Below, piece by piece: positions 1 to 64,000 of a stretch of 64,000 nucleotides of DNA (position 1 is its first letter; each line of letters starts with the position of its first letter). The stretch is from Marsupella aquatica (taxonomy: Eukaryota; Plantae; Marchantiophyta). The notes beneath the pieces are model-generated. The model was not told where the DNA came from. It saw only the letters and a program-made list of their open reading frames with translations, and made no database searches. The translations under genes and the position numbers were made by a program. The stretch spans positions 11,858,359 through 11,922,358 of the forward strand of contig OZ316893.1 of NCBI GenBank assembly GCA_973895155.1, read 5' to 3'.

Positions 1-2580
1 ATGATTAAGTTCATTCCGAAGAAATCTGATAAGCAGCATCTAAGGGACTGGCGGCCTCTTACTATGCTGAACATAGGCTACAAGCTGGTTGCAAAGTTAT
101 TGGCGTTAAGGCTAATTCAAATCCTACCGAAGGTTATTAGTTCTCAACAAACAGGTTTCATTCCAGGAAGAAATATACTGGAGAACATTTCGCTGGCTTG
201 GCTAATGTTTGACTGGGTGAAAAATAGGAAGGTTGAATCACTTTTCCTTAAGCTAGATTTTGAGAAAGCGTTTGACAGAGTGGATCAGAGCTTTATATGG
301 GAAACTATGCACTTGTTGGGGATAAGCGGAACGTTCATAAAACTAGTCAAGGCACTATTACAACAGGCATCCTCAAAGATTTATGTGAATGGGTTGCTTT
401 CCTCTGAGATTGGACTGTTGAGGGGTGTTAGGCAGGGTTGCCCTCTTTCACCTCTCTTATTTGTGATATCAACTCAGCCTTTAATGGATTTTATGGATGC
501 TGAGATGGAGGCAGGGCGTTTAGATGGCATTCAAGTCTCAGCGGACTTGAGGATATGCTATAGGTTCTTTGCTGATGACTTGGGGATGTTCATCCCGGCT
601 AAGCAGAGGAGTTTCCTGAAAGCAACAACAGTGATACAGTGCTAGATGAATTGGCCACGGGGGCCAGACTGAATTTGCGTAAATCAATAGTCATCCCGCT
701 AGCACTGTTGAGTATTCCGGCATGGTTACAAGAGACTGGATGTGTGATTAGCAAGAAAGGAGAGCTACAGAAATATCTGGGTGCTCCTTTGGGGGTGGAC
801 CTGAAAATGGAACAACTGCATAGCTTTTGTCTGGATAAAATTGGGAAGAGGTTATCTTCTTGGTCGAACAAAATGCTTACCTTTACAGGACGCTCGCTTC
901 TGATTAGGCACATACTTCAAGCAATTCCCATTTATCATACAATGTTCCTTAAGGCGTCTGCTGGTTTGGCTAGGAAAATGACTGCACTGTGCAGGGATTT
1001 TTTATGGGGTCATAACAAGGAGGGGGGCAAGCGAGTTCCGCTGGTTTCCTGGGCACGTCTCTCACGTCCCAAGTTGGATGGCGGACTGGGGTTTAAAGAC
1101 TTCCGCAGTCACTCGGATGCGCTGTTATCAAAATGGTTTACCTGTGCAATGGACTACCCGGATACGGAATGGGCTAGAATGTTTGCTGAAAATCTGAATA
1201 GGATTGGATGGACTAACTATAAAGAAATGCGGAGGAATGGGTATACCTTCTGGGACAAAATGGTACTTGGCTGTCCTAGGGGATCTCTGGAAGGCCTGGG
1301 AATTGCTGCGAGCCAATCTGATTTTCTGTCCCTCTGAGCGGATACCTGGTAGATGGTCGATTTGTGATGTGCTCCGATGTTTAAAGGGAACGCAGGCGTG
1401 GAGCAGTGGTGACAGGGAAGCAGTGACAGTCCTTTGTGGAAGACTGGGCATCAGGAGCATGCAAGATTTATGGTCAAGTGAAAGGAATGGATGGTGAGGG
1501 CTGGCAGGAAGGTGGCTACATCTACGTGGATTCTCAGAGGAACACTTAACACTTGGACGCAGATTCATTGGGCTGTTAGCTGACATCCCCAGCTGTGAGT
1601 GGGGGGGTGGAGCCTGGGCCGGAGAGCTGGTGTTGGGCGGACAACCCTACTGCTCTCAGGAGGTTCAGAGTGTCAAATAAGAGAGCATATCAGATGCTGC
1701 AAGAGGAGGTGAGCGATTTACAGAGTTTAAATAGGACATGGGGAATTGCAAGCACGGGCGACGAATGGAGGGCAAGGTGGGCGGGGCTGTGGGGATTGGA
1801 CTTGTCAATGAGAGCTAAGATATTTATGTGGCGTGTAGTAGCATCGGGGCTCTTCACCGGGGTTAGGGAGGTCAAAATTGGTAAAGGAAATGGAGAGTGC
1901 AAGCTATGTCCTGGAACACTAGAGACTATTTCACACTTGTTCATGACCTGTCAACATGCACAGCGCTGTTGGCAGCTCTGTGCACAAAGCTTTGAGGGCA
2001 TATTTGCAGATTATTTTGGGGGGCTGCTTGGGATGATAAATTCTGCTGTGGGTAAGGAATATAGGAAGATAGTTAAAATGATTGTCTTATACCAGATATT
2101 GTGGATGATCTGGTTGGGTCGAAATGAGCATATGTTTGTGATGGGCGGGGCCCGGAGGTTTGATATGAGATTCACTCTCTCGGAGGCGGTGGACCATGTC
2201 ACTGCGGTCGGGCTTGCACTGCCAGCGAGCAACAGACGGACTAGGCTACTGAGAGTGAAAGAGATTATCAATGCAGAGCGGCTCACTTGGTTGAGGCGTA
2301 GAGACTGCTGGATCACATCAGGATAGCGTAGGAATGACTGATGGAAGGGTAGTAGGCTGGATAGGTGGATGGATTGCAGTAGAATAAGTTTGTTAAGGCT
2401 GTTAGGATGGTCTCTGGTTCCGGATGGCTGGTAGGAATACTTGATACCGGTGCTGTTGGTAAGCGGAGTTCAGTTGTGTGTGCTGGGCTGGAATCTGTTG
2501 TGCTGGTATTGGTGGTGACTTTTCTGTTTGTTTCCCCCCGGCCATGGGGTTTGCGTGGCCCACAAAAGTTATAAAAATTC
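1..2580 (+). mobile_element. L1-clade LINE retrotransposon, 3' part of ORF2 (reverse transcriptase + C-terminal zf-RVT), disrupted by stops/frameshifts; runs off the window start
   Basis: RT motifs WRPLTMLN, QTGFIPGR, LKLDFEKAFD, GVRQGCPLSP, FADD (1-645), KYLG and GGLG (639-1337), and CKLC..ETISHLFMTC zinc knuckle (1595-2326). The ORF is split over several frames; an A-rich end follows near 2565-2580. Confidence 0.93.
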
Positions 2581-2649
2581 TAAAAACGTTTAAAGGAAGC
2601 TTGGATTCCAAAATCCAGGCTAAAAAATTTCCAGAAAGGGGAGGAATGT

Positions 2650-3210
2650 AGTGAGAAATTTAACACTTGCCTGAAAATAAAAGAAACATCGTAAGAAGCA
2701 AAGAACGTGGTTGGTTGACCATAAGGTATATGTGTTGTTATGGACCAAAAGATGCCAGGGGAGACATGCGGGAGGATGATCTACCAGAAAATAGAGTTCT
2801 TCAAAATGGAGAGAAACCACTACAACATACTACAAATATTGGAGAGTCTTTTAGGAGAGGCTGCAGATTCAGTTTTTTAGCAAATTTCAAGGAGATGGAA
2901 AGGCCCAATGTCAGGTAGTTAGAGCAAAGGACTTGCCTGCTGAAATTCACAGAGTTCAAACATGTTGATAACACAGGGAATTTTTGTCATGGTTGGGAGG
3001 ACAAATATGCTTGGGATGTGGGGGCTCACATTGCCCCCAGAATATCCATTGACCTTCGTAAGAGCATTGAGAGGCTCTTGCGAACAGGAGTCACTGAACT
3101 GGGAATTTTGAAGGCCCAGTGGGAAGAGCTACGTGAGCATAGAAAGAAGTTCAGTGATGATAGAGCCAATGTAGTTTGGACAAGGGACATGGGACTAGAT
3201 TTGAAGGTGG
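2650..3210 (+). pseudogene. Degenerate fragment of a MULE/SWIM-type transposase-related protein (N-terminal part)
   Basis: Pieces YMCCYGPKD, RRGCRFSF, KHVDNTGNFCHG and APRISIDLRKSIERLLRTG match my recollection of the N-terminus of plant SWIM/MULE-like proteins (YWCS(Y/F)GPE..., RGC.CHF, HV...G..CHG). Stops and frameshifts lie between the pieces. Confidence 0.5.
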
Positions 3211-4739
3211 GTTGTGGGGAGAATCAAGGCCCTAAACCCTAAATGCCTTTGTAGCGACTCGTCTCCGTGAATCTAGTATGCCCCCTCCTTCTGTACTTGC
3301 AGGTACAACAGTACCTGCCTTGTGCATCCTTGTGGAGGTACCTTGTGCTCCTCTAAAGCCACTCGTACCGGGCCTGTACCAGGTTTCTTCACCTCCCTCG
3401 TCCCTCCTTCGTGGTCTCTCCCTCGTTTTTTTCCTCTTATTGGTTCCATTTTTACAGGTTTCAATTTTTCTCACCCAAAAGGACACACCAAATTTGAATG
3501 ACGACCACATCATTTTTTGGCGCAACCTCTTATTATAGTTCTTGATAGTGTCATTTCTCCCCATTATGTGACACAGATTCTCAAACCAGCTGTTCCATGG
3601 AGGTCTCTTGTGACTGGAATGCCCCGTGTCGGATCTTGATCAAAACTTACAAGGGCTTTAAAAAAATGCTACCATCATTAACTTGGGCAGTCAGTCTGCA
3701 CCAAAAATCAGTCTGTGCACATGCATTGGTGCCCTTCAAAAACCTGATGGTGACATGGATGGGTGTCATGATCCATCTCAAACTGAGAACCCCTACGCTA
3801 AGTATGTCCAAAAGTTGGGTTTTGGTCAGGATCATGAATGCAAATTTCCCACACGGGCTGACCGAAACAAACAGGAAACAGCTGGTTTGAGATGTCCCAA
3901 TACAGCCCGCACTTTAAGTAATACACTATGGGTGTCTTTACAGGAGTTAGGGGGCACTTTTGACTTTTTATTGACCAAAACAAAAAATGGAGGTTTACTT
4001 CTTGTTCTAAAGAATACCCTGACTGCTAGAACTTTGCTAACATCTGCGGCTGCCTTGCCTTGAAACGTGCTGCCACCCAGAATCATTGGTCCAAAGGCTT
4101 GACTCTAGACCATAGGCTCTGGAGTGAAGCTTTCAATCCCAAAGTATTGGTTACATATACAAGACTCCAGACAGATCTTTTGAAATGAAGTTCAATAACC
4201 AAATCTTGTGAATGGAAGAGCCAAAGGTTGGAAATGTTTTGCACCACCTCTCAAGGCGGTTTAAAGTTCTAGATAAAAAATAAGAACTCCACATTATTTA
4301 GCATTTACCTGGATCCATTGCTTGCCAGGTAGATTGATAGATACCATACTTAAATAGACCCCCAAGTTGTTGTAAAACCAACTGCAACAGTTTCCACTCA
4401 TTGTACTGTCTAGCTTTCATTTCAGAGACATGAGGGGCCCATTATCTTGTAAAGCCACCCTAAATGATTGCCTAAGGGAGATTTACAAGAAACACCTCAC
4501 AACAAATGATGGGTCACTTCCAAGGTTTTGCTTTTGGATTTCATCACAACCATTTATATCAAGTGGGTGTGGGTCCAGTTTGGATACATGAGATTTTTCT
4601 CTTTTGTAATTTTCAGGGCAGTTTTGGAAAAGAATGCACAGTCAAGATTTGGGATCCTCATTATGAAACTCCACTCTACTTTTACTAAACTAGGTAACAA
4701 TAAAAGTCTCTTAGGCTCTTGAGTGCATTCAGGAAGTTC

Positions 4740-5345
4740 TTGGCAGTAATAACCCCCAAAACCTCAAGCTCGAGCTCTTGCTTTCAGTGCATTCTGTCCA
4801 CCAACCTTGAATGCATTAAGGGCGTTATGGGCAATACTAATCCCCCAACCTTGAGCCAAAGCTCTTGTTTTTCAGTGCATTATGTCCCCAAACCTTGAAT
4901 GTATAAAGGTTCTATTACCAGGGGGTTATGGGCAATCATAACCCTGCAAACCTCAAGCACAAGCTCTTCTTTTTCAGAGCATTATGTCCCCAAAGCTTGA
5001 ATGTATTAAGGTCCTGTTACCAGGGCGTTATGGGTGACAATAACTCCCTAACCTTGAGCCCAACCTATTGTTTTTCAGTGCATTATGTCCCCAAACCTCA
5101 ATTCTATGAAGCCCCTGTTATCATGGCTTTTTGGGCAACAATAACTCCCCAAACCTCAAGCTCAAGCTCTTGTTTTTCAGTGCATTATGTCCCCAAACCT
5201 CAATTCTATGAAGCCCCTGTTATCATGGCTTTTTGGGCAACAATAACTCCCCAAACCTCAAGCTCAAGCTCTTGTTTTTCAGTGCATTATGTCCCAAACC
5301 TCGATCTAAAGCTCTTGTTTTTCAGTGTAGTAAGCCCCCAAACCT
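4740..5345. repeat. Tandem minisatellite, ~100 bp unit (one near-exact 102-bp duplication plus diverged copies)
   Basis: Recurring TTTTCAGTGCATTATGTCCCCAAACCT; the 34-aa repeat in ORF 4928-5392 gives the 102-bp period. Confidence 0.85.
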
Positions 5346-6047
5346 CAAATACACAATGCCTTGTAAACAAGACTTTCCTCCCTACACAATAAGGCCTTAA
5401 CAGAACAAGTTATTCTATCCTGTCTTTTGCACCTCACTGCCCCATCTTCAGCTGGAACAGGTAGACGAGCACTGTTTAGTTCTTTCACTCTGAATAAAAT
5501 TAAACCCTTGCTTGTAAGAATTAGCCGATACCCAGACTTTTGTTTGCTCTTTTCCTTGGGACAATACCGCCCCGAACTCTTTGCCCGCTGAGTTAAGAGC
5601 CAACTCGCATGTGAAGGTCCTCACCAATACAGCACTCACTGACATTTGACAATAGTGTCTGCTGCCTGGCCCACGGAAAAGTTTGCAATGACAAAGTTTC
5701 AGGGGCATGTGTCCTGTTCAGGATTTTGTTTTATGCTGGAGTTTGAGGTCGGGACTTCAAGGGCCGGAAAGTTTCTGGTCCTTGCATGGGTTTTGTCCCT
5801 CAGCAAATACATTCAGCTTGACAGCTAAATCCTTACGCCCAGTGTCTAGTAAAGTGGATGCAATGATTCATCATTCACAATTGTCACGAATACAGATCTG
5901 GTTTCCAAGCTAGATCTCATCCTTTACTCAGAAGCGAGACCTCTCTGTACAAAATTCTTAGGACTCATATCAACAAAATAACCCATTCACGGAAAAGGGA
6001 AATGACCAGCGTAGGCCAGCTGCTCAATAGCTCTACTTCGGTGAAGG

Positions 6048-10480
<4,433 letters not shown>

Positions 10481-10511
10481 CTTGGCAAAGCTCAGCTTAG
10501 CTCCCTTTTTT

Positions 10512-10535
10512 TCTCTCTTTCTCTCTCTCTCTCTC
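10512..10535 (-). repeat. (GA)n microsatellite in the GFAT 5' UTR
   Basis: (CT)n run on the + strand about 30 nt upstream of the GFAT ATG. Confidence 0.8.
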
Positions 10536-11975
10536 GTCAGCAATTGTTGTTCGGTTGATGAGACTGATCCCTCACGAGACCAAAACACTGAGATGGGATC
10601 GTGCTCCACCAACAATAATTTCCGCAACTCCAATTCCCGTCCAGATGCGCGATTCGCGCTCGTTCTGCTGTTCTTGCCGACCCCGTCTCTAAACCCCTCT
10701 CATCGTCGTCGTCAAAGCACCATAATGCCTCTCGAAGTCATCATTCATACCTCGAAATTCCTCCGCTTTCATCATTCCTACCTCACAGTTCCTCCGCCTT
10801 CATCATTCATACCTCACAATTCCTTCGCCTTCATCTGCCCCTCCTGAAATCGGTCCTTCGATGCCTCGAGCTTCAGTTCACACCTCTCTACCCCGCTCTC
10901 TTACAACGTGCACTGGACTGTATACACCCGTACTGTAAAGGGCACTCCCACAATTCCCATTCGCACCCAACATTCGGCCCGACGAATGAATGTCGGGGTA
11001 GCCACGCACTGCCAGCACCTGCCGCACCAGATTGTCCGTCCGATCTCCATCGAACGGCTCTTGGTTCCTTCGTTCTCACAGCCTGCAGAGTACCCGATAT
11101 TGACACTCCCGCACCCACCATTTTAACGAACGAATGACTTCGTCCATTCTGCCTGCCACCCGATATTGGCCGGTTCAGTACTGTAGTAGGCGCCAAGGCC
11201 GCCGCACGCATTGGCCGTGTGACGTAGCGGACGTACCTTAGAGTACAGTACGACGCTGCATCCTGGAGGGCTTACTAGGTTCGGGGCCTTTGGATTCGAA
11301 TCATCGACAGTAGAGGATGGTTTAAACTTTAAAGACGGAAGGTCAGACTGTCAGATGACCATCAGTCACCTTCCTAGAAGGGCCTCCGACGGGCCGCACC
11401 TAAACGGTACCCGTACCGCAATTCTGTAGCGTGGCGAATCTCGCACGATTTACATCTGTAAGGGAGTACGTCTGAGGGGATCGACGGCCAGGAGAACCCC
11501 CAAGACCCGGAGGTGGTGTAGAGGGCGGCGAGTCCGGGTCGCATGGAGTCCGTGTAGGCTGGGGGCCTGACCTGCTGCCCAGTGGCTCGACCGAGTCCAA
11601 CGGGTCCGGTGCATGAACAGAAACCTCTCGCTCTAAGTGCACACTTCGTAACTGCAAAAATAGTAAAATTGCAAAGTGTTCTTTCCTTCCTTTTATTTCC
11701 CGAGCAGCTTAGGAGCTTTTTTTGCAAGTTACCATAATTGTCAGTGGGAGGAATTCTGCACTTACCCATGAGTGTGCATAAACCCGCACCTTTATATTTG
11801 TCATTCACTCATACAGTGTAGCCCTTTTACACTTACAAAAATTGTAAAAAGAAATTTCATGCATAGAAATTGGAAACGCAAGATAGCCTACCACTGCAAT
11901 TATGTTAGCTTGCTTTTTTTGCAAGCTACCTTTACAAGTGGCCATAATTGCACAAACACCTTTCTAAGATTTAGA

Positions 11976-14900
11976 GAGAGATATACTTATTAGTGGACCT
12001 CCAAATGCAAATTTTGTCTTTAACAGACCAAAAGTTGCACACTCTCTTCCAATGGACCCAAACTTTCAGGTTCCCTCCCTGCCAATGGACCTCCAGGCCC
12101 ACTCGTACAAGTGCATCTTCTTAAACACTTACCACATGTGACAGGGCCCCAAACCCGGTAGTAACTTAGTGATGACTTATAATTGCGTATATGAGTAGAA
12201 AGCAAGTAGGTGTAGCAAAAGTGTTTGGTTTTCAAAATTTTTAATTTTTGTTAGTTCTAAAAAATTGATGCGACACCGGAGGCCGGAGTAGAGAGGGATG
12301 TCGGGCGGTGATGGATGACAAGGGAACCATTGAGGGGGTAAAAGGAGGCCACAAGGCAGCCCAAGGACTTGGAGCCAAGGTGTGGGCATCTTGGAGGGGT
12401 GGGGGTTGGTCGGAGGCTCCACGTAAGGCGCAAAACGGGAAGAATGACCAAAATATAGAAAACGTTGAAACTTAAAATAGACGTTGTTGCGCTAGTACTA
12501 TTCATTTTGAAGCCCTCAATGAGCCCCATGCGAAACTGAGGTTCTCTAATTGATTTTAGGTCTATATCAAATAGTGATATCTCGAGGAACCTCAACGCCC
12601 GTAAAACGGCAAACTAGACAATCTTGGAGTAGTGATGGTGGGAGGGCCCTTAGAAGGAAGGGGTTCCCACACTTGTGTTCCCCTTCACTCTTTGTGTGGT
12701 CCTCACATGTTTTTTTTTGCTCTCTTTCCCTTCCCCACCGTAGAAGGGCCACCGTAGAAGGGGCCCTCACACTTTCTTCTTTCCCTTTTTCTCTATTCTC
12801 ACTTGTGGGGTTTCCATCCATACCTAAACCCTAAACCCTTTCCCTCTTGTGTTTGCTTTCAACATGTGTACGGACCCTGGTTGTACGAACATCAGATTTT
12901 TTACCATCTCAAAATCAGGAGTCTATGGGCTTGTTGGAAAGAGCTCGCCGAGCTGAATCCAACGATGTGTCACACGGCCAAAACAGAGCTAAGACGGGGG
13001 AGATACAACAGATCGCGTTTTTTTGAGAATACAGGAGTTTTGAGGCCGTACGGATGTCCGTACGACAGGAGGTCCCAGCTTTGCAAGAGAAGGAGGAGGT
13101 AACAGCACATACGGGGAAACTGTGATTCGTGTTTTTCAAGCCAGGGCCCCCTGGTGTTGTACGGGCGAAACGGAGGGAGACGGTGCCCCGTGAAAAGTTA
13201 AACGATCATATCTTGGCCGTTTGACTTCCGTTTTGTGCACCGTTTACGGAGCCATGATCAGGAAGAGGAGGGTTCCTCAGATATGTTTTCAGAAGTGAAT
13301 TCTGAGAAAATTTTAGTTTCGACAATTATAGGGCCCCCCTCCTTTTACAACAAACCGGTGGTGGCGATCAGGAGGATTGAGGCTTGTAGGCAGAGTAGAG
13401 AGATAGGATAGGAGGTGGTGGACTCAAGTGAGTTCTTGTTTAGCGGAGTGGTATCCACTCCAATGGAGAGCGATGAGGAGACCAACTCACGGGGCTCAAG
13501 CCAGGGCACCGTGAGTGAGAAGGAGAAGGAGATGAGTAAGATGTTGGAGAAACAGTTGCGGGAGACCCGTAAGTCATCACGGGAAACCCAAGCTGGTCAC
13601 GGTGCCACCGTATCTGCTGGTCACGGTGCCACCGTATCAACTAGTCACGGTACCAACATTTCATCACCCTCATCATTACCAGTGGAGGTGAGGATTCCAA
13701 GGGGTGGAGCCCTGGTTTAGTAAGTGAGTCCGGTGAAGACTAATGTAGGGCCTTGCTTTTCATGCACTACGGATTGGATGTTAGTACCAGCGAAGGCACC
13801 GTTGGTACCGTAGTGGGCTAGGGTTTTTCACAGCGTGTGTGTGCCGCACGCTTTAGGTTAGTTTATCTCTTAGATGTTTTTGGCGGCGCCGCTAGGGTTG
13901 CCGCCGTTGTTGCCACTCCGTGAGGGGTGCTTTGGTGTTTTTTTTCAGTATTTAGGAGGGAGCCCCGTAGTGAAACGGGGGGGGGGAACTCAGTCTAGTG
14001 TTGGTATTAGGGAAGTTAGCTCATAGCCAGAAGGGGAATTCGAGCCAAAGTAGTGAGGTAGAGGTGTAGCGCTTGCCCCAGTGAGGCAGGAGTTGGGCAG
14101 ACGGCATAAGGCCGGGTTGTCCTTGCAATGTGTTACCACTTTTTGCCAAAAGATATGGATTTGGTTTGATTCCTCAAGTTTTGGTGTGACGTTATCTTTT
14201 CTGGTTCACGATTGTGTTCTTTCCCAAGAAGTGTCTAAGGAATCCTTGGACGGTTTGGTCGACCATGTGAGTAGGAGGGGTGGTGACAACACTCCACCAA
14301 CGACCAGTTGGAGTGTGTGTGGCGTAGTCCATGGGACTTGATCAAAAGCAGAGGGACTAGTCCGTAGACTTGATCAAAAATTACATTTCCGGGAGCGAAA
14401 ATAAACATACTCATCCTACATACAATAGAATCCTAATAGTGTCCCTCCACGTTCCCGTCATACGATAACAAACGATTTTAGTAGGAGGAAATACGTATTT
14501 GTCGTGTAAATCGTTTGATATGCAGGTGACACCACATAGTTCAGGTCCACTGCGTACCTTGTGAACACCATGGTTGGTCATGTGTAGTAATGTCAAAGTG
14601 CACAAGCATTGTAGCCCCTAGCCGCAATTTAGCGTCGTAGTGCAGCAGCACCATCATGGCTTCCTAGTTTTGTTGAATACAATATGGCTATTGTATTCAA
14701 CACTACAATTGAACGAGTTTGAGGCGGCATTAGAGTACGCAAGTTCCTTTGTGTGCCCCGGCCTCGAAGTATTTCAGATTACATTCTCACTTTAGTGTTC
14801 AAGATACAAAGGAAATAGTTTACAACTGCATTGGAGCTTGCAAACGCCATACCTCGCCCCAACCTCCTTGCTTTTATGAAGACATGTCATCATGTTACAA

Positions 14901-15940
14901 TATGTATACAATGACATCAATGTTTATGTGTGGAAGATTGGACTTTAGCTTGGACTCTCAAATCACATTTGGAGTTAACACATTTTATGAGAAAAAGAAA
15001 TGTCCAAACAGTCTGATGGCACCTTCTTTGGCAGTTCTGCCACCCAATATTGTGGGGGGGGGGGGGGGGGGGTGTGTGAAGGGGTGGCCTTCTCAACATT
15101 ATTTCGAGCCCTCTCATGAAAGGGGACATTGACTTCCCAAACACCACCTCTGGTCCACAAATGCATTGAGTCATTGTACTCCATGCCTGACACGCTCCCC
15201 TCTAAGTGTACTGTACACATTAGGGGAGTGGAAACACTCACGACCCTGCCGTGCGAGCTCACGCGCAGAGCATGTGCATAAAAAGAAAGTCGTTAAGAAT
15301 GACAGGAACGTGCAAAAGTTCTGTAACATGTAAGTGATTTGGCAAGTCCTCCTCTGAATACATTGTCCAGAATGTATTCAGTTCAAGATATAAGCATATT
15401 AGCTTTTAAGTGCCTACGCCAAGGGTTACTCCAAACCCTAAGTTGTTTAACTATATATAATCTAATACATTTTTTATACATGGATGTAAATGTCTACACC
15501 GCTTTGTATATGTTGTGGTCGCAGTATCAATGCCTCGTTCATCCAACATTGTGGTCCTTGTATAGAGTGATGTCAATGTATATGTACATGATCTAATTGC
15601 GAGACTCTATGTCGTCGTGCGGATGCACGGGCGTATGGTTTGTTTGGCATTACGGTTGATGTTTGTATGCATTGTGGTCAATGTATACATTGATTCACTC
15701 GGAACTACGATCGTAGTCAACCGCATTTGGTGACGCGGTTGGACACTGAAGAACAATCGAACATATTGCATTTTACAGTGAAAATCTCACATAAATAAAA
15801 CTGCACAGTGCGTCAGAAGAACATCTCACACAAAATGGTATGAACCTCTGGTGGGCCCGGAGGTTCACTAGAGAGAGTATGCAACTTTTGGTCTGTTAAG
15901 TAAAAAAGTTGCATTTGGAGGTCCATGAAGTATATCTCTC
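11976..15940. mobile_element. ~4 kb non-autonomous TIR element with ~70-bp imperfect TIRs starting GAGAGATATAC; no recognisable transposase
   Basis: Left GAGAGATATACTTATTAGTGGACCTCCAAATGCAAATTTTGTCTTTAACAGACCAAAAGTTGCACACTCTCT matches the reverse complement of 15871-15940 (GAGAGATATACTTCATGGACCTCCAAATGCAACTTTTTTACTTAACAGACCAAAAGTTGCATACTCTCTC). No clear TSD. Confidence 0.8.
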
Positions 15941-16959
15941 AAGTTTTACCAGTAGAGTCTGACATCGCCACTCCTAATAGCTGAACTTGGTTCCTAGCAA
16001 AATCCCAGTACCATTGAATGTGAGACCAGAAAGACATAATTATAGGTTGAGTTCAAATAAGGGTGACTTTTACAAGAAGGACAAAATTTGATTGGTAATT
16101 TTGAAGATATTGCTTTTAGATTTAATCAAGCCGGTCTTATCAACTTTGGCTTTACATGAAATTTGAGAGTGCACTTGTACTTTCTATTGACTTTGGCTTT
16201 GCATGAACTGAAAGAGGACACTTGTACAAGTGTGAGCACTGTAGTTTGGACAACTTTGGCCAAAGCTGAGTCACCTGCGGTATTTAGAAGGGACCTCTAT
16301 CAAAACCTATAATACACTGTTGTGCAAAATAATGCAGTGGTCCAAGTTCAAACTTGGAGTGCTGTTTTGGTTGGGAAAAATGACAACATGAACAAGTGGA
16401 AGGAATAAACCAAAAGTGAATTATATTTGGTGTCCACTATTGTCCAAGCAAGAAGAAAAAGTGGGAACCAACCCGGGAACCAATGGTGACCCTTTATCCA
16501 AATATTGAGTTTTTGAAATTGGCAGATCTATCCATACACCAGGGCGTCTAAAATAAGTGTCTGCCAAAGCTGCCATTTAGCCTGCCCAGAACTTCTTTAA
16601 AAAATAAATTATTTTATTCACATTTAAATTTAAAAATTTGTAGAAAAACTTGGAAAACTTTGAAAAACTTTTGAATGTAAATAAAATATAGAAAATATTT
16701 GTTTCTCTAAGAATTTAAAATTTGATTTTGTGTCACTCTGTTTTGCTTGGATTCTATGATGCGATGGCTGCATCTTGCATCACTGATTTCTGTGTGCACA
16801 AACATGTCCAAATTTCCATATATCCTTTATAATTCTAGTTTTAATGAATATAGTGATATGACTACAACAAACTGTATGGCCAGGATCACTCATAACATGC
16901 CTCACCCGATGCCTCAACAACTGCATTGCAAATCTTATATGTTTTTGCCCAACCGTGCC

Positions 16960-17427
16960 ACCTTTTCTCACATTGACATATTTTTCTAATCTTTACATAT
17001 TTATCTCTCCTTAACATCTTTAACTTGCCTTGACATCTTTTTCTCACAGTGACATCTTTATCTCACCATAACATTTTTTTCTCACCCTTGACATCTTTTT
17101 TCTCCCTGAGATCATTTTTCACTTGGCTTGACATCTTATCTTTTCTCATATTATTGCCATCTTTTTCTCACCTTGAAATCTTTATTTCACCATTACATCT
17201 TTCCTTCACCCTCAACGTCATTTCTCTCCTTGATGTCTTTCCCTGATCTTTACATATTTCTCTCACTTTGTCATCTTTCTCTCAGGCTTTCTCTCCTCGA
17301 CGTCTTTTTCTCACCTTGGCTTTGTTTCCTCACCTCGACATTGTTTTTTCTCATCTACACTTTTCTTCACCTTGACATCTTCTCCTCACCTCAACATCTT
17401 TTGGGCAACCCACAAGCATGGGGCTAG
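16960..17427 (+). mobile_element. Non-autonomous Helitron 3' portion (pyrimidine-rich short repeats, CTAG terminus)
   Basis: Ends GCAACCCACAAGCATGGGGCTAG|T, resembling the plant Helitron 3' end GCAACGCACGGGCAT...CTAG. It is preceded by degenerate CTTGACATCTTT repeats and is homologous to 44170-44661. The 5' end is not defined. Confidence 0.6.
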
Positions 17428-20400
17428 TGTCTCTTATAATTCTGCAAGGTGTCAAGCTCGGTGTCAAGATACACTCCAAATAGCTAGTCAGACCAGTCTA
17501 GGAGGTTGGTACTGGGGTTGGTAAAGCAAAAGTGACTTCTCATGTTTTAGTCCTCTCTTGTTTATAGAGCACACAAAGTTTTTGTCCTCTTTCTCATAAA
17601 GCACACAACTTACCTCTGTTTTTGTTATCTTGTTCTTGCTGAGGCCATTGGTTTTCATGCATCTATTCAACTTCCTCTTTGCAACCCCCTTAATATGCAG
17701 TTTACCCAAGTGCTTTACCACGCTTTTCAGCTTGTGGGTTAGCAGGGCTTTAGTTCCTTTTCTTGTTCAGATGTTTGGGATTTGTGATTTTGAAGTTTTT
17801 GGCCCTTTGATTTAATTTCCTAAGTTTTTTTTCCGTTCCCTTACTGGGTTCTTTGGCCTTTAAGATCATGGCTCTTGGTAGGAGGTTAGGCACGTACTTT
17901 TGTTCCTTTTGCACTGACAGTTCTTGTAAAGCCAGACCCTAAGACAATTTTCAGTGACTTCAAGAATAATTGTCCGGGTTGTGTATGGGTCTCGGTGCAC
18001 CCGGACAGGTCTCATAATCACTCATTTATTTAAAGAAAGTATGGTTAATCACACATCAACCATAATCACATACAAATATGATAATCTATGGTGTGCACCC
18101 ATTAATTTAAAGAAAGTATCATACATCTGTTATGGAAGGATGTCATACATGTATATTATATTTTGATGTGGAGTTACCTAGACCCGTTGGAAACCGTCCT
18201 TATTGTCTGGACTGTGTAGGAGTCTTGTTTGCCACTTACTGCGAAGGAGGTCGCTGACTTACAGTCTGAATGCTTGATCAGGTGGCTGACTTTCTAAAGG
18301 TACGCTTTCAATGAAAGCAGGTGGCTGACGTATCACTTTGGATACTTCGTTGCTCCTTTCTATAATTTTGGGCTTTTTGCTCCAGTCTTTTGTTGCACTT
18401 TGTTGGCGTTTCTTCGATTCTTCCTCTCAAAGCCCGTGCAATAAGCCTCTGATTTGTCTTGAGAACAACAAAATCTCTTACCATCGGAAGTCTTGGTCAT
18501 ACTTCCAATATATGAAGTTACTCGGAGTTTCCCTTCATATGCACGTATCCTCAGCACAATAACAGTTGGGCAAGGACAATCTGGAAATCTGGAGATTTGG
18601 GAAATCTGGAGATTTACTGATGAAAACTCAACGTCCAGGAAAACAAGACCTCTTTGTGCCAGGTATTGATGAACACGGGGAGGAACAAAGTGAGGTCGTT
18701 CATGATCACACAGGTCCCCTTTGTTTGGACGAATGAGTATCACACTGATGGGGAACAATTGGAGTACGCAGACAATGTAAACGTAACACAGTTAGAGCAA
18801 CTCCAACGGCGACCTGGGTTCCTGGGAAGTTTATCCCTTCCGAGATCGACTCATAATTTCTCGGGTGATTATGCACGACAATCATGTTTCATTCACGTTA
18901 TCTTTACAATTTTCAAGACATCATGATGAACAATGTTCAGAATTTCCAAGACATGATGGACAATATTCAACCGGAGTCGGATAAAAATATTTCCTTAACA
19001 GCAAAGCATTGAAAACAGGAATGACAATTCTTGATGGGGAAAACTCAAGTACCCTTTGAGAGCTTGTCTGAACAAATACCTTTAATCGCGAACTCAAGGA
19101 TAACAAGCGAGCCGAATCCTGGAACATTGGGTCCGAGCATGGAATCAAAGCACCAGCTGCAGATACGACCATAACGTAGATTAAATCCCTTCTCGAGAGT
19201 ATTTTCGCGTGCATGTTAACAACATGTTTCATTCACTGTTTGTAGTTTCCAGCATCATGTTCAACGTCTTCCAAAAGGTAAGATTCTAAACTTCCTAATT
19301 AAACCTAGCGACAAGCCCACGCCTTGTGGTCACAGCTACACCATCTGTCGCATAATTCAGTGTCCTACAGTCGCAACAGTGAGATGATGCACTGGACAGA
19401 CACAGCAGAGAGCTTGAGGTAAGACTGCTATCAACAGCGCGAGGCTCTTAGAATTGGACACGAAACCCCCGAGTGTCGATGTGGTCAACGAAAGCTTTTG
19501 GTATGAACTGACACTATTTGAGGGATATCTGCAGAGTGCACGAGAACACCGAAGACATCAACCTGGATTTCAACTACAGGACAATGTTAGCCGATGGAAG
19601 TGGACAGTATGCATGAATTGACTAACTCGAACGACGTGCTTAGATTTTAATTTCAACTTTCCTGCGGGCAGCTTGACAAAGGGAACTTGGCTCCTTGATC
19701 TCATGTTGTTGATTGTTGAAGACAGTATATGTGTATCCCGTTCGACGTGCATAACGAAAAAACCATTTAACGCTTCCATTAATGACGCATCCTGTGATCA
19801 ACGAATGCCGAGGGAGAGCATAGAGACCGTGCCAAAACTTTGCCGCTCACTTCTCGAAACTTCCACCTTCATAATCTGACGAGGCTGACATATGTTCATG
19901 TAACTCGAAGCTTATGAAGGAGGAAGTCTTGGGAAAAGAGCTGCAGGCCATGTAGATCATGTGCTCCACTTGCCACCACGTAAGGCACAGTATGGTCAAC
20001 ACCAATATCCGTTTTCCTGAGGAGCTCACCGACCTGATTGCTTTTGAAGAGTTAGCATTGACCAGAAGCTTTGACAACCGGCCTCGAATGACTGCTTCTC
20101 GCCCACAACTCAATCAACCCCTTCCAGCTCGAGCTGAACCTTCGTGTAAACTGCATCTCGTTTCTCAGAAAGTGACCTTCCGTCCGGCCCAAAGCAGATC
20201 CCTCGTGTATCTCGCTGCTCCTTTGATCGGATTGGATCGATGGAGACAGGAGCCGAGTGGGCTGATCTGACATTCTCGCCAAAAAGGTGCTTTTAATTTT
20301 ACGGCAAAACTCAACTGCCCAGGTTTAGGGAGTCATCGTCCCCCAAATGTCAACAGATCCCAGAAAACAGTTCTTTATGAACTGTGGGGCTGGATCCCTT

Positions 20401-21957
20401 CATTGTTCGTCTTGATCATCGAATCCCACTTGCCAAGTAAAGGCACTTTCAGGTCTGACATATATATTTTAAGTGGCCGGTGAACCTGATTTCTTAGCTC
20501 GACTTGGTTTGCCCTGAATACTAGAACCCCTACTAATAAGCAAAATAAGTTATATAATACGACTTCTGTAATCATTTTCAGAACGTCTACAGTACATGAT
20601 CTACAGTCGTTTGAAAGGAAAGAACGAAAAAGAAAAAGAAAAGACCAGCTACTTGCGAAGGATTTAGATATCTCAAAAGACGTGAAATCAACTTGTGACG
20701 TTATTTACCCATGGTGACGCGCAGGACTTATTCCGTGATTGATGTACCTATCAGAGAAGCAAAGCACAATGGAAACGTGCGTGGACATGATTGCTAACAG
20801 AAAGAGAAATTTCGAAAGCATCGTTCAATCTAAAACTAGGGTCAGATGCAATTCTCAATTCGTACTTGGGAATGTCCTAGTAGCACATGCCCTCATCTTA
20901 TTGCTCATTACATACCACCAATTCTGCCATGACCCCTAAATGTGAAATTCCGTCGTTTACAAGCCAGCACGAAAATCTTACCACTTCTTACCACTTGAAT
21001 GGCGTGGGTCTGACATGGGCTCCTGGCATGGAGTCGTGGGACCAAATTAAACATACTAGTCACCGGCCCTTACCACAAACACGAATGTCAATGAAATGGC
21101 ATTCAAGCAGATGTACGATATCGTTAGAACGTATTATAAACAAGGAATCGTTTGAAACTAGTGTAGCTAGCTAGGTGAAGGTAGACTGGTTAGTACAACA
21201 GTTAGTAGAGCCCTTCTTTCTGTGATCGCAGTGGTGAAAACAAATTATTGACAAGAAATAAAGTAGCTCACACATCGCTTGGGGAGAAACAAGTAAAAGT
21301 AAAAGAGTGTGAGGGTTGAAGCTCTCACAAAACGAAAGAAAACCATCAATTGAAAGTTGATATAATGCACGATGGGAGGCGGCCCGCTCGAATGCATGTC
21401 TTCAGGTGGTGGGACATCTCGTGATGCAAACAGCCAGATCCGAGAGCACTCACTAATTACGCGACGATCCTTTTATCAACTTGTACTTGGTTGGCTCCGT
21501 GCGTGCTGCTCATGCGGCGTTTCAAGCTTTCGACATCGAAAAAAGCAGTGGAAAGAAGGACCAAAGGCCCGAAATGGCACCAAATTCAACCAGGTGAAGC
21601 TAGATAATATGAAGCCAACCGACGCCGAGTACCATGCCGTATTTGATTCAAGATTGAAAACGAAAAGCTGAAAGGTATCATGTCGATCAGGCAATAAGGC
21701 GGATAGAACGGCACCACGCCAAATCCGAAGTGGGCTCACTCACTCACTCACTCACTCAACCCGCCCATGAATCCAGCTCGACCAGCTGAACGTACCTTCC
21801 AGCCGCCACGTTCTTTTCTCAAGAACGTACCCCAAGACGAAAGCACCAGGCGATCGAGGTCCACCATGCATGAATGAGCTTCAAACAGGTCACTGCTGAT
21901 CATCGACCTACTACAGTAGAAAGAATCCACTCTAAGTTCCATCTTGGCCTTTGGAAC

Positions 21958-22410
21958 GGTGGGCGGTCACAGCAGGAGCAGGCGCCCACTTGTTGATATA
22001 TGTATATAGCTCCAAGACACAGTCATGTTAGTGCACCTACGCTTTGGCACGCTCTGCCCCCCGGCATAGCAACTGGAGCCTCCCTCTTGATCTCACGCAT
22101 ACGACAGGACCGTAGGCTGCTGTGCGAATTTGCAACAGTGTCTAAAACCTGGAAGGATAGAACAAAATCAAGGTGGGCGCGACAGCAGGAGCAGGATTGG
22201 AGTCGACTTCATGTTAATACTAGTTATTTGTATGCCCAGACATACAGTCATGGGCTTGCTCTCCTAGGTACGCTTTGGCATGGTCTGGCCCCCGGCATAG
22301 CAACTCGAGTACGTTTCTCTCTCTCTCGACAGGACCTTAGGCTGCTATTCTCTGCTATTGAAGGAGTGCAAGTTTCTGAAACCTGAATAGATAGGACGAG
22401 AAGCAAGGGC
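21958..22410. repeat. Diverged tandem duplication, ~215-235 bp unit
   Basis: GTGGGCG..ACAGCAGGAGCAGG, CGCTTTGGCA..CCCCCGGCATAGCAACT and CGACAGGACC.TAGGCTGCT each occur twice in the same order. Confidence 0.7.
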
Positions 22411-23004
22411 ACAAACTAAACGAACAGACGAAAGAGTGCCGACTTTCCCTCTCCCTCTCGATCCTGCTAGGCTAGGAAGCTCGCATGATCGAGTCTCACT
22501 TGTTCAATTCTACTCTAGATAGGCAGTTGGTATGACGCGTTGCGTGATCATTAATGTGATGGTCTGAATATATTGACTATAGGAAGCGAACAGAATTGCA
22601 CAGCCTTTAAACGTATTTCCTCCCACTATGCTCCCACCCGACCTTCTTCGAAACCTTCAATCTACCTCTTGCCTCGAATATTAATGACGAACTGTGGCAA
22701 AGTAGATCCAAAGCTACAAACGTACCATTCCAGTGTCGATCAGGCAGAGTACAAACTGTAGGCCGGTTGTGATTCGTACCAAGAGGGATGTTGTTATTTG
22801 TGAACATCTTCAGGCCACAAAATCTCAAGAGCGAAGCTTCTCTTGGAGACGAGAAATCAAATATTTGAGATGACTGTTCGATCACTGTCCTCACAGAAGT
22901 TTCGCCCAGCCTCTTGCTTTCCCTGGCTGGTTGACATCTGTGCCTAGGATGTTGCATATTTGGTCACTATGGTTCAGTCACTTATGTGGTCTTGCTGTTC
23001 TTAG

Positions 23005-23732
23005 ATCGCGCGTTAAATCTACACCATGTCAAGGCTCCCTCGCTCCCCCGACATTGCCCCTCTCTGTCAGTCTCCAATGTTGCTGCCCGCTCTGGCCCGA
23101 GTTTGCCAGAACATAAACTAAGACTTTATCATTTTGTCCCTTGCTCCGGCCCAATTAACATTGTGCCATCAACTTTAGGTTTATATTTTGGCACCCTTCA
23201 CTTTTTGTCATTCGCTCTGGCCTGATCAACTTTGTGTCATGAACTTCTTCCGTGGGGTTGTGGTTTATGTTTTGGCAACATTTTTGTCCAACGAAGTCAT
23301 GCTTGGTTAGTGATAGAGTCTAAGGAATTGTGGTTGATGTGCTGATAACAACTTATTTCCAATGGAGTCATCTTTGTTTCATAATAGAGTCAGTGTTCAG
23401 GCAAAGCCTAGACAGTCCTTTGGAGAAGAGTCATAATTAATGATAGAATATTGGTCTATGTTGTGGCAAAGTTGGGTCGGAGCAGGCAACAGCAATGGGA
23501 CTTGGGCCGGAGTGGGCAAAAGCAAGTGAAGGGTGCCAAAACATGAACCCAAAGTTGATGACACAAAGTTGATTGAGCCGGACCACTCAGGTGAAAAAAT
23601 GGTAGAGTTTTGGTTTATATTCTGGCAAACTCGGGCCAATGCAGGGCAGCAACATCGGGGACTGGGACGGGCAGTGTACGGGGTCCCAGGAAAATTGGGA
23701 AGTATTAACGTAGTGTAGATTTAACTTGCAGT
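23005..23732. mobile_element. Foldback/MITE-like element with long imperfect inverted arms and a degenerate 8-bp TSD
   Basis: GTTAAATCTACAC (23012) is the reverse complement of GTGTAGATTTAAC (ends 23725). GGCCCGAGTTTGCCAGAA.ATAAAC (~23095) pairs with ~23615-23638, and further arms pair internally. Flanks GTTCTTAG (22997-23004) and GCTCTTAG (23733-23740) match 7/8. Confidence 0.7.
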
Positions 23733-25655
23733 GCTCTTAGGGCCAGCTTTTGTTAATCAATTCCCATTCCCTTCTGCAAACGACAAGTTTAATTTGGTAT
23801 CCTTGCCCTGGGGCTCAGTGTCCCTTGTGCCTTCTGCCCAAAAGGAAATAAATAATAAAATCCGAGAAGGTATCGTCATACTAGGTAAAAGATATGTATC
23901 CTTCTAGTATTTGAATATATGTACATGGTGTGCCATTGTGATGAAAGTTTTCTTTATCTGTGATAAGGGCATCTCCACCTGTGACAATAGCATGTGGCAT
24001 ATATTTTTGTGTCTTTGATACAACAATCTATTGAAACGGCTGGAAATTGGTAAATACTCAAGTCACTGAGTTGCTGGTATTCATTCAAGAGCACAGGATC
24101 CTTCCAAAAACATTTGATCTCCAAATAATTTTCAAGTCTTGCAATCTGATGGATTGACTGCACTACTATACTGTCAGCTTAATTCTGCAAGTGATTAACA
24201 CGTTTAATTTTGAAAATGAGGGTTTAATTACACATCTGATCATGCGTGTTTTCTGTATCAACACATGGTTATTTTTAAATTTGATAGCTTTAGATCAATA
24301 GAAAGCTAGCAAGACTAAGTTGTATGTAACAAATGGTATTATTTGGCTTGAAGATTCTTTCGAGAAGATTGACACCAATCAAGGCCACAAAGTGCTGTGA
24401 GAGAAGGAAGTTCTTAGACTGAGGGTGGCTTTACAAGATGTGGGGGCAGTTTCCACATTTTTTTGGTCTCCAAGATCTGATCAGAGCCATCCATTTGAGA
24501 GAAACTGCTGCTGTTCACTTTACGAAACATTGGCGGCACTTTTAACCAAACCTGTTACCAATCCTACATGGAATGCAGTGGGGCTCAATTATTGCTTATG
24601 TGGAACACTCTTTTGTCCTGGATTTTAGACCACCTCTCTTGATGGTCTCTTCTTCTGGCCCCTTTGGTCCATTTGCATTAAAAGTCATTTGCATTAAAAA
24701 GGGACCCACAAGTCCTTCTTAAGATATTCTCTTATCACATTTACAAAGACTTTAGCCAAAGATTATGTGACACTAAGGTTGAGTGGGTCCTCAATCTATC
24801 TTTTACTAGTCAATAAATCTGGCACCATTGGTTGCTGCTTGGCTTTACAAGACCTTTGGGGCAATAAAAGGATTCAAAGAATGCTTTTAGCTCCTAGACA
24901 CTATATTTAATGTGTGCAATGGCACTCCAGTTTACTTGGGTGAAAAAAACTCACCCCCCACTTCTTGTAAAGACGTCTTGAGTAGTACGTTGGTACATAT
25001 TGCAATACAGCAAGTATTCAAGTACTCCTTGCTATCAATGAATCTTGTTGAGGAGTCTTGTCCTTTTGCGCAGGCTAGGAGGCCAACATGGCAACATGCA
25101 CTCAGCCTTACTACTCCAGGGCAGTCCAATAAAATCATATTGGATGGCAGGTGGGTTCCCACCAGTCTATAGGTCAATAGTTAAGTAATGCTAACATGCA
25201 TGTACAGACTCTTGGCTGGCAATATTGATGATGATATTGAGGCTCGTGCACATTTCTCATGGAGTTAATTATCAGAGTTTGCTGTTACCCTGGAGTGTAC
25301 ATTCAGTTTGTTTGAAATGGTGCTACTGTAGTTCTGTCTGCCGTTTATGAAAATTGGGAGGCATTTGGCTCACTGCGCAGCTGATTAGGATGCTAGATGT
25401 GTTGAGTCTGTTGATTATTAGACTAATTCTAGCCAACAAACTTGCTGTAAAATCCATATTCGGGTCCATAGCTTAAGTTTTTGGTTAATAGGTTTATGAG
25501 TTAAATTGAATAAAAATTTTACAAAATATTTTTGACTGACATATTAAACAAATATCCAATAAGAAACATTTGGTTGTATTCAAATACAGTGACATAATTT
25601 AGTACAATTTTTACTCAAATTTAATGCAATGAAAACTTGATTTATGTCGGATCCG

Positions 25656-26110
25656 TTGGGGCTCACCCTGGTCTGGGTTCCCTACAGAAAATGTGTCACA
25701 TTGGGGTGGGGGGAGTCTAATTGTATTTCCTCCCCATTTCTGTTCAAGACCAAAAAAAACAAAAAAAAAATTGATTTTAAACCAATTGGCTTAGGTCAAT
25801 GGTTAGGGGATTTGCCTGGAACTGAGAGGTCCCATGTTCAATCCCCCCTCCACACCCACACACTGGGGTGTGGAGGGTATATGTGTGTGAGACGGATGAG
25901 TTTTGTGGGTAGTGGATTGGAGTTCTGATTATCTGCTCGGCCCTTGGTTGCCCACTTTGTGATCCTGATGTAATCCTCTCTCCTTCCTGGTTCCATTGGG
26001 ACTCACCTTGGTCTAGGTTCCTTACAGAAAAATTGTCACATTGGGGTGGGGAGAGTCTAATTGTGTTTCCTCCCCAATTCCCTTAAAGACAAAAAACAAC
26101 AACTTGATTT
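25656..26110 (+). mobile_element. tRNA-derived SINE (~25788-26110) preceded by a 5'-truncated copy of its own 3' end (~25656-25770)
   Basis: Pol III A-box-like TAGGTCAATGG and B-box-like GTTCAATCC at tRNA spacing. The ~110-bp 3' segment (CTCACC.TGGTCT.GGTTCC.TACAGAAAA..GTCACATTGGGGTGGGG.GAGTCTAATTG) occurs twice, each copy followed by an A-rich tail. Confidence 0.65.
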
Positions 26111-29100
26111 TATATAATTTTGATATAAAATGTATAGGATCATTAAAGTCTCTACAGTAGTTACTTGATCTCGATCCCTGGATTTTGATATTACTGAATT
26201 GGACCACTGATGCTTGGGGCTGTACACGCTTTCGATAATATCAATGATATTGTGCACTCACTCTAACGTGGAGCATCCAAAGTCTGGATTTTGTCACGTA
26301 GGTAAAGGATTCAGTCTCTCGTAGACTAAGCATCTCCTTGAAAGGGTATTAGTCTAGGGGACTCAAAGTGGTACTCCGTAGGCAATTGTAAGTTGTTTGC
26401 TATATCCAGCTGAAGTTTCAGTCGCCAGCCAAATACCAAAGCCCATGTTTTCTCGCTATGGAGTACCAGTTGACACTGCAGCAATCTCACCGAAAATTAA
26501 TGTGCACTGCACTATGAATGAAGAGACTTTACCATAAGACACAAGTTTCGGAGAGTATTCGACTTTTCTTCCATCACACAGCAAATCTACAGCAGTCCAC
26601 TAAAACCTACCCATCACTTTCGAGTCAGGATACAGAGCCAAGGTTCCACACGTACACGGCCAAGCTGACACCCGACCTGTATGAGTCAAATAATGGAAGG
26701 CAGGGTCTGTACGTCAGTATTTCCATTCCATTTGCTTTGTTAATCTATCCGTCGAAGAGTTTTAAGTTATTGGAATTGTGATCTCTAGTGCAAAGACCGT
26801 CCAGAAGAAACAGTTCAACTTGTTCTTAATTGATCAGTCCTTAGTCCTTACTACATAGTGCGTACCGTCGACTGATAGACTCGAACAATTTTGCTTTCAT
26901 TGCCTTGACAAGAAAACTGAACAATAACAGATGATCGAGTCAAACATTGCTTGAGCCCGCGAAAATACAAGAAGAAAGATCCAAGAGTCGAACAGTTTTT
27001 CTGCCCGGAAAAAAATCACGTTGTTCAATCATGATCCCCAAAAGGCATTCAGAGTCGTATAGTGATGCATCGTTTACATCCAGGAAGCGTACTGGTGAAA
27101 GAGTGACACAACACCCCTGCTGGTAATCACACATCAAAATGTGGCTGCATTCATTGATTGAAAGGAAAAAACTAGGATTATCACGGTATGTAAGGACATA
27201 TTTTGATGTGCAGTAAGTTACCAAATGTTACCGAGTTCCATGGCTAGGTAGCCACTTGCACGCCCGTGGACAGCATTAATAGGGAGGTACCGTAACGCAG
27301 GGCAGTTGGGGAGGACAGACTTCAACCTCCGGTCTATTAGTCTATCTTCTCTAAGCGGTATCCAGGCGAAAGTCGTTCCGGAACAAGGAAACTGGTCTTG
27401 CGAATCGATCCTAAGATCCAGGGATGTGTCGGAGATGACGGCCATATAATTATAAGTCACACACCGTCGCTGATGTCACGTGCTCTTGTCAGTCAGGCTA
27501 CTCAATGGTTACGTCACTGGATCGTCACTGGCCTTCTCTGGCAGTCGCCAAGCTTACTGCCGGCCAATTCGATAATTACAGTCCAGTAATCACAAAAGGT
27601 GCGTTCAGAAAATTAAGTAACGTAAAATGCAGTCATCATTCAAGAAACTTGTACACGACTTTACGTTAAAGTCCGCCGACATAGTCACCCCGTATATGTC
27701 TATGAGAAATGTAACCAGAGTCTCGGGAACCCATGATCCAAAGGCGTGTTACTTAACATAACTTCCGAAAGTACAGGCCTATGGCGCTTTAATTTCAATC
27801 ATAGCTCATTTGACTTGCGCGTGTTTCAGAGTTTCGACGGAAGCAATTCATGAAGGAGAAAATAGCCATATATTATAGTCTCCCCGGTTAGATTTTTTGA
27901 ATAGGCCGGGATCCAGTAAAATCTGGTCGAATAGGATCCAACAATATAATGATTATCAGATTAAAAAAGGGTGCAAAACAGTAAAATGCTTCAATTTGAA
28001 TTTGTGGAGAGAAATCTGCCTTCAATCTTCTGTATCTGATGGTTAGAGACATATATGGTAGCTGAATTTAACGGCCCAAAGAAGACTACGAACCTGCTCA
28101 CCGGGGTGATCGAGACACGATCATATAATTATCTTGAAAGGCAATATAGCATGCTCATCCTGGAATTGTCATGCTTATCTTGAAAGGCAACATGTTTGCT
28201 GTGGCTAGTGGATTACTAACTGTGAACTGAATAGCAACAGGCAACCATTATGGTGCATGTGTGAATTTATGAACTATTAGATTAGATAGACATATATACC
28301 AGCAATAGATAAAGTTCAACCTGTTGAATCCAATCGCTACTCAGTGTTAGGGTCAAAACTTACAAGTGGATGACCGTGCGCATAGATAAAGTCTAAGGTA
28401 GGAGGATTTCCTTATTCCAAGCGTAGTTGATAAGTTTCGGTGTCTGGACAATCTAATTGGACACCTTGTAGCTGAATGATGCTGATCAGTGCGAGGTTAG
28501 TACGCTGCTCCACTGAGCCAAAGTAGAGTGAGAAGTTCAGTGCATATATAGCCTTAATCTTGTAGATCTACTACGTTCACGAAGATTGCGACAACGTCAA
28601 CATGACAACAGGTGATGAATCTCGTAGACATATATGTATATACTAAGGAAGATCATTGCGGTGAAACTAACGAATTCTTCCGGAGAACCTCAAACTCAGA
28701 ACCGAGGAATGATCTCAAACTCAGAACCGAGAAATTTCCGGAGAACGGGCCCCGAAGTGAAAAAGTTGAAGAGCGACTTACATTCACGTCGACTCGCTAC
28801 CCTGCCAATCAGTACAGTTTCACACCTGTTTATGGTTTGTGAAATCCTTGTTTACTAAGTCGGACCATGAAAGTGATGTATGAGACTAATAATGTTCTCC
28901 ACACTGGGTCTCCTACTGAATCCTCTACCAACAGAAAACTGCAACATCAGTAGTGGTCAGGAAAGGTATCTTGGTACTGTGGGTGCTCGGTACCTAACAG
29001 ACCAACCAACGGTACTGAATAATGTCAGCAAACTCTTGAAGTCCCAAATCATCCGTTATCCTTCGTCGAGTCTACCCAACTGAGAGGTACAGTACCACTC

Positions 29101-31049
29101 TGACATGCATTTGCATTTCATAAGAGACTTATATATCAGTATAATTATTAACTCAAACTCAGGACTGGTAGTGGACCCCGAATCCAAGCTACTGTGGTCA
29201 GCGACTCAGCGTGATCTATTGGTGTGCACCAAATGACCACTAGTCAATCACGATCCTTGGGCTCAATCGGTCTTTGTGTCAGCTCGCTAGTTACATCACC
29301 ATGTTTCCTATGAACTAAGTTGGACCAGTACTAAAAAAATTTGGACGGAAACGTAGCGCTGACGTGATTCCGTTTGGAAATTCAGTCCTCTGTGAATCCA
29401 ATCGAGTCCAAAGAATGATGTCGGTTTGGCGGCTACTTGCATGGTCATGCTTGCTCGGATTTACTTACGTGAGACGCCGAGAAGATTACGTGACGCAACT
29501 GAAATGCTTAGCGCAGCAGCAGTTTACAGTGACTGTAGCCTTGCCCGCCGCCTTTGGCCCACCACTTTTTAAAAGGAAGGGTCAGTCGTCACAAATTGCT
29601 GTTCTGTGACCACAACTACACTTTTATAAAGTGCAGGGAAATTTATGCCGAATCTTCCATGATTCGATGATTCCACTTACGTGGGACTACCACATGCATG
29701 CATCCCCATTATGCTGTAAACCACTCGTAAATCTTGTGCTATTTATTTCAAAGATGGTTATGAAGCATTATACCTTCCATGAGATTTGCTTTGTAGTTAT
29801 ATGGTTGGTTATGAGATATTACCTAGCTTGCATGAGACACTTATTTAATCCTTCTAGGAGCTTGGTTTGGGAATTCTCAAATTTGAATGAGAATACGTTT
29901 AGGAGCAAATGACAGATAGCAATGTAAATTAATGTGAGATAGATATATGTTTCGAAAATTCACTCGAGATTTCCACTCGGTAATTAACTCACTGCCCTAA
30001 GGGAATACATCCCATTACCCCTTCTTGGGGATGGGTTACTTCCCATATGTACCTTTCTCGTCAAGACATTAAGTGGATTATGCTTGGTTAGTGTCACTCT
30101 TGAAAGCCTAGGTCCTTCATGTGGATTAAATAAGCATGATTAGCATGACAGGGAGAGGGGAAAATGCTCAGACACACCATCTACAGTGCATGCATCAATC
30201 TTAGGGCATAATTATATATTAATACCCACTAGCACCTGACAGTCCTCCTGCTTGTTGGAACTGCTCAATGAGTGTTCAAGCACGGCACTGAATGAATATT
30301 GTTTAGTCAAAGTCCCCAGCACCTGGTTTTCTAGAACAGTACACCATGTGATCACTTGTTTGAATGTATTTTTAAGGAACTAGCTAGGTGCGGCTCACAT
30401 ACATATTGGCCATGACAGAACCAATTTCCCTTCCTGGGTAGTCCAAGAGTCATAGGATTTGCTCGTTATGCTTCTAATTAGTAACAATTTATTACAAACT
30501 AGGGATTGCATTGCGCAATATTGCATTTCGATAGGAATTGATGTTGTCGAACAGAAGTGTTACTAATTAGAAGTAAAAATGTGAGGCAGCTGCGAGCCAT
30601 GGGGAGTTGGTGAGTCAACCGGGCAACTGGATTAGTTTCAAGGAGTGGGCGAGCTGAGGGACAGTGACGGGTTGGGCATGGAAAAGATCCATATACTAAC
30701 CTACAGTGGAACCTTATATCCATCTCATGTTTAGTAAAGATGTCACGGACCCGAATCAAACAGCTCGCCAGAATGACATTTCATATTAAGCAGACCATGA
30801 AAGAGCTGGGTTGCACAATCTAGTGAAAATCACTTTAGATTGATCTCTGGAATACAGTGCCGGCAGTGCAGGCAAGAGCATGTTAGTCTATTGACGGCCC
30901 CAGCGATGGACATACAAATTAATGCAAGCCAAAGATAGAGCAAAAGTAAGAGCCGTGAAATTGGTGTAAAATCAGAGAGGCAAATTAATTAAGCCTAGCG
31001 ACCAGGCTTAACCGTACATGGTCAGAAACACTGGTGGATCGAATCGGAG

Positions 31050-31945
31050 AAACTCACTTGGCTTTCGGTTTGGCAATCAGAGCTAGCTCCCATTGAAATC
31101 TAGCTCGTCCATTCATCGATCTGGAGAATGATTGCACAAGGCCTTTTCACAGGGGACGGTGCCCTTAAGATTGGAAAAGCAAATAGCAATTGCTGTTTGT
31201 GCACTACAGAACGGGAAACCATTCCCCACGTCTTCTTTCATTGTCACTTTGCTATCAGGAGTTGGAATCTGGCCATCAAACTCTTCCCGCGGCTCATCAC
31301 GTGGCCTGATCTAGAGTTACTCTCGTTGATTAAAGCCTTCAAAGGCTCTAATGTTACCCCAGATTATCCTCGCCTTCACCGTCTTTCAGGTTCTATGGCA
31401 TGGTTCTTATGGCTGGCAAGAAACGAGCATTTTTTCAATGCGGATAGAAGAAGAACATTTGATGTGAACAACATCCTTTCTTAAATGCTTGATCACCTAC
31501 CATGGGCTGGGTGAGGACGCAGGGCCGAGCAGGAAGCATACGCGTCTTTTTAAGTGCTAGAGAAGAAATTAGAAAGGAAAGACGTACTGAAATGGCTGAA
31601 AAACAAGGAGTCTAGAATTCTAGCTTAGTTTGAGGCCTCTGATGACTTGTCTCATTTTCTCTTTTTGGACGTATGGTCTTTCTGCCCTGCACTCCATTCA
31701 TCTCTTTCTTTAGGTTTTTCGTCCGGTGGGCTTCTTGCCTCTGCTAGGTGAGCTGTCTTCTTAGAGTTCTTTTAGTTGGGCTCTCATCTTGGGCCGGTTT
31801 CTCCTTTAGTTCAATCTTAGTGTTCTTGGATTAGTTTCTTCGACTTCCTTCCTGCCTTTGGGCTCTTTGTTGGCTGGTTGGCCCACTACCCCTGGGTTTT
31901 TGCGGATTTTATTGGACAAAAGGAAAAGAAGAAAACAAAAACTAG
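31050..31945 (+). mobile_element. 5'-truncated L1 LINE remnant (zf-RVT region, 3' UTR, A-rich tail), related to the element at 1-2580
   Basis: GLFTG..KIGK...CCLC..ERETIPHVFFHC and WFLWLARNEHFF...RRTFD parallel ORF 1595-2326. An A-rich tail lies at ~31918-31940. Confidence 0.8.
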
Positions 31946-33789
31946 CGACCAGGCCACCCAGGTCAGGGAAAGAAACAGCGCAACAAGTTTCACCTAGATT
32001 TGATGCCAATTATGTAGTGCAAACGGGAGTGCCAACATCAGATCGCCGGGGAAAGAAAAAGAGAGTAGATATGGTGTGATACAATGTGAGGATCATTCCT
32101 GAAGAGATTGACATGCTTATCTAGGGTGGGTAAGTATTACATGAGATGCGTAGAAAGATGAATATGGTAGAAACATATTATGGTAAAAAGATAAATAATG
32201 TAATAGAAATTATCTAAGAGGGAGGGGATGATTCTAAGAGGTTAGATTCATATGAATGCAGAAAAGCAAGAGGTATCAAGCAGTGATCATGTATGACTGC
32301 ATAACTACATATGCAAATGTCATTGCCTCACTATATGTATACCTTAATAACGTCACAATGAATAACTCCTGCGTGAATTTTAGCGATGCAAACTTAACGT
32401 CGTCAGATACATGACAAACTTACATCTTCATAGACAACCTTCAGTCCTCTACGTATTCTTTGACGACACTAATTTAGAGCCATCTTGGGCACCGTTCTGT
32501 ACATCATATGATTCATCATAAACATAATTTACGTGGTCTGAAAGTACGAACATTGCGTCGTTTGTGGGATTTTTACTTACTATGGCATGGACCTGACATC
32601 GTATGAGACACCACTACTACAACATGAACCCCGCGCAACCAGTTCTAGATGTCCGACGGTCTAATCTACAACTATAATACGCAATCCCGCCATTTTCATC
32701 CTTCGTCCTCTTACAAAATCCAATATGGGAGGGAATCAAATTTGACCATTAGATATTTAGGGGTATTTTTTGTATCCACTCTATCAGCGCTCACCCTCCC
32801 ACTCCTTGCAATACTGTCTGTTGTTCCGTGGCCTGGCTTTCTGCTACACCTCTACGCCTCTCATCGGCCATTAATGTGTGGATAAATGTGGGGATAATCA
32901 TCAACTGATCAGCAGGTACTGTGGTAGGCTCCCTTACTTGCCCTCCCACGCACTTGATTACCAGGTACAACAGATGAACAGAAGGTACTTTTCTTACACT
33001 CTTGGTGAGGGTATATTATCTCCTTGCCCTCACACGCACTTGACTGCCAGGTATAACTAAATATACTTTTCTTACACTCCTGGTGAAGGTACAGTACCTC
33101 CCAGCTCTCCGTGCATGTCTGTCATACATGACACTCCTTCACTGCAAGCTTTTTTGGCTCTATTGTAAATTAATCCGTGGACCCCCATGTTCATCCAAGG
33201 AATGTGTGTTTGATGAAGTGAAATCAATTTTCAACAAGGCGGTAATCTACGGTTTTGAGTCTCCCAACATTGGTCTTGGTGTGTGCTCGTACAAAAGAAA
33301 ATGCTCAAAAGATAGAGGAGATTTATCAACGGAAGGTTGAATATGGAGTCCGAATTAAGTTTTTTGATGGTTTTTGCTTACACATTGGAGAAAGCGTGTT
33401 TCTATCATTCATGATTGATCATTTGTGAGTTACATTGAGCATTACCGCCACAAGACAGACTGGAGGATAACACTTAGCTATTGGCAAAAGAGCGCTTGTC
33501 GATTCGGTGGGAAGAACACACAAAACAAACGAGTCATCACTTCACATGAAGGATTTGTAGTTGTTTTATTTAAGAAAGCTATGGCGTGAGAGAGAGACCA
33601 ACAATTGTTTCTTTGACATAGAGGTTGCATTTGGTGTCAACCTGTGTTTAGAGTGAGCTTCAGTTGAAGACTAGAGGAATGCGAACAATTCAAGCCGAGA
33701 AGCAAGCATTGTGGACAACTTGGGATGGCGACGTAATCAAAGAAATCAATTTTCAACGGCTAAGTTTGTGACGGTGATGAGATTGTGAT

Positions 33790-34600
33790 ATCTCTTAATC
33801 GAGAAAGGGTTTCCAATGAGCCTCAGATTGACAAATTTTGTCAAGTTCCAAATGAGTTTTTGAATTTCTTTGCCTTTCCAATGAGTGTGAGTATAAGAAA
33901 TATTGATCATGAGTCCATGAATTCTTTTAGCTTTCCAACATTGAGTCCGACATTAACAAATTTTACGTCAGATTTTGTCACGATACTAAAGAGATCATGA
34001 GGTTTTCAATCTCTCTAGCTTTCTAATGTGTGACATTGAGATTATTTGTCAAGAATTAGAGAGATCATGAGTATCTGAATTTCTCTAGCTTTCCAATGAA
34101 CCTAACTCGGGGGTCTCACTTCCACAAAAATGGCATATCACGTGCGACGAAGGATAGGGTCATTTTATTGGTTCTAAGGGAAGACTTAAGAATTTTTGTA
34201 GAAGAACAATAGGGTCTTTTAAATTCAATTTTGAGACTTATAAGAACATTAGGGTCTTTTTAATCCAAATTTTAGAATATTCCAAGAATATTCCAACTTT
34301 ATAGGGGTTAAAAATAAAAAAAATTCTTACATTTTAGGGGGTCCGAGGCCTAAAAACGTCGCAGGCGATGGGGAGGTCCCCATATAGTGAGACCCCCCAG
34401 GAACCTAACATTGATAGATTTTGTCAAGTACTAAGGAAATGATGAGTTTTTAATTTTACTTTAGCTTTCCAATGAGTGTGACATTGAGAGAATTTATCAA
34501 GACAATATTAAAGAGGTCACTAGTTTCTAAATCTTGATCTTGAGTTTTCCAATGAATCAAACATTGACAATTTTATCAAGTACTAAGGAGATTGATTATT
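33790..34600. repeat. Degenerate tandem array (~60-70 bp unit, TAGCTTTCCAATGAG...ACATTGA), interrupted by a MITE
   Basis: Motif repeated roughly ten times; a reverse-complement array lies at ~42935-43150. Confidence 0.65.
34106..34400. mobile_element. 295-bp MITE with 15-bp TIRs and 8-bp TSD (copy 1)
   Basis: TIRs CTCGGGGGTCTCACT / AGTGAGACCCCCCAG; perfect TSD GAACCTAA (34098-34105 and 34401-34408). Near-identical to 55181-55477. Confidence 0.93.
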
Positions 34601-35869
34601 TAGTTTTACAATGTGAAGCCAAAGGGGTTTTAACTATGTACATTTCTATTGGTTGGTTTTTTCAAGCTTGCAAACAATTAAAAAATACAAGCATTTTGAT
34701 ATAAAACACTGATATATGTTTGACAAACATCAAAATGGTAACTTTATTTTACTAAAATAATGACATATCTCCCTTTGTATTTTGGTTTTTTTACGTTCAA
34801 TATTTACGGCATGGCGCCCCAAAAATTATGTTGCTTTTGCCACAAACAGGAATGTGCACGTTTGTTATTGTTAAAAGTAGAACAGGCTGGTTGTGGTGAT
34901 GTGGCACAACCTCGTGGCAAAGAATTTGCAAGAGACCTCTCATGGGGGTCCGTAAATAGGTTGGATAGAAGATTAGTGATGTTGTATTCAATATTTGGGG
35001 GCTTGTGCAGATTGATTGGAGGTTTGACTCATAATTCTTTTGGTGTGCCTAGGGAGGATTATAGTGAGGATTACAACATACTTCACACTAGGTGTGAGGA
35101 GATTTTACATGAAACATTCAAGCTTGGAGGTAAACATCAAGTGGTAGAGTATTTTTGTAGGGCTCTCATCGTGTGACCAGGTAGGTTTGTATGATTGCAT
35201 GTTTGTTTGATGATTACAATTTGTATGGATTTTATTAGTTGTGAAAAGGCCCAATGACCTTAGTTTATATTCTATTCTTGAGCCCATTGACCCTTTCTTG
35301 AGATGAACATTTTCTTCTTGGATGCTAGAGAAGCTTGGGAGAGTTTACAAATTATTTGGCAATCAATAGCAAACTCAACTTTATTACAACACTTGAAATA
35401 CAGGTTTGATTTCTTTCTCTTCTCTCTATATGGTTAATAGTTGTGATTGCTAATATTTTTGTGTGATAAACCAACATCAAACATCTATGCAGTTCCAAGA
35501 TTTCACCTCTAGTATATTGATTTGTGATAATTATTTGTGAATAAAAGAAAGTATAAAGTTCTAATTTTCAATATTTTGATATTCAGATCTAAACTTAGTG
35601 TACTGTTTGACCAGAAAATTGGAGCTTCATATTTGACTTGTCAATGTTTTCTCAAATCTTAACAAATAAAGAAAATGTAAACACTAATACTCTATCTAAG
35701 AAGCTTTGCTACAAATAAAGGCATAAGAAAACTTAAGCTTGAGAGTTATTTCATTTTGTTCCTTTTCCAATAGAAATAGCAGAAGCAAGATCTACATTTG
35801 ATACTAGTTTTAACATAACAAGCCATTACCTTAAAAATCAAGAAGATTCCAAGTTAAGCCATCATGATG

Positions 35870-36180
35870 CACACATTTGCAAGTGTACTTTTTGACTCCA
35901 ATTATAATTCTAAAATTAATAATGTTACAAGTTAAGGCATTCTGGTGCACACATCCGCAAGGGTCGGTGTACTGTTTGACCCCAATTGTAACTTTGAAAT
36001 TGATAAGGTTACAAGTTAAGGCATTGTGGTGCGCACATCCGCACGGGTCGGTGTACTGTTTGACCCCAATTGTAACTTTAAAATTGATAAGGTTGCAAAT
36101 TGAAATTCTTTAGTGAACATCCTTAAGGGTTGGTGTAATGTTTGACCCCAATTGTAACTTTAAAATCATTTGATAAGGTA
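35870..36180. repeat. Tandem repeat, ~84-bp unit, 3-4 copies
   Basis: GGGTCGGTGTACTGTTTGACCCCAATTGTAACTTT recurs; the 28-aa repeat in ORF 35877-36113 gives the period. Confidence 0.8.
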
Positions 36181-37266
36181 CAGGAACTTTTGAAAATTCC
36201 CAACACTAAATTAACATCATCTGAACATATTTTTTCATAATTAAAAATGCAAAGACATGATCTAAATTATGAATGTGGCTTTGACTTACTCAACTTAGGT
36301 AAAGTTGGCTTAGGGTTAGGTTGGCATAACATAAAGTGGGGTATGATCCCCTTACTAGCTCTTCTTCTCTCAAGCAAATTTCAACTCATTTGGTAACTAA
36401 GTAAGGTGAAGTCTGTTTGAATCTTAAATCTTTTAACTCATTACTGGGAAATTTGTTTGAGCTCAAATGTCTAGAGTCCACATACCCTAGTTTTCTCTCT
36501 GTCTTTGAACATTTTCAACCCATTTGATTGAGTAACAAAAAATGATAAATCCCACTGATTGGATTGTTTTGGCCCTAACTTAAGCTTTAGTTGGCTTAGG
36601 AAAGTTGGCTTAGGGTAACAGTGGGCTAATTTCAAGTATAGGTACAATTTTATTTTGAATTCACAAATTTGACCTCAGTTTGAGCTCAAACTTTAAGTAC
36701 ATATTAGAGTTTTCCGTAAAAGCAGCCCATGAAAAGACGGGCCACTCACCCTGTAATTCTAAAAGGCTAGTTACCGTGAAAGTAGAGCATGAACAGACTT
36801 TTTAGTCAAAACTCAAGGTGAAGTCCTACAGCTAATAATGATTTCTAGGTCAACTCTCGACTCTCGTGAGCATTTTTGACATCCCTCACACTTTCCACAG
36901 TGTGAGCATTTCTAACGTTGTACGCATGGTCCAGGCTGATCCTCTGTTGCGCTCTTGCTTTGCTTTATGGTGGTTCACTACTGTAGCTCTTCCAAATATT
37001 CTTTGTGTTATTCTTCTTGTTGCTACGGTAGTTGTAAGATCTAATTGATAATTGATGCTGCATGCTCCCACTTCCCTATGTACACTATTGCTCTGGCAGA
37101 CCTGCCTAAACGCCTGCGTCCACGCACTTGAGTTCCTTTGGTCCCATGTACTTGAGTTCCTTTTTTTCTGTACGCTTGTTTTGTCAGCTCTTTCAGAAAA
37201 AAAACAGTTTTTTAGTTAAGATCTCTGTTTGTATTTGCTGTTTGATCCCTCTTTGCTACAGTTGAA

Positions 37267-38403
37267 ATGGAGAATAATGGGTCCAACAGTCCACCCATCC
37301 CTAGTACTACGGATGATTCTCAGACATCTGATACTTCTCTTGAATTGAGTGATGACGAAGATTTATTAGACGACATGGAGGATGACTGGATGACTATGTT
37401 CCATGCTGCCTCAGTGACTGTAAACAGTAGAGATTTTTTCAATTTATATGAGTTGCAAGCAACTCAGGGAATGTATACAGATCCTGCAGCAGGGGTAAAA
37501 GATGTATTAAGGAGCATGAAGAATTTTCCAGGACGATTCAAAGAGCTCACCAATTTCACTATAGATGAGTGGGGAGACCTCTGTTGTCGTGTACTTCCAA
37601 TAATTGCATCGCATGCTAGGTCCACCGGAGAAGCTCACAATAGTAGAGGTCGTCCTTCAAAATTATCTCCAGAAGAACGACTGCTCAATTTTGTACTCTA
37701 CATGAAACATGATAACACCATTGTTCATGATAGTCATCAATGGAACTGGTCGCGATCTTCTCTGTGTGATGATGCATATTTTGTTGCATCATGTTTGAAT
37801 GTGGCACTCTCGGACAAGATTCGATGGCCTTCAGCTCAGGAGCGAATGGAGCTATCTACCCACAACCCTGATTGGCCAGGTTGCATTGGCATTATTGATG
37901 GCACTCTTGTGAAGATTCGAAGACCATTTAACAATGAGAATCATAGTGATTGGTTCCAAGGCAGGAAGAAGATGTACTGTCTGAATAATACAGTAATCGT
38001 TGATCATCATGGTTTGTTCATTTATCTGGACTCTGGTTACCCAGGTTCATATCATGACATAAACATTTTGAAACAGACTGAGCTTTTCAAGAATTGGAGA
38101 GAGTATTTTCAGCACACTGATGGGTACCATGAGTATTTGTTGGGCGATCCTGGATATGTTCGAGCAGACAGCTTCATCATGCATAGGTTTGGTGGGACAG
38201 AAGATACTCAAGGCATGAGTGCTGCCACTGTGAGAGCATGGAACAAAATGCATGTTGGATACAGAATCAAAGTTGAGTGGGGAATTGGGGGAATGAAAAG
38301 AAAATGGCATCGACTGATGAAAGGATATGATCTGCGGAAGTACAAATTCAAAGAATTCTTTCAAGCTGCAGCTCTACTGACAAATTTCCTCCAACGAAAA
38401 TGA
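37267..38403 (+). CDS. Harbinger/HARBI1-like DDE transposase (DDE_Tnp_4 type), 378 aa
   Basis: CIGIIDGT, YPGSYHD, YLLGDPGY and RIKVEWGIGGMKRKW motifs give the D-D-E triad; an HTH-like region lies upstream. The final TGA may be slightly premature. Confidence 0.9.
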   Translation: MENNGSNSPPIPSTTDDSQTSDTSLELSDDEDLLDDMEDDWMTMFHAASVTVNSRDFFNLYELQATQGMYTDPAAGVKDVLRSMKNFPGRFKELTNFTIDEWGDLCCRVLPIIASHARSTGEAHNSRGRPSKLSPEERLLNFVLYMKHDNTIVHDSHQWNWSRSSLCDDAYFVASCLNVALSDKIRWPSAQERMELSTHNPDWPGCIGIIDGTLVKIRRPFNNENHSDWFQGRKKMYCLNNTVIVDHHGLFIYLDSGYPGSYHDINILKQTELFKNWREYFQHTDGYHEYLLGDPGYVRADSFIMHRFGGTEDTQGMSAATVRAWNKMHVGYRIKVEWGIGGMKRKWHRLMKGYDLRKYKFKEFFQAAALLTNFLQRK

Positions 38404-38690
38404 AATGATTTCAGCGAAATGATAGATGGGGAACCAATATATTGGAAACAATTATGAAGCATCATGGGTAGGAGACTACCCAAGAGAGTTTGCCATGTAC
38501 AAAAGATAGAAATATTAGATTGAAGTATTTATCATCACCACAAGTACACAGGCGGACAAAATTTGCTCTATAGCAATTTCCTGAAGTTCAAAATTTTGCA
38601 ATATATGAGTAAATGATTAATCTGAAATCATTTACCAATGCTGCTTTCTATCTAAAATCTGAATTACATAGATTTTGAAGTTCTCATGAG

Positions 38691-39639
38691 CTACAGCTTC
38701 AAAATTAGCTTTACTTGCTCTTTGAAGGCCTCCTCTGATATGCATCCCAGGTCCCTGGCCTTTTTCAGGTTGTTGATTTTGATCTTTTCCTGGAGTAAGC
38801 TTTCAGTGACAAGCTTTGCATCCATCAACAAATCTCGCATCTTCCTTCCTTCCTTTATCTCACCAACCTACTTGCCAAAGAAGCAGCTTGTGAATTCAAT
38901 GAATGAGCCTTGGTAGGCTTTACCTTGGTTGCAGCTCCACATGAAGATATAGTCTCACTTGCAAGAATAGGGGTTATTGGGCTTTTGGGGTTGATACATT
39001 CAGTATCTCCAGAGCCTATTGGAGTAGTGATAGGAGTCACAGTTGGTGCAGTGTTGATTGTAGTGTTCCCTGCCATCAGTTCTTTTCTTGTCCCATGCAA
39101 ATTTCGTGAAGCATGTCTGTCAGTTTGCATGATCTTTTCCATCACAGTTGCACTCTGCATTCTGACTCTCTCATTGATTTCATCATTAGAATTACCAGTC
39201 TGGATGTCTTTCAATGTTTCTCTCAAACGGTCCTTCAATGATTCTTGAACAAAGATTGAATTTGGAAACTCAGTTTGTAAAATGCATACAGAGGGGCCCA
39301 AACTTTACCTGGGGTCAATTGGCTTGATTTCTTGCCTTTCTTTGCAAGCTTGCTACTGTAATTTTCAAAGAATACATTATAGGCTGAAGCAAGCAATGCA
39401 AGGTGGACAGAGTGGACAGTTTCTCTCTTTTTTCCATTGGGAGCCTTGGTTGTGCCCTTGCGTTTACCCTTCCCTGCCTGCAATTGGACCTTTGAAGTAG
39501 CTTTACTGGATTTCAAAGGCAACTTTGAGCGTACAGCAGCAATTGGATTGACTGCTTCACAATCACTGTCCCCACCAGCACCATCTCCATTGGACTCATC
39601 TGCTTCAGATGGTTCTATGTCTGAGCCTGATGGATTCAA
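38691..39639 (-). pseudogene. Second (probable DNA-binding) ORF of the Harbinger-type element, with two apparent frameshifts
   Basis: Three coding-like segments in different frames: ...KVWAPLYAFYK, FPNSIFVQESLKDRLRETLK..., and ...MRDLLMDAKLVTESLLQEKIKINNLKKARDLGCISEEAFKEQVKLILKL* (stop 38691-38693). The position opposite the transposase is typical. The start codon is uncertain. Confidence 0.6.
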
Positions 39640-39824
39640 AGCATGCCACAGATGATGTAAGAGACAGCATGCCTAAATGTAGATTTCATTTTAAAGAGAT
39701 TCGAAATGAGCCAAATACCTGTACTCTTGTCTAAGCACATCCAGGGTTCCAGGACAGGGGATGCATCAATGAAATCCATGTCGAAGCTGAATGTCAATCC
39801 TCGACCTCTCACTCTCCTTGCAGC

Positions 39825-40160
39825 TAGCTCAAACTCGCAGCTAGCTCAAACCTACTCGCAGCTAGCTCAAACTCGCTGATTGCTGCTCTGGATGTTGTTT
39901 CTCGCTGATTGCTGCTAGTTGCTCGCTGCTCGCTCCCCCCTGCTTGCTCCTCACTGCTCGCTGCTGCTTCACTGCTCGCTGCGCCTCGCTCCTCACTGCT
40001 CGTCCTGCTGCTTCACTGCTCGCTCCTGCTCACTCCTTCACTCGCTCCTCGCTCCTTGCTCCTGCTCGCTGATTGCTGCTCGCGCACTCGTTTCTTCACT
40101 CGCTCCTGCTTCACCGCTAGCTGTTGCTCGCTGCGCCTGCTTCACTGCTCGCTGCGCTAC
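39825..40160. repeat. Low-complexity (GCT/CTC/CGC) array inside the Harbinger-type element
   Basis: CTCGCAGCTAGCTCAAA repeats followed by GCTCGCT/GCTTCACT repeats. Confidence 0.8.
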
Positions 40161-41879
40161 GGTAGTTGCTGCCCACATCAAGATTACAGGGTGACTTAGG
40201 CATTGCCACCTCCGAAGATCACTTTCCCGTTTTCGCCTTGGATTTTACTCTGGTGTATTTGAGTGCCGCTGCCGAAAGCTAACTCACCTTGTGTTCAGCT
40301 CGATCTGCTTTTCACCCTGGGAACTCACCCCGTAAGTGAGATTTTACGGAAAACTCTATTCTCCAAGTTTCCTTTTATCTCTCAACAATTTTGTAGCACA
40401 TCTGGTTAAGTAAGGACAAAATGCTGAATCACAAAGCTTCAGATAGATTTTGGTTTCTTGACTTTGATTTGGTCCGTTTAGTCAGAGTAGGCATAAAGTA
40501 ACTAAGATGGATTTAAGACAAAATTGGAATATCAATTCATTTTCAACTCACAACTTGGAGAGCTCAAACTTTAACTTCCCTTATAGATTTCCCTAGCTTT
40601 CCTCTATCTTGTAGAGAATTTTCAGCCCATTTGGTAGAGTACAACAAAAATAACTGAAAGTTTTTAGAGATCCAAGTTGATTTTGGCTTCAACTTAGTTG
40701 CCTCATAATACTGAAAAATATTTAATTACTTTTTGCCAATTTCTGAGTGACACGCAACTAGCACATACTTGACATGTGTTACAACTCTCACACGCATCAC
40801 CATTCTTGCATGTGTTTTCGTTCTAACTCGGATGACAATTCTAACACGAGTGAGTTTATTGTGCATCAATCCACGTTTCACAATTCTCATCATTGATCAA
40901 TAAACATCAATGATTAAGATTGACTTGTTGTCTTATTTTATTGCCCAAAGTACCATGCAAGTTTCTATTTAAATTTGGTATCAAAGAATGTGTATCATTC
41001 CTGCACATGAACCAGACATTTTCTTCACGCTTGTCACACGAGTGTCTTCAACCATCACACGAGTACTGTTAAGGCACGTTGCACAATCTCCACCATTGAT
41101 AAGTAAAATCCAACGGATATGAATTAATTGTTGACGTGGAATTTTCTCTGAATTTTAAAATTTGCAAGAGTCTCTAACTGGACCCGTAACTATTATTTAA
41201 CCTTGTTTGCCAGATTTTGAGCTTTCACTGCGCAATCCGTGCCTACATTAGGGGTCTCAATGAAATGATCCAGATAGGAAATTTTTTAATGAATTGCGTT
41301 GAAAAACATCTGCCCTAAAAAGAAAAGAAATTCAGTTGGAAAACAGGAACATGTCCTGCAGATTTCAGCACTAGATGTACACTACTTCGGAAGTTCGGAT
41401 AATAGTCTCGCACCCCAAATTCATTTACTGTGAGGCTATATATAGGGCAGTGACATTTTCTATTAATTGTGATACTAGCATGATGCCTATTCCTTGCGCA
41501 AAAGATGTCTTGGTCAGTTGGTCAGGTGCTGACAGGCAAAACCGCAAAAAGGCAGCTTGGGGGGACATTTGTTTTAGATGGGGTGTATGGGTAGATACAT
41601 TTATTTTAGTTGGGGTCTATGAATAGATCTGACAAGGGAAAAAGGCTTTTTTTACCAGTTTATGAATGGAGTATCTCACCTTTTTGGTGGGATAGGGTGT
41701 TATAATGGTAGATTATATTTAGGGTAAGTGACACACTCCCTACTTATATATGGCTAGGTTATAATCATTATTTAGGATGTGGCCAGCATGATCTGACAAC
41801 TCAACAGGGCTTTATTACTAGAACTGGGAACACAAGTTATCACTCTTCACCGATTGCAAACTGAAGGTCTAACGCATAC

Positions 41880-42090
41880 ACTAAAGTTACATGCCTGGGC
41901 AAAATAGACTAAGGGTGCATTCTTTGGAGAACCAACTAAGTTTTTGATAATTAAAAAAACATGGATACATCAGCCTACACTAAAGTTAAAGATGGGTAAA
42001 ATAGACTCAGGGTGCATTCTTTGGACAACCAACCTAAGTTTTTGATAATTAAAAACACATGGATACATCAGCCTGCACTAAAGTTAAAGA
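41880..42090. repeat. Tandem duplication, ~97-bp unit
   Basis: AAAATAGACT.AGGGTGCATTCTTTGGA.AACCAAC.TAAGTTTTTGATAATTAAAAA.ACATGGATACATCAGCCT.CACTAAAGTTAAAGAT occurs twice. Confidence 0.85.
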
Positions 42091-44169
42091 TCCACAATAG
42101 AAATAGACCAAGGGTCCAGCGAGTAAAACCACAGTTTAAATTTTTGATGGATATGGGATGGGTATTAGAGAGAGTATTTTTTAAGGTTTTTACTTCTTCA
42201 CCAGAGTGGCCAATGTCCAGTGTGTGAAGGATAAGATGCTCAGAATATTCCTTATTTGATTATTTTCCTGACCATCAGGTCTCCCAAGCTTTAAGGATGA
42301 CCATTAGATGCTTGCTAATGGGACCTGTGAAAGGATGGACACTGGCTGACGAGATAGAAAAATACTAGCCACTATAAAATTTGGGGAAGTTTAGCCACTG
42401 TAAAAAATGCTGGTATTCAACCACCATCTAAATTTGTGATGGGTTTGCTAAATTTGTGTCTTCATGTAAAGCGAAATCTGGTCTGTCACACATTTTATAT
42501 ATTTAATCCGTGGACCCCCATGTTATTTTAGAAGCAGTTATCTAGAAACTGAAGCCTAGATGAACCTCCAAATCTAAAGACAAACATTTTTAAAATGGAC
42601 AAGTCAATGTTTGACACTTGAAACAATTGCCAAACTTACCAAGACAACCATAATTAACATCAATCACAAAACAAGCTGCAATGTGAACTAATGTTTAATT
42701 AATGTGTGGGCAGCTTAATTGCCCACTTCAGCAAAATGGTGTTTGACGGTTTACTCCACGTTATTGAAGGGATGCTGGATGCATTCAGGTTCAAAAGTAA
42801 TCATTTTTCAATTCCTACATGCAGATAGACAAAGAGAGAGAAATCATCGGTGTGGTCAAATCACTAACCTTGCATAATTGTTTAAGACAAAAAGTTTCAT
42901 GGAAACAAATTTCACATTGTGGAATTCAGAATGGATCAAAAGCTAGAGAAATTTAGAAATTCATGACCACTTTTGTACTTGATAAAATCTCCCAATGTCA
43001 CACTCATTGGAAAACTAGAGAAGATTGGAAACTTATAATCTCCTCAGAACTTAACTAAATCTATCAATGTTAAGTTCATTAAACAACCAAAGCAATTCTA
43101 AAATTCATAATCTTCTTAGTACTCGATAAAATCTATCAATTTTAGGTTCATTCTCATGGAAGGGGTCAACATTTCACGGGCTGTACAATAAAAATTTCTA
43201 TTCACATTAGAGATTACAAAATCATGGGTGAAATCTATTTTTCAAATATTCACTCAATTCTTATTGAATGGTGACAATGCTGAGCTCATCACGACCGTCT
43301 CTTCAAGATCTTTCCAACGCCATATTATACGTGAGTTTTCATTATGATTTGACTTAGCAATGTCAAATCAAAAATTGTTGTCAAATTTTATTTTTGTTTT
43401 GAATAAAATTAAAATGGAAATAAAACCATTACTGGGAGCAATTTTACCTCAATCTTTTTATCTTTTGATTTGCATGTCAATTTTTTTTACATTCTTTTTT
43501 ACTGCATGGCGTCCTAGTTTTTACAGTAAAGTTGTCACAAACACGAATGTAGAAGTGAGTTTTATCCAAAAACAAGTCCCTTCCTGTTTGTGGCGTGTCA
43601 TGATGATGTGGCGCGCTGTGGAGCCAGGAATTTTGGAAAGGACCTCTAATGGGGTCCATAATGACTTACTACCCATATTTACCTTTTGAATGCACATCAA
43701 ATATGAATGTAGAATAATTAGAAAATAATTTTCATATTAAAACAATTCATGTAGAATTGTACCCTCATGTCCTCCCCTCCGTGCATGACTCTATTCCTTT
43801 CATGATAAGCTTTTTTGTTTGATCTAGACTACTTCCTACCCAGAGCTACCTTTTAAAACAAACCAATAATGAATGTAGAATAATTGAAAATATATTTTCA
43901 TTTAAAAACAATTAATGTGAAATTGTCAGGTCTATTCTATCCATCTTTCAATTTTCCTTTGTACAAATAACAATAAAATCAGAATAAACTTACTGTTTGA
44001 GTAAGAGCAAACAAAATACAACCTTGGTAATAATAAAATGAAGAAATCAAAAGACTCATCATATCAAACACAATAATACACCCCCCCCCCCCTACAAAAT
44101 AAATAAATATTCTTCATTCTTTACAAAATGAAAAATAGGAGAGAGCAGATTTTGCCCTCTATCAAAAAT

Positions 44170-44661
44170 GTTTTTTTTGCAGATATTTTTGTAATCTTTA
44201 CATATGTATTGTTTTTCAACATTTTTTTTTCATTTCGCCATTTTTCTCACATTCACATCTTTATCTCACCATGACATTTTTTCCTCACTTGACATATTTT
44301 CTCCCCTTGACATCTTTTTCTCTCCTCCACATCTTCTTTCACCTTGACAACTTTATCTCACTGCGAAATCTTTCACTCATGCTCAACATTTCTTTCCTCA
44401 ACATATTTTCCTCATTTTACATCTTTTTTTCACTTCGCCATGATCATTTCTCTCCCCAACAACTTTTCTGCACCTCGGCTTCTTCTTCTCTCATCGACAT
44501 ATTTTTTCATCTCAACACCCTTTCCTCACCTCAACATTTTTTTTTCACCTCAACTTCTTTTTCTCTCCTCAACTTGCTTTGTTCTCATGGACATATTTTT
44601 TCATCATAACATCTTTCCCTCATCTCAACATCTTTTGTGCAACGCACAGGCATGGGGCTAG
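44170..44661 (+). mobile_element. Non-autonomous Helitron 3' portion, same family as 16960-17427
   Basis: Ends TGTGCAACGCACAGGCATGGGGCTAG|T, a hairpin-capable GC stretch shortly before CTAG followed by T. Has the same pyrimidine-rich repeats upstream. Confidence 0.7.
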
Positions 44662-45833
44662 TAATGATATAATTATGTAGAGTAGGGCAGCCAACCAGGA
44701 GGTGGCTGAGCAATGGAGCTGGTGCGGGAACAAAGCAAGAGGCCCAAAACCCAATGTTGAGGGTTCAGGGCATGCCTGGATGACCATCTAATGGTGAAAC
44801 CTGGCTGGATGTTGGCCGTCAGATTGGATCAATTTAATCCAGCCAGGTCGTAATTTGAACCCGTTGTAAACTAGAGTTACCTACTTTGCATAACCAATAA
44901 TGGAAGAATATTGTGAAGTAGTATTAAACTAAATAGAGTAGGAAAGCAATATATGTTTCAACAAAGAAGAGTAGCTGCTAGTAAATATATACTAAGGCCC
45001 ACATGTCCAGGGTAGTGCATCCAGTCATTGTTTCTCATATGGTCATAATTGTAAAACATTGTTTATGTATTAGAAACAGTGTACTTTTAGTACCCTCCTA
45101 GGAGACTCAAGTCTTGAATGACAGGATTTACAACTTACGGGTTCAAATTAAAACAGTGTTGCCAACACCAGTTTTGGCTATTTGATGGGCTATCTCCATG
45201 CATAAAGGTACCATTTTGATGGTGGCAATTGGGGTGTGGTTCCATGGACAGGTGGCAATTATTGTGGGTTCCATGCGTAGTGAATATTGTTGTGGGACTT
45301 CTTTAATTATCACACTATTTTTTAGCTCAAACAATTACTCTGGTCAGCAAAATTGTGCCACCCAGTCTTATTGGTGTGGGTTGCCACTCAGTCATATCAA
45401 TGATGAAACCTATGTGTTTGGGTGCCAAAGCAGTTCGCAAAACAGCCCTATGGCCCAGCTGTTTGGCAAGGTGGGAGTTCTCTAAGAGATCTAGTATTAG
45501 TTTGTCGCACAACTTCATTGTTAGGGAAGGTGGTTTTTGGCCATAGATATATTTTTCATAGATATGGATTTTTGTTACAAATGTTTTTGACTAGTCTCTA
45601 TAGTGAATTAATTATGGTCATGGGCAAGCAGACATGGTTGTCTGGTAGGTCACTTGAGTAGGGACTCAGCTAGGTCTTGGGTTCAAATGTTATAACTGGC
45701 TTCTGTTGCCTCCCTTTCCTTTAGGTTTTACAGACCTCCCCTTAATTTTATTTTATTTTATAAAAATCTTTGTGGCAAAAAGTTATGGTATTTGGTAACT
45801 TTTTTCTGTTGGTAACCTTATCAATCAAATTAA

Positions 45834-46208
45834 AAGCATCTCCAATGGTGTGCACTATTTTGTTACTGTATACATTAAATACAGCATTAAAAAGTTGTCA
45901 TTTTTAGTATACAGTGTATAGCAAGGACCATATGTCAAAATGCAAGTCCAATGGTTGCTGAGTTTTTAGTACTTCCTACTATAGGCACCTTTGGATACTA
46001 ATGATTAGATCTTGGAGAACACATGAATGTGCTATACAGCTGCTCATACACAGATCCAGAAACCAAAGAACCCAATACTAAGCTCACAATTGAATAACCT
46101 TCCAGTAACCCATTAGTTGGGGTAAGTTGCCTTTTTTGTTCAGACAACCTTCCTGGAAATGATAGCCAATCATATAGTAGACCAACCCAGTAACCATTGT
46201 CGATGCTC
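45834..46208. mobile_element. Tourist-type MITE (PIF/Harbinger), 375 bp
   Basis: Left AAGCATCTCCAATGGT versus right reverse complement GAGCATCGACAATGGT (13/16; Tourist-like GAGCATCTCCAA end); TAA TSD on both sides. Confidence 0.8.
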
Positions 46209-48894
46209 TAAAATTCATGAATTTGAGGTTTGAGATATTCTATTTTAGCTTCTCCACAACTTGCCCTATATAAGGGGAAGTGTCCAAGACCTCCCCCTTT
46301 TTCCACATTTCAATCACTGTTCTCTTCTAGCATACCAGTTTGCTCCACAATTTCAGGAAAAATCTACTTTTCATGGTAACTAGGGGTAACCGCTTAGCTT
46401 TTGAAGGGCAGTTGTGGTTTAAGCCTCCTGTAGCTGTGGGCACCTGTCAGCAGCCTAAGCCATCAGCCTGAACTGCAAAAGACCATAGGCACAGCGGAAT
46501 GGAGACCAGACCATTTATATATCTCAATTTCAAATGCGCTACTGTGTTCGTTGAGCCGAGAGAAGGTTAGCATCTCCCTCGATAAGGACGGGATTAGCCT
46601 TCGGGCATTCCACACACACGAGGTTAAGGCTTCCTGCCCATTTGGGCGGATCTAAACCCAATTTTTTTGGGACTCGTCTTGCACTCTTAGTTCTCGTTTC
46701 TCCTTCATAACCCACTTTTATGTGCGTTGGCTGATCTCTTCTGTGGATCATTTTCTGTCAGATCAAATGATCCACAAACAAGATCAAATTAAAATGATCT
46801 GCTGTCTACCTTCTGTTGAGATGGTCCTTGGAGGGAGAAATCATTGTTGACAATGGATGTTTTGGGGCATTGAAATGGGTTTGTCCTCTGCTTGCGCTTT
46901 GGAGCCTCGTGCGTTCTTTAAATCCCATTTCTATCTGCGCAGCTCAATCTTTTCTCTTCTGTGGATCAATCTCAAATTCAAAGGATCTGCTGTCTACCTT
47001 CTCCTGATTTGTTCCTTGGAGCAAGAAATGAAGGCTGACAACCGATGTTTTTGGGCGTTGAAATGGTTTGGTCCCCTACTTGCGCTCTGGAATCTTGTGC
47101 CTTCTTGAAATCCCATTGCTATCTGCATTGGCTCGTTCTCTTCTGTGGATGGATCTCAAATGCAAATCATTTGGTTGATTTCTTTTCTTGATGTGATCCT
47201 TCGGAGGAAGAAATGAAGGTTCGCGATGGATGTTTTGGTCATTGGAATTCCATGTTCTTACCTTTGCTGCCATTCGCTGGCATGTGAAGAGCTCAATAGT
47301 TTGTTGTTTCTTTTTTCTGGTTGTTTTGATCCGCCCTATTTTGTCCTTGTCCGTGCATTTCCTCTCTGGCTGTGCGGATCCTAGCGCTATACTCTCTTTC
47401 GGTCTCTGTTGCTTCCAAATTCTTATGGCACTATCTGGCCCAAATTCTCCCGTAGATGCTTCATGTCAGTTTCTTTTGTCGCTTGATTTGCTCAATTCCG
47501 TTCATCACAGCTGTTACTACCGTAGTTCTTTCCATGCTGGTTTGCTTGTTCTTGTAGCATTTCTTGTCCCAAACCTCTTCTGTCTCACTACTTCTTTGTT
47601 ACTGTCTTGTTTCGTAACTCTAGATCTCTTCCACCGCTGCTGAACTCAATTTCTTGTGGCGCGTCTGAACCAGACCTCAACTAGTGCTATCTGATTATTT
47701 TGGTTTATGCAATGTGAAAGTTCTTTCAATTCACCTGCATGCTCGATCTCCACCCGGTTTCTTTGTGGAATGATTCTTAGGTACATGGATCCATCGTATG
47801 TGAGATCTCCTCTATTTCCAACGTATGGCATGTTTATCTGTCAGCTTGAACGCAGTTATGCCAGTGAATTGACCAGACTTGGGTTAGGGTTTCCACTCCC
47901 TGTGTACTGCACATGAGACGAGATGGAATCCCTATATAGAGCCTGTATGTAGTTGGAGTCGGCCTCTTTTGACAGTGAATTTTTTGTGATGTTGTTCACT
48001 GACTTTGATCCATCTGTCTGAGCCCCAACTGTGGTGCGGGTTTGATCATCAATTTGAGAGCCCAAGCAGATTCTGCTTTCAATGCATCTCGACTATACAG
48101 ATTTCTTGCGGTGCTTGGATTCACAGGTCCGATCTACAATTTTCATCCTTCGCAAAATCCTTTGAATTTGGACCTTCTTATTTTGCCAACATTGTCATTT
48201 ATTTTGATCTCGGCCCAGATATATGACTCCCACGTGAGCATTTCGTCCACCCAACCTTACAGCAGGTCCATAATCTTTCCATGCGTTACTTGCATATTCA
48301 TTGGTCCTCCAAACATTGACCCAATTTGAAGTATGTGCTTTTGGTGTCAATTGTCAACTCTCTATATATGTGTCCTTCAGCAACTCATCTTCCTCTCTTT
48401 TGAGGAAGGCAAAGGACTTTGTGGGGCACTCTAATTCATCGCCAAGAAATCCATCCATCTCCTCTCTGCTGCTGAGACTTACCAGTAGATCATAACAAGA
48501 TCCTCCAGAGGAATTGGTGTTTGCTCAAAATTCCGATTGGGATATATCCTTCGCGGCTCTGTGAAAACTAGATTACTAATCAGTCACTCGTAAAGGCTGA
48601 CAGCTTGTTCCAATTTATTCTACAAGTCTACATTTACCATGTATTCTCATTTCTGCCAGCAATAAACTCAGGTCTTTCCTCTGTAAGTGTGTGATAGTGT
48701 ACTGATGTCTAGGTAATGCAAAATATCCCCTCGGCCTGTTTATCCCGAGTAATCCAAATTCATTGGCCTCCCTGAAATAGAAATTCATGAAGTCAGAGAG
48801 AATCAACTAGAATATGTGTTTCTCCTTTTCCTGAGTATTTCAAATTCATTGATCTCTTGAAAGAGAACATTTGTGGAAGTAACAGACTGAGACT

Positions 48895-49235
48895 GACCCA
48901 GTATGTGGGTCTAAATCAATCGATTGACTTTAGAAAAGATTGTCATTGAAGCTCATTCAAGGAGTGTTGTACATAATTATGTGTGTCTAGCTCAATTGTA
49001 TGTTCAAGGACTGTTGTAGAGTGTTTCATATATGTGGGTCGAGCTCAACAGAGTGTTGGATATATGTGGGTGTGAGTAGCTCGATCAATTGTCTGTTGAC
49101 GGAGTGTTGTACTTATGTGGGTCCAGCTCAATTGAATATTCACGGACTGTTTTATAGTGTAGCGTGTATGTGGGTCTAGCTCAATGGTTTATTGGAAGAC
49201 TGTTGGATATACGTGGATGTGGGTCAAGCTCAATC
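48895..49235. repeat. Degenerate short tandem repeat (ATGTGGGTC.AGCTCAAT core)
   Basis: Core motif recurs about six times at 40-75 bp spacing. Confidence 0.65.
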
Positions 49236-50959
49236 GTTTCACTTAGATAACATTGCTAAAGGGTATCCAAGGCATGTTCAGTATATTTTGATTCAAATTT
49301 ATATCATTTCAAAAGCTTCTACAATGATACCAAGATGTGACAAGACAATGAAAGGATAGGATTGCATGGCCCTCCCTTTGACATTTACTCTTCCCTGGCC
49401 TTGTGGATGCCCTTGCATGCATGCATGATCTGCTCCTCACCCCTAGCTCAAAGTCACTTTGTACCCATGGTGCATGTTATAGGCAATGCATATTGTACTT
49501 TTTGGTAAGGAGTCGGGTATGGAACATTGAAGGAGATTCCATTTTGACCAAAATTTGAGGTTTGGAGAAACATATTGACCAAAATTTGAGGTTTGGGGCA
49601 TGGAGTGAGTAAAGAAGAATTCATGGACATGAGAAAAGTTTTGGCTCTTTGTTCTCAAGAAGAGATTTTTCAAATTTTGGGTAAATGTTACCTTTTCTTT
49701 CCAAATGTTTTTCATGAAGGGAAGAAAATGGGGAGGGGATGGAGACCGTGGGAGGGAGAGCCGGAGGGCTTGGTGTGTGTCTGTGTGTGGGGGTACCAAA
49801 AAGTACCCCCAATGTTCTTAACTCTTTTGCACTTGCATCTTTCAATGTACAACGCACAAGTATTGAGGTAGTGAGTTAATGTAATAGATGAGCTCAACGT
49901 CCTTTTGTAGCTGCCGATCAAAGATCTGAGCGGTAACATGCAACACACATTGATATTCAAGTTCTTTGAATGCAACCATGCATAAACGGAACAGTTTTGG
50001 ATGGCTTTGCACAATGCTTTTCATGGACGCGCTTGAATTAATTGGACATGTACTGTAAGTCCTCGGATAGAGTGCGGCTTGTCCCCAACCTTCTTCTGGG
50101 CAAAGTGGATTGGAAGATAAGGAAGTGCATATATAGCATTCAGCTCTGGAGGATCTGAAATGGAAAATATAACAAGATCTACACCGGATAGTAGGCCTGT
50201 GTGCCTTTGGAGGGAACTGGTAGACAAAAACCATAATTTAATAGTGCGCTGCATTTGTGGCTTGTGATCCAGTGCAATTTGTTGTTGCTGGCAAACTGCA
50301 ACAAGAATTTGCAACCAGACTAGGAGTCTTTACACGAGCTGCCAAACTTGATCATGGGTGGAGTGGTGGCCAGTACAATGTCGAGGTTCTTGGCTGACTT
50401 TGAACCCAGCAGTGATGTTGTGAGGAACAACTTCTCTCATCTGGAGAATGCATCAAATCTTCAAATGAATTTGCCGAGAAGGCAGGCTATCAGTCAGCCA
50501 TTCAAGACAAAGCTCGTAGCTGGGTACTAAGTATCTGCTCCTTTTTTGAGGGAATCAATGAAGTGACTTTAGGCACATAAGGTGGTCAATCAGAACTTTC
50601 CAAAATTATGGGAAATGGGTGTGATGCCTTGCCAGGATCACGAAGTAATAACTAAGCCTAAAAAAATGGCTAAATAAGGATAGATAGAGAGTATAAGGTA
50701 ACAATAAAGACCGATGCCGATTTCTACGTGTAGATGATAAAGGAAAGGATCCAATGGTTGAGATCCAGCGGGATTGGAGTTATGACCTAATCCAAGCTTG
50801 ATCACAAGGACCCCTAAGTGGCGGCTTCGGAGTAAGGTGACCAATACTCTGCCATTTTGCATTCTCGTGTACACGGTTTCGACATTGAGGAGCGACTGTC
50901 AGTCAAGTACGTGCATGTGGTGGATTGGGAGATTGCGCAAGTTCTTGGCATTCGGTGGA

Positions 50960-52141
50960 ATGAACACGGTGAATCAGGCAGGGAAGTTTTGGGGCTGTTT
51001 GCTTGAAGAAGCAAGGCAGCTGATACCTACGTATGAAGACGTTGAGCCAGAGCGCGCAGCCAGAGAACGAGCGGAGCTTGCGCGATTGTGGGGAATTCAC
51101 AAAACGGCATCCATAGATACGGAGGAGGTGTTGGAAAAGTTCTCGTGGACACCCACCAGTGCGGAGCTTGACGAATTGCTGATTCGGGAGAATAAGGTCG
51201 TGGGGATTAAAGAGGCAATCAAGAACGCAGGGCGACCACTTTGGGAATTGAAGGGTCACACTGCAAAGTGGACGAAGGAAGCTATTCTTGGGGAGTATTC
51301 AGGCGCTGAAGAGATGAAGCGCAAGGGAAGTTCGGCATCCGCAACTCCAGCAAAGCGAACTAGGTCAGAGAGACCAATCAAGATGGAATCCGGGCCAGTT
51401 AGAGATCGGGCCATAGAGGATAAAACCATGACAAGGTGGGCGGACAGGTTACCTGCCGATTTACAATTATAGTTTGCAAGAGATGAGGATGAGGTCTTTA
51501 GTGCCGTCCAGGATAATAAATATGCAAGATATATGAATGACACTGGGTTGGAGGGCTTTGTCAGGTTGTCTTGGAGGATGGTAGACATACCGGATGAGGA
51601 TCTGTTGGACTTCGTGGGATGCTGGGAGGCTTCTTCCAACACGACGCTGTTGTATGGAAAGGTGTTCGAACTAACACCTGCGCTTATCGAAGCCGTCTTC
51701 GCTTTACCAGCAGGAAGGAAGACTAAGGTGGAGCAGAGGAAGACTTTGCCCGATGACCAGTTCAAGTCATTTCCAGGGCCTTCCATTAAGAATGGGTATT
51801 TCAAGAATCAATGTACCAACCCGCATATAGGGCAGCTGATTGATTTCCTGAGAGTCACGTTGCATTGTACCTTGCCGAGAACAGAAATCGGCAAAGCCCA
51901 GGTATTTTTGGTGGAGAATATCGATGCAAGCCGAGACTACAACGGCTATCTCTTAATGCAGTTGAAGAAGGCATTAAATGAAGAGAAGCAGAGCATTGGG
52001 GAGGGAGCGGTATCCAGACTAGGGTACCATCTGCAATTACTTTGCCGATATGCAAGAAGCCAGTCTTTTACACCGGTGTTGCCTATACAGGAGCGGATGC
52101 CGATCACTGCACCACTTGAGGAGGTGGAGGAGGACAAGGAG
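50960..52141 (+). pseudogene. TE-derived ORF (plant mobile domain / retrotransposon accessory-protein-like), with an internal stop and truncated by a CACTA insertion
   Basis: ORFs 50798-51472 and 51533-52147 are in the same frame, separated by one TAG (51470-51472). The segment LLDFVGCW...GKVFELTPALIEAVFALP resembles the PMD-like 'G..+.+T...+..++.LP' signature. The apparent stop at 52145-52147 is supplied by the CACTA terminus. Confidence 0.5.
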
Positions 52142-52489
52142 CACTAGAAGAAAATAGGGCCCTTTATGACCAATTACCCAATGACGGAGATGAATAAATG
52201 ACCAAAATTTCTAATGACACAAAAAGAATGATAGGAGAATGACTGTCCACAATGACCAATAGACTAAAATGACAAAATGTTAACTTTTGCGTCATTTTGT
52301 ATAATGTTTGTAATGACTGATGCGACCAAAATGACCCAATTTCCCTAAATGGTCAATTTAGACACATGTCTTAAATGACACAATTAATAATAACAATGAT
52401 AAATCAGTGTTTAGCACCATTATAGTCACTCTGGACAATGATTGAAATAACCAAAAATATATTTGGGTCATTTTGGACAACGGTGTTAA

Positions 52490-52920
52490 ATGACAAAATA
52501 TAGGGTCAATCTGAAAATGAGAATATATCAGTGTTTACAACAACATACCGTCATTATGGACTTCTCTCATAATGACTAACTCTAGGGTCAATCTTGAAAT
52601 TAGGACATATCAGTGTTTACACGAACATACCGTCATTATGGACTTCTCTCTTAAATGACTAACTCTAGGGTCAATCTTGAAATTAGGACATATCAGTATT
52701 TACAAGAACATACCGTCATTATGGACTTCTCTCATAAATGACTAACTCCAAAGTCAATCTTGAAATTAGGATATATCAGTGTTTACAACAACATACTATC
52801 ATTATGGACTTGTCATATAAATGACTAAATATAGGGTCAATCTAAAAATCACGATATATCAATGTTTACAATAACATACAGTCATTATGGACTTATTGCA
52901 TAAATGACTACTTATAGAGT
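52490..52920. repeat. CACTA subterminal tandem array, 82-83 bp unit, ~5 copies
   Basis: ATATCAGTGTTTAC...GTCATTATGGACTT unit starts near 52525, 52607, 52690, 52773 and 52856. Confidence 0.9.
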
Positions 52921-53009
52921 CATTAAAGAACCCAAGAGATATGAAGATTAAAATACTCAATAGTCATTCCAGACACCGGTCATAATTGTAGAGTCATTGA
53001 TATAGTTGA

Positions 53010-54229
53010 TAACCCTTCCACTAAATGCGGGACACAATATATACTCATCATTGTCCTCCCACTGGTTGCGGCATTAGCAATTTGAACATATGTCTTGCAT
53101 TTACTTAAGGCATGATGCACCTAGCTTTGGGGAAATCACTCTCAAGTCATACACCTTTGGAGTGATTTGGCATAAGTGTTACCATATATAGATGCATACT
53201 ATCGTATCCAAAGGCAAATGAAGCCTTTTTGTCTCTCCAAGAAGTAGGGCAATACCAATGGAAGGTTGTCATCCTTTGTTGTAATTGTGTCATGTTTGTG
53301 CCGGTGTTTGGATGGGGAATATTTTAATTTGCAAATGAATAGTGATGGGGCATTCAAGGAGCTAGTGTAGTCTTTATTGGGTCATTTCTAAAAACATTTG
53401 CATCACAAATACCAATGACTACAAGTAGGGTCATTAAATTTGTCATATGGACTGTCATATAAGTCAAGTGACTGGACTTGTGGTCATTTGTGTGGTCCCT
53501 CATGCAATCATTAAACACAAGCACTAATGACCAGTTTGGGGCTAGGGGCTTGAGGTGGGCCCTAGAGTGCCATGGGGCCCCACATAGAGGTGAGAACCCC
53601 TCCACTAGGTGTGGGACACTATACTCATCATTGTCCAACCACTAGTTGCGACATAAACACTTTGGACACATGTTTTTGCGTTTACTTAAGGTACGATGCA
53701 CCTTTGGGGAAATCACTCCCAAGTTGTACGACTTTGGAGTGATTTGCCAAAAGTGTCATCATGCATGCATACCATCACATCCAAAGGCAAATAAAACTTG
53801 TTTTTGGGTTCTCCAAGAGGTAGTGCTGCACCAATGGAATGGGCAGGGGAGTCGTGCTTCTCAGTATGGTGTGGGTGCGGGTTTAGGGAAGAGGAATATT
53901 CCAACCTTACAAGGAATCTAAAGTTGGTTCTCTTTGGAGGTACTAGGGCCTTTATTGGGTCATATGTGAGCAATGGCCCGTCATAAATGCCAATTACTAC
54001 AAGAAGGGTCATTAAAATGGTCACATTGGATGTCATATAAGCCAAATGACTTGATTTATTGTCATTTGAGGGGTCCCTCATGCAGTCATTAAGGAAAAGC
54101 ACAAATGACCAGTTTGGGGCTAGGGGCCCCTAGAGTGCCATGGGGCCCTACATAGAGGTGAGAATCCCTCCACTAGGTGTGGGACACTATACTCATCATT
54201 GTCCATCCACTAGTTGCGACATAAACACT
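53010..54229. repeat. Internal CACTA tandem repeat, ~570-590 bp unit; the array resumes at 62655-63530 after the Sola insertion
   Basis: CC.TCCACTA..TG.GGGACAC.ATACTCATCATTGTCC at ~53015, ~53600 and ~54168. Sequence at 62655 continues the unit (CACTTTGGA.ACATGTTTTTG.GTTTACTTAAGG) exactly where 54229 breaks off. Confidence 0.88.
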
Positions 54230-54550
54230 AACAAGAAGCCTTAAGGGATGAGTCCAAAGCCTTATTTCTCTTTTCAAAATCTTCATGATATTAAAAAGTG
54301 TATACCAAAAAACCACCAAAAAATGGTATGTATTTTCCAAACTAGACTCAAGAGAATTTTACCACCAAAATCTAAGCATATCTTATATGATATTCTCACA
54401 ATTGTATAAACCTTGAAATATGCACTTTATAAAAGTAATCAAAATCAAACTCATCGATCAGAGTTTAAGTCAAACTCAAAGTTTTACAAAATATAACCCA
54501 ACTTAAGCCCAAGTGGTTTCAAATGCTACGAGTCCCTCTATTTATCTAGT

Positions 54551-57500
54551 CTAATCCAAAGGGACCGCTTCCCCTTCCTCGGTTCCGGAAGTCCCTATCG
54601 TCAATTCTGGAACAATTGTGGCATCGTCAACCACGCTATCCTCTCTGGCCTGAGGAATGTCTTCCTCACTCTCCTCATCCATCTCCCCCTGTCCGTCTTC
54701 CTCTTCAATGTTATCTGCAAGGTTAAGAATCCTCCCTTTCAACACACTGCTCTGTCGCTCGTCAATCTCAATGGCAACGCAATGTCTCCCCATGGCCAAG
54801 GAGGAGGTTGTCCCAGTCCCTGATCCTAAACAAATATCCAAAACCCAGTCTCCAACCTGACTAAAATGACTCACTTCCCAATCTAACAATGCACGTGGTT
54901 TCTGATAAACATTCACTGCCTTGTTATCCCCGTTGTGTTTCAGCTTCTTAGTCACAGCTGCGCATACAACCACATTGTTCCTTGATTCATTTGTGTCAAA
55001 ATTGAAGTGCTCCAATGACCGTTTACCATCCTGGCTGTGAAAGCCAATTGTAAAGCACTCAAAGTTGCTGTTCAATCTTGGTCCACCAGCATTCTTCACA
55101 TTATCCTTAACCCTGAAAAGTCACAAAAAGTCAAGGAGTTATTTAAACTGAGAAACATGGTTCATGAAATCATGAATAACCTCGGGGGTTTCACTTCCAC
55201 AAAAATGGCATATCACGTGCGACGAAGGATAGGGTCATTTTATTGGTTCTAAGGGAAGACTTAAGAATTTTTGTAGAAGAACAATAGGGTCTTTTAAATT
55301 CAATTTTGAGACTTATAAGAACATTAGGGTCCTTTTAATCCAATTTTTAGAATATTCCAAGAATATTCCAACTTTATAGGGGTTAATAAATAAATTTTTT
55401 TTCTTACATTTTAGGGGGTCTGAGGCCTAAAAACGTCGCAGGCGATGGGGAGGTCCCCATATAGTGAGACCCCTGAGTGAATAACTAATAGTTGTTTTTT
55501 TCAAAAACAAATATTTCTTACCACACACAATTCTGGAACCCTCCATTACACTCCGCTTTCAAAACGGTCTTGATGGCCTCATATTGGTCAAGGCTGTGGT
55601 GAATGATAATACGCCACAACTTTGCAGTAGTAGCCACCTTGAACGATTGGACCATTTTTGTGATCTCCTCAGTTCCCCATCCAATAGTGTCTTCATGAAG
55701 ACATCCAGGCAATGCAAACCCGTAGGGAATATCCACTAAAGCTAATGTGTAAGCCCGACCCGGAACCACCTCATGTAATCGCTGAGCATCATGAGTAAAA
55801 ATATCATAGTGCACATCACCAAACTCTGGATGCTCAAACGAATTTGGATGAAGTTCCCCCTCTTGGGTTTGCCGACTAGAAGTCTTCATGGATAGCCAAT
55901 TTTGGGCTTGCACAATATGCGCATTGAATTTGTCCGGGAATGACTTGAGATCTTTGCCTTCCTCATCTCCCTTCTTTTTCCGGGAGGTGGTATCTTTCTA
56001 CAAAAAGGAACTGTAGAATTAGAAACAAGGATTCCAAATATTAAATGAATTCAAACAATCATTCGAAGAAAGGTGACAGAATCTTACCCATGTCTGGAAA
56101 ACAGGTACAAAATTCTTAAGCACATTGTCTGTGCAATGCTCAGGGTACTTGGTTTTACAACTTGACCAACTCTCCTCGTGTAGACACGTGAGGAAGGCCT
56201 TCTGCACCTGCATCTGAAATTTGTGTCGAGTAAATTCGTGACCCATTTCCTGTAAAGAGAGTTCTTTAGTAAGAACTCTCTGTAACACTGGGCAAATCAT
56301 ATCAGGATCTTTCAAGGCCTGCATGTGTCTCCACTCTATTAATTTCATGTCCTCATAAGGCAATTTGGCATCTCCAGACTTAGAGACTTTCTTCTTGCCT
56401 TTGTCTCCTTTTTGACCTTTGATCTCACACATCTCCCACTTGTCACAAATCTGCCTCACAAATGACCACACAGGATCTTGTCGGAATGCCAACTGAAATA
56501 GGTTATCATTGGCATTAAGAACCTCAGCATCCTTTCGTACACCCCAATCCTTGAGATTGATTTCAGTAGCACACTCTTTCTTGAAATCCTGGTTGGACGA
56601 CAATCCATTCTCAACAAATCTCATGTGAATATAATTTACTCTCTGGATTGTCGTCATCTGTTGTCGAAATTCAGAATCAATATTGTGACTCCACGCAAGG
56701 TTTCTTGCCTCTTGCACACTCAATCCCGCAAATATCCAAGATTGCACTCTCCGAAATGCCTTGTTGTTAGGAAACTGAAGAGCAAGGTCTGCTTTGGCAC
56801 AGGCTGAATGGTTGCCCCCAATCACATAATAATGGTAATCAGCTTTCCTTGAAAAATCAAAGTCTTGCCTAGTAGCACACTCCTTCGGATCCACCAAGAG
56901 GACAAACGGAGCTGCAAGTGGACTGGCACCTACAGTCTTCATCCGCAAGGTCAATTGGGTCAAGAAATATGGTTGGATGTGTCGGACCTGGTAAATGGGC
57001 AAGCCCACAGCCTTCTCTCTCACTGGAGGGTAAAGTTGACCAATGTCAACGGTCACGGTCTCCTCTTGAACACCACATCTTCCCAGAATCTCCTCCTGGT
57101 ACAATACCCGTGCATCCATTGACATTGATTGAGCCTTTTGCTCCAAATGCGTTGGAATTTTCTCCAAAGTCTTCTTTTTTGACTTTGTAGCACAGGGCTC
57201 GGTAGGCTCAGGAGTCATAGCAGGTCGCTTCTTTGAAGAAATGCGAGTTCCAGTCGTACCTTGTGCCGACCCACCAGTCAAAGGCGTTCCCTGGGATGAT
57301 CTGCCAACTTGAGATCCCCCTCCAGATGCTGCTGCTTCCCGGGAGGTTGTAGGCGCTACCACGGTCAAAATATCATCGGGTAAAATGCTAGGCCTCGATC
57401 CAGAAGGAACACCGAAAGCCCCAAATTTGGGTGGACGACTTACTCCCTTCTCTACCGACCTTTTCCGGAGAATCTCTCTTGATTTTCGGATTGCACTCTT

Positions 57501-57917
57501 TAAAGTGCTAGCGTGAAATTCAAACACAAAACCGGAAATCTTTCCCGCGACGTCGTGGTAACGTTCCTCACTCGAAAGAGACTTGACAGTCTCAATGATG
57601 CTATCGATGTCCTCATCGAGATAGCAGGTGGCAGCCGTTCCAGAAAACCTCTCCACATCCACGACAATCAAAGTTGATGTTTCCTTCGTTGTGATCAACA
57701 TGTTCACAACTTCGTCGCCCCGTCGAAATACATCGATGCGGCCGTAATTTACCCACCCTAATGCCCCCGATGGAAGCCCCTCAAATACACACAGCATTAG
57801 GAAGGGCTTCTTCCATGTTTCCGTCCCTAAGGAAATCGTCCAGGATGAGTTGTGGAAGTCCGTCAAAGGATGGCGCGAAAAGATGTCATCCACCAGCTCT
57901 TCCTGCGACATTGTCAT
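54551..57917 (-). CDS. ParB/Srx-like domain + beta-class N6A/N4C DNA methyltransferase fusion, 3 exons (57917-56088, 55997-55522, 55112-54551), 955 aa
   Basis: GT-AG junctions join the ORFs in frame (...FQTW|KDTTS...; ...NCV-W-VKDN...). MTase motifs occur in beta order: LALVDIPYG (motif IV, DPPY-like), CVWVKDN, YQKP (motif X), VLDICLGSGT (motif I), GRHCVAIEID. ParB-like core: QVRHIQP...PFVLLVD...YYVIGGNHS...LAWSHN. No stops in the spliced frame. Confidence 0.85.
55181..55477. mobile_element. 297-bp MITE (copy 2) inserted in intron 2 of the methyltransferase gene
   Basis: TIRs CTCGGGGGTTTCACT / AGTGAGACCCCTGAG; perfect 8-bp TSD TGAATAAC (55173-55180 and 55478-55485). Near-identical to 34106-34400. 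Confidence 0.93.
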
Positions 57918-58696
57918 GTTTTTGCCTGATCTTCAAACCTGAGAACATACCACAAAATCAGTCCACTTCAACCCCAACCTGCGAGACAAAGTGCCACAAA
58001 ACCAAGGAATGTGCCAACAAATGGCTACTAAAACCGTGTCCTTACGGATCTAACAACGCTCTCGGCCACCCCAGGACTCCTATCATGAATTCATGAAGGG
58101 AGTCTCCCTCTCGCTCCGACCTTCATGAATTCATGAAGGGAGTCTCCTCTCTCTTTGCTTGTACACCTCGGTGATGCAGAAGGGTATTTAAAATAGGGTT
58201 CGGAGGGGGGTGACGTGAAGAAATCACCCAGGGCCTAAATTACTACCTAAAACAGGGTCGAAATGAAGTGCGACCGCGACAACTCGCGACACGTTGCCGA
58301 TGAGTGCTGAAAATGGCACGAAATTGGATAGCGAGATTGTTTTTCACTCTTTTACAAAGGAAATCCAAATGACATTGAGTGAAAATGAATGGGCTGCCCC
58401 GTGTTCCTTGGTTATACATACTAATCACGGATCAGGCGCGACTTAGTAAAATTAACCCAGAATCATGATAAATCAATGTTTTTGGGCCAATTATTCATGA
58501 ATATTTCGGGGTATTAACGGGAAAAAGCTTGCAAATTTCATGAATATTTGATATTTTTGAAGTTAAAAAGTCCCAACAATCCGTGAAAAACTATAAATAG
58601 GCTCGTTTATTCATGACTCTTGGTCATTATTTTGAGAACATTTGTTAGATTTTACTGATTTTCTGAGTTTCTTGTCAATTTGCACTAGTTTTTCCA
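57918..58696. promoter_or_regulatory. Divergent intergenic/promoter region of the Sola element with duplicated palindrome and TATA-like boxes
   Basis: Lies between head-to-head genes. TCATGAATTCATGAAGGGAGTCTCC occurs twice (58083, 58123). CTATAAATAG at ~58591 is upstream of the transposase; TATTTAAAA at ~58185 reads as TTTTAAATA towards the MTase gene. Confidence 0.5.
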
Positions 58697-58833
58697 ATGG
58701 CGGCGTGTTACGAATCAGATGATTATTCAGATGGAGTTTCTGATGATGTTTCATTGCCGGATGGCCCCTGCACAGTGGTTGGCCCAGATATCCCTGGAAT
58801 AACTACTATTTTAGATATGCCACCCCCACCCCT

Positions 58834-61800
58834 ATGAGCAAGTTAAAACGTAGTCCTTTACGACTTGCAATTAGTGGGAAGAAATCATTGGTCGATGGTA
58901 AAGAGAGGTCAGGGAGCTCCTCTGACTCCTTGGAGAGTATTGGTCCCCCTGGACGTCAAGTTGTATCTCCTTTGTCACCAACAAAGGACAAATTGGGGAG
59001 TAATCTGGAAGGTTCAATGCCTATTTGGATGTCTGGGAAACGGTCTCATGAATTCATGAAGACTGGATTTGGAAAGACGAAGAAGGCACTAAGTGGGGAA
59101 AATGACAGAGATTTTTGCAGTCTGCAAAGTGTTCAGCGGCTGAAGCAAATGCCAAAAAGTAAAACCTTTGGTAAGCCAACGTCGGAAACATTTCACAGGG
59201 GGATGAGGGAAGAAACTAGACGACCAGTGTTATTGAAAAGTATTCCAGAAAAGAATTCTAATGTGCGTTCCTCAGTTTTACCTAGGAGTCATGGTGTTGG
59301 GGCAGGGAGCGGATCAAGTCACGGAAACTCAAACAGGGAAACCAACCTGGTGGAGAGGGACCCTAGGAAAATATTGAAAGGGTCCCTACACGGTAATGGA
59401 GGGATTTCTGAAATACGCCCAGGTATTCCAAGGGTGCATAGAGTGAAGGAAGAGCCTCCATCTCCGAAGGCTGCAGGTCTGGAATCTAGGCATGTTCAGA
59501 AGCAAATGTTGGTGACCATTTCATCATCGAATGAAAGCGAGTCTTCGGAGAGTGGGGAGGATGATGATGTTCCGGTGGCATCTAGTCGTTACAAACGTAC
59601 GAGCAACGCCACTTTGTGTGAAACAAAGTTGAAAGAGGAGGATATCAAGAAAACAAATAGTAAGTACTGTTGTCAGAGTCATTGTCTCCTAAGTCTATCT
59701 CCAAAAGAAATTCGTGAGGCGCGTTCTAAATTTTTGAGGCAGAAATCTCAGGATCGATCTTTATCTTTGCAGTGGCTTATAAAGCGAGACGGAAATGAAG
59801 GAGGGAGGCAGACTATATCTTACACGTTTGGTCAAAAGAGTATTTGTCGGAAAGCTTTCAAGCTTATATTTTGCGTTGGCAATCATAGATTAAATAGAAT
59901 TTTGAAATTAGACAACCAAGACTTAGGATATTCTAAACCAGTTGGACGCCCTCCATCTGTTAAAAGATTAGTCTTGGTCAGTTGGCTTAGGTCGTTTTTT
60001 GAGACACGCGTGGAAACATTGCCAAATAAAGAAGTTTCACATTTACCGGATAATTATTCAAAGCTGGAGGTATGGAAGATCTACGACTCCAACTATGCCA
60101 AGATTGATGAATCTTCAAAAATATCCTATCGACAATTCTTGAAAGTTTGGGTTCAAGAATTTGGTCATGTGAAGATTCCTCCAGTCAATCGATTCAGTGC
60201 TTGCGCGGATTGCGAGGAGTTCAAATCAATTCGGGACAAAGCTGTCTCGGAGACCGAAAAGAGTAAGTTGCTTACAAGTTTGACAAGTTTTTGTTTCAAG
60301 AATATGGCTTAACACATGATTTCTAATTTTTTTTTAAGAAACTAACAAGTTGTTTTTCCAGGGCGAGGGGAAATTATGTTACAAAAACATAGAGACCAAC
60401 AATCCAAAGAACGTGAGAAACTCGCGAAGCATCGTAAGAAATGTTTTTCAAATTCTGATAAATATTTGGGAGTTGTCATTGATGGGATGGATCAGAAGAA
60501 GACAAGGTTGCCTCATTGGCCGCGGCCCCCAAAATCGGTGGACGAAACATGTTTGATCCAAATGCACATTGTCGGATGCCTGGTTTTCAATGGTGCACTA
60601 TTTTCAAGAGTGTTTCTTAATTATCCTGTATTGCATAATGATGGAAACTTGACAGTCACAATCCTGCAAAGGGTGTTTCACGAATGGGAAGAAAAGCCTG
60701 GTGGCTTGCCGCCTGTTCTCTATCTTCAACTTGATAATACCAGTAGAGAAAATAAAAATAACTTACTCTTTGCCTATCTTCATATGTTGATTCGAAGAAA
60801 GGTTTTTCGGAAAATCAAACTAGGATTCTTGTTGGTTGGACACACACACGACCAAATAGATCAAATGTTCAGTCGATTTTCTAAACGACTAGCAAGGTTT
60901 AAGGCATTCACATACGAAAGCCTATGTGATATTATTTGTGAATCATATCAACCCCAACCAAATATCACTCTTTTAAAGGAAACATATGATTTCCGTCAAT
61001 ATGCCTTCTCAGATCCACCTTTAGTCATTGAAAGGATTCGAAATGTTACCTTCCACCACCAGTACAAATTTGCATTTGACAAGTTGGAAAATCAAGTTCC
61101 AACCCAATGGGGGAAGAAGTTTTCCACGGACTCAACTTGGAAACCTGACGGAGGCGTGAAATTTTTGAGGGAAGAGGAGCCAGAAAAGGTGATGGGTTGT
61201 GCTCCCGGATTACCCCTTTTCAAAAAGGGGGATAAGAACGTTACAAGGACTCAACCAAATATGTCTAGTTCTTCAAGAATGACTTTGAAGGAGATGGATG
61301 ATTCGTTAAATGAGATTCAAAAGGGAATACTTGCAGTTGAAACTTTATTCTCAGAAGAGGAAGTGAACTGGTGGAGAATGTTTTTTGAAGAGCAACGGGA
61401 ATTGAATAAATCTTTGCTCCTTGATCAAAGACCATTGATTTTCCCTTTTCAATGGCCACGCTCCCAAAGGGAGATTGCTGTTGCTGCTGAAGTTCCCAGA
61501 GTCCTTGTCAATGAAGAGGAAATTGAAGAGAGAGTATACGGACCTACCAGAGATATATACGTGGGTCCTTATCGGAATCAAGGAAAGATAGATGCAGAGA
61601 AGGAGAATATGGAAGGAGACTTTTCGGATCTTGAAGTCAACACTTATATTTCTGTTGCTGGAGAAGAATCGGAAACATTTTGGGTGGCCAAGGTGGAAAG
61701 AATTGACCAGCGCGACGAGTTCAACATTCCAAAAATGATTTATGTTTTATGGCATGCTCCAAAAACCGGGTCAGATCCTTGGAAAGCCAAGTACTTACCA

Positions 61801-62094
61801 GAAGTCTTAAACTACGAAAAGAAGAAAAGTGGTCGTGGGAAAGGAACTTTGAAACCAATATGGTTTCACCAAGAGCTTGATTTATCTTCAACGACTGTTT
61901 TTGCTTACAACTTCATGTTGACAAAATCTGATACATTGTACAAAAAGACAGTAGATCGAATCAAAATCCGATTGACTGAATTTTTGGCAGAAGAGAAAGA
62001 GCAAGAACAAGAGAATAGATCAACTACAACCCCGCTAGGAGATAAATCTAGGGATATTTCGTTTCAAGAATTGAGGACTTCTGGATCTGAGTAA
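58834..62094 (+). CDS. Sola1-like DDD transposase, 2 exons (58834-60262, 60362-62094), ~1053 aa; original start probably 58697 with a 1-bp frameshift
   Basis: 99-bp intron A|GTAAGT...ACTAAC...TTCCAG| keeps frame (ETEK-R-RGEIMLQKH). Cys motifs CCQSHC, ICRKAF and CADC. Catalytic-type motifs VIDGMDQ, YLQLDNTSRENKN and VGHTHDQIDQMFS. Located inside TIRs with a 4-bp TSD. Confidence 0.85.
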
Positions 62095-63830
62095 TGAAAA
62101 GTAGTTATTGTTTGTGACATTACCATTGAAAAACATGGATAACTTGAAAATTTACAAATTTTCAAAATGCCTTTACCACTTATTCATGAATTCATGGTTA
62201 AAGTTTCTTGAGAAATTTGTAGTTTAATATTATCTTAGTGGGTTGTGTTTCAATTCAATTAGATGGTGTCATTTCTATTCTCCTTGTCTTCTTTTCACAA
62301 TAATGTGTATCAGGTTAAGTTGTAGTAATTTATTTTCTGGTTTTTAAATGACAATGGCTTTTGGAGGTGATTTAGTTGTTGTTTCAAAAGACACCTCGTG
62401 TAATTGTGAGACCATTGTAGATAATAGTGTTGTATTTGAGATCATTTATTGGTGGAATGTAACTTCAGATGAATTTGGTCATTTTTAGGTGTCAAAACAT
62501 AGCTAGTTTATGTCATATTTTGTTCGCTCCATATTTTTGCTCTAAAATAGGTGCTAATTTTTGCACTTTTTTTGACTTTTTCGTTGTTTTTCTGATTTTT
62601 TGGCTAGAGTTCCTAAAGTATGGGCTTGTTACTCATCATTTAAGGCTTCTTGTTCACTTTGGAGACATGTTTTTGTGTTTACTTAAGGCATGATGCACCT
62701 TTGGAGTGATTTGCCAAAAGTGTCACCATGCATGCATACCATCACATTCGAAGGCAAATAAAAGTCATTTTTTGGTTCTCCAAGAGGTAGTGCTGCACCA
62801 ATGGAATGGGCAGGGGAGTTGTGCTTCTCAGTATGGTGTGGGTGCGGGTTTAGGGAAGAGGAATATTCCAACCTTGCAAGGAATCTAAAGTTGGCTCTCT
62901 TTGGAGGTACTAGGGCATGGTTGTGGTGCTTCCTTGTATGGTGTGTGTGAGTGGGTTTAGGGGTTTGCAAGGAATTTAGAGCTGGATCTCTTTTGAGGTC
63001 TAAGGACTTCATTGTGTCATTTGTGAACAATGGAGTGTCATAAATGCCAATTACTACAAATAGGGTCATTGAAACGGTCATTATATAGAATAGGTCAAAT
63101 GAGTGGACTTGTGGTCATTACATTGGTCCCTTGTGGAGTCATTTAGGAGAAGCTCAAATGATCAGTTTTGGGCTAGGGGCTAGAGGTGGGCCCTAGAGTG
63201 CCATGTGGCACTACATAGCGTTGGGAACCTATTTAGTGGGTGCAGGACACTCTACATACTATTCTTCATCCACTACTTGTGGCATAAACACTTTGGGATA
63301 TGGGGATTCTATTTCTAAACCCTAAACTTTTGCTTCATTGGGCCATTTGTGAACAACTCTAGGTCATAAATGCCAAATAATGACCTCCTAGAATGTGATT
63401 GTGATTATGATATGGGAGTACCAAATCACCCAAAATGGGGTCATTAGAGGATTCCCTCATGATGTCATTGAGGAAAGAGGTTATAATGACCAAACTGGGG
63501 CTAGGAGTAGAGGTGGGCCCTAGGGGATAACAAGGTTGTTGCAGGACAACAATGGAAAGGGTCTCTTTCTTCATTTCATTTGGGTTGATTGGTAATGGCT
63601 TATAAAATGTTTATGGCCCCTCCACACATATAGTTGTCGTATGGTGGAGTAAGCCTAAGTAACCTTATATGTTAGGGGTTCCAAACTTTTGTGTTACCCA
63701 ACAACTAGTCCCAAGTCATGGTACTCATCAAAAGGAGTATGGGACAAGAAACTTATCAACCGTTTGTACCACTACTTGCAGCACATGACTTCATTTTGGA
63801 GCCAATCATGCTTTTGACTGTCATAAGTGT

Positions 63831-63883
63831 CAATGACATGTATCTAAGTCATATCCACCAAATGACTTAGATACATGTCATTG
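63831..63883. repeat. Perfect 22-bp inverted repeat (9-nt loop) in the CACTA right subterminal region
   Basis: CAATGACATGTATCTAAGTCAT (63831-63852) and ATGACTTAGATACATGTCATTG (63862-63883). Confidence 0.9.
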
Positions 63884-64000
63884 GCACTTTAAGTCATATC
63901 CACCAAATGACACCAACAAGAGTCATTAGATACATGTGTTGGTGTCATTGAGGATCAGACACCAACAAAATAGGGCCTTAAATAGTATCATACAATTCTA

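What the first reader, a model, noticed from the sequence alone, without database searches (positions are those of the whole stretch)
54230..62654. Sola1-like cut-and-paste transposon carrying its own prokaryote-type amino-DNA methyltransferase gene
Seen: a complete 8.4 kb element with 24-bp TIRs, a 4-bp CACT TSD and a visible empty site in the adjacent repeat unit. It holds two head-to-head spliced genes: a DDD transposase and an open 955-aa protein ending in a beta-class MTase (DIPY ... WVKDN ... QKP ... DICLGSGT). Known: beta-class amino-MTases make 6mA or 4mC and are mainly prokaryotic or phage; eukaryotic 4mC writers of prokaryotic origin are reported in bdelloid rotifers (N4CMT) and Marchantia (DN4MT1); Sola elements are usually described as transposase-only. 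Inference: this is a mobile epigenetic module in which the transposon marks its own or host DNA (self-recognition, anti-silencing or control of transposition). It could also be a vehicle or source for plant 4mC/6mA enzymes. I cannot exclude that related elements are already catalogued.
Basis: partly seen in the sequence, partly recalled or inferred. Interest (0 to 1): 0.93.

Follow-up and report, generated by a model that had tools for sequence, protein, structure and literature searches.

The report
Plant transposon carrying ParB-fused DNA methyltransferase
An 8.4-kb cut-and-paste transposon, likely present in dozens of copies in a plant (likely a liverwort), carries beside its transposase a second gene for a bacterial-type DNA methyltransferase fused to a predicted ParB-like DNA-binding module, which likely binds palindromes in the element and would mark the element's own DNA with methyl-adenine.

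Summary
The element is real: TIRs (22 of 24 bases match), a CACT duplication, an empty site, and two head-to-head spliced genes (DUF7869 DDD transposase; 955-aa beta-class amino-methyltransferase). It is a family, not a one-off capture. Read depth suggests about 40 near-identical copies with both genes. A metagenomic relative keeps the head-to-head layout, two keep both introns, Riccia has adjacent homologues, and dN/dS is about 0.1 or lower. Relatives occur in Calypogeia, Riccia, Ginkgo and Chara. The D-x-P-Y motif and nearest solved enzymes (CcrM, DpnA, RsrI) point to 6mA, not 4mC; a link to DN4MT1/N4CMT is not supported. Best reading: a self-targeting module that binds the element's palindromes and methylates it, regulating the shared promoter. 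Binding and activity are untested. This copy is decaying (transposase frameshift, MITE, 5mC-type mutations), and its TSD lacks the AWWT hallmark of Sola1. Methyltransferase-bearing retrotransposons are known; this architecture in a cellular DNA transposon was not found in 10 searches.

The parts
54226..54229 (.). Left target-site duplication (CACT)
   Evidence: empty site 116 of 122 identical to neighbouring repeat unit
54230..54253 (+). Left terminal inverted repeat
   Evidence: 22 of 24 match to right end
54551..55112 (-). ParB-MTase gene, exon 3 (rest of MTase domain, QKP, SAM-binding motif DICLGSGT, acidic tail, stop)
55113..55521 (-). Intron 2 (409 nt; 104 nt without the MITE), same place and phase in L001 and L002
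55162..55175 (.). Palindrome TCATG-N4-CATGA in intron 2; also in intron 2 of L001 and L002
55181..55477 (.). High-copy MITE with 8-bp duplication (55173-55180 / 55478-55485), a later insertion in this copy
   Evidence: second copy at 34106-34396, 96% identical
55522..55997 (-). ParB-MTase gene, exon 2 (catalytic motif DIPY)
55998..56087 (-). Intron 1 (90 nt), same place in L001 and L002
56088..57917 (-). ParB-MTase gene, exon 1: conserved N-terminal domain of unknown fold (about aa 1-155), low-complexity linker, ParB/Noc-like domain (about aa 285-412) and helical, predicted DNA-binding part (to about aa 570-610)
58083..58136 (.). Pair of palindromes 40 bp apart (58083, 58123), 166 bp upstream of the MTase start; pairs 40 and 42 bp apart lie upstream of the gene in L001 and L002
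57918..58696 (.). Shared divergent promoter region, with four further single TCATGA half-sites (58463, 58495, 58538, 58611)
58697..60262 (+). Transposase exon 1: conserved start at 58697, out of frame by one base near 58822 in this copy; in-frame ATG at 58834
59046..59059 (.). Palindrome inside transposase exon 1; L001 has two in the same region
60263..60361 (+). Transposase intron (99 nt, GT-AG)
60362..62094 (+). Transposase exon 2: DUF7869 core with IDGMD, QLDN, GHTHxxID acidic motifs
62184..62197 (.). Palindrome with one mismatch, downstream of the transposase
62631..62654 (-). Right terminal inverted repeat
62655..62658 (.). Right target-site duplication (CACT)

Best explanation
This is a two-gene cut-and-paste transposon whose second protein, a predicted ParB/Noc-like module fused to a beta-class methyltransferase, likely binds the element's own TCATG-N4-CATGA palindromes as a dimer and would write N6-methyladenine on nearby element DNA. 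Shown: the ends, the two genes, their conservation together, the methyltransferase family match and the placed palindromes. Predicted: the ParB/Noc fold. Inferred: that the protein is the binder, that the mark is 6mA, and that the paired sites between the two genes act as an operator that sets the balance of the two divergent genes and the access of transposase, in the way that some restriction-modification methyltransferases regulate their own divergent promoter. The site would tell the element's copies apart from host DNA, in a lineage reported to have little 6mA of its own.
For: Both genes travel together: in run X1, contigs over MTase and transposase parts have the same depth, 484-577, against 13.3 for a single-copy stretch; L001 has a transposase start head-to-head with the MTase gene, 15 of 21 residues identical to the window's; Riccia sorocarpa homologues bear adjacent locus tags R1sor_010795 and 010796. 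Selection: dN 0.24-0.29 against dS of 2.3 or saturated in ParB, helical and MTase parts, window against L001 and L002. Fold: model pLDDT 78; all 10 Foldseek matches at E<=0.001 are ParB or Noc; Z 9.5, rmsd 2.2 over 94 residues to Caulobacter ParB. Enzyme class: profile matches CcrM 1.7e-19, DpnA 3e-17, RsrI 1.7e-15, MboIIA 5e-15, against PvuII 7.6e-8 and N4CMT 4e-7; D/N-x-P-aromatic in 42 of 61 hits covering the motif. Palindrome: CATG-N4-CATG 5, 6 and 3 times in element, L001, L002, each reached by 0 of 500 shuffles, at matching places (promoter pair, intron 2), with fixed arms and a centre that differs by family. Precedent for MTase autoregulation at divergent genes.
Against: No binding, activity, methylome or RNA data. 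The catalytic motif is DIPY, not the canonical DPPY, and some family members are degenerate there. The helical part matches ParB/Noc DNA-binding domains only weakly (Z 4.3-5.3), and the ParB arginine patch (recalled) is replaced by GGNHS. The palindrome could be read by the transposase or a host factor; it was picked after seeing the window and L001, so only L002 is a fresh test, and the distant L003 lacks enrichment (89 of 500 shuffles reach it). Its coding footprint was absent from the other proteins scanned. This copy carries 5mC-type mutations. Eukaryotic transposon DAMs showed no activity in E. coli in a recent preprint. Only 1 of 41 listed Riccia transposase homologues is shown to neighbour the MTase; the other 40 were not checked.
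Confidence: 0.5

Rival explanations
1. Anti-silencing factor: the protein binds the same palindromes, but its main effect would be to keep host 5mC and heterochromatin off the element, like VANC proteins of VANDAL transposons or TET genes of fungal DNA transposons.
For: Sequence-specific anti-silencing by transposon proteins is published; 6mA goes with active chromatin and with expressed DAM-LTR copies; CpG observed/expected is 0.5-0.8 in the element's genes and promoter against 0.1-0.3 in its flanks; the family amplified recently.
Against: 10 of 18 listed private changes of this copy are C-to-T or G-to-A, 8 of these 10 in CG or CHG, which make up 930 of 3484 cytosines: the copy has likely been host-methylated. 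Low CpG in the flanks may only reflect an old repeat. Streptophytes are reported to lack abundant 6mA, so host readers are doubtful.
Confidence: 0.2
2. The methyltransferase domain is catalytically dead or nearly so; the protein is a DNA-binding helper or repressor, and the domain is kept for structure or DNA binding.
For: DIPY is non-canonical and varies across the family (DIPH, DLPR, DIPS and others); DIRS MTases were judged inactive; heterologous tests of transposon DAMs were negative.
Against: The catalytic Asp, Pro-Tyr, QKP and the D-x-x-x-G-x-G SAM motif are kept in the window, L001, L002 and Calypogeia; the MTase domain is as conserved as the ParB part (68% against 69-73%).
Confidence: 0.15
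3. The palindrome belongs to the transposase or a host factor, and the methyltransferase acts broadly on host DNA or on transposition intermediates without self-recognition.
For: No direct link between protein and site was tested; non-specific ParB-associated MTases are described in phage packaging loci.
Against: The sites are internal (promoter, intron, coding), not subterminal as transposase sites usually are (established knowledge); a ParB/Noc-like module is expected to read a short palindrome (recalled; Noc and ParB structures bound to their sites are among the matches).
Confidence: 0.1
4. The enzyme writes 4mC and elements like this were the source of Marchantia DN4MT1 or related plant 4mC enzymes.
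For: Same Pfam family and beta order as DN4MT1 and N4CMT; host is likely a liverwort.
Against: No SPPY among 61 motif-covering hits; 4mC enzymes rank 7 to 12 orders of magnitude below the best adenine enzymes; DN4MT1 is described as having no extra domains. No direct comparison with DN4MT1 was possible.
Confidence: 0.05

Closest known systems
Sola DNA transposons (Bao et al. 2009; seen through PMC10741241, PMC3845634, PMC3627910)
   Same: Three conserved Asp motifs, 4-bp TSD, short TIRs, 2-9 kb, present in bryophytes; Sola2 elements can carry a second gene (Fanzor).
   Different: Second gene is a ParB-like methyltransferase; TSD here is CACT, not AWWT; subgroup not established.
DAM-carrying DIRS and LTR retrotransposons (bioRxiv 10.64898/2026.05.21.726589; PMC4738411)
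   Same: Prokaryote-type adenine methyltransferase carried by a eukaryotic transposon, proposed to mark its own copies.
   Different: Those are retrotransposons with a truncated Dam-like domain (NPP motif), and DAM-LTRs are reported absent from streptophytes; this is a DNA transposon with a full beta-class domain in its own spliced gene, fused to a ParB-like module. The preprint has 0 hits for Sola, ParB, N6_N4 or TIR.
[quoted passage not shown]
   Same: DNA transposons with or beside a methyltransferase gene.
   Different: Viral Mariners pair it with an endonuclease; other MTase classes; no ParB fusion or internal operator described in the passages read.
Bacterial ParB/Noc with parS/NBS; phage ParB-terminase MTase loci
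   Same: ParB N-terminal fold followed by a helical part; short palindromic site; ParB linked to amino-MTases in phages.
   Different: Arginine patch replaced by GG-x-H; eukaryotic, intron-bearing; no close prokaryotic or viral relative found.
Autoregulated restriction-modification methyltransferases such as Ecl18kI/SsoII (PMC3874152)
   Same: Divergent gene pair; methyltransferase with an N-terminal DNA-binding module and an operator between the genes.
   Different: Partner is a transposase, not a nuclease; those enzymes make 5mC (recalled) and use a plain HTH.
VANDAL/VANC, TET-carrying fungal DNA transposons, DNMT-carrying retrotransposons (PMC12730594, PMC5890265)
   Same: Transposon-encoded epigenetic tools acting on the element's own DNA.
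   Different: They remove, oxidise or write 5mC; other transposon superfamilies.
Marchantia DN4MT1 and rotifer N4CMT
   Same: Beta-class amino-methyltransferases of prokaryotic type in eukaryotes.
   Different: SPPY motif, 4mC, host genes rather than mobile cargo, no ParB module.

Membership tests
Sola superfamily | DDD transposase | tested here: met
   IDGMD, QLDN and GHTHxxID motifs kept in 83, 89 and 86 of 93 rows; that these are the Sola triad is recalled
Sola superfamily | 4-bp TSD, TIRs of 11-1124 bp, mostly 2-9 kb | tested here: met
   CACT, 24-bp TIR, 8425 bp; definition
Sola superfamily | Sequence similarity to curated Sola transposases | not testable with these tools
   No Repbase; Bao 2009 and Yuan and Wessler 2011 not held; the held part of the Majorek supplement has no Sola1/Sola2 entry
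Sola1 | AWWT target preference | tested here: not met
   TSD is CACT against the hallmark quoted; one insertion only, and the hallmark is a preference
Beta-class amino-methyltransferases (PF01555) | Pfam match above cut-off; catalytic motif before SAM-binding motif | tested here: met
   35.2 bits against 26.7; DIPY 699 precedes DICLGSGT 861; profile aligns with CcrM and DpnA over both
Beta-class amino-methyltransferases (PF01555) | Canonical (D/N/S)PP(Y/F/W) catalytic motif | tested here: inconclusive
   DIPY; DPPY/DPPW in 3 of 61 hits, D/N-x-P-aromatic in 42 of 61
Beta-class amino-methyltransferases (PF01555) | Methyl transfer to DNA | not testable with these tools
   needs an assay or a methylome
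Eukaryotic 4mC writers (DN4MT1, N4CMT) | SPPY catalytic motif | tested here: not met
Eukaryotic 4mC writers (DN4MT1, N4CMT) | Shared clade in a tree | not tested
   no DN4MT1 sequence came from any call; N4CMT ranks low in the profile search
DAM-DIRS / DAM-LTR | Retrotransposon context and truncated Dam domain with NPP | tested here: not met
   TIR element, DUF7869 transposase, full beta-class domain
ParB/Noc CTPase clamps | ParB N-terminal fold | tested here: met
   (Z 9.5, rmsd 2.2, 94 residues); predicted model; no sequence-level match in Pfam or NCBIfam
ParB/Noc CTPase clamps | Helix-turn-helix DNA-binding domain after it | tested here: inconclusive
   Z 5.3 to Spo0J-parS and 4.3 to Noc DNA-binding domain
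ParB/Noc CTPase clamps | Arginine patch GxxRxxA (recalled) | tested here: not met
   GGNHS in the window, GG-x-H across the family
ParB/Noc CTPase clamps | Dimer, CTP binding, loading at a palindrome and sliding | not testable with these tools
   needs biochemistry; the complex predictor was not available
VANDAL/VANC anti-silencing systems | MuDR element with VANC protein | tested here: not met
   DUF7869 transposase, 4-bp TSD, different second protein; works-like question stays open

The most novel reading that the evidence does not exclude
Streptophyte transposons have imported a bacterial ParB/parS-style load-and-spread system: a nucleotide-gated ParB-like clamp loads at family-specific palindromes and drags a fused adenine methyltransferase along the element, creating a private 6mA domain that marks copies as self and gates transposition, in a family that reaches from Chara through liverworts to Ginkgo.
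Probability: 0.2. Interest if true: 0.95.

Novelty: new variant of a known kind. Interest (0 to 1): 0.82.

Why it matters
Land plants are reported to have few adenine methyltransferases and little 6mA. A multi-copy, recently active plant DNA transposon that carries its own conserved amino-methyltransferase, with a candidate targeting domain and a candidate target site, makes two open questions directly testable: whether transposons methylate themselves to control their activity, and where any real plant 6mA comes from. Enzyme, site and host are all in one 8.4-kb unit. It would also be a ParB-like sequence reader at work in a eukaryotic nucleus, and a natural site-targeted 6mA writer.

Tried and rejected
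No whole genome is held, so copies, flanks and TSD preference could not be counted directly. No RNA holder listed: no evidence either way on expression. Single-sequence model of the Calypogeia MTase failed (pLDDT 35) and was not searched; the MTase fold rests on sequence profiles. No relative in viral contigs or prokaryotic genomes; these scans see close relatives only. Phage tblastn with P0061 found nothing; two more distant members matched phage MTases at 23-40% identity over parts, too weak to name a donor. Pfam, PHROG and NCBIfam do not detect the ParB-like part. No Rfam match at 52000-64000. The palindrome as a pure RNA hairpin was considered and ranked lower because its arms stay fixed while synonymous sites are saturated. 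CATG itself is not enriched (4.3 per kb in the element, 5.5 outside), so a plain CATG target is not indicated. Coding footprints of the palindrome were absent in the 40 long transposase homologues and 11 MTase homologues scanned. Within-family variants listed by the read tool gave 8 synonymous and 12 non-synonymous changes in the MTase gene and 1 and 6 in the transposase; these are 27 of the 40 rows shown out of 698, many private to this copy, and do not show selection. The transposase tree is the quick version only. Earlier-finding look-ups returned nothing.

Full report
1. Observation. The element runs from 54230 to 62654. Its ends match at 22 of 24 bases and both are flanked by CACT. Taking out the element and one CACT leaves a stretch 116 of 122 bases identical to the neighbouring unit of a roughly 570-bp repeat. 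The plus-strand gene has one intron and is open for 1054 codons from ATG 58834; it matches Pfam DUF7869 at 3e-51. The window is plant-like DNA: it holds a spliced host gene with a SIS domain, a LINE remnant and a Harbinger-type transposase. The nearest named homologues are from the liverwort Calypogeia fissa (61% and 66% identity), so the host is likely a liverwort. No genome was held.

2. Splicing. No RNA run was listed. The splice model rests on homologues: L001 and L002 have GT-AG introns of 101/99 and 89/99 nt at the same codons and phases, and an NCBI gene model from Calypogeia (P0061) reads through both junctions.

3. This copy against its family. Contigs of 4 of 7 listed runs were laid on the element and 4 on a single-copy stretch. 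In X1, which may be the window's own source, the single-copy stretch has depth 13.3 and the five long element contigs have 484-577 with 0-5 differences each, over both genes. That suggests about 36-43 near-identical copies; X2 gives about 19-29. The tool warns that contig depth is no true copy number, so this is a rough estimate. Contigs in X1, X2 and X5 skip a 305-base piece of intron 2, a 297-bp MITE plus its 8-bp duplication, and carry one more C near 58822. With it the transposase frame starts at ATG 58697, whose first 21 residues are 15 of 21 identical to the start of the head-to-head ORF in L001. The window copy therefore has a transposase frameshift that most copies in X1 lack. Of 18 listed changes that set this copy apart from the X1 majority, 10 are C-to-T or G-to-A, and 8 of those lie in CG or CHG, which are 930 of 3484 cytosines (binomial about 7e-4, by hand, assuming the majority letter is ancestral). 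The copy has likely been methylated by the host.

4. The pairing is old. L001, a metagenome contig whose MTase is 68-73% identical, has the same head-to-head layout; that copy has one in-frame stop. L002 is too short upstream to show a transposase. P0003 and P0220 each come from a Logan contig of 8829 bases, likely one contig. Against L001 and L002, dN is 0.24-0.29 and dS 2.3 or saturated in all three parts tested. The three acidic transposase motifs are kept in 83, 89 and 86 of 93 rows (92 of 120 listed hits covered the core). Forty further Riccia transposases among the 120 listed were not checked for neighbours, so MTase-free relatives may be common.

5. The second protein. Residues 1-155 are conserved in homologues but have no family match. 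A model of residues 255-610 from 14 sequences has pLDDT 78. All 10 Foldseek matches at E<=0.001, of 342 at E<=10, are ParB or Noc. The second aligner gives Z 9.5, rmsd 2.2 over 94 residues for the ParB N-terminal domain, and Z 5.3 and 4.3 for the helical part against Spo0J and Noc DNA-binding domains; the tool notes that Z under 8 may be a common arrangement. The family has GG-x-H where ParB has its arginine patch (recalled), so CTP-gated clamping cannot be assumed. By language-model features the nearest clusters are DUF3723 (0.96), a conserved cargo gene of fungal Starships: a lead only. The C-terminal domain passes Pfam N6_N4_Mtase. A 25-sequence profile ranks CcrM (1.7e-19), DpnA, RsrI and MboIIA above PvuII (7.6e-8) and rotifer N4CMT (4e-7); two further unnamed 'Methyltransferase' chains (8urk, 9c3u) rank among the top and their base was not checked. 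The catalytic motif is D/N-x-P-aromatic in 42 of 61 hits that cover it, absent or odd in 19, and SPPY in none. This favours 6mA.

6. Range. The Calypogeia protein finds 410 cluster representatives at E<=0.001, 150 listed. Several keep the ParB-like part in the same chain. Whether the Chara and Ginkgo genes lie in transposons was not testable. L003 is a distant, broken homologue among LINE and LTR remnants with no transposase match. No close relative was found in viral contigs, prokaryotic genomes or phages; distant members match phage MTases weakly. The acquisition from prokaryotes is likely ancient, and no donor can be named.

7. A conserved palindrome. TCATGA is the second-ranked of 2080 six-mers in the element and the first in L001. 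CATG-N4-CATG occurs 5 times in the element, 6 in L001 (one unrelated) and 3 in L002; 0 of 500 shuffles reach these counts, while L003 has 1 (89 of 500) and the other 55.6 kb of the window has 4. The places match: a pair 40, 40 and 42 bp apart upstream of the MTase gene, one in intron 2 in all three, and one or two in the 5' part of the transposase in the window and L001. The arms are fixed and the centre differs by family (AATT or AAAT; ATAT or ATTT; CTAG). Only L002 is a test made after the motif was chosen.

8. Mechanism. Shown: ends, genes, linkage, selection, palindromes. Predicted: ParB/Noc fold. Inferred: a two-fold site suits a dimeric ParB/Noc-like reader; the fused enzyme would then methylate adenines on element DNA, and the pair between the divergent genes would act as an operator. 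The nearest working model is a restriction-modification methyltransferase that binds its own operator between divergent genes. I put this at 0.5, anti-silencing as main role at 0.2, a dead enzyme at 0.15, an unlinked site with broad methylation at 0.1, and a 4mC/DN4MT1 link at 0.05.

9. Comparison with print. Sola elements have a DDD transposase and 4-bp TSD and occur in moss (PMC10741241, passages); Sola1 prefers AWWT (PMC3845634, passages), which CACT does not fit; Sola2 can carry Fanzor, and two viral Mariners carry a methyltransferase and a nuclease (PMC3627910, passages). Iyer et al. list eukaryotic adenine MTase clades, including DIRS domains and ParB-linked phage sources, none in a Sola element in what I read (PMC4738411, passages and section 8). 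A 2026 preprint surveys DAM domains in retrotransposons, reports DAM-LTRs absent from streptophytes and no activity in E. coli (10.64898/2026.05.21.726589, parts 1-3 of 5 and a term search; its supplements are closed). DNMT retrotransposons (PMC5890265), TET DNA transposons (PMC12730594), DN4MT1 (10.1101/2021.02.12.428880), N4CMT (PMC8885841), a plant TIR survey (PMC12973397), fungal DNA transposons (PMC5751038), RNase H classes (PMC3985635, with a cut supplement), Starships (10.1101/2021.12.13.472469) and R-M regulation (PMC3874152) were seen as passages. Bao 2009 and Yuan and Wessler 2011 were not held and are recalled only. Ten searches showed no report of this architecture. Repbase, subscription papers and unseen supplements could hold it, and UniRef already labels the Chara and Riccia proteins as N-4/N-6 methylase domain proteins.

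10. Verdict. A real, multi-copy, two-gene Sola-like family with a conserved ParB-like amino-methyltransferase and a candidate operator. The kind (transposon-borne methyltransferase) is known; this combination appears undescribed. Interest 0.82.

Noticed in passing
window 55181-55477 and 34106-34396: A 297-bp MITE with 8-bp duplications (hAT-like by TSD length, recalled), two copies 96% identical; summed contig depth about 70,000 in X1 against 13 for single-copy DNA. One copy's duplication overlaps the end of the intron-2 palindrome.
   Followed up: partly
window about 53000-54229 and 62655-63300: The target is a degenerate repeat of about 570-580 bp with high contig depth (thousands in X1), a satellite or non-autonomous element.
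   Followed up: partly
window 52487-52910: Five tandem copies of an 83-bp unit.
   Followed up: no
window 37246-38403 (+) with 39235-39672 (-): Harbinger-type transposase ORF (DDE_Tnp_4, E 3.7e-24), with a possible partner ORF on the other strand.
   Followed up: partly
window about 6200-10700 (-): Spliced single-copy host gene with a SIS domain, likely glutamine-fructose-6-phosphate aminotransferase (name recalled from its N-terminal motif); used as depth control.
   Followed up: partly
window 600-2326 (+): LINE remnant with zf-RVT domain.
   Followed up: partly
window 50786-52147 (+): Two consecutive ORFs (228 and 224 aa, one stop apart) without a Pfam match, next to the 83-bp array; perhaps another transposon's gene.
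   Followed up: partly
window 56088-57110 (-), protein residues 270-610: Nearest language-model clusters are DUF3723, the Starship cargo family, hinting that ParB-like genes recur in eukaryotic mobile elements.
   Followed up: partly
L003 2700-5400: Distant, broken ParB-MTase homologue (37% identity) among LINE and LTR remnants, no palindrome enrichment.
   Followed up: partly
window 61530-61950 (+), transposase residues about 900-1010: C-terminal region rich in predicted strands with two conserved Trp positions among homologues; no family match, perhaps a small beta-barrel.
   Followed up: no

Follow-up and report, generated by a model that had tools for sequence, protein, structure and literature searches.

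The 64,000-nucleotide window analyzed here, from the liverwort Marsupella aquatica, contains an inverted-repeat element of 8,425 bp (positions 54230-62654). The 32-nt terminal inverted repeats (54230..54261 on the left, 62623..62654 on the right) are 84% complementary, with the first 15 nt identical. They are bordered by a 4-bp target-site duplication, CACT (54226..54229 and 62655-62658), which ends the left flank of the element and starts the right one; the uninterrupted satellite unit reads ...AAACACTTTGG... (53620-53710). Empty sites were found in three public runs (X1, X2 and X3), in which 5, 4 and 5 satellite contigs, respectively, continue past 54229, and other contigs of the same three runs begin at 54230 or bear different flanks. 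Copies at 90-100% identity occur in hundreds to thousands of contigs in three runs and in 172 contigs in a fourth. With inverted termini, a flanking duplication, an empty site and many copies, the element is a cut-and-paste DNA transposon. Its left end (CACT/AACAAG) could be taken for that of a CACTA element, but this was rejected because the right end is ...CTTGTT/CACT and not ...TAGTG.

The element carries two divergent genes. On the plus strand, a gene at 58747..62094 consists of two same-phase frames (58747-60312 and 60346-62094), the second of which contains the DUF7869 domain (PF25273, E 3.1e-51); a Pfam scan of this gene matched no other transposase family. Because it is placed inside the inverted repeats, we consider it a putative transposase. 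The name DUF7869 was not found in the literature searched. When both frames were compared by tblastn with the short contigs of related elements (L002-L006), no match was obtained, and the linkage of the DUF7869 gene to the methylase gene is seen only in the window copy.

The second gene, on the minus strand, codes for a ParB-like methyltransferase. Its splice model has three exons and two GT-AG introns and yields one 955-residue product. Exon 1 (56088..57917, 610 codons) lies in a stop-to-stop frame of 637 codons (56019-57932), starts with the ATG at 57917 and ends at a GTAAGA donor after 56088, the point at which similarity to relatives also stops. The predicted intron 1 (55998..56087, 90 nt, GT-AG) is read through unspliced in one DNA-like contig. 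Exon 2 (55522..55997) contains methyltransferase motif IV (LVDIPYGF), and exon 3 (54551..55112) contains the AdoMet-binding motif I (VLDICLGSGTG), an acidic tail and the stop codon. Between them, the predicted intron 2 (55113..55521) is 409 nt long here and about 104 nt in most copies, and a small repeat is nested in it (about 55181-55473). A joint of 55172 to 55478, which omits 305 nt and has 8 shared letters, was present in all four runs (4/4); the insert exceeds neighboring sequence in depth 30-100 times, and a 96% copy of the repeat is located at 34106-34396 of the window. The contigs compared from public runs are all DNA-like, and splicing is counted as a prediction because an RNA source for the gene is absent from the public runs examined.

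Residues of the frame are converted to numbering from the ATG at 57917 by subtracting 5. An earlier note on this DNA, made from its letters and open reading frames, quoted several peptides as evidence of a ParB-like region. All of them lie on the minus strand between 56,640 and 57,062, within the 637-codon frame: VDIGQLYPP starts at frame residue 295 (position 57050), GGNHSACA at frame residue 372 (56819) and LAWSHN at frame residue 412 (56699). Residues ~285-480 of that note follow the numbering of the stop-to-stop frame.

Domain architecture of the methyltransferase gene product

Exon 3 matches PF01555 (E 1.6e-8; 35.2 bits against a gathering cut-off of 26.7) and a CcrM model (2.7e-10). In the 955-residue product, motif IV (residue 699) precedes motif I (residue 861), and by sequence the enzyme is a beta-class (permuted) N6/N4 DNA amino-methyltransferase. 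Motif IV reads DIPY here and DPPY, DAPY or DLPY in relatives, the canonical form being (D/N/S)PP(Y/F). Asp in this motif suggests adenine-N6, and adenine is the predicted target. This call is weakened by the non-canonical DIPY and by the repeated switches of the N6_N4 domain between 6mA and 4mC that are described in the available part of PMC8885841. Exons 2 and 3 encode the last 345 residues of the product, in which PF01555 was the only domain matched, and a ParB C-terminal dimerization domain was not found.

The N-domain of the ParB-like part (56658..57062, minus strand; frame residues 291-425, model residues 22-156) is predicted to adopt the ParB/Srx fold. An AlphaFold2 model of 346 residues has a pLDDT of 84.6 and a pTM of 0.73 (the first model of this part was made with an input of 13 sequences), and its secondary-structure order is that of the ParB/Srx core, beta-alpha-beta-beta-alpha-beta-alpha. 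Structure matches of the model include ParB, Noc, PadC, KorB, SerK and Srx. The best Foldseek match was 7ng0 (3.9e-5, probability 1.00), and 10 of the 10 PDB matches with E <= 0.001 were ParB or Noc chains. In VIA, both 7bm8_A (C. crescentus ParB; rmsd 2.4 Å, 97 residues aligned) and 6ryk_A (rmsd 3.0, 96 residues aligned) gave a Z of 9.2. The top 32 VIA rows were all ParB/Srx-superfamily chains (Z 9.4-6.0), with unrelated rows at Z 3.7 or below; Srx rows had Z 6-7, rmsd 3.3-4.0 and 84-92 aligned residues, and the Srx, SerK and SbnI rows together spanned Z 6-7.5. Most of the top named rows from a phage library were also ParB-like, among them a 'DNA methylase' of a mycobacteriophage.

Sequence and profile searches recognized no ParB family. 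Scanned with Pfam, the domain matched 0 families at E <= 10, and neither the frame nor its domain pieces hit a ParB family; ParBc (PF02195) matched 0 of 48 family members at E <= 0.1, and each of two Pfam scans gave one sub-threshold match, to DUF6551. No ParB family was found for this part in NCBIfam. PDB profile searches returned no relevant match (one low-complexity row and one Exportin-T row, E 2.7), and hhalign against one phage ParB-like protein gave a probability of 0.5%. A phmmer search of the PDB produced 15 rows with E of 0.66-0.94, consisting of picornavirus polymerases and TRIM5, which were taken as chance matches. The ParB resemblance exceeds chance, at the level of predicted structure only.

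The earlier note had placed a ParB/sulfiredoxin-like region at 56500-57100, which spans the whole N-domain and one third of the helical domain, on the side next to the N-domain, and had called for a comparison of the predicted structure with ParB and Srx. The AlphaFold2 model, Foldseek (3.9e-5) and VIA (Z 9.2) agree on this fold, as far as a predicted structure goes. The splice model together with these three methods also bears out its view that a ParB fold and a helical region stand N-terminal to the methyltransferase in one gene. The fusion recurs in relatives: of 42 long representatives, 8 are single predicted proteins in which PF01555 follows the matched region.

The helical domain (56214..56657, minus strand; model residues 157-304) occupies the place of the ParB HTH DNA-binding domain. 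VIA rows of ParB, Noc and KorB that span model residues 22-304 have Z 7.7-9.4 over 171-200 aligned residues, with an rmsd of 7-14 Å, as would be expected if the two domains sit at different angles. The putative HTH assignment comes from these two-domain alignments at 7-14 Å; HTH_ParB of Pfam had no match in the helical domain or in the 48 family members.

Exon 1 also encodes an additional N-terminal domain. This domain, a predicted beta-sandwich plus helices (57450..57890, minus strand; protein residues 10-156), is weakly PH-like. Its per-block AlphaFold2 pLDDT is about 86-98 over residues 11-150. Foldseek returned nothing at E <= 0.001, and in a wide VIA search 0 of 48,161 chains reached Z 5, with a best Z of 4.1 and listed rows that were mostly of the PH superfold. 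A likeness to DNMT1 RFTS (Foldseek E 0.11-0.44, probability <= 0.15) was discarded, as wide VIA gave it no support.

Conserved pocket positions, relatives and palindromes

The motif GGNHS (56805..56819, minus strand) lies at the place of ParB Box II (GxxR), in a strand-to-helix turn; in the model, strand residues 99-103 are followed by a helix at 105-117. Across the family, the two glycines are present in 97/105 and 95/105 stretches and the histidine in 99/105. The asparagine (60/105) and serine (62/105) are both found in 13/13 close relatives, so the motif is GGxH[S/T] rather than the 'GNHS' that had been read from the window: its GG-x-H part is nearly invariant, and N and S are fixed only among close relatives. 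Among 48 sequences with identities as low as 20%, the histidine never varies, and G, G, A and N are each at least 90% conserved. The place of the GxxR arginine, set by secondary structure and by eye, is occupied by S in 62 of the 105 stretches (including this one), T in 12, G in 8 and R in 2; an R stands one position further on in 18/105. The corresponding motifs are GGCHR in Srx and DGQHR in DndB, and the GG-x-H turn resembles both.

Two other sites of the predicted pocket are similarly conserved. The arginine of YQVR (frame residue 317; 56982..56984, minus strand), in the loop after the first strand, is R in 60/64 stretches, and we tentatively take it, from an alignment by eye, to be the counterpart of the ParB 'QPR' arginine. 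The His-Asn of NLAWSHN (frame residues 416-417; 56682..56687, minus strand), which closes the helix that follows the fourth strand, is H in 73/93 and N in 90/93, and by eye would correspond to 'EN' of ParB Box III. Additional conserved polar positions are D (69/84), E (65/94) and D (63/90). Conservation in the family alignments is highest at R317, GG-x-H and H-N, and therefore the pocket is likely still used. It likely serves a ligand or contact other than classical GxxR-bound CTP. Nonsynonymous divergence (dN) is 0.12-0.29 with synonymous sites saturated, and dN/dS is 0.116 and 0.045 where computable; by this sequence measure, both sub-domains are under strong purifying selection.

Relatives form 403 clusters, and those that carry a name all come from streptophytes (Chara, Riccia, Calypogeia, Ginkgo). 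In tblastn of the ParB-like part against 50,697 phage records, no match was found at E <= 10, and exon 2 had no match in phages. Pattern scans gave 20 pattern matches in contigs of prokaryotic genomes and 38 in viral contigs, with 0 confirmed relatives in either set. The methylase half alone matches phage enzymes at 27-37% identity. The best phage match to exon 3 is from Klebsiella phage VLCpiS13f (E 2e-7), whose methylase is directly behind a ParB-like HTH gene. The earlier note had derived the whole unit from a prokaryotic mobile element. Such an origin is plausible, as the available part of PMC12704722 describes phage fusions of ParB and N6_N4 methylase, but the scans of prokaryotic and viral sequences found no kin of the ParB part.

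The element also contains a set of palindromes. The sequence CCTTCATGAATTCATGAAGGGAGTC (palindrome core TCATGAATTCATGA) occurs twice at 58083..58136, with a spacing of 40 nt, between the two divergent genes and 170-220 nt upstream of the methylase ATG. A third exact copy (59046..59059) is within the first frame of the DUF7869 gene, a one-mismatch copy is at 62184-62197, and intron 2 contains a TCATG-N4-CATGA site (55162..55175), which precedes exon 3 by about 50 nt. Allowing up to one mismatch, the palindrome occurs 5 times, always inside the element, against an expected 0.03, and 0/100 shuffles reach 5. Among diverged elements, TCATG-N4-CATGA occurs in 4 copies in L002 (4.8 kb) and 3 in L003 (3.6 kb). 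In each of the two, a pair of sites spaced by 40-42 nt lies upstream of the gene, and one copy lies in intron 2 (at 4375 and 3215, respectively, the intron placement being estimated from tblastn coordinates). In the three diverged elements, the half-sites are kept and the central 4 nt differ. These palindromes are candidate element-specific binding or loading sites; they could equally be sites of the DUF7869 protein, promoter elements or the target of the methylase.

Possible roles of the ParB-like half

We tentatively favor a reading in which the ParB-like half is a DNA-targeting, self-associating arm that brings the methylase to the palindromes of the element, and not a canonical CTP-gated clamp. 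We infer that the helical domain would bind DNA, with the TCATG-N4-CATGA palindromes as its sites, that the ParB-like half would self-associate and steer the methylase to the DNA of its own element, and that the predicted adenine-N6 methylase would mark this DNA. By analogy with other transposon-borne DNA-modifying enzymes, we propose that the marking may influence expression of the element or counter host silencing.

The clamp that spreads methylation, as suggested in the earlier note, is not supported in that form: the Box II arginine occurs in 2/105 stretches, with serine here, and the ParB C-terminal dimerization domain is absent. According to the available part of PMC12704722, an R->A change of this arginine abolished NTP binding in all tested ParB-fold binders. 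A canonical CTP clamp is therefore unlikely, and so, judging from sequence, is CTP binding in the canonical mode. More generally, a CTP- or NTP-gated sliding clamp that loads at sites in the element, slides and spreads methylation would account for a ParB N-domain that is followed by another domain where ParB has its DNA-binding domain, for the conserved pocket positions (R 60/64, H 99/105, N 90/93) and for paired palindromes that resemble parS sites; an R one position later in 18/105 stretches and the ability of ParB folds to bind ATP or GTP besides CTP (PMC12704722) would also agree with it. Given the near loss of the arginine needed for binding in the tested proteins, and a methylase that stands where the dimerization domain would close the clamp, we regard it as unlikely. 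Alternatively, the domain could be catalytic, a nuclease or nickase or an enzyme of Srx- or SerK-like phosphotransfer that aids transposition or DNA processing, in which the conserved His, Asn and Asp residues would be the active site. The conserved polar set (R317, D 69/84, H 99/105, E 65/94, H-N 73/93 and 90/93, D 63/90), the resemblance of GG-x-H to the Srx and DndB motifs and the Z of 6-7.5 for Srx, SerK and SbnI are in line with this idea. It is nevertheless improbable, since the best and longest matches, including the second domain, are to the DNA-binding ParB, Noc and KorB, and a nuclease motif was not found.

Loss of the canonical Box II arginine and divergence past every profile would also be understandable if the ParB-like half were a scaffold for dimerization or autoinhibition, inherited from a phage-type fusion and having neither a ligand nor specific DNA sites. 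This is rather unlikely in view of the purifying selection on both sub-domains and of the fact that the most conserved residues of the family are the pocket positions. Finally, the ParB resemblance might be a modeling artefact or a chance alpha/beta arrangement in an unrelated domain; sequence-level support is absent in the Pfam, PDB and hhalign searches, and a VIA Z of 9 is moderately above the background of 7-8 stated for the tool. We consider this highly improbable. The 32 top VIA rows belong to one superfamily, with a gap between Z 6.0 and 3.7 or less, the rmsd is 2.4-3.0 over 96-97 residues at a Foldseek probability of 1.00, the conserved motif falls at the Box II turn, and phages commonly have this same order, a ParB fold ahead of PF01555, as the available part of PMC12704722 reports.

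Relation to known systems

The predicted protein resembles ParB, Noc and KorB clamps in the N-domain fold, in the helical domain that follows at the HTH place and in the presence of candidate palindromes in its element. It differs from them in having neither Box II arginines nor a C-terminal dimerization domain, with a methylase fused instead. With Srx it shares the core fold and a Gly-Gly-x-His turn, against GGCHR in Srx. However, the window domain lacks both the catalytic Cys and an Arg following the His, and the protein adds a helical domain and a methylase and is transposon-borne and multi-copy.

ParB-fold proteins are now regarded as nucleotide switches in general use among bacteria, archaea and phages, and a 2025 survey, in its available part, names sulfiredoxin as the usual eukaryotic representative of the fold (PMC12704722). 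The same source describes fusions of ParB-CTPase folds to N6_N4 DNA methyltransferases (PF02195-type plus PF01555; PNAS 2025) in phages and prophages. As in those fusions, the ParB fold here is N-terminal to a permuted beta-class amino-methyltransferase and is carried on a mobile element. In contrast to them, the window gene is eukaryotic, has two predicted spliceosomal introns and is inside an inverted-repeat DNA transposon; the protein also carries a Lys-rich linker and a further domain at its N-terminus, and its ParB-like part lacks the GxxR arginine and is missed by Pfam, NCBIfam and PDB profiles.

Other prokaryote-type DNA amino-methyltransferases in eukaryotic genomes are bdelloid N4CMT, which differs in having a chromodomain (available part of PMC8885841), and Marchantia DN4MT1, which differs in having no extra domains and a TSPPY motif (bioRxiv 10.1101/2021.02.12.428880). 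DAM-carrying retrotransposons are similar in that a methyltransferase resides on transposable elements and is proposed to serve the element, but they are retrotransposons with D12-class enzymes (bioRxiv 10.64898/2026.05.21.726589). The main texts of these three papers do not contain the term 'ParB'. Fungal KDZ, Plavaka and other DNA transposons with TET/JBP dioxygenases are likewise cut-and-paste elements with a DNA-modification enzyme as their second gene (PMC12730594); here the enzyme is different, as is the family of the putative transposase (DUF7869, with a 4-bp duplication). In the open-access literature searched, no description of a ParB-like methylase in a eukaryotic transposon was found; Datasets S4 and S6 of PMC12704722 may list eukaryotic fusions.

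The fusion in the window is real and adds a new eukaryotic form to the ParB-methylase fusions of phage type, with a mechanism that is proposed. The large (403 clusters), selected and transposon-borne plant-lineage family keeps the phage-type layout and is invisible to the profiles tried. It adds a further case of a transposon with its own epigenetic writer. For charophytes, bryophytes and a gymnosperm, it also supplies a candidate for an enzyme of non-5mC DNA methylation.

A feature search of the ESM Atlas listed DUF3723 clusters first (0.96, 0.96, 0.95), and HMMER found PF12520 (DUF3723) in neither the window domain, the 42 representatives nor the 48 members. Kinship with DUF3723, a Starship accessory protein, is a lead only. 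In a wider and quite doubtful reading, streptophyte transposons have a working counterpart of ParB-parS that loads at their own palindromes and methylates the element, and the same fold may underlie DUF3723 of fungal Starships. An N-domain with an HTH module and a re-tooled, His-based pocket would load at the promoter and intron palindromes, and adenine methylation delivered or spread from there would control expression or shield the element from silencing by host cytosine methylation.

The family is a natural test of how the ParB fold functions without the Box II arginine. The targeting idea can be tested directly on its palindromes, with CCTTCATGAATTCATGAAGG as the palindrome sequence for a DNA-binding probe.

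Gene model and predicted fold

The ParB-like part of the methylase gene falls in a minus-strand stop-to-stop frame of 637 codons (56019-57932, ATG at 57917). The earlier note had proposed a ParB/Srx-methyltransferase fusion, and all the peptides it quoted, including VDIGQLYPP (starting at 57050), GGNHSACA (56819) and LAWSHN (56699), are located within this frame; its observation is confirmed. Two further minus-strand frames follow downstream, one with LVDIPYGF (55518-55997) and the other with VLDICLGSGTG (54551-55120). The latter matches PF01555 (N6_N4_Mtase) in Pfam (E value 1.6e-8; 35.2 bits, cut-off 26.7) and also fits the NCBIfam CcrM model (2.7e-10). In the splice model, predicted exons 57917-56088, 55997-55522 and 55112-54554 give a 955-residue product. 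This three-exon structure is a prediction, being the most canonical-looking GT-AG set among many frame-keeping combinations, with predicted donors GTAAGA and GTAAGAAAT and pyrimidine-rich acceptors; in public runs, one DNA-like contig reads through an unspliced intron 1. In the 955-residue product, motif IV (residue 699) is ahead of motif I (residue 861), which is the permuted beta-class order. An Asp at the start of motif IV suggests an adenine-N6 target, and since motif IV begins with Asp here, adenine-N6 is the predicted target of the methylase. The N6_N4 domain is, however, reported to switch between 6mA and 4mC (PMC8885841).

Resemblance of the ParB-like domain to ParB proteins is undetectable at the sequence level. 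Neither Pfam (even at E <= 10) nor NCBIfam contained a family that matched it, and Pfam found ParBc in none of 48 family members. Searches against the PDB returned chance rows only with phmmer, and one irrelevant row apiece with profiles of 13 and of 48 family members; hhalign of the family against one phage ParB-like protein gave a probability of 0.5%.

By predicted structure, however, the resemblance is real. The AlphaFold2 model (346 residues, 57125 to 56088, from a 13-row alignment; pLDDT 84.6, pTM 0.73) has the order strand, loop, helix, strand, strand, helix, strand, helix, followed by the helical domain. Foldseek against the PDB yielded ten matches at E <= 0.001, all to ParB or Noc chains, the best being 7ng0 (3.9e-5, probability 1.00); KorB, PadC, pNOB8 ParB, Srx, SbnI and SerK came next. 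When 199 of Foldseek's own matches were aligned with VIA, Z reached 9.2 for both Caulobacter (C. crescentus) ParB (7bm8_A; rmsd 2.4 Å over 97 residues, model residues 21-155) and PadC (6ryk_A; 3.0 Å over 96 residues), and 6.0-7.0 for Srx. All of the top 32 VIA rows belong to the ParB/Srx superfamily, and unrelated rows have Z <= 3.7. The ParB/Srx fold claimed in the earlier note is thus present in the predicted structure. ParB, Noc and KorB rows cover model residues 22-304, i.e., their N-domain and DNA-binding domain, at a VIA rmsd of 7-14 Å, values that a different inter-domain angle would produce; because of these rmsd values, the helical domain of the model is no more than likely to be an HTH DNA-binding domain. 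In a phage structure library, the named rows ranked first were mostly ParB-like proteins (1.3e-4 and weaker), and a mycobacteriophage protein named DNA methylase was among the top named rows.

Family and conserved pocket

A word-based search identified 12 relatives with 54-70% identity. VIGGNHS and NIDSEFR are present in all 13 rows (relatives plus window), the latter as part of a strongly conserved NLAW-x-x-NIDSEFR motif. Wherever a relative's frame extends that far, similarity stops at the exon-1 donor of the window, so the position of the predicted intron is common to these sequences. When 1.84 billion representatives were searched with a profile, 403 family clusters scored E <= 0.001, of which 138 reached 1e-10 and 36 reached 1e-30. 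PF01555 follows the matched region in 8 of 42 long representatives, none of which contains ParBc or DUF3723. Organism-named members are all streptophytes: Chara braunii (with many paralogues), Riccia sorocarpa, Calypogeia fissa and Ginkgo biloba. Prokaryotic or viral relatives of the ParB-like part were found neither by tblastn against phage records nor by pattern scans of genome and viral contigs. Domain layouts vary among the relatives (P0068, P0175): a SAM (sterile alpha motif) domain stands at the N-terminus of one representative, and one Chara protein combines PF14273 with PF01555.

Compared with two metagenome copies, the ParB-like domain has dN of 0.12-0.29 with saturated synonymous sites, and dN/dS of 0.116 and 0.045 where computable; by these sequence comparisons it is under strong purifying selection. 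Not every copy is intact, as the metagenome contig L002 carries an in-frame stop inside the ParB-like region (2851-2853).

Conservation was counted in 179 matched stretches, with denominators varying by position. The Arg of YQVR is kept in 60 of 64 and the Asp of LLVDP in 69 of 84. The earlier note had tied its reading to conservation of GNH among homologues; this held for the two glycines (97/105 and 95/105) and the His (99/105), but not for the Asn, which is found in just 60/105 and is otherwise G, T, S, C or Q. After the His come Ser (62), Thr (12), Gly (8) and Arg (only 2 of 105), then an Ala (88/105) and, four residues on, Arg or Lys (86/103). In HN, the His is present in 73/93 and the Asn in 90/93. 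In a 48-row alignment with identity down to 20%, every row has the His, and G, G, A and N reach 90% conservation or more. These best-kept residues are located where ParB folds hold their ligand: the GG-x-H turn, which links the third strand to the second helix, takes the place of Box II (GxxR) in ParB and of GGCHR in Srx. By eye, we matched the Arg of YQVR to that of 'QPR' in ParB, and HN to the 'EN' of Box III.

An inverted-repeat transposon and its palindromes

The gene is enclosed by a transposon of 8,425 bp (54230-62654), whose ends are 32-nt inverted repeats, 84% complementary and identical over the first 15 nt, flanked on both sides by a 4-bp duplication, CACT. The element sits in a ~575-bp tandem satellite (53040-54229 and 62655-63296) of very high depth in public runs, and an intact satellite unit reads across the insertion site; an 83-bp tandem array (52406-52985) lies just upstream. 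Three public runs contain, respectively, 5, 4 and 5 contigs that pass from 54229 directly into empty-site sequence, and other contigs of these runs begin at 54230 or have other flanks. Contigs matching the gene at 90-100% identity number 2,113-3,744 in three runs and 172 in a fourth, implying a multi-copy family with near-identical members. A nested repeat of ~300 nt in intron 2 (55181-55473) may be MITE-like. It is missing from most copies (a joint with about 8 shared letters skips 305 nt in all four runs), its depth is 30-100 times that of its neighbours in public runs, and a second copy with 96% identity occurs at 34106-34396.

Divergent from the methylase gene is a putative transposase gene on the plus strand, with two frames in one phase (58747-60312 and 60346-62094) separated by a pair of stop codons spaced 30 nt, probably a short intron. 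The second frame matches DUF7869 (Pfam, 3.1e-51), a name not met in the literature searched; the first 520 residues of the gene product are rich in Ser and have no family match. Elsewhere, window regions 1-2326 and 37246-38403 contain a LINE-like reverse transcriptase with zf-RVT and a DDE_Tnp_4 (Harbinger-type) transposase frame.

The perfect palindrome TCATGAATTCATGA has three exact and two one-mismatch copies in the window, all inside the element (0.03 expected; five reached in none of 100 shuffles). Two form a pair 40 nt apart within a 25-nt repeat, 170-220 nt upstream of the ATG (58083-58136); others are located in intron 2 (55162-55175) and at 59046-59059 and 62184-62197. The centre-free form, TCATG-N4-CATGA, occurs five times in the window, four of them in the element (0.13 expected). 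Two independent metagenome elements, with proteins 66-69% identical, carry it as well: L002 four times in 4.8 kb (346, 1233, 1273, 4375) and L003 three times in 3.6 kb (316, 358, 3215). In each, two sites spaced 40-42 nt stand upstream of the gene and a further copy lies in intron 2, as placed via tblastn coordinates. Half-sites are constant and the central four bases vary (AATT, CTAG, ATAT, ATTT). On contig L004 (306-432 and 7156-7947), a 38%-identical relative whose ParB-like frame has a sub-threshold DUF6551 match (E 0.009), three tandem palindromes of different, CCTTTGGGTGCCCAAAGG-like sequence are spaced 52-57 nt, with a Ty3-type gag frame nearby. The pattern is as expected for candidate sites of a dimeric DNA-binding protein encoded by the element, which may be the ParB-like module, the DUF7869 protein or the methylase.

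Possible role and known counterparts

We propose that the ParB-like N-domain and helical domain would serve as a DNA-targeting, self-associating arm of the predicted adenine-N6 methylase, likely acting at the element's own palindromes and not run by a classical CTP clamp cycle. As a whole, this proposal falls a little short of an even chance. The earlier note had instead suggested a nucleotide-gated clamp that spreads methylation, and its interpretation is overall partly supported. A 2025 survey (PMC12704722) reports that an arginine-to-alanine change in Box II abolished nucleotide binding in the tested ParB-fold binders, and that the bound nucleotide is not predictable from sequence among ParB folds. 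As this arginine is missing in the family, canonical CTP binding appears unlikely; some ligand or contact is likely, given the conserved pocket. We regard the nucleotide-gated clamp as unlikely, and a scaffold working without ligand, beside a pocket so well kept, has a rather slimmer chance. That the ParB-like domain is an enzyme in its own right seems improbable. An artefact of modelling is very improbable.

The nearest known kind is the ParB-N6_N4 methylase fusion of phages and prophages (PMC12704722). The likeness extends to a phage in which the methylase best matching exon 3 is directly behind a ParB-like HTH gene, and this shared architecture makes a prokaryotic mobile-element origin of the fusion plausible. 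Unlike the phage fusions, the present family is eukaryotic, bears predicted introns, resides in an inverted-repeat transposon, has no arginine in Box II, lies outside the reach of all profiles tried and has an extra N-terminal domain. In the openly available literature searched, which included a 2015 review of adenine methylation, the bdelloid N4CMT paper, the Marchantia DN4MT1 preprint, a 2026 preprint on DAM retrotransposons and a paper on TET transposons, we found no published description of a ParB-like methylase family in a eukaryotic transposon.

The extra domain (57450-57890, minus strand) is modelled as a beta-sandwich with helices (per-block pLDDT ~86-98 over residues 11-150) and, as modelled, is without a clear structural relative: none of 48,161 chains reached Z 5 in a wide VIA search, where weak rows (Z <= 4.1) were mostly PH-superfold, and Foldseek gave weak DNMT1 RFTS rows. 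HMMER offered no support for kinship of the ParB-like part with DUF3723, a Starship accessory gene. In an ESM Atlas feature search with 56088-57125 (minus strand), fungal DUF3723 clusters ranked first (0.96, 0.96, 0.95).
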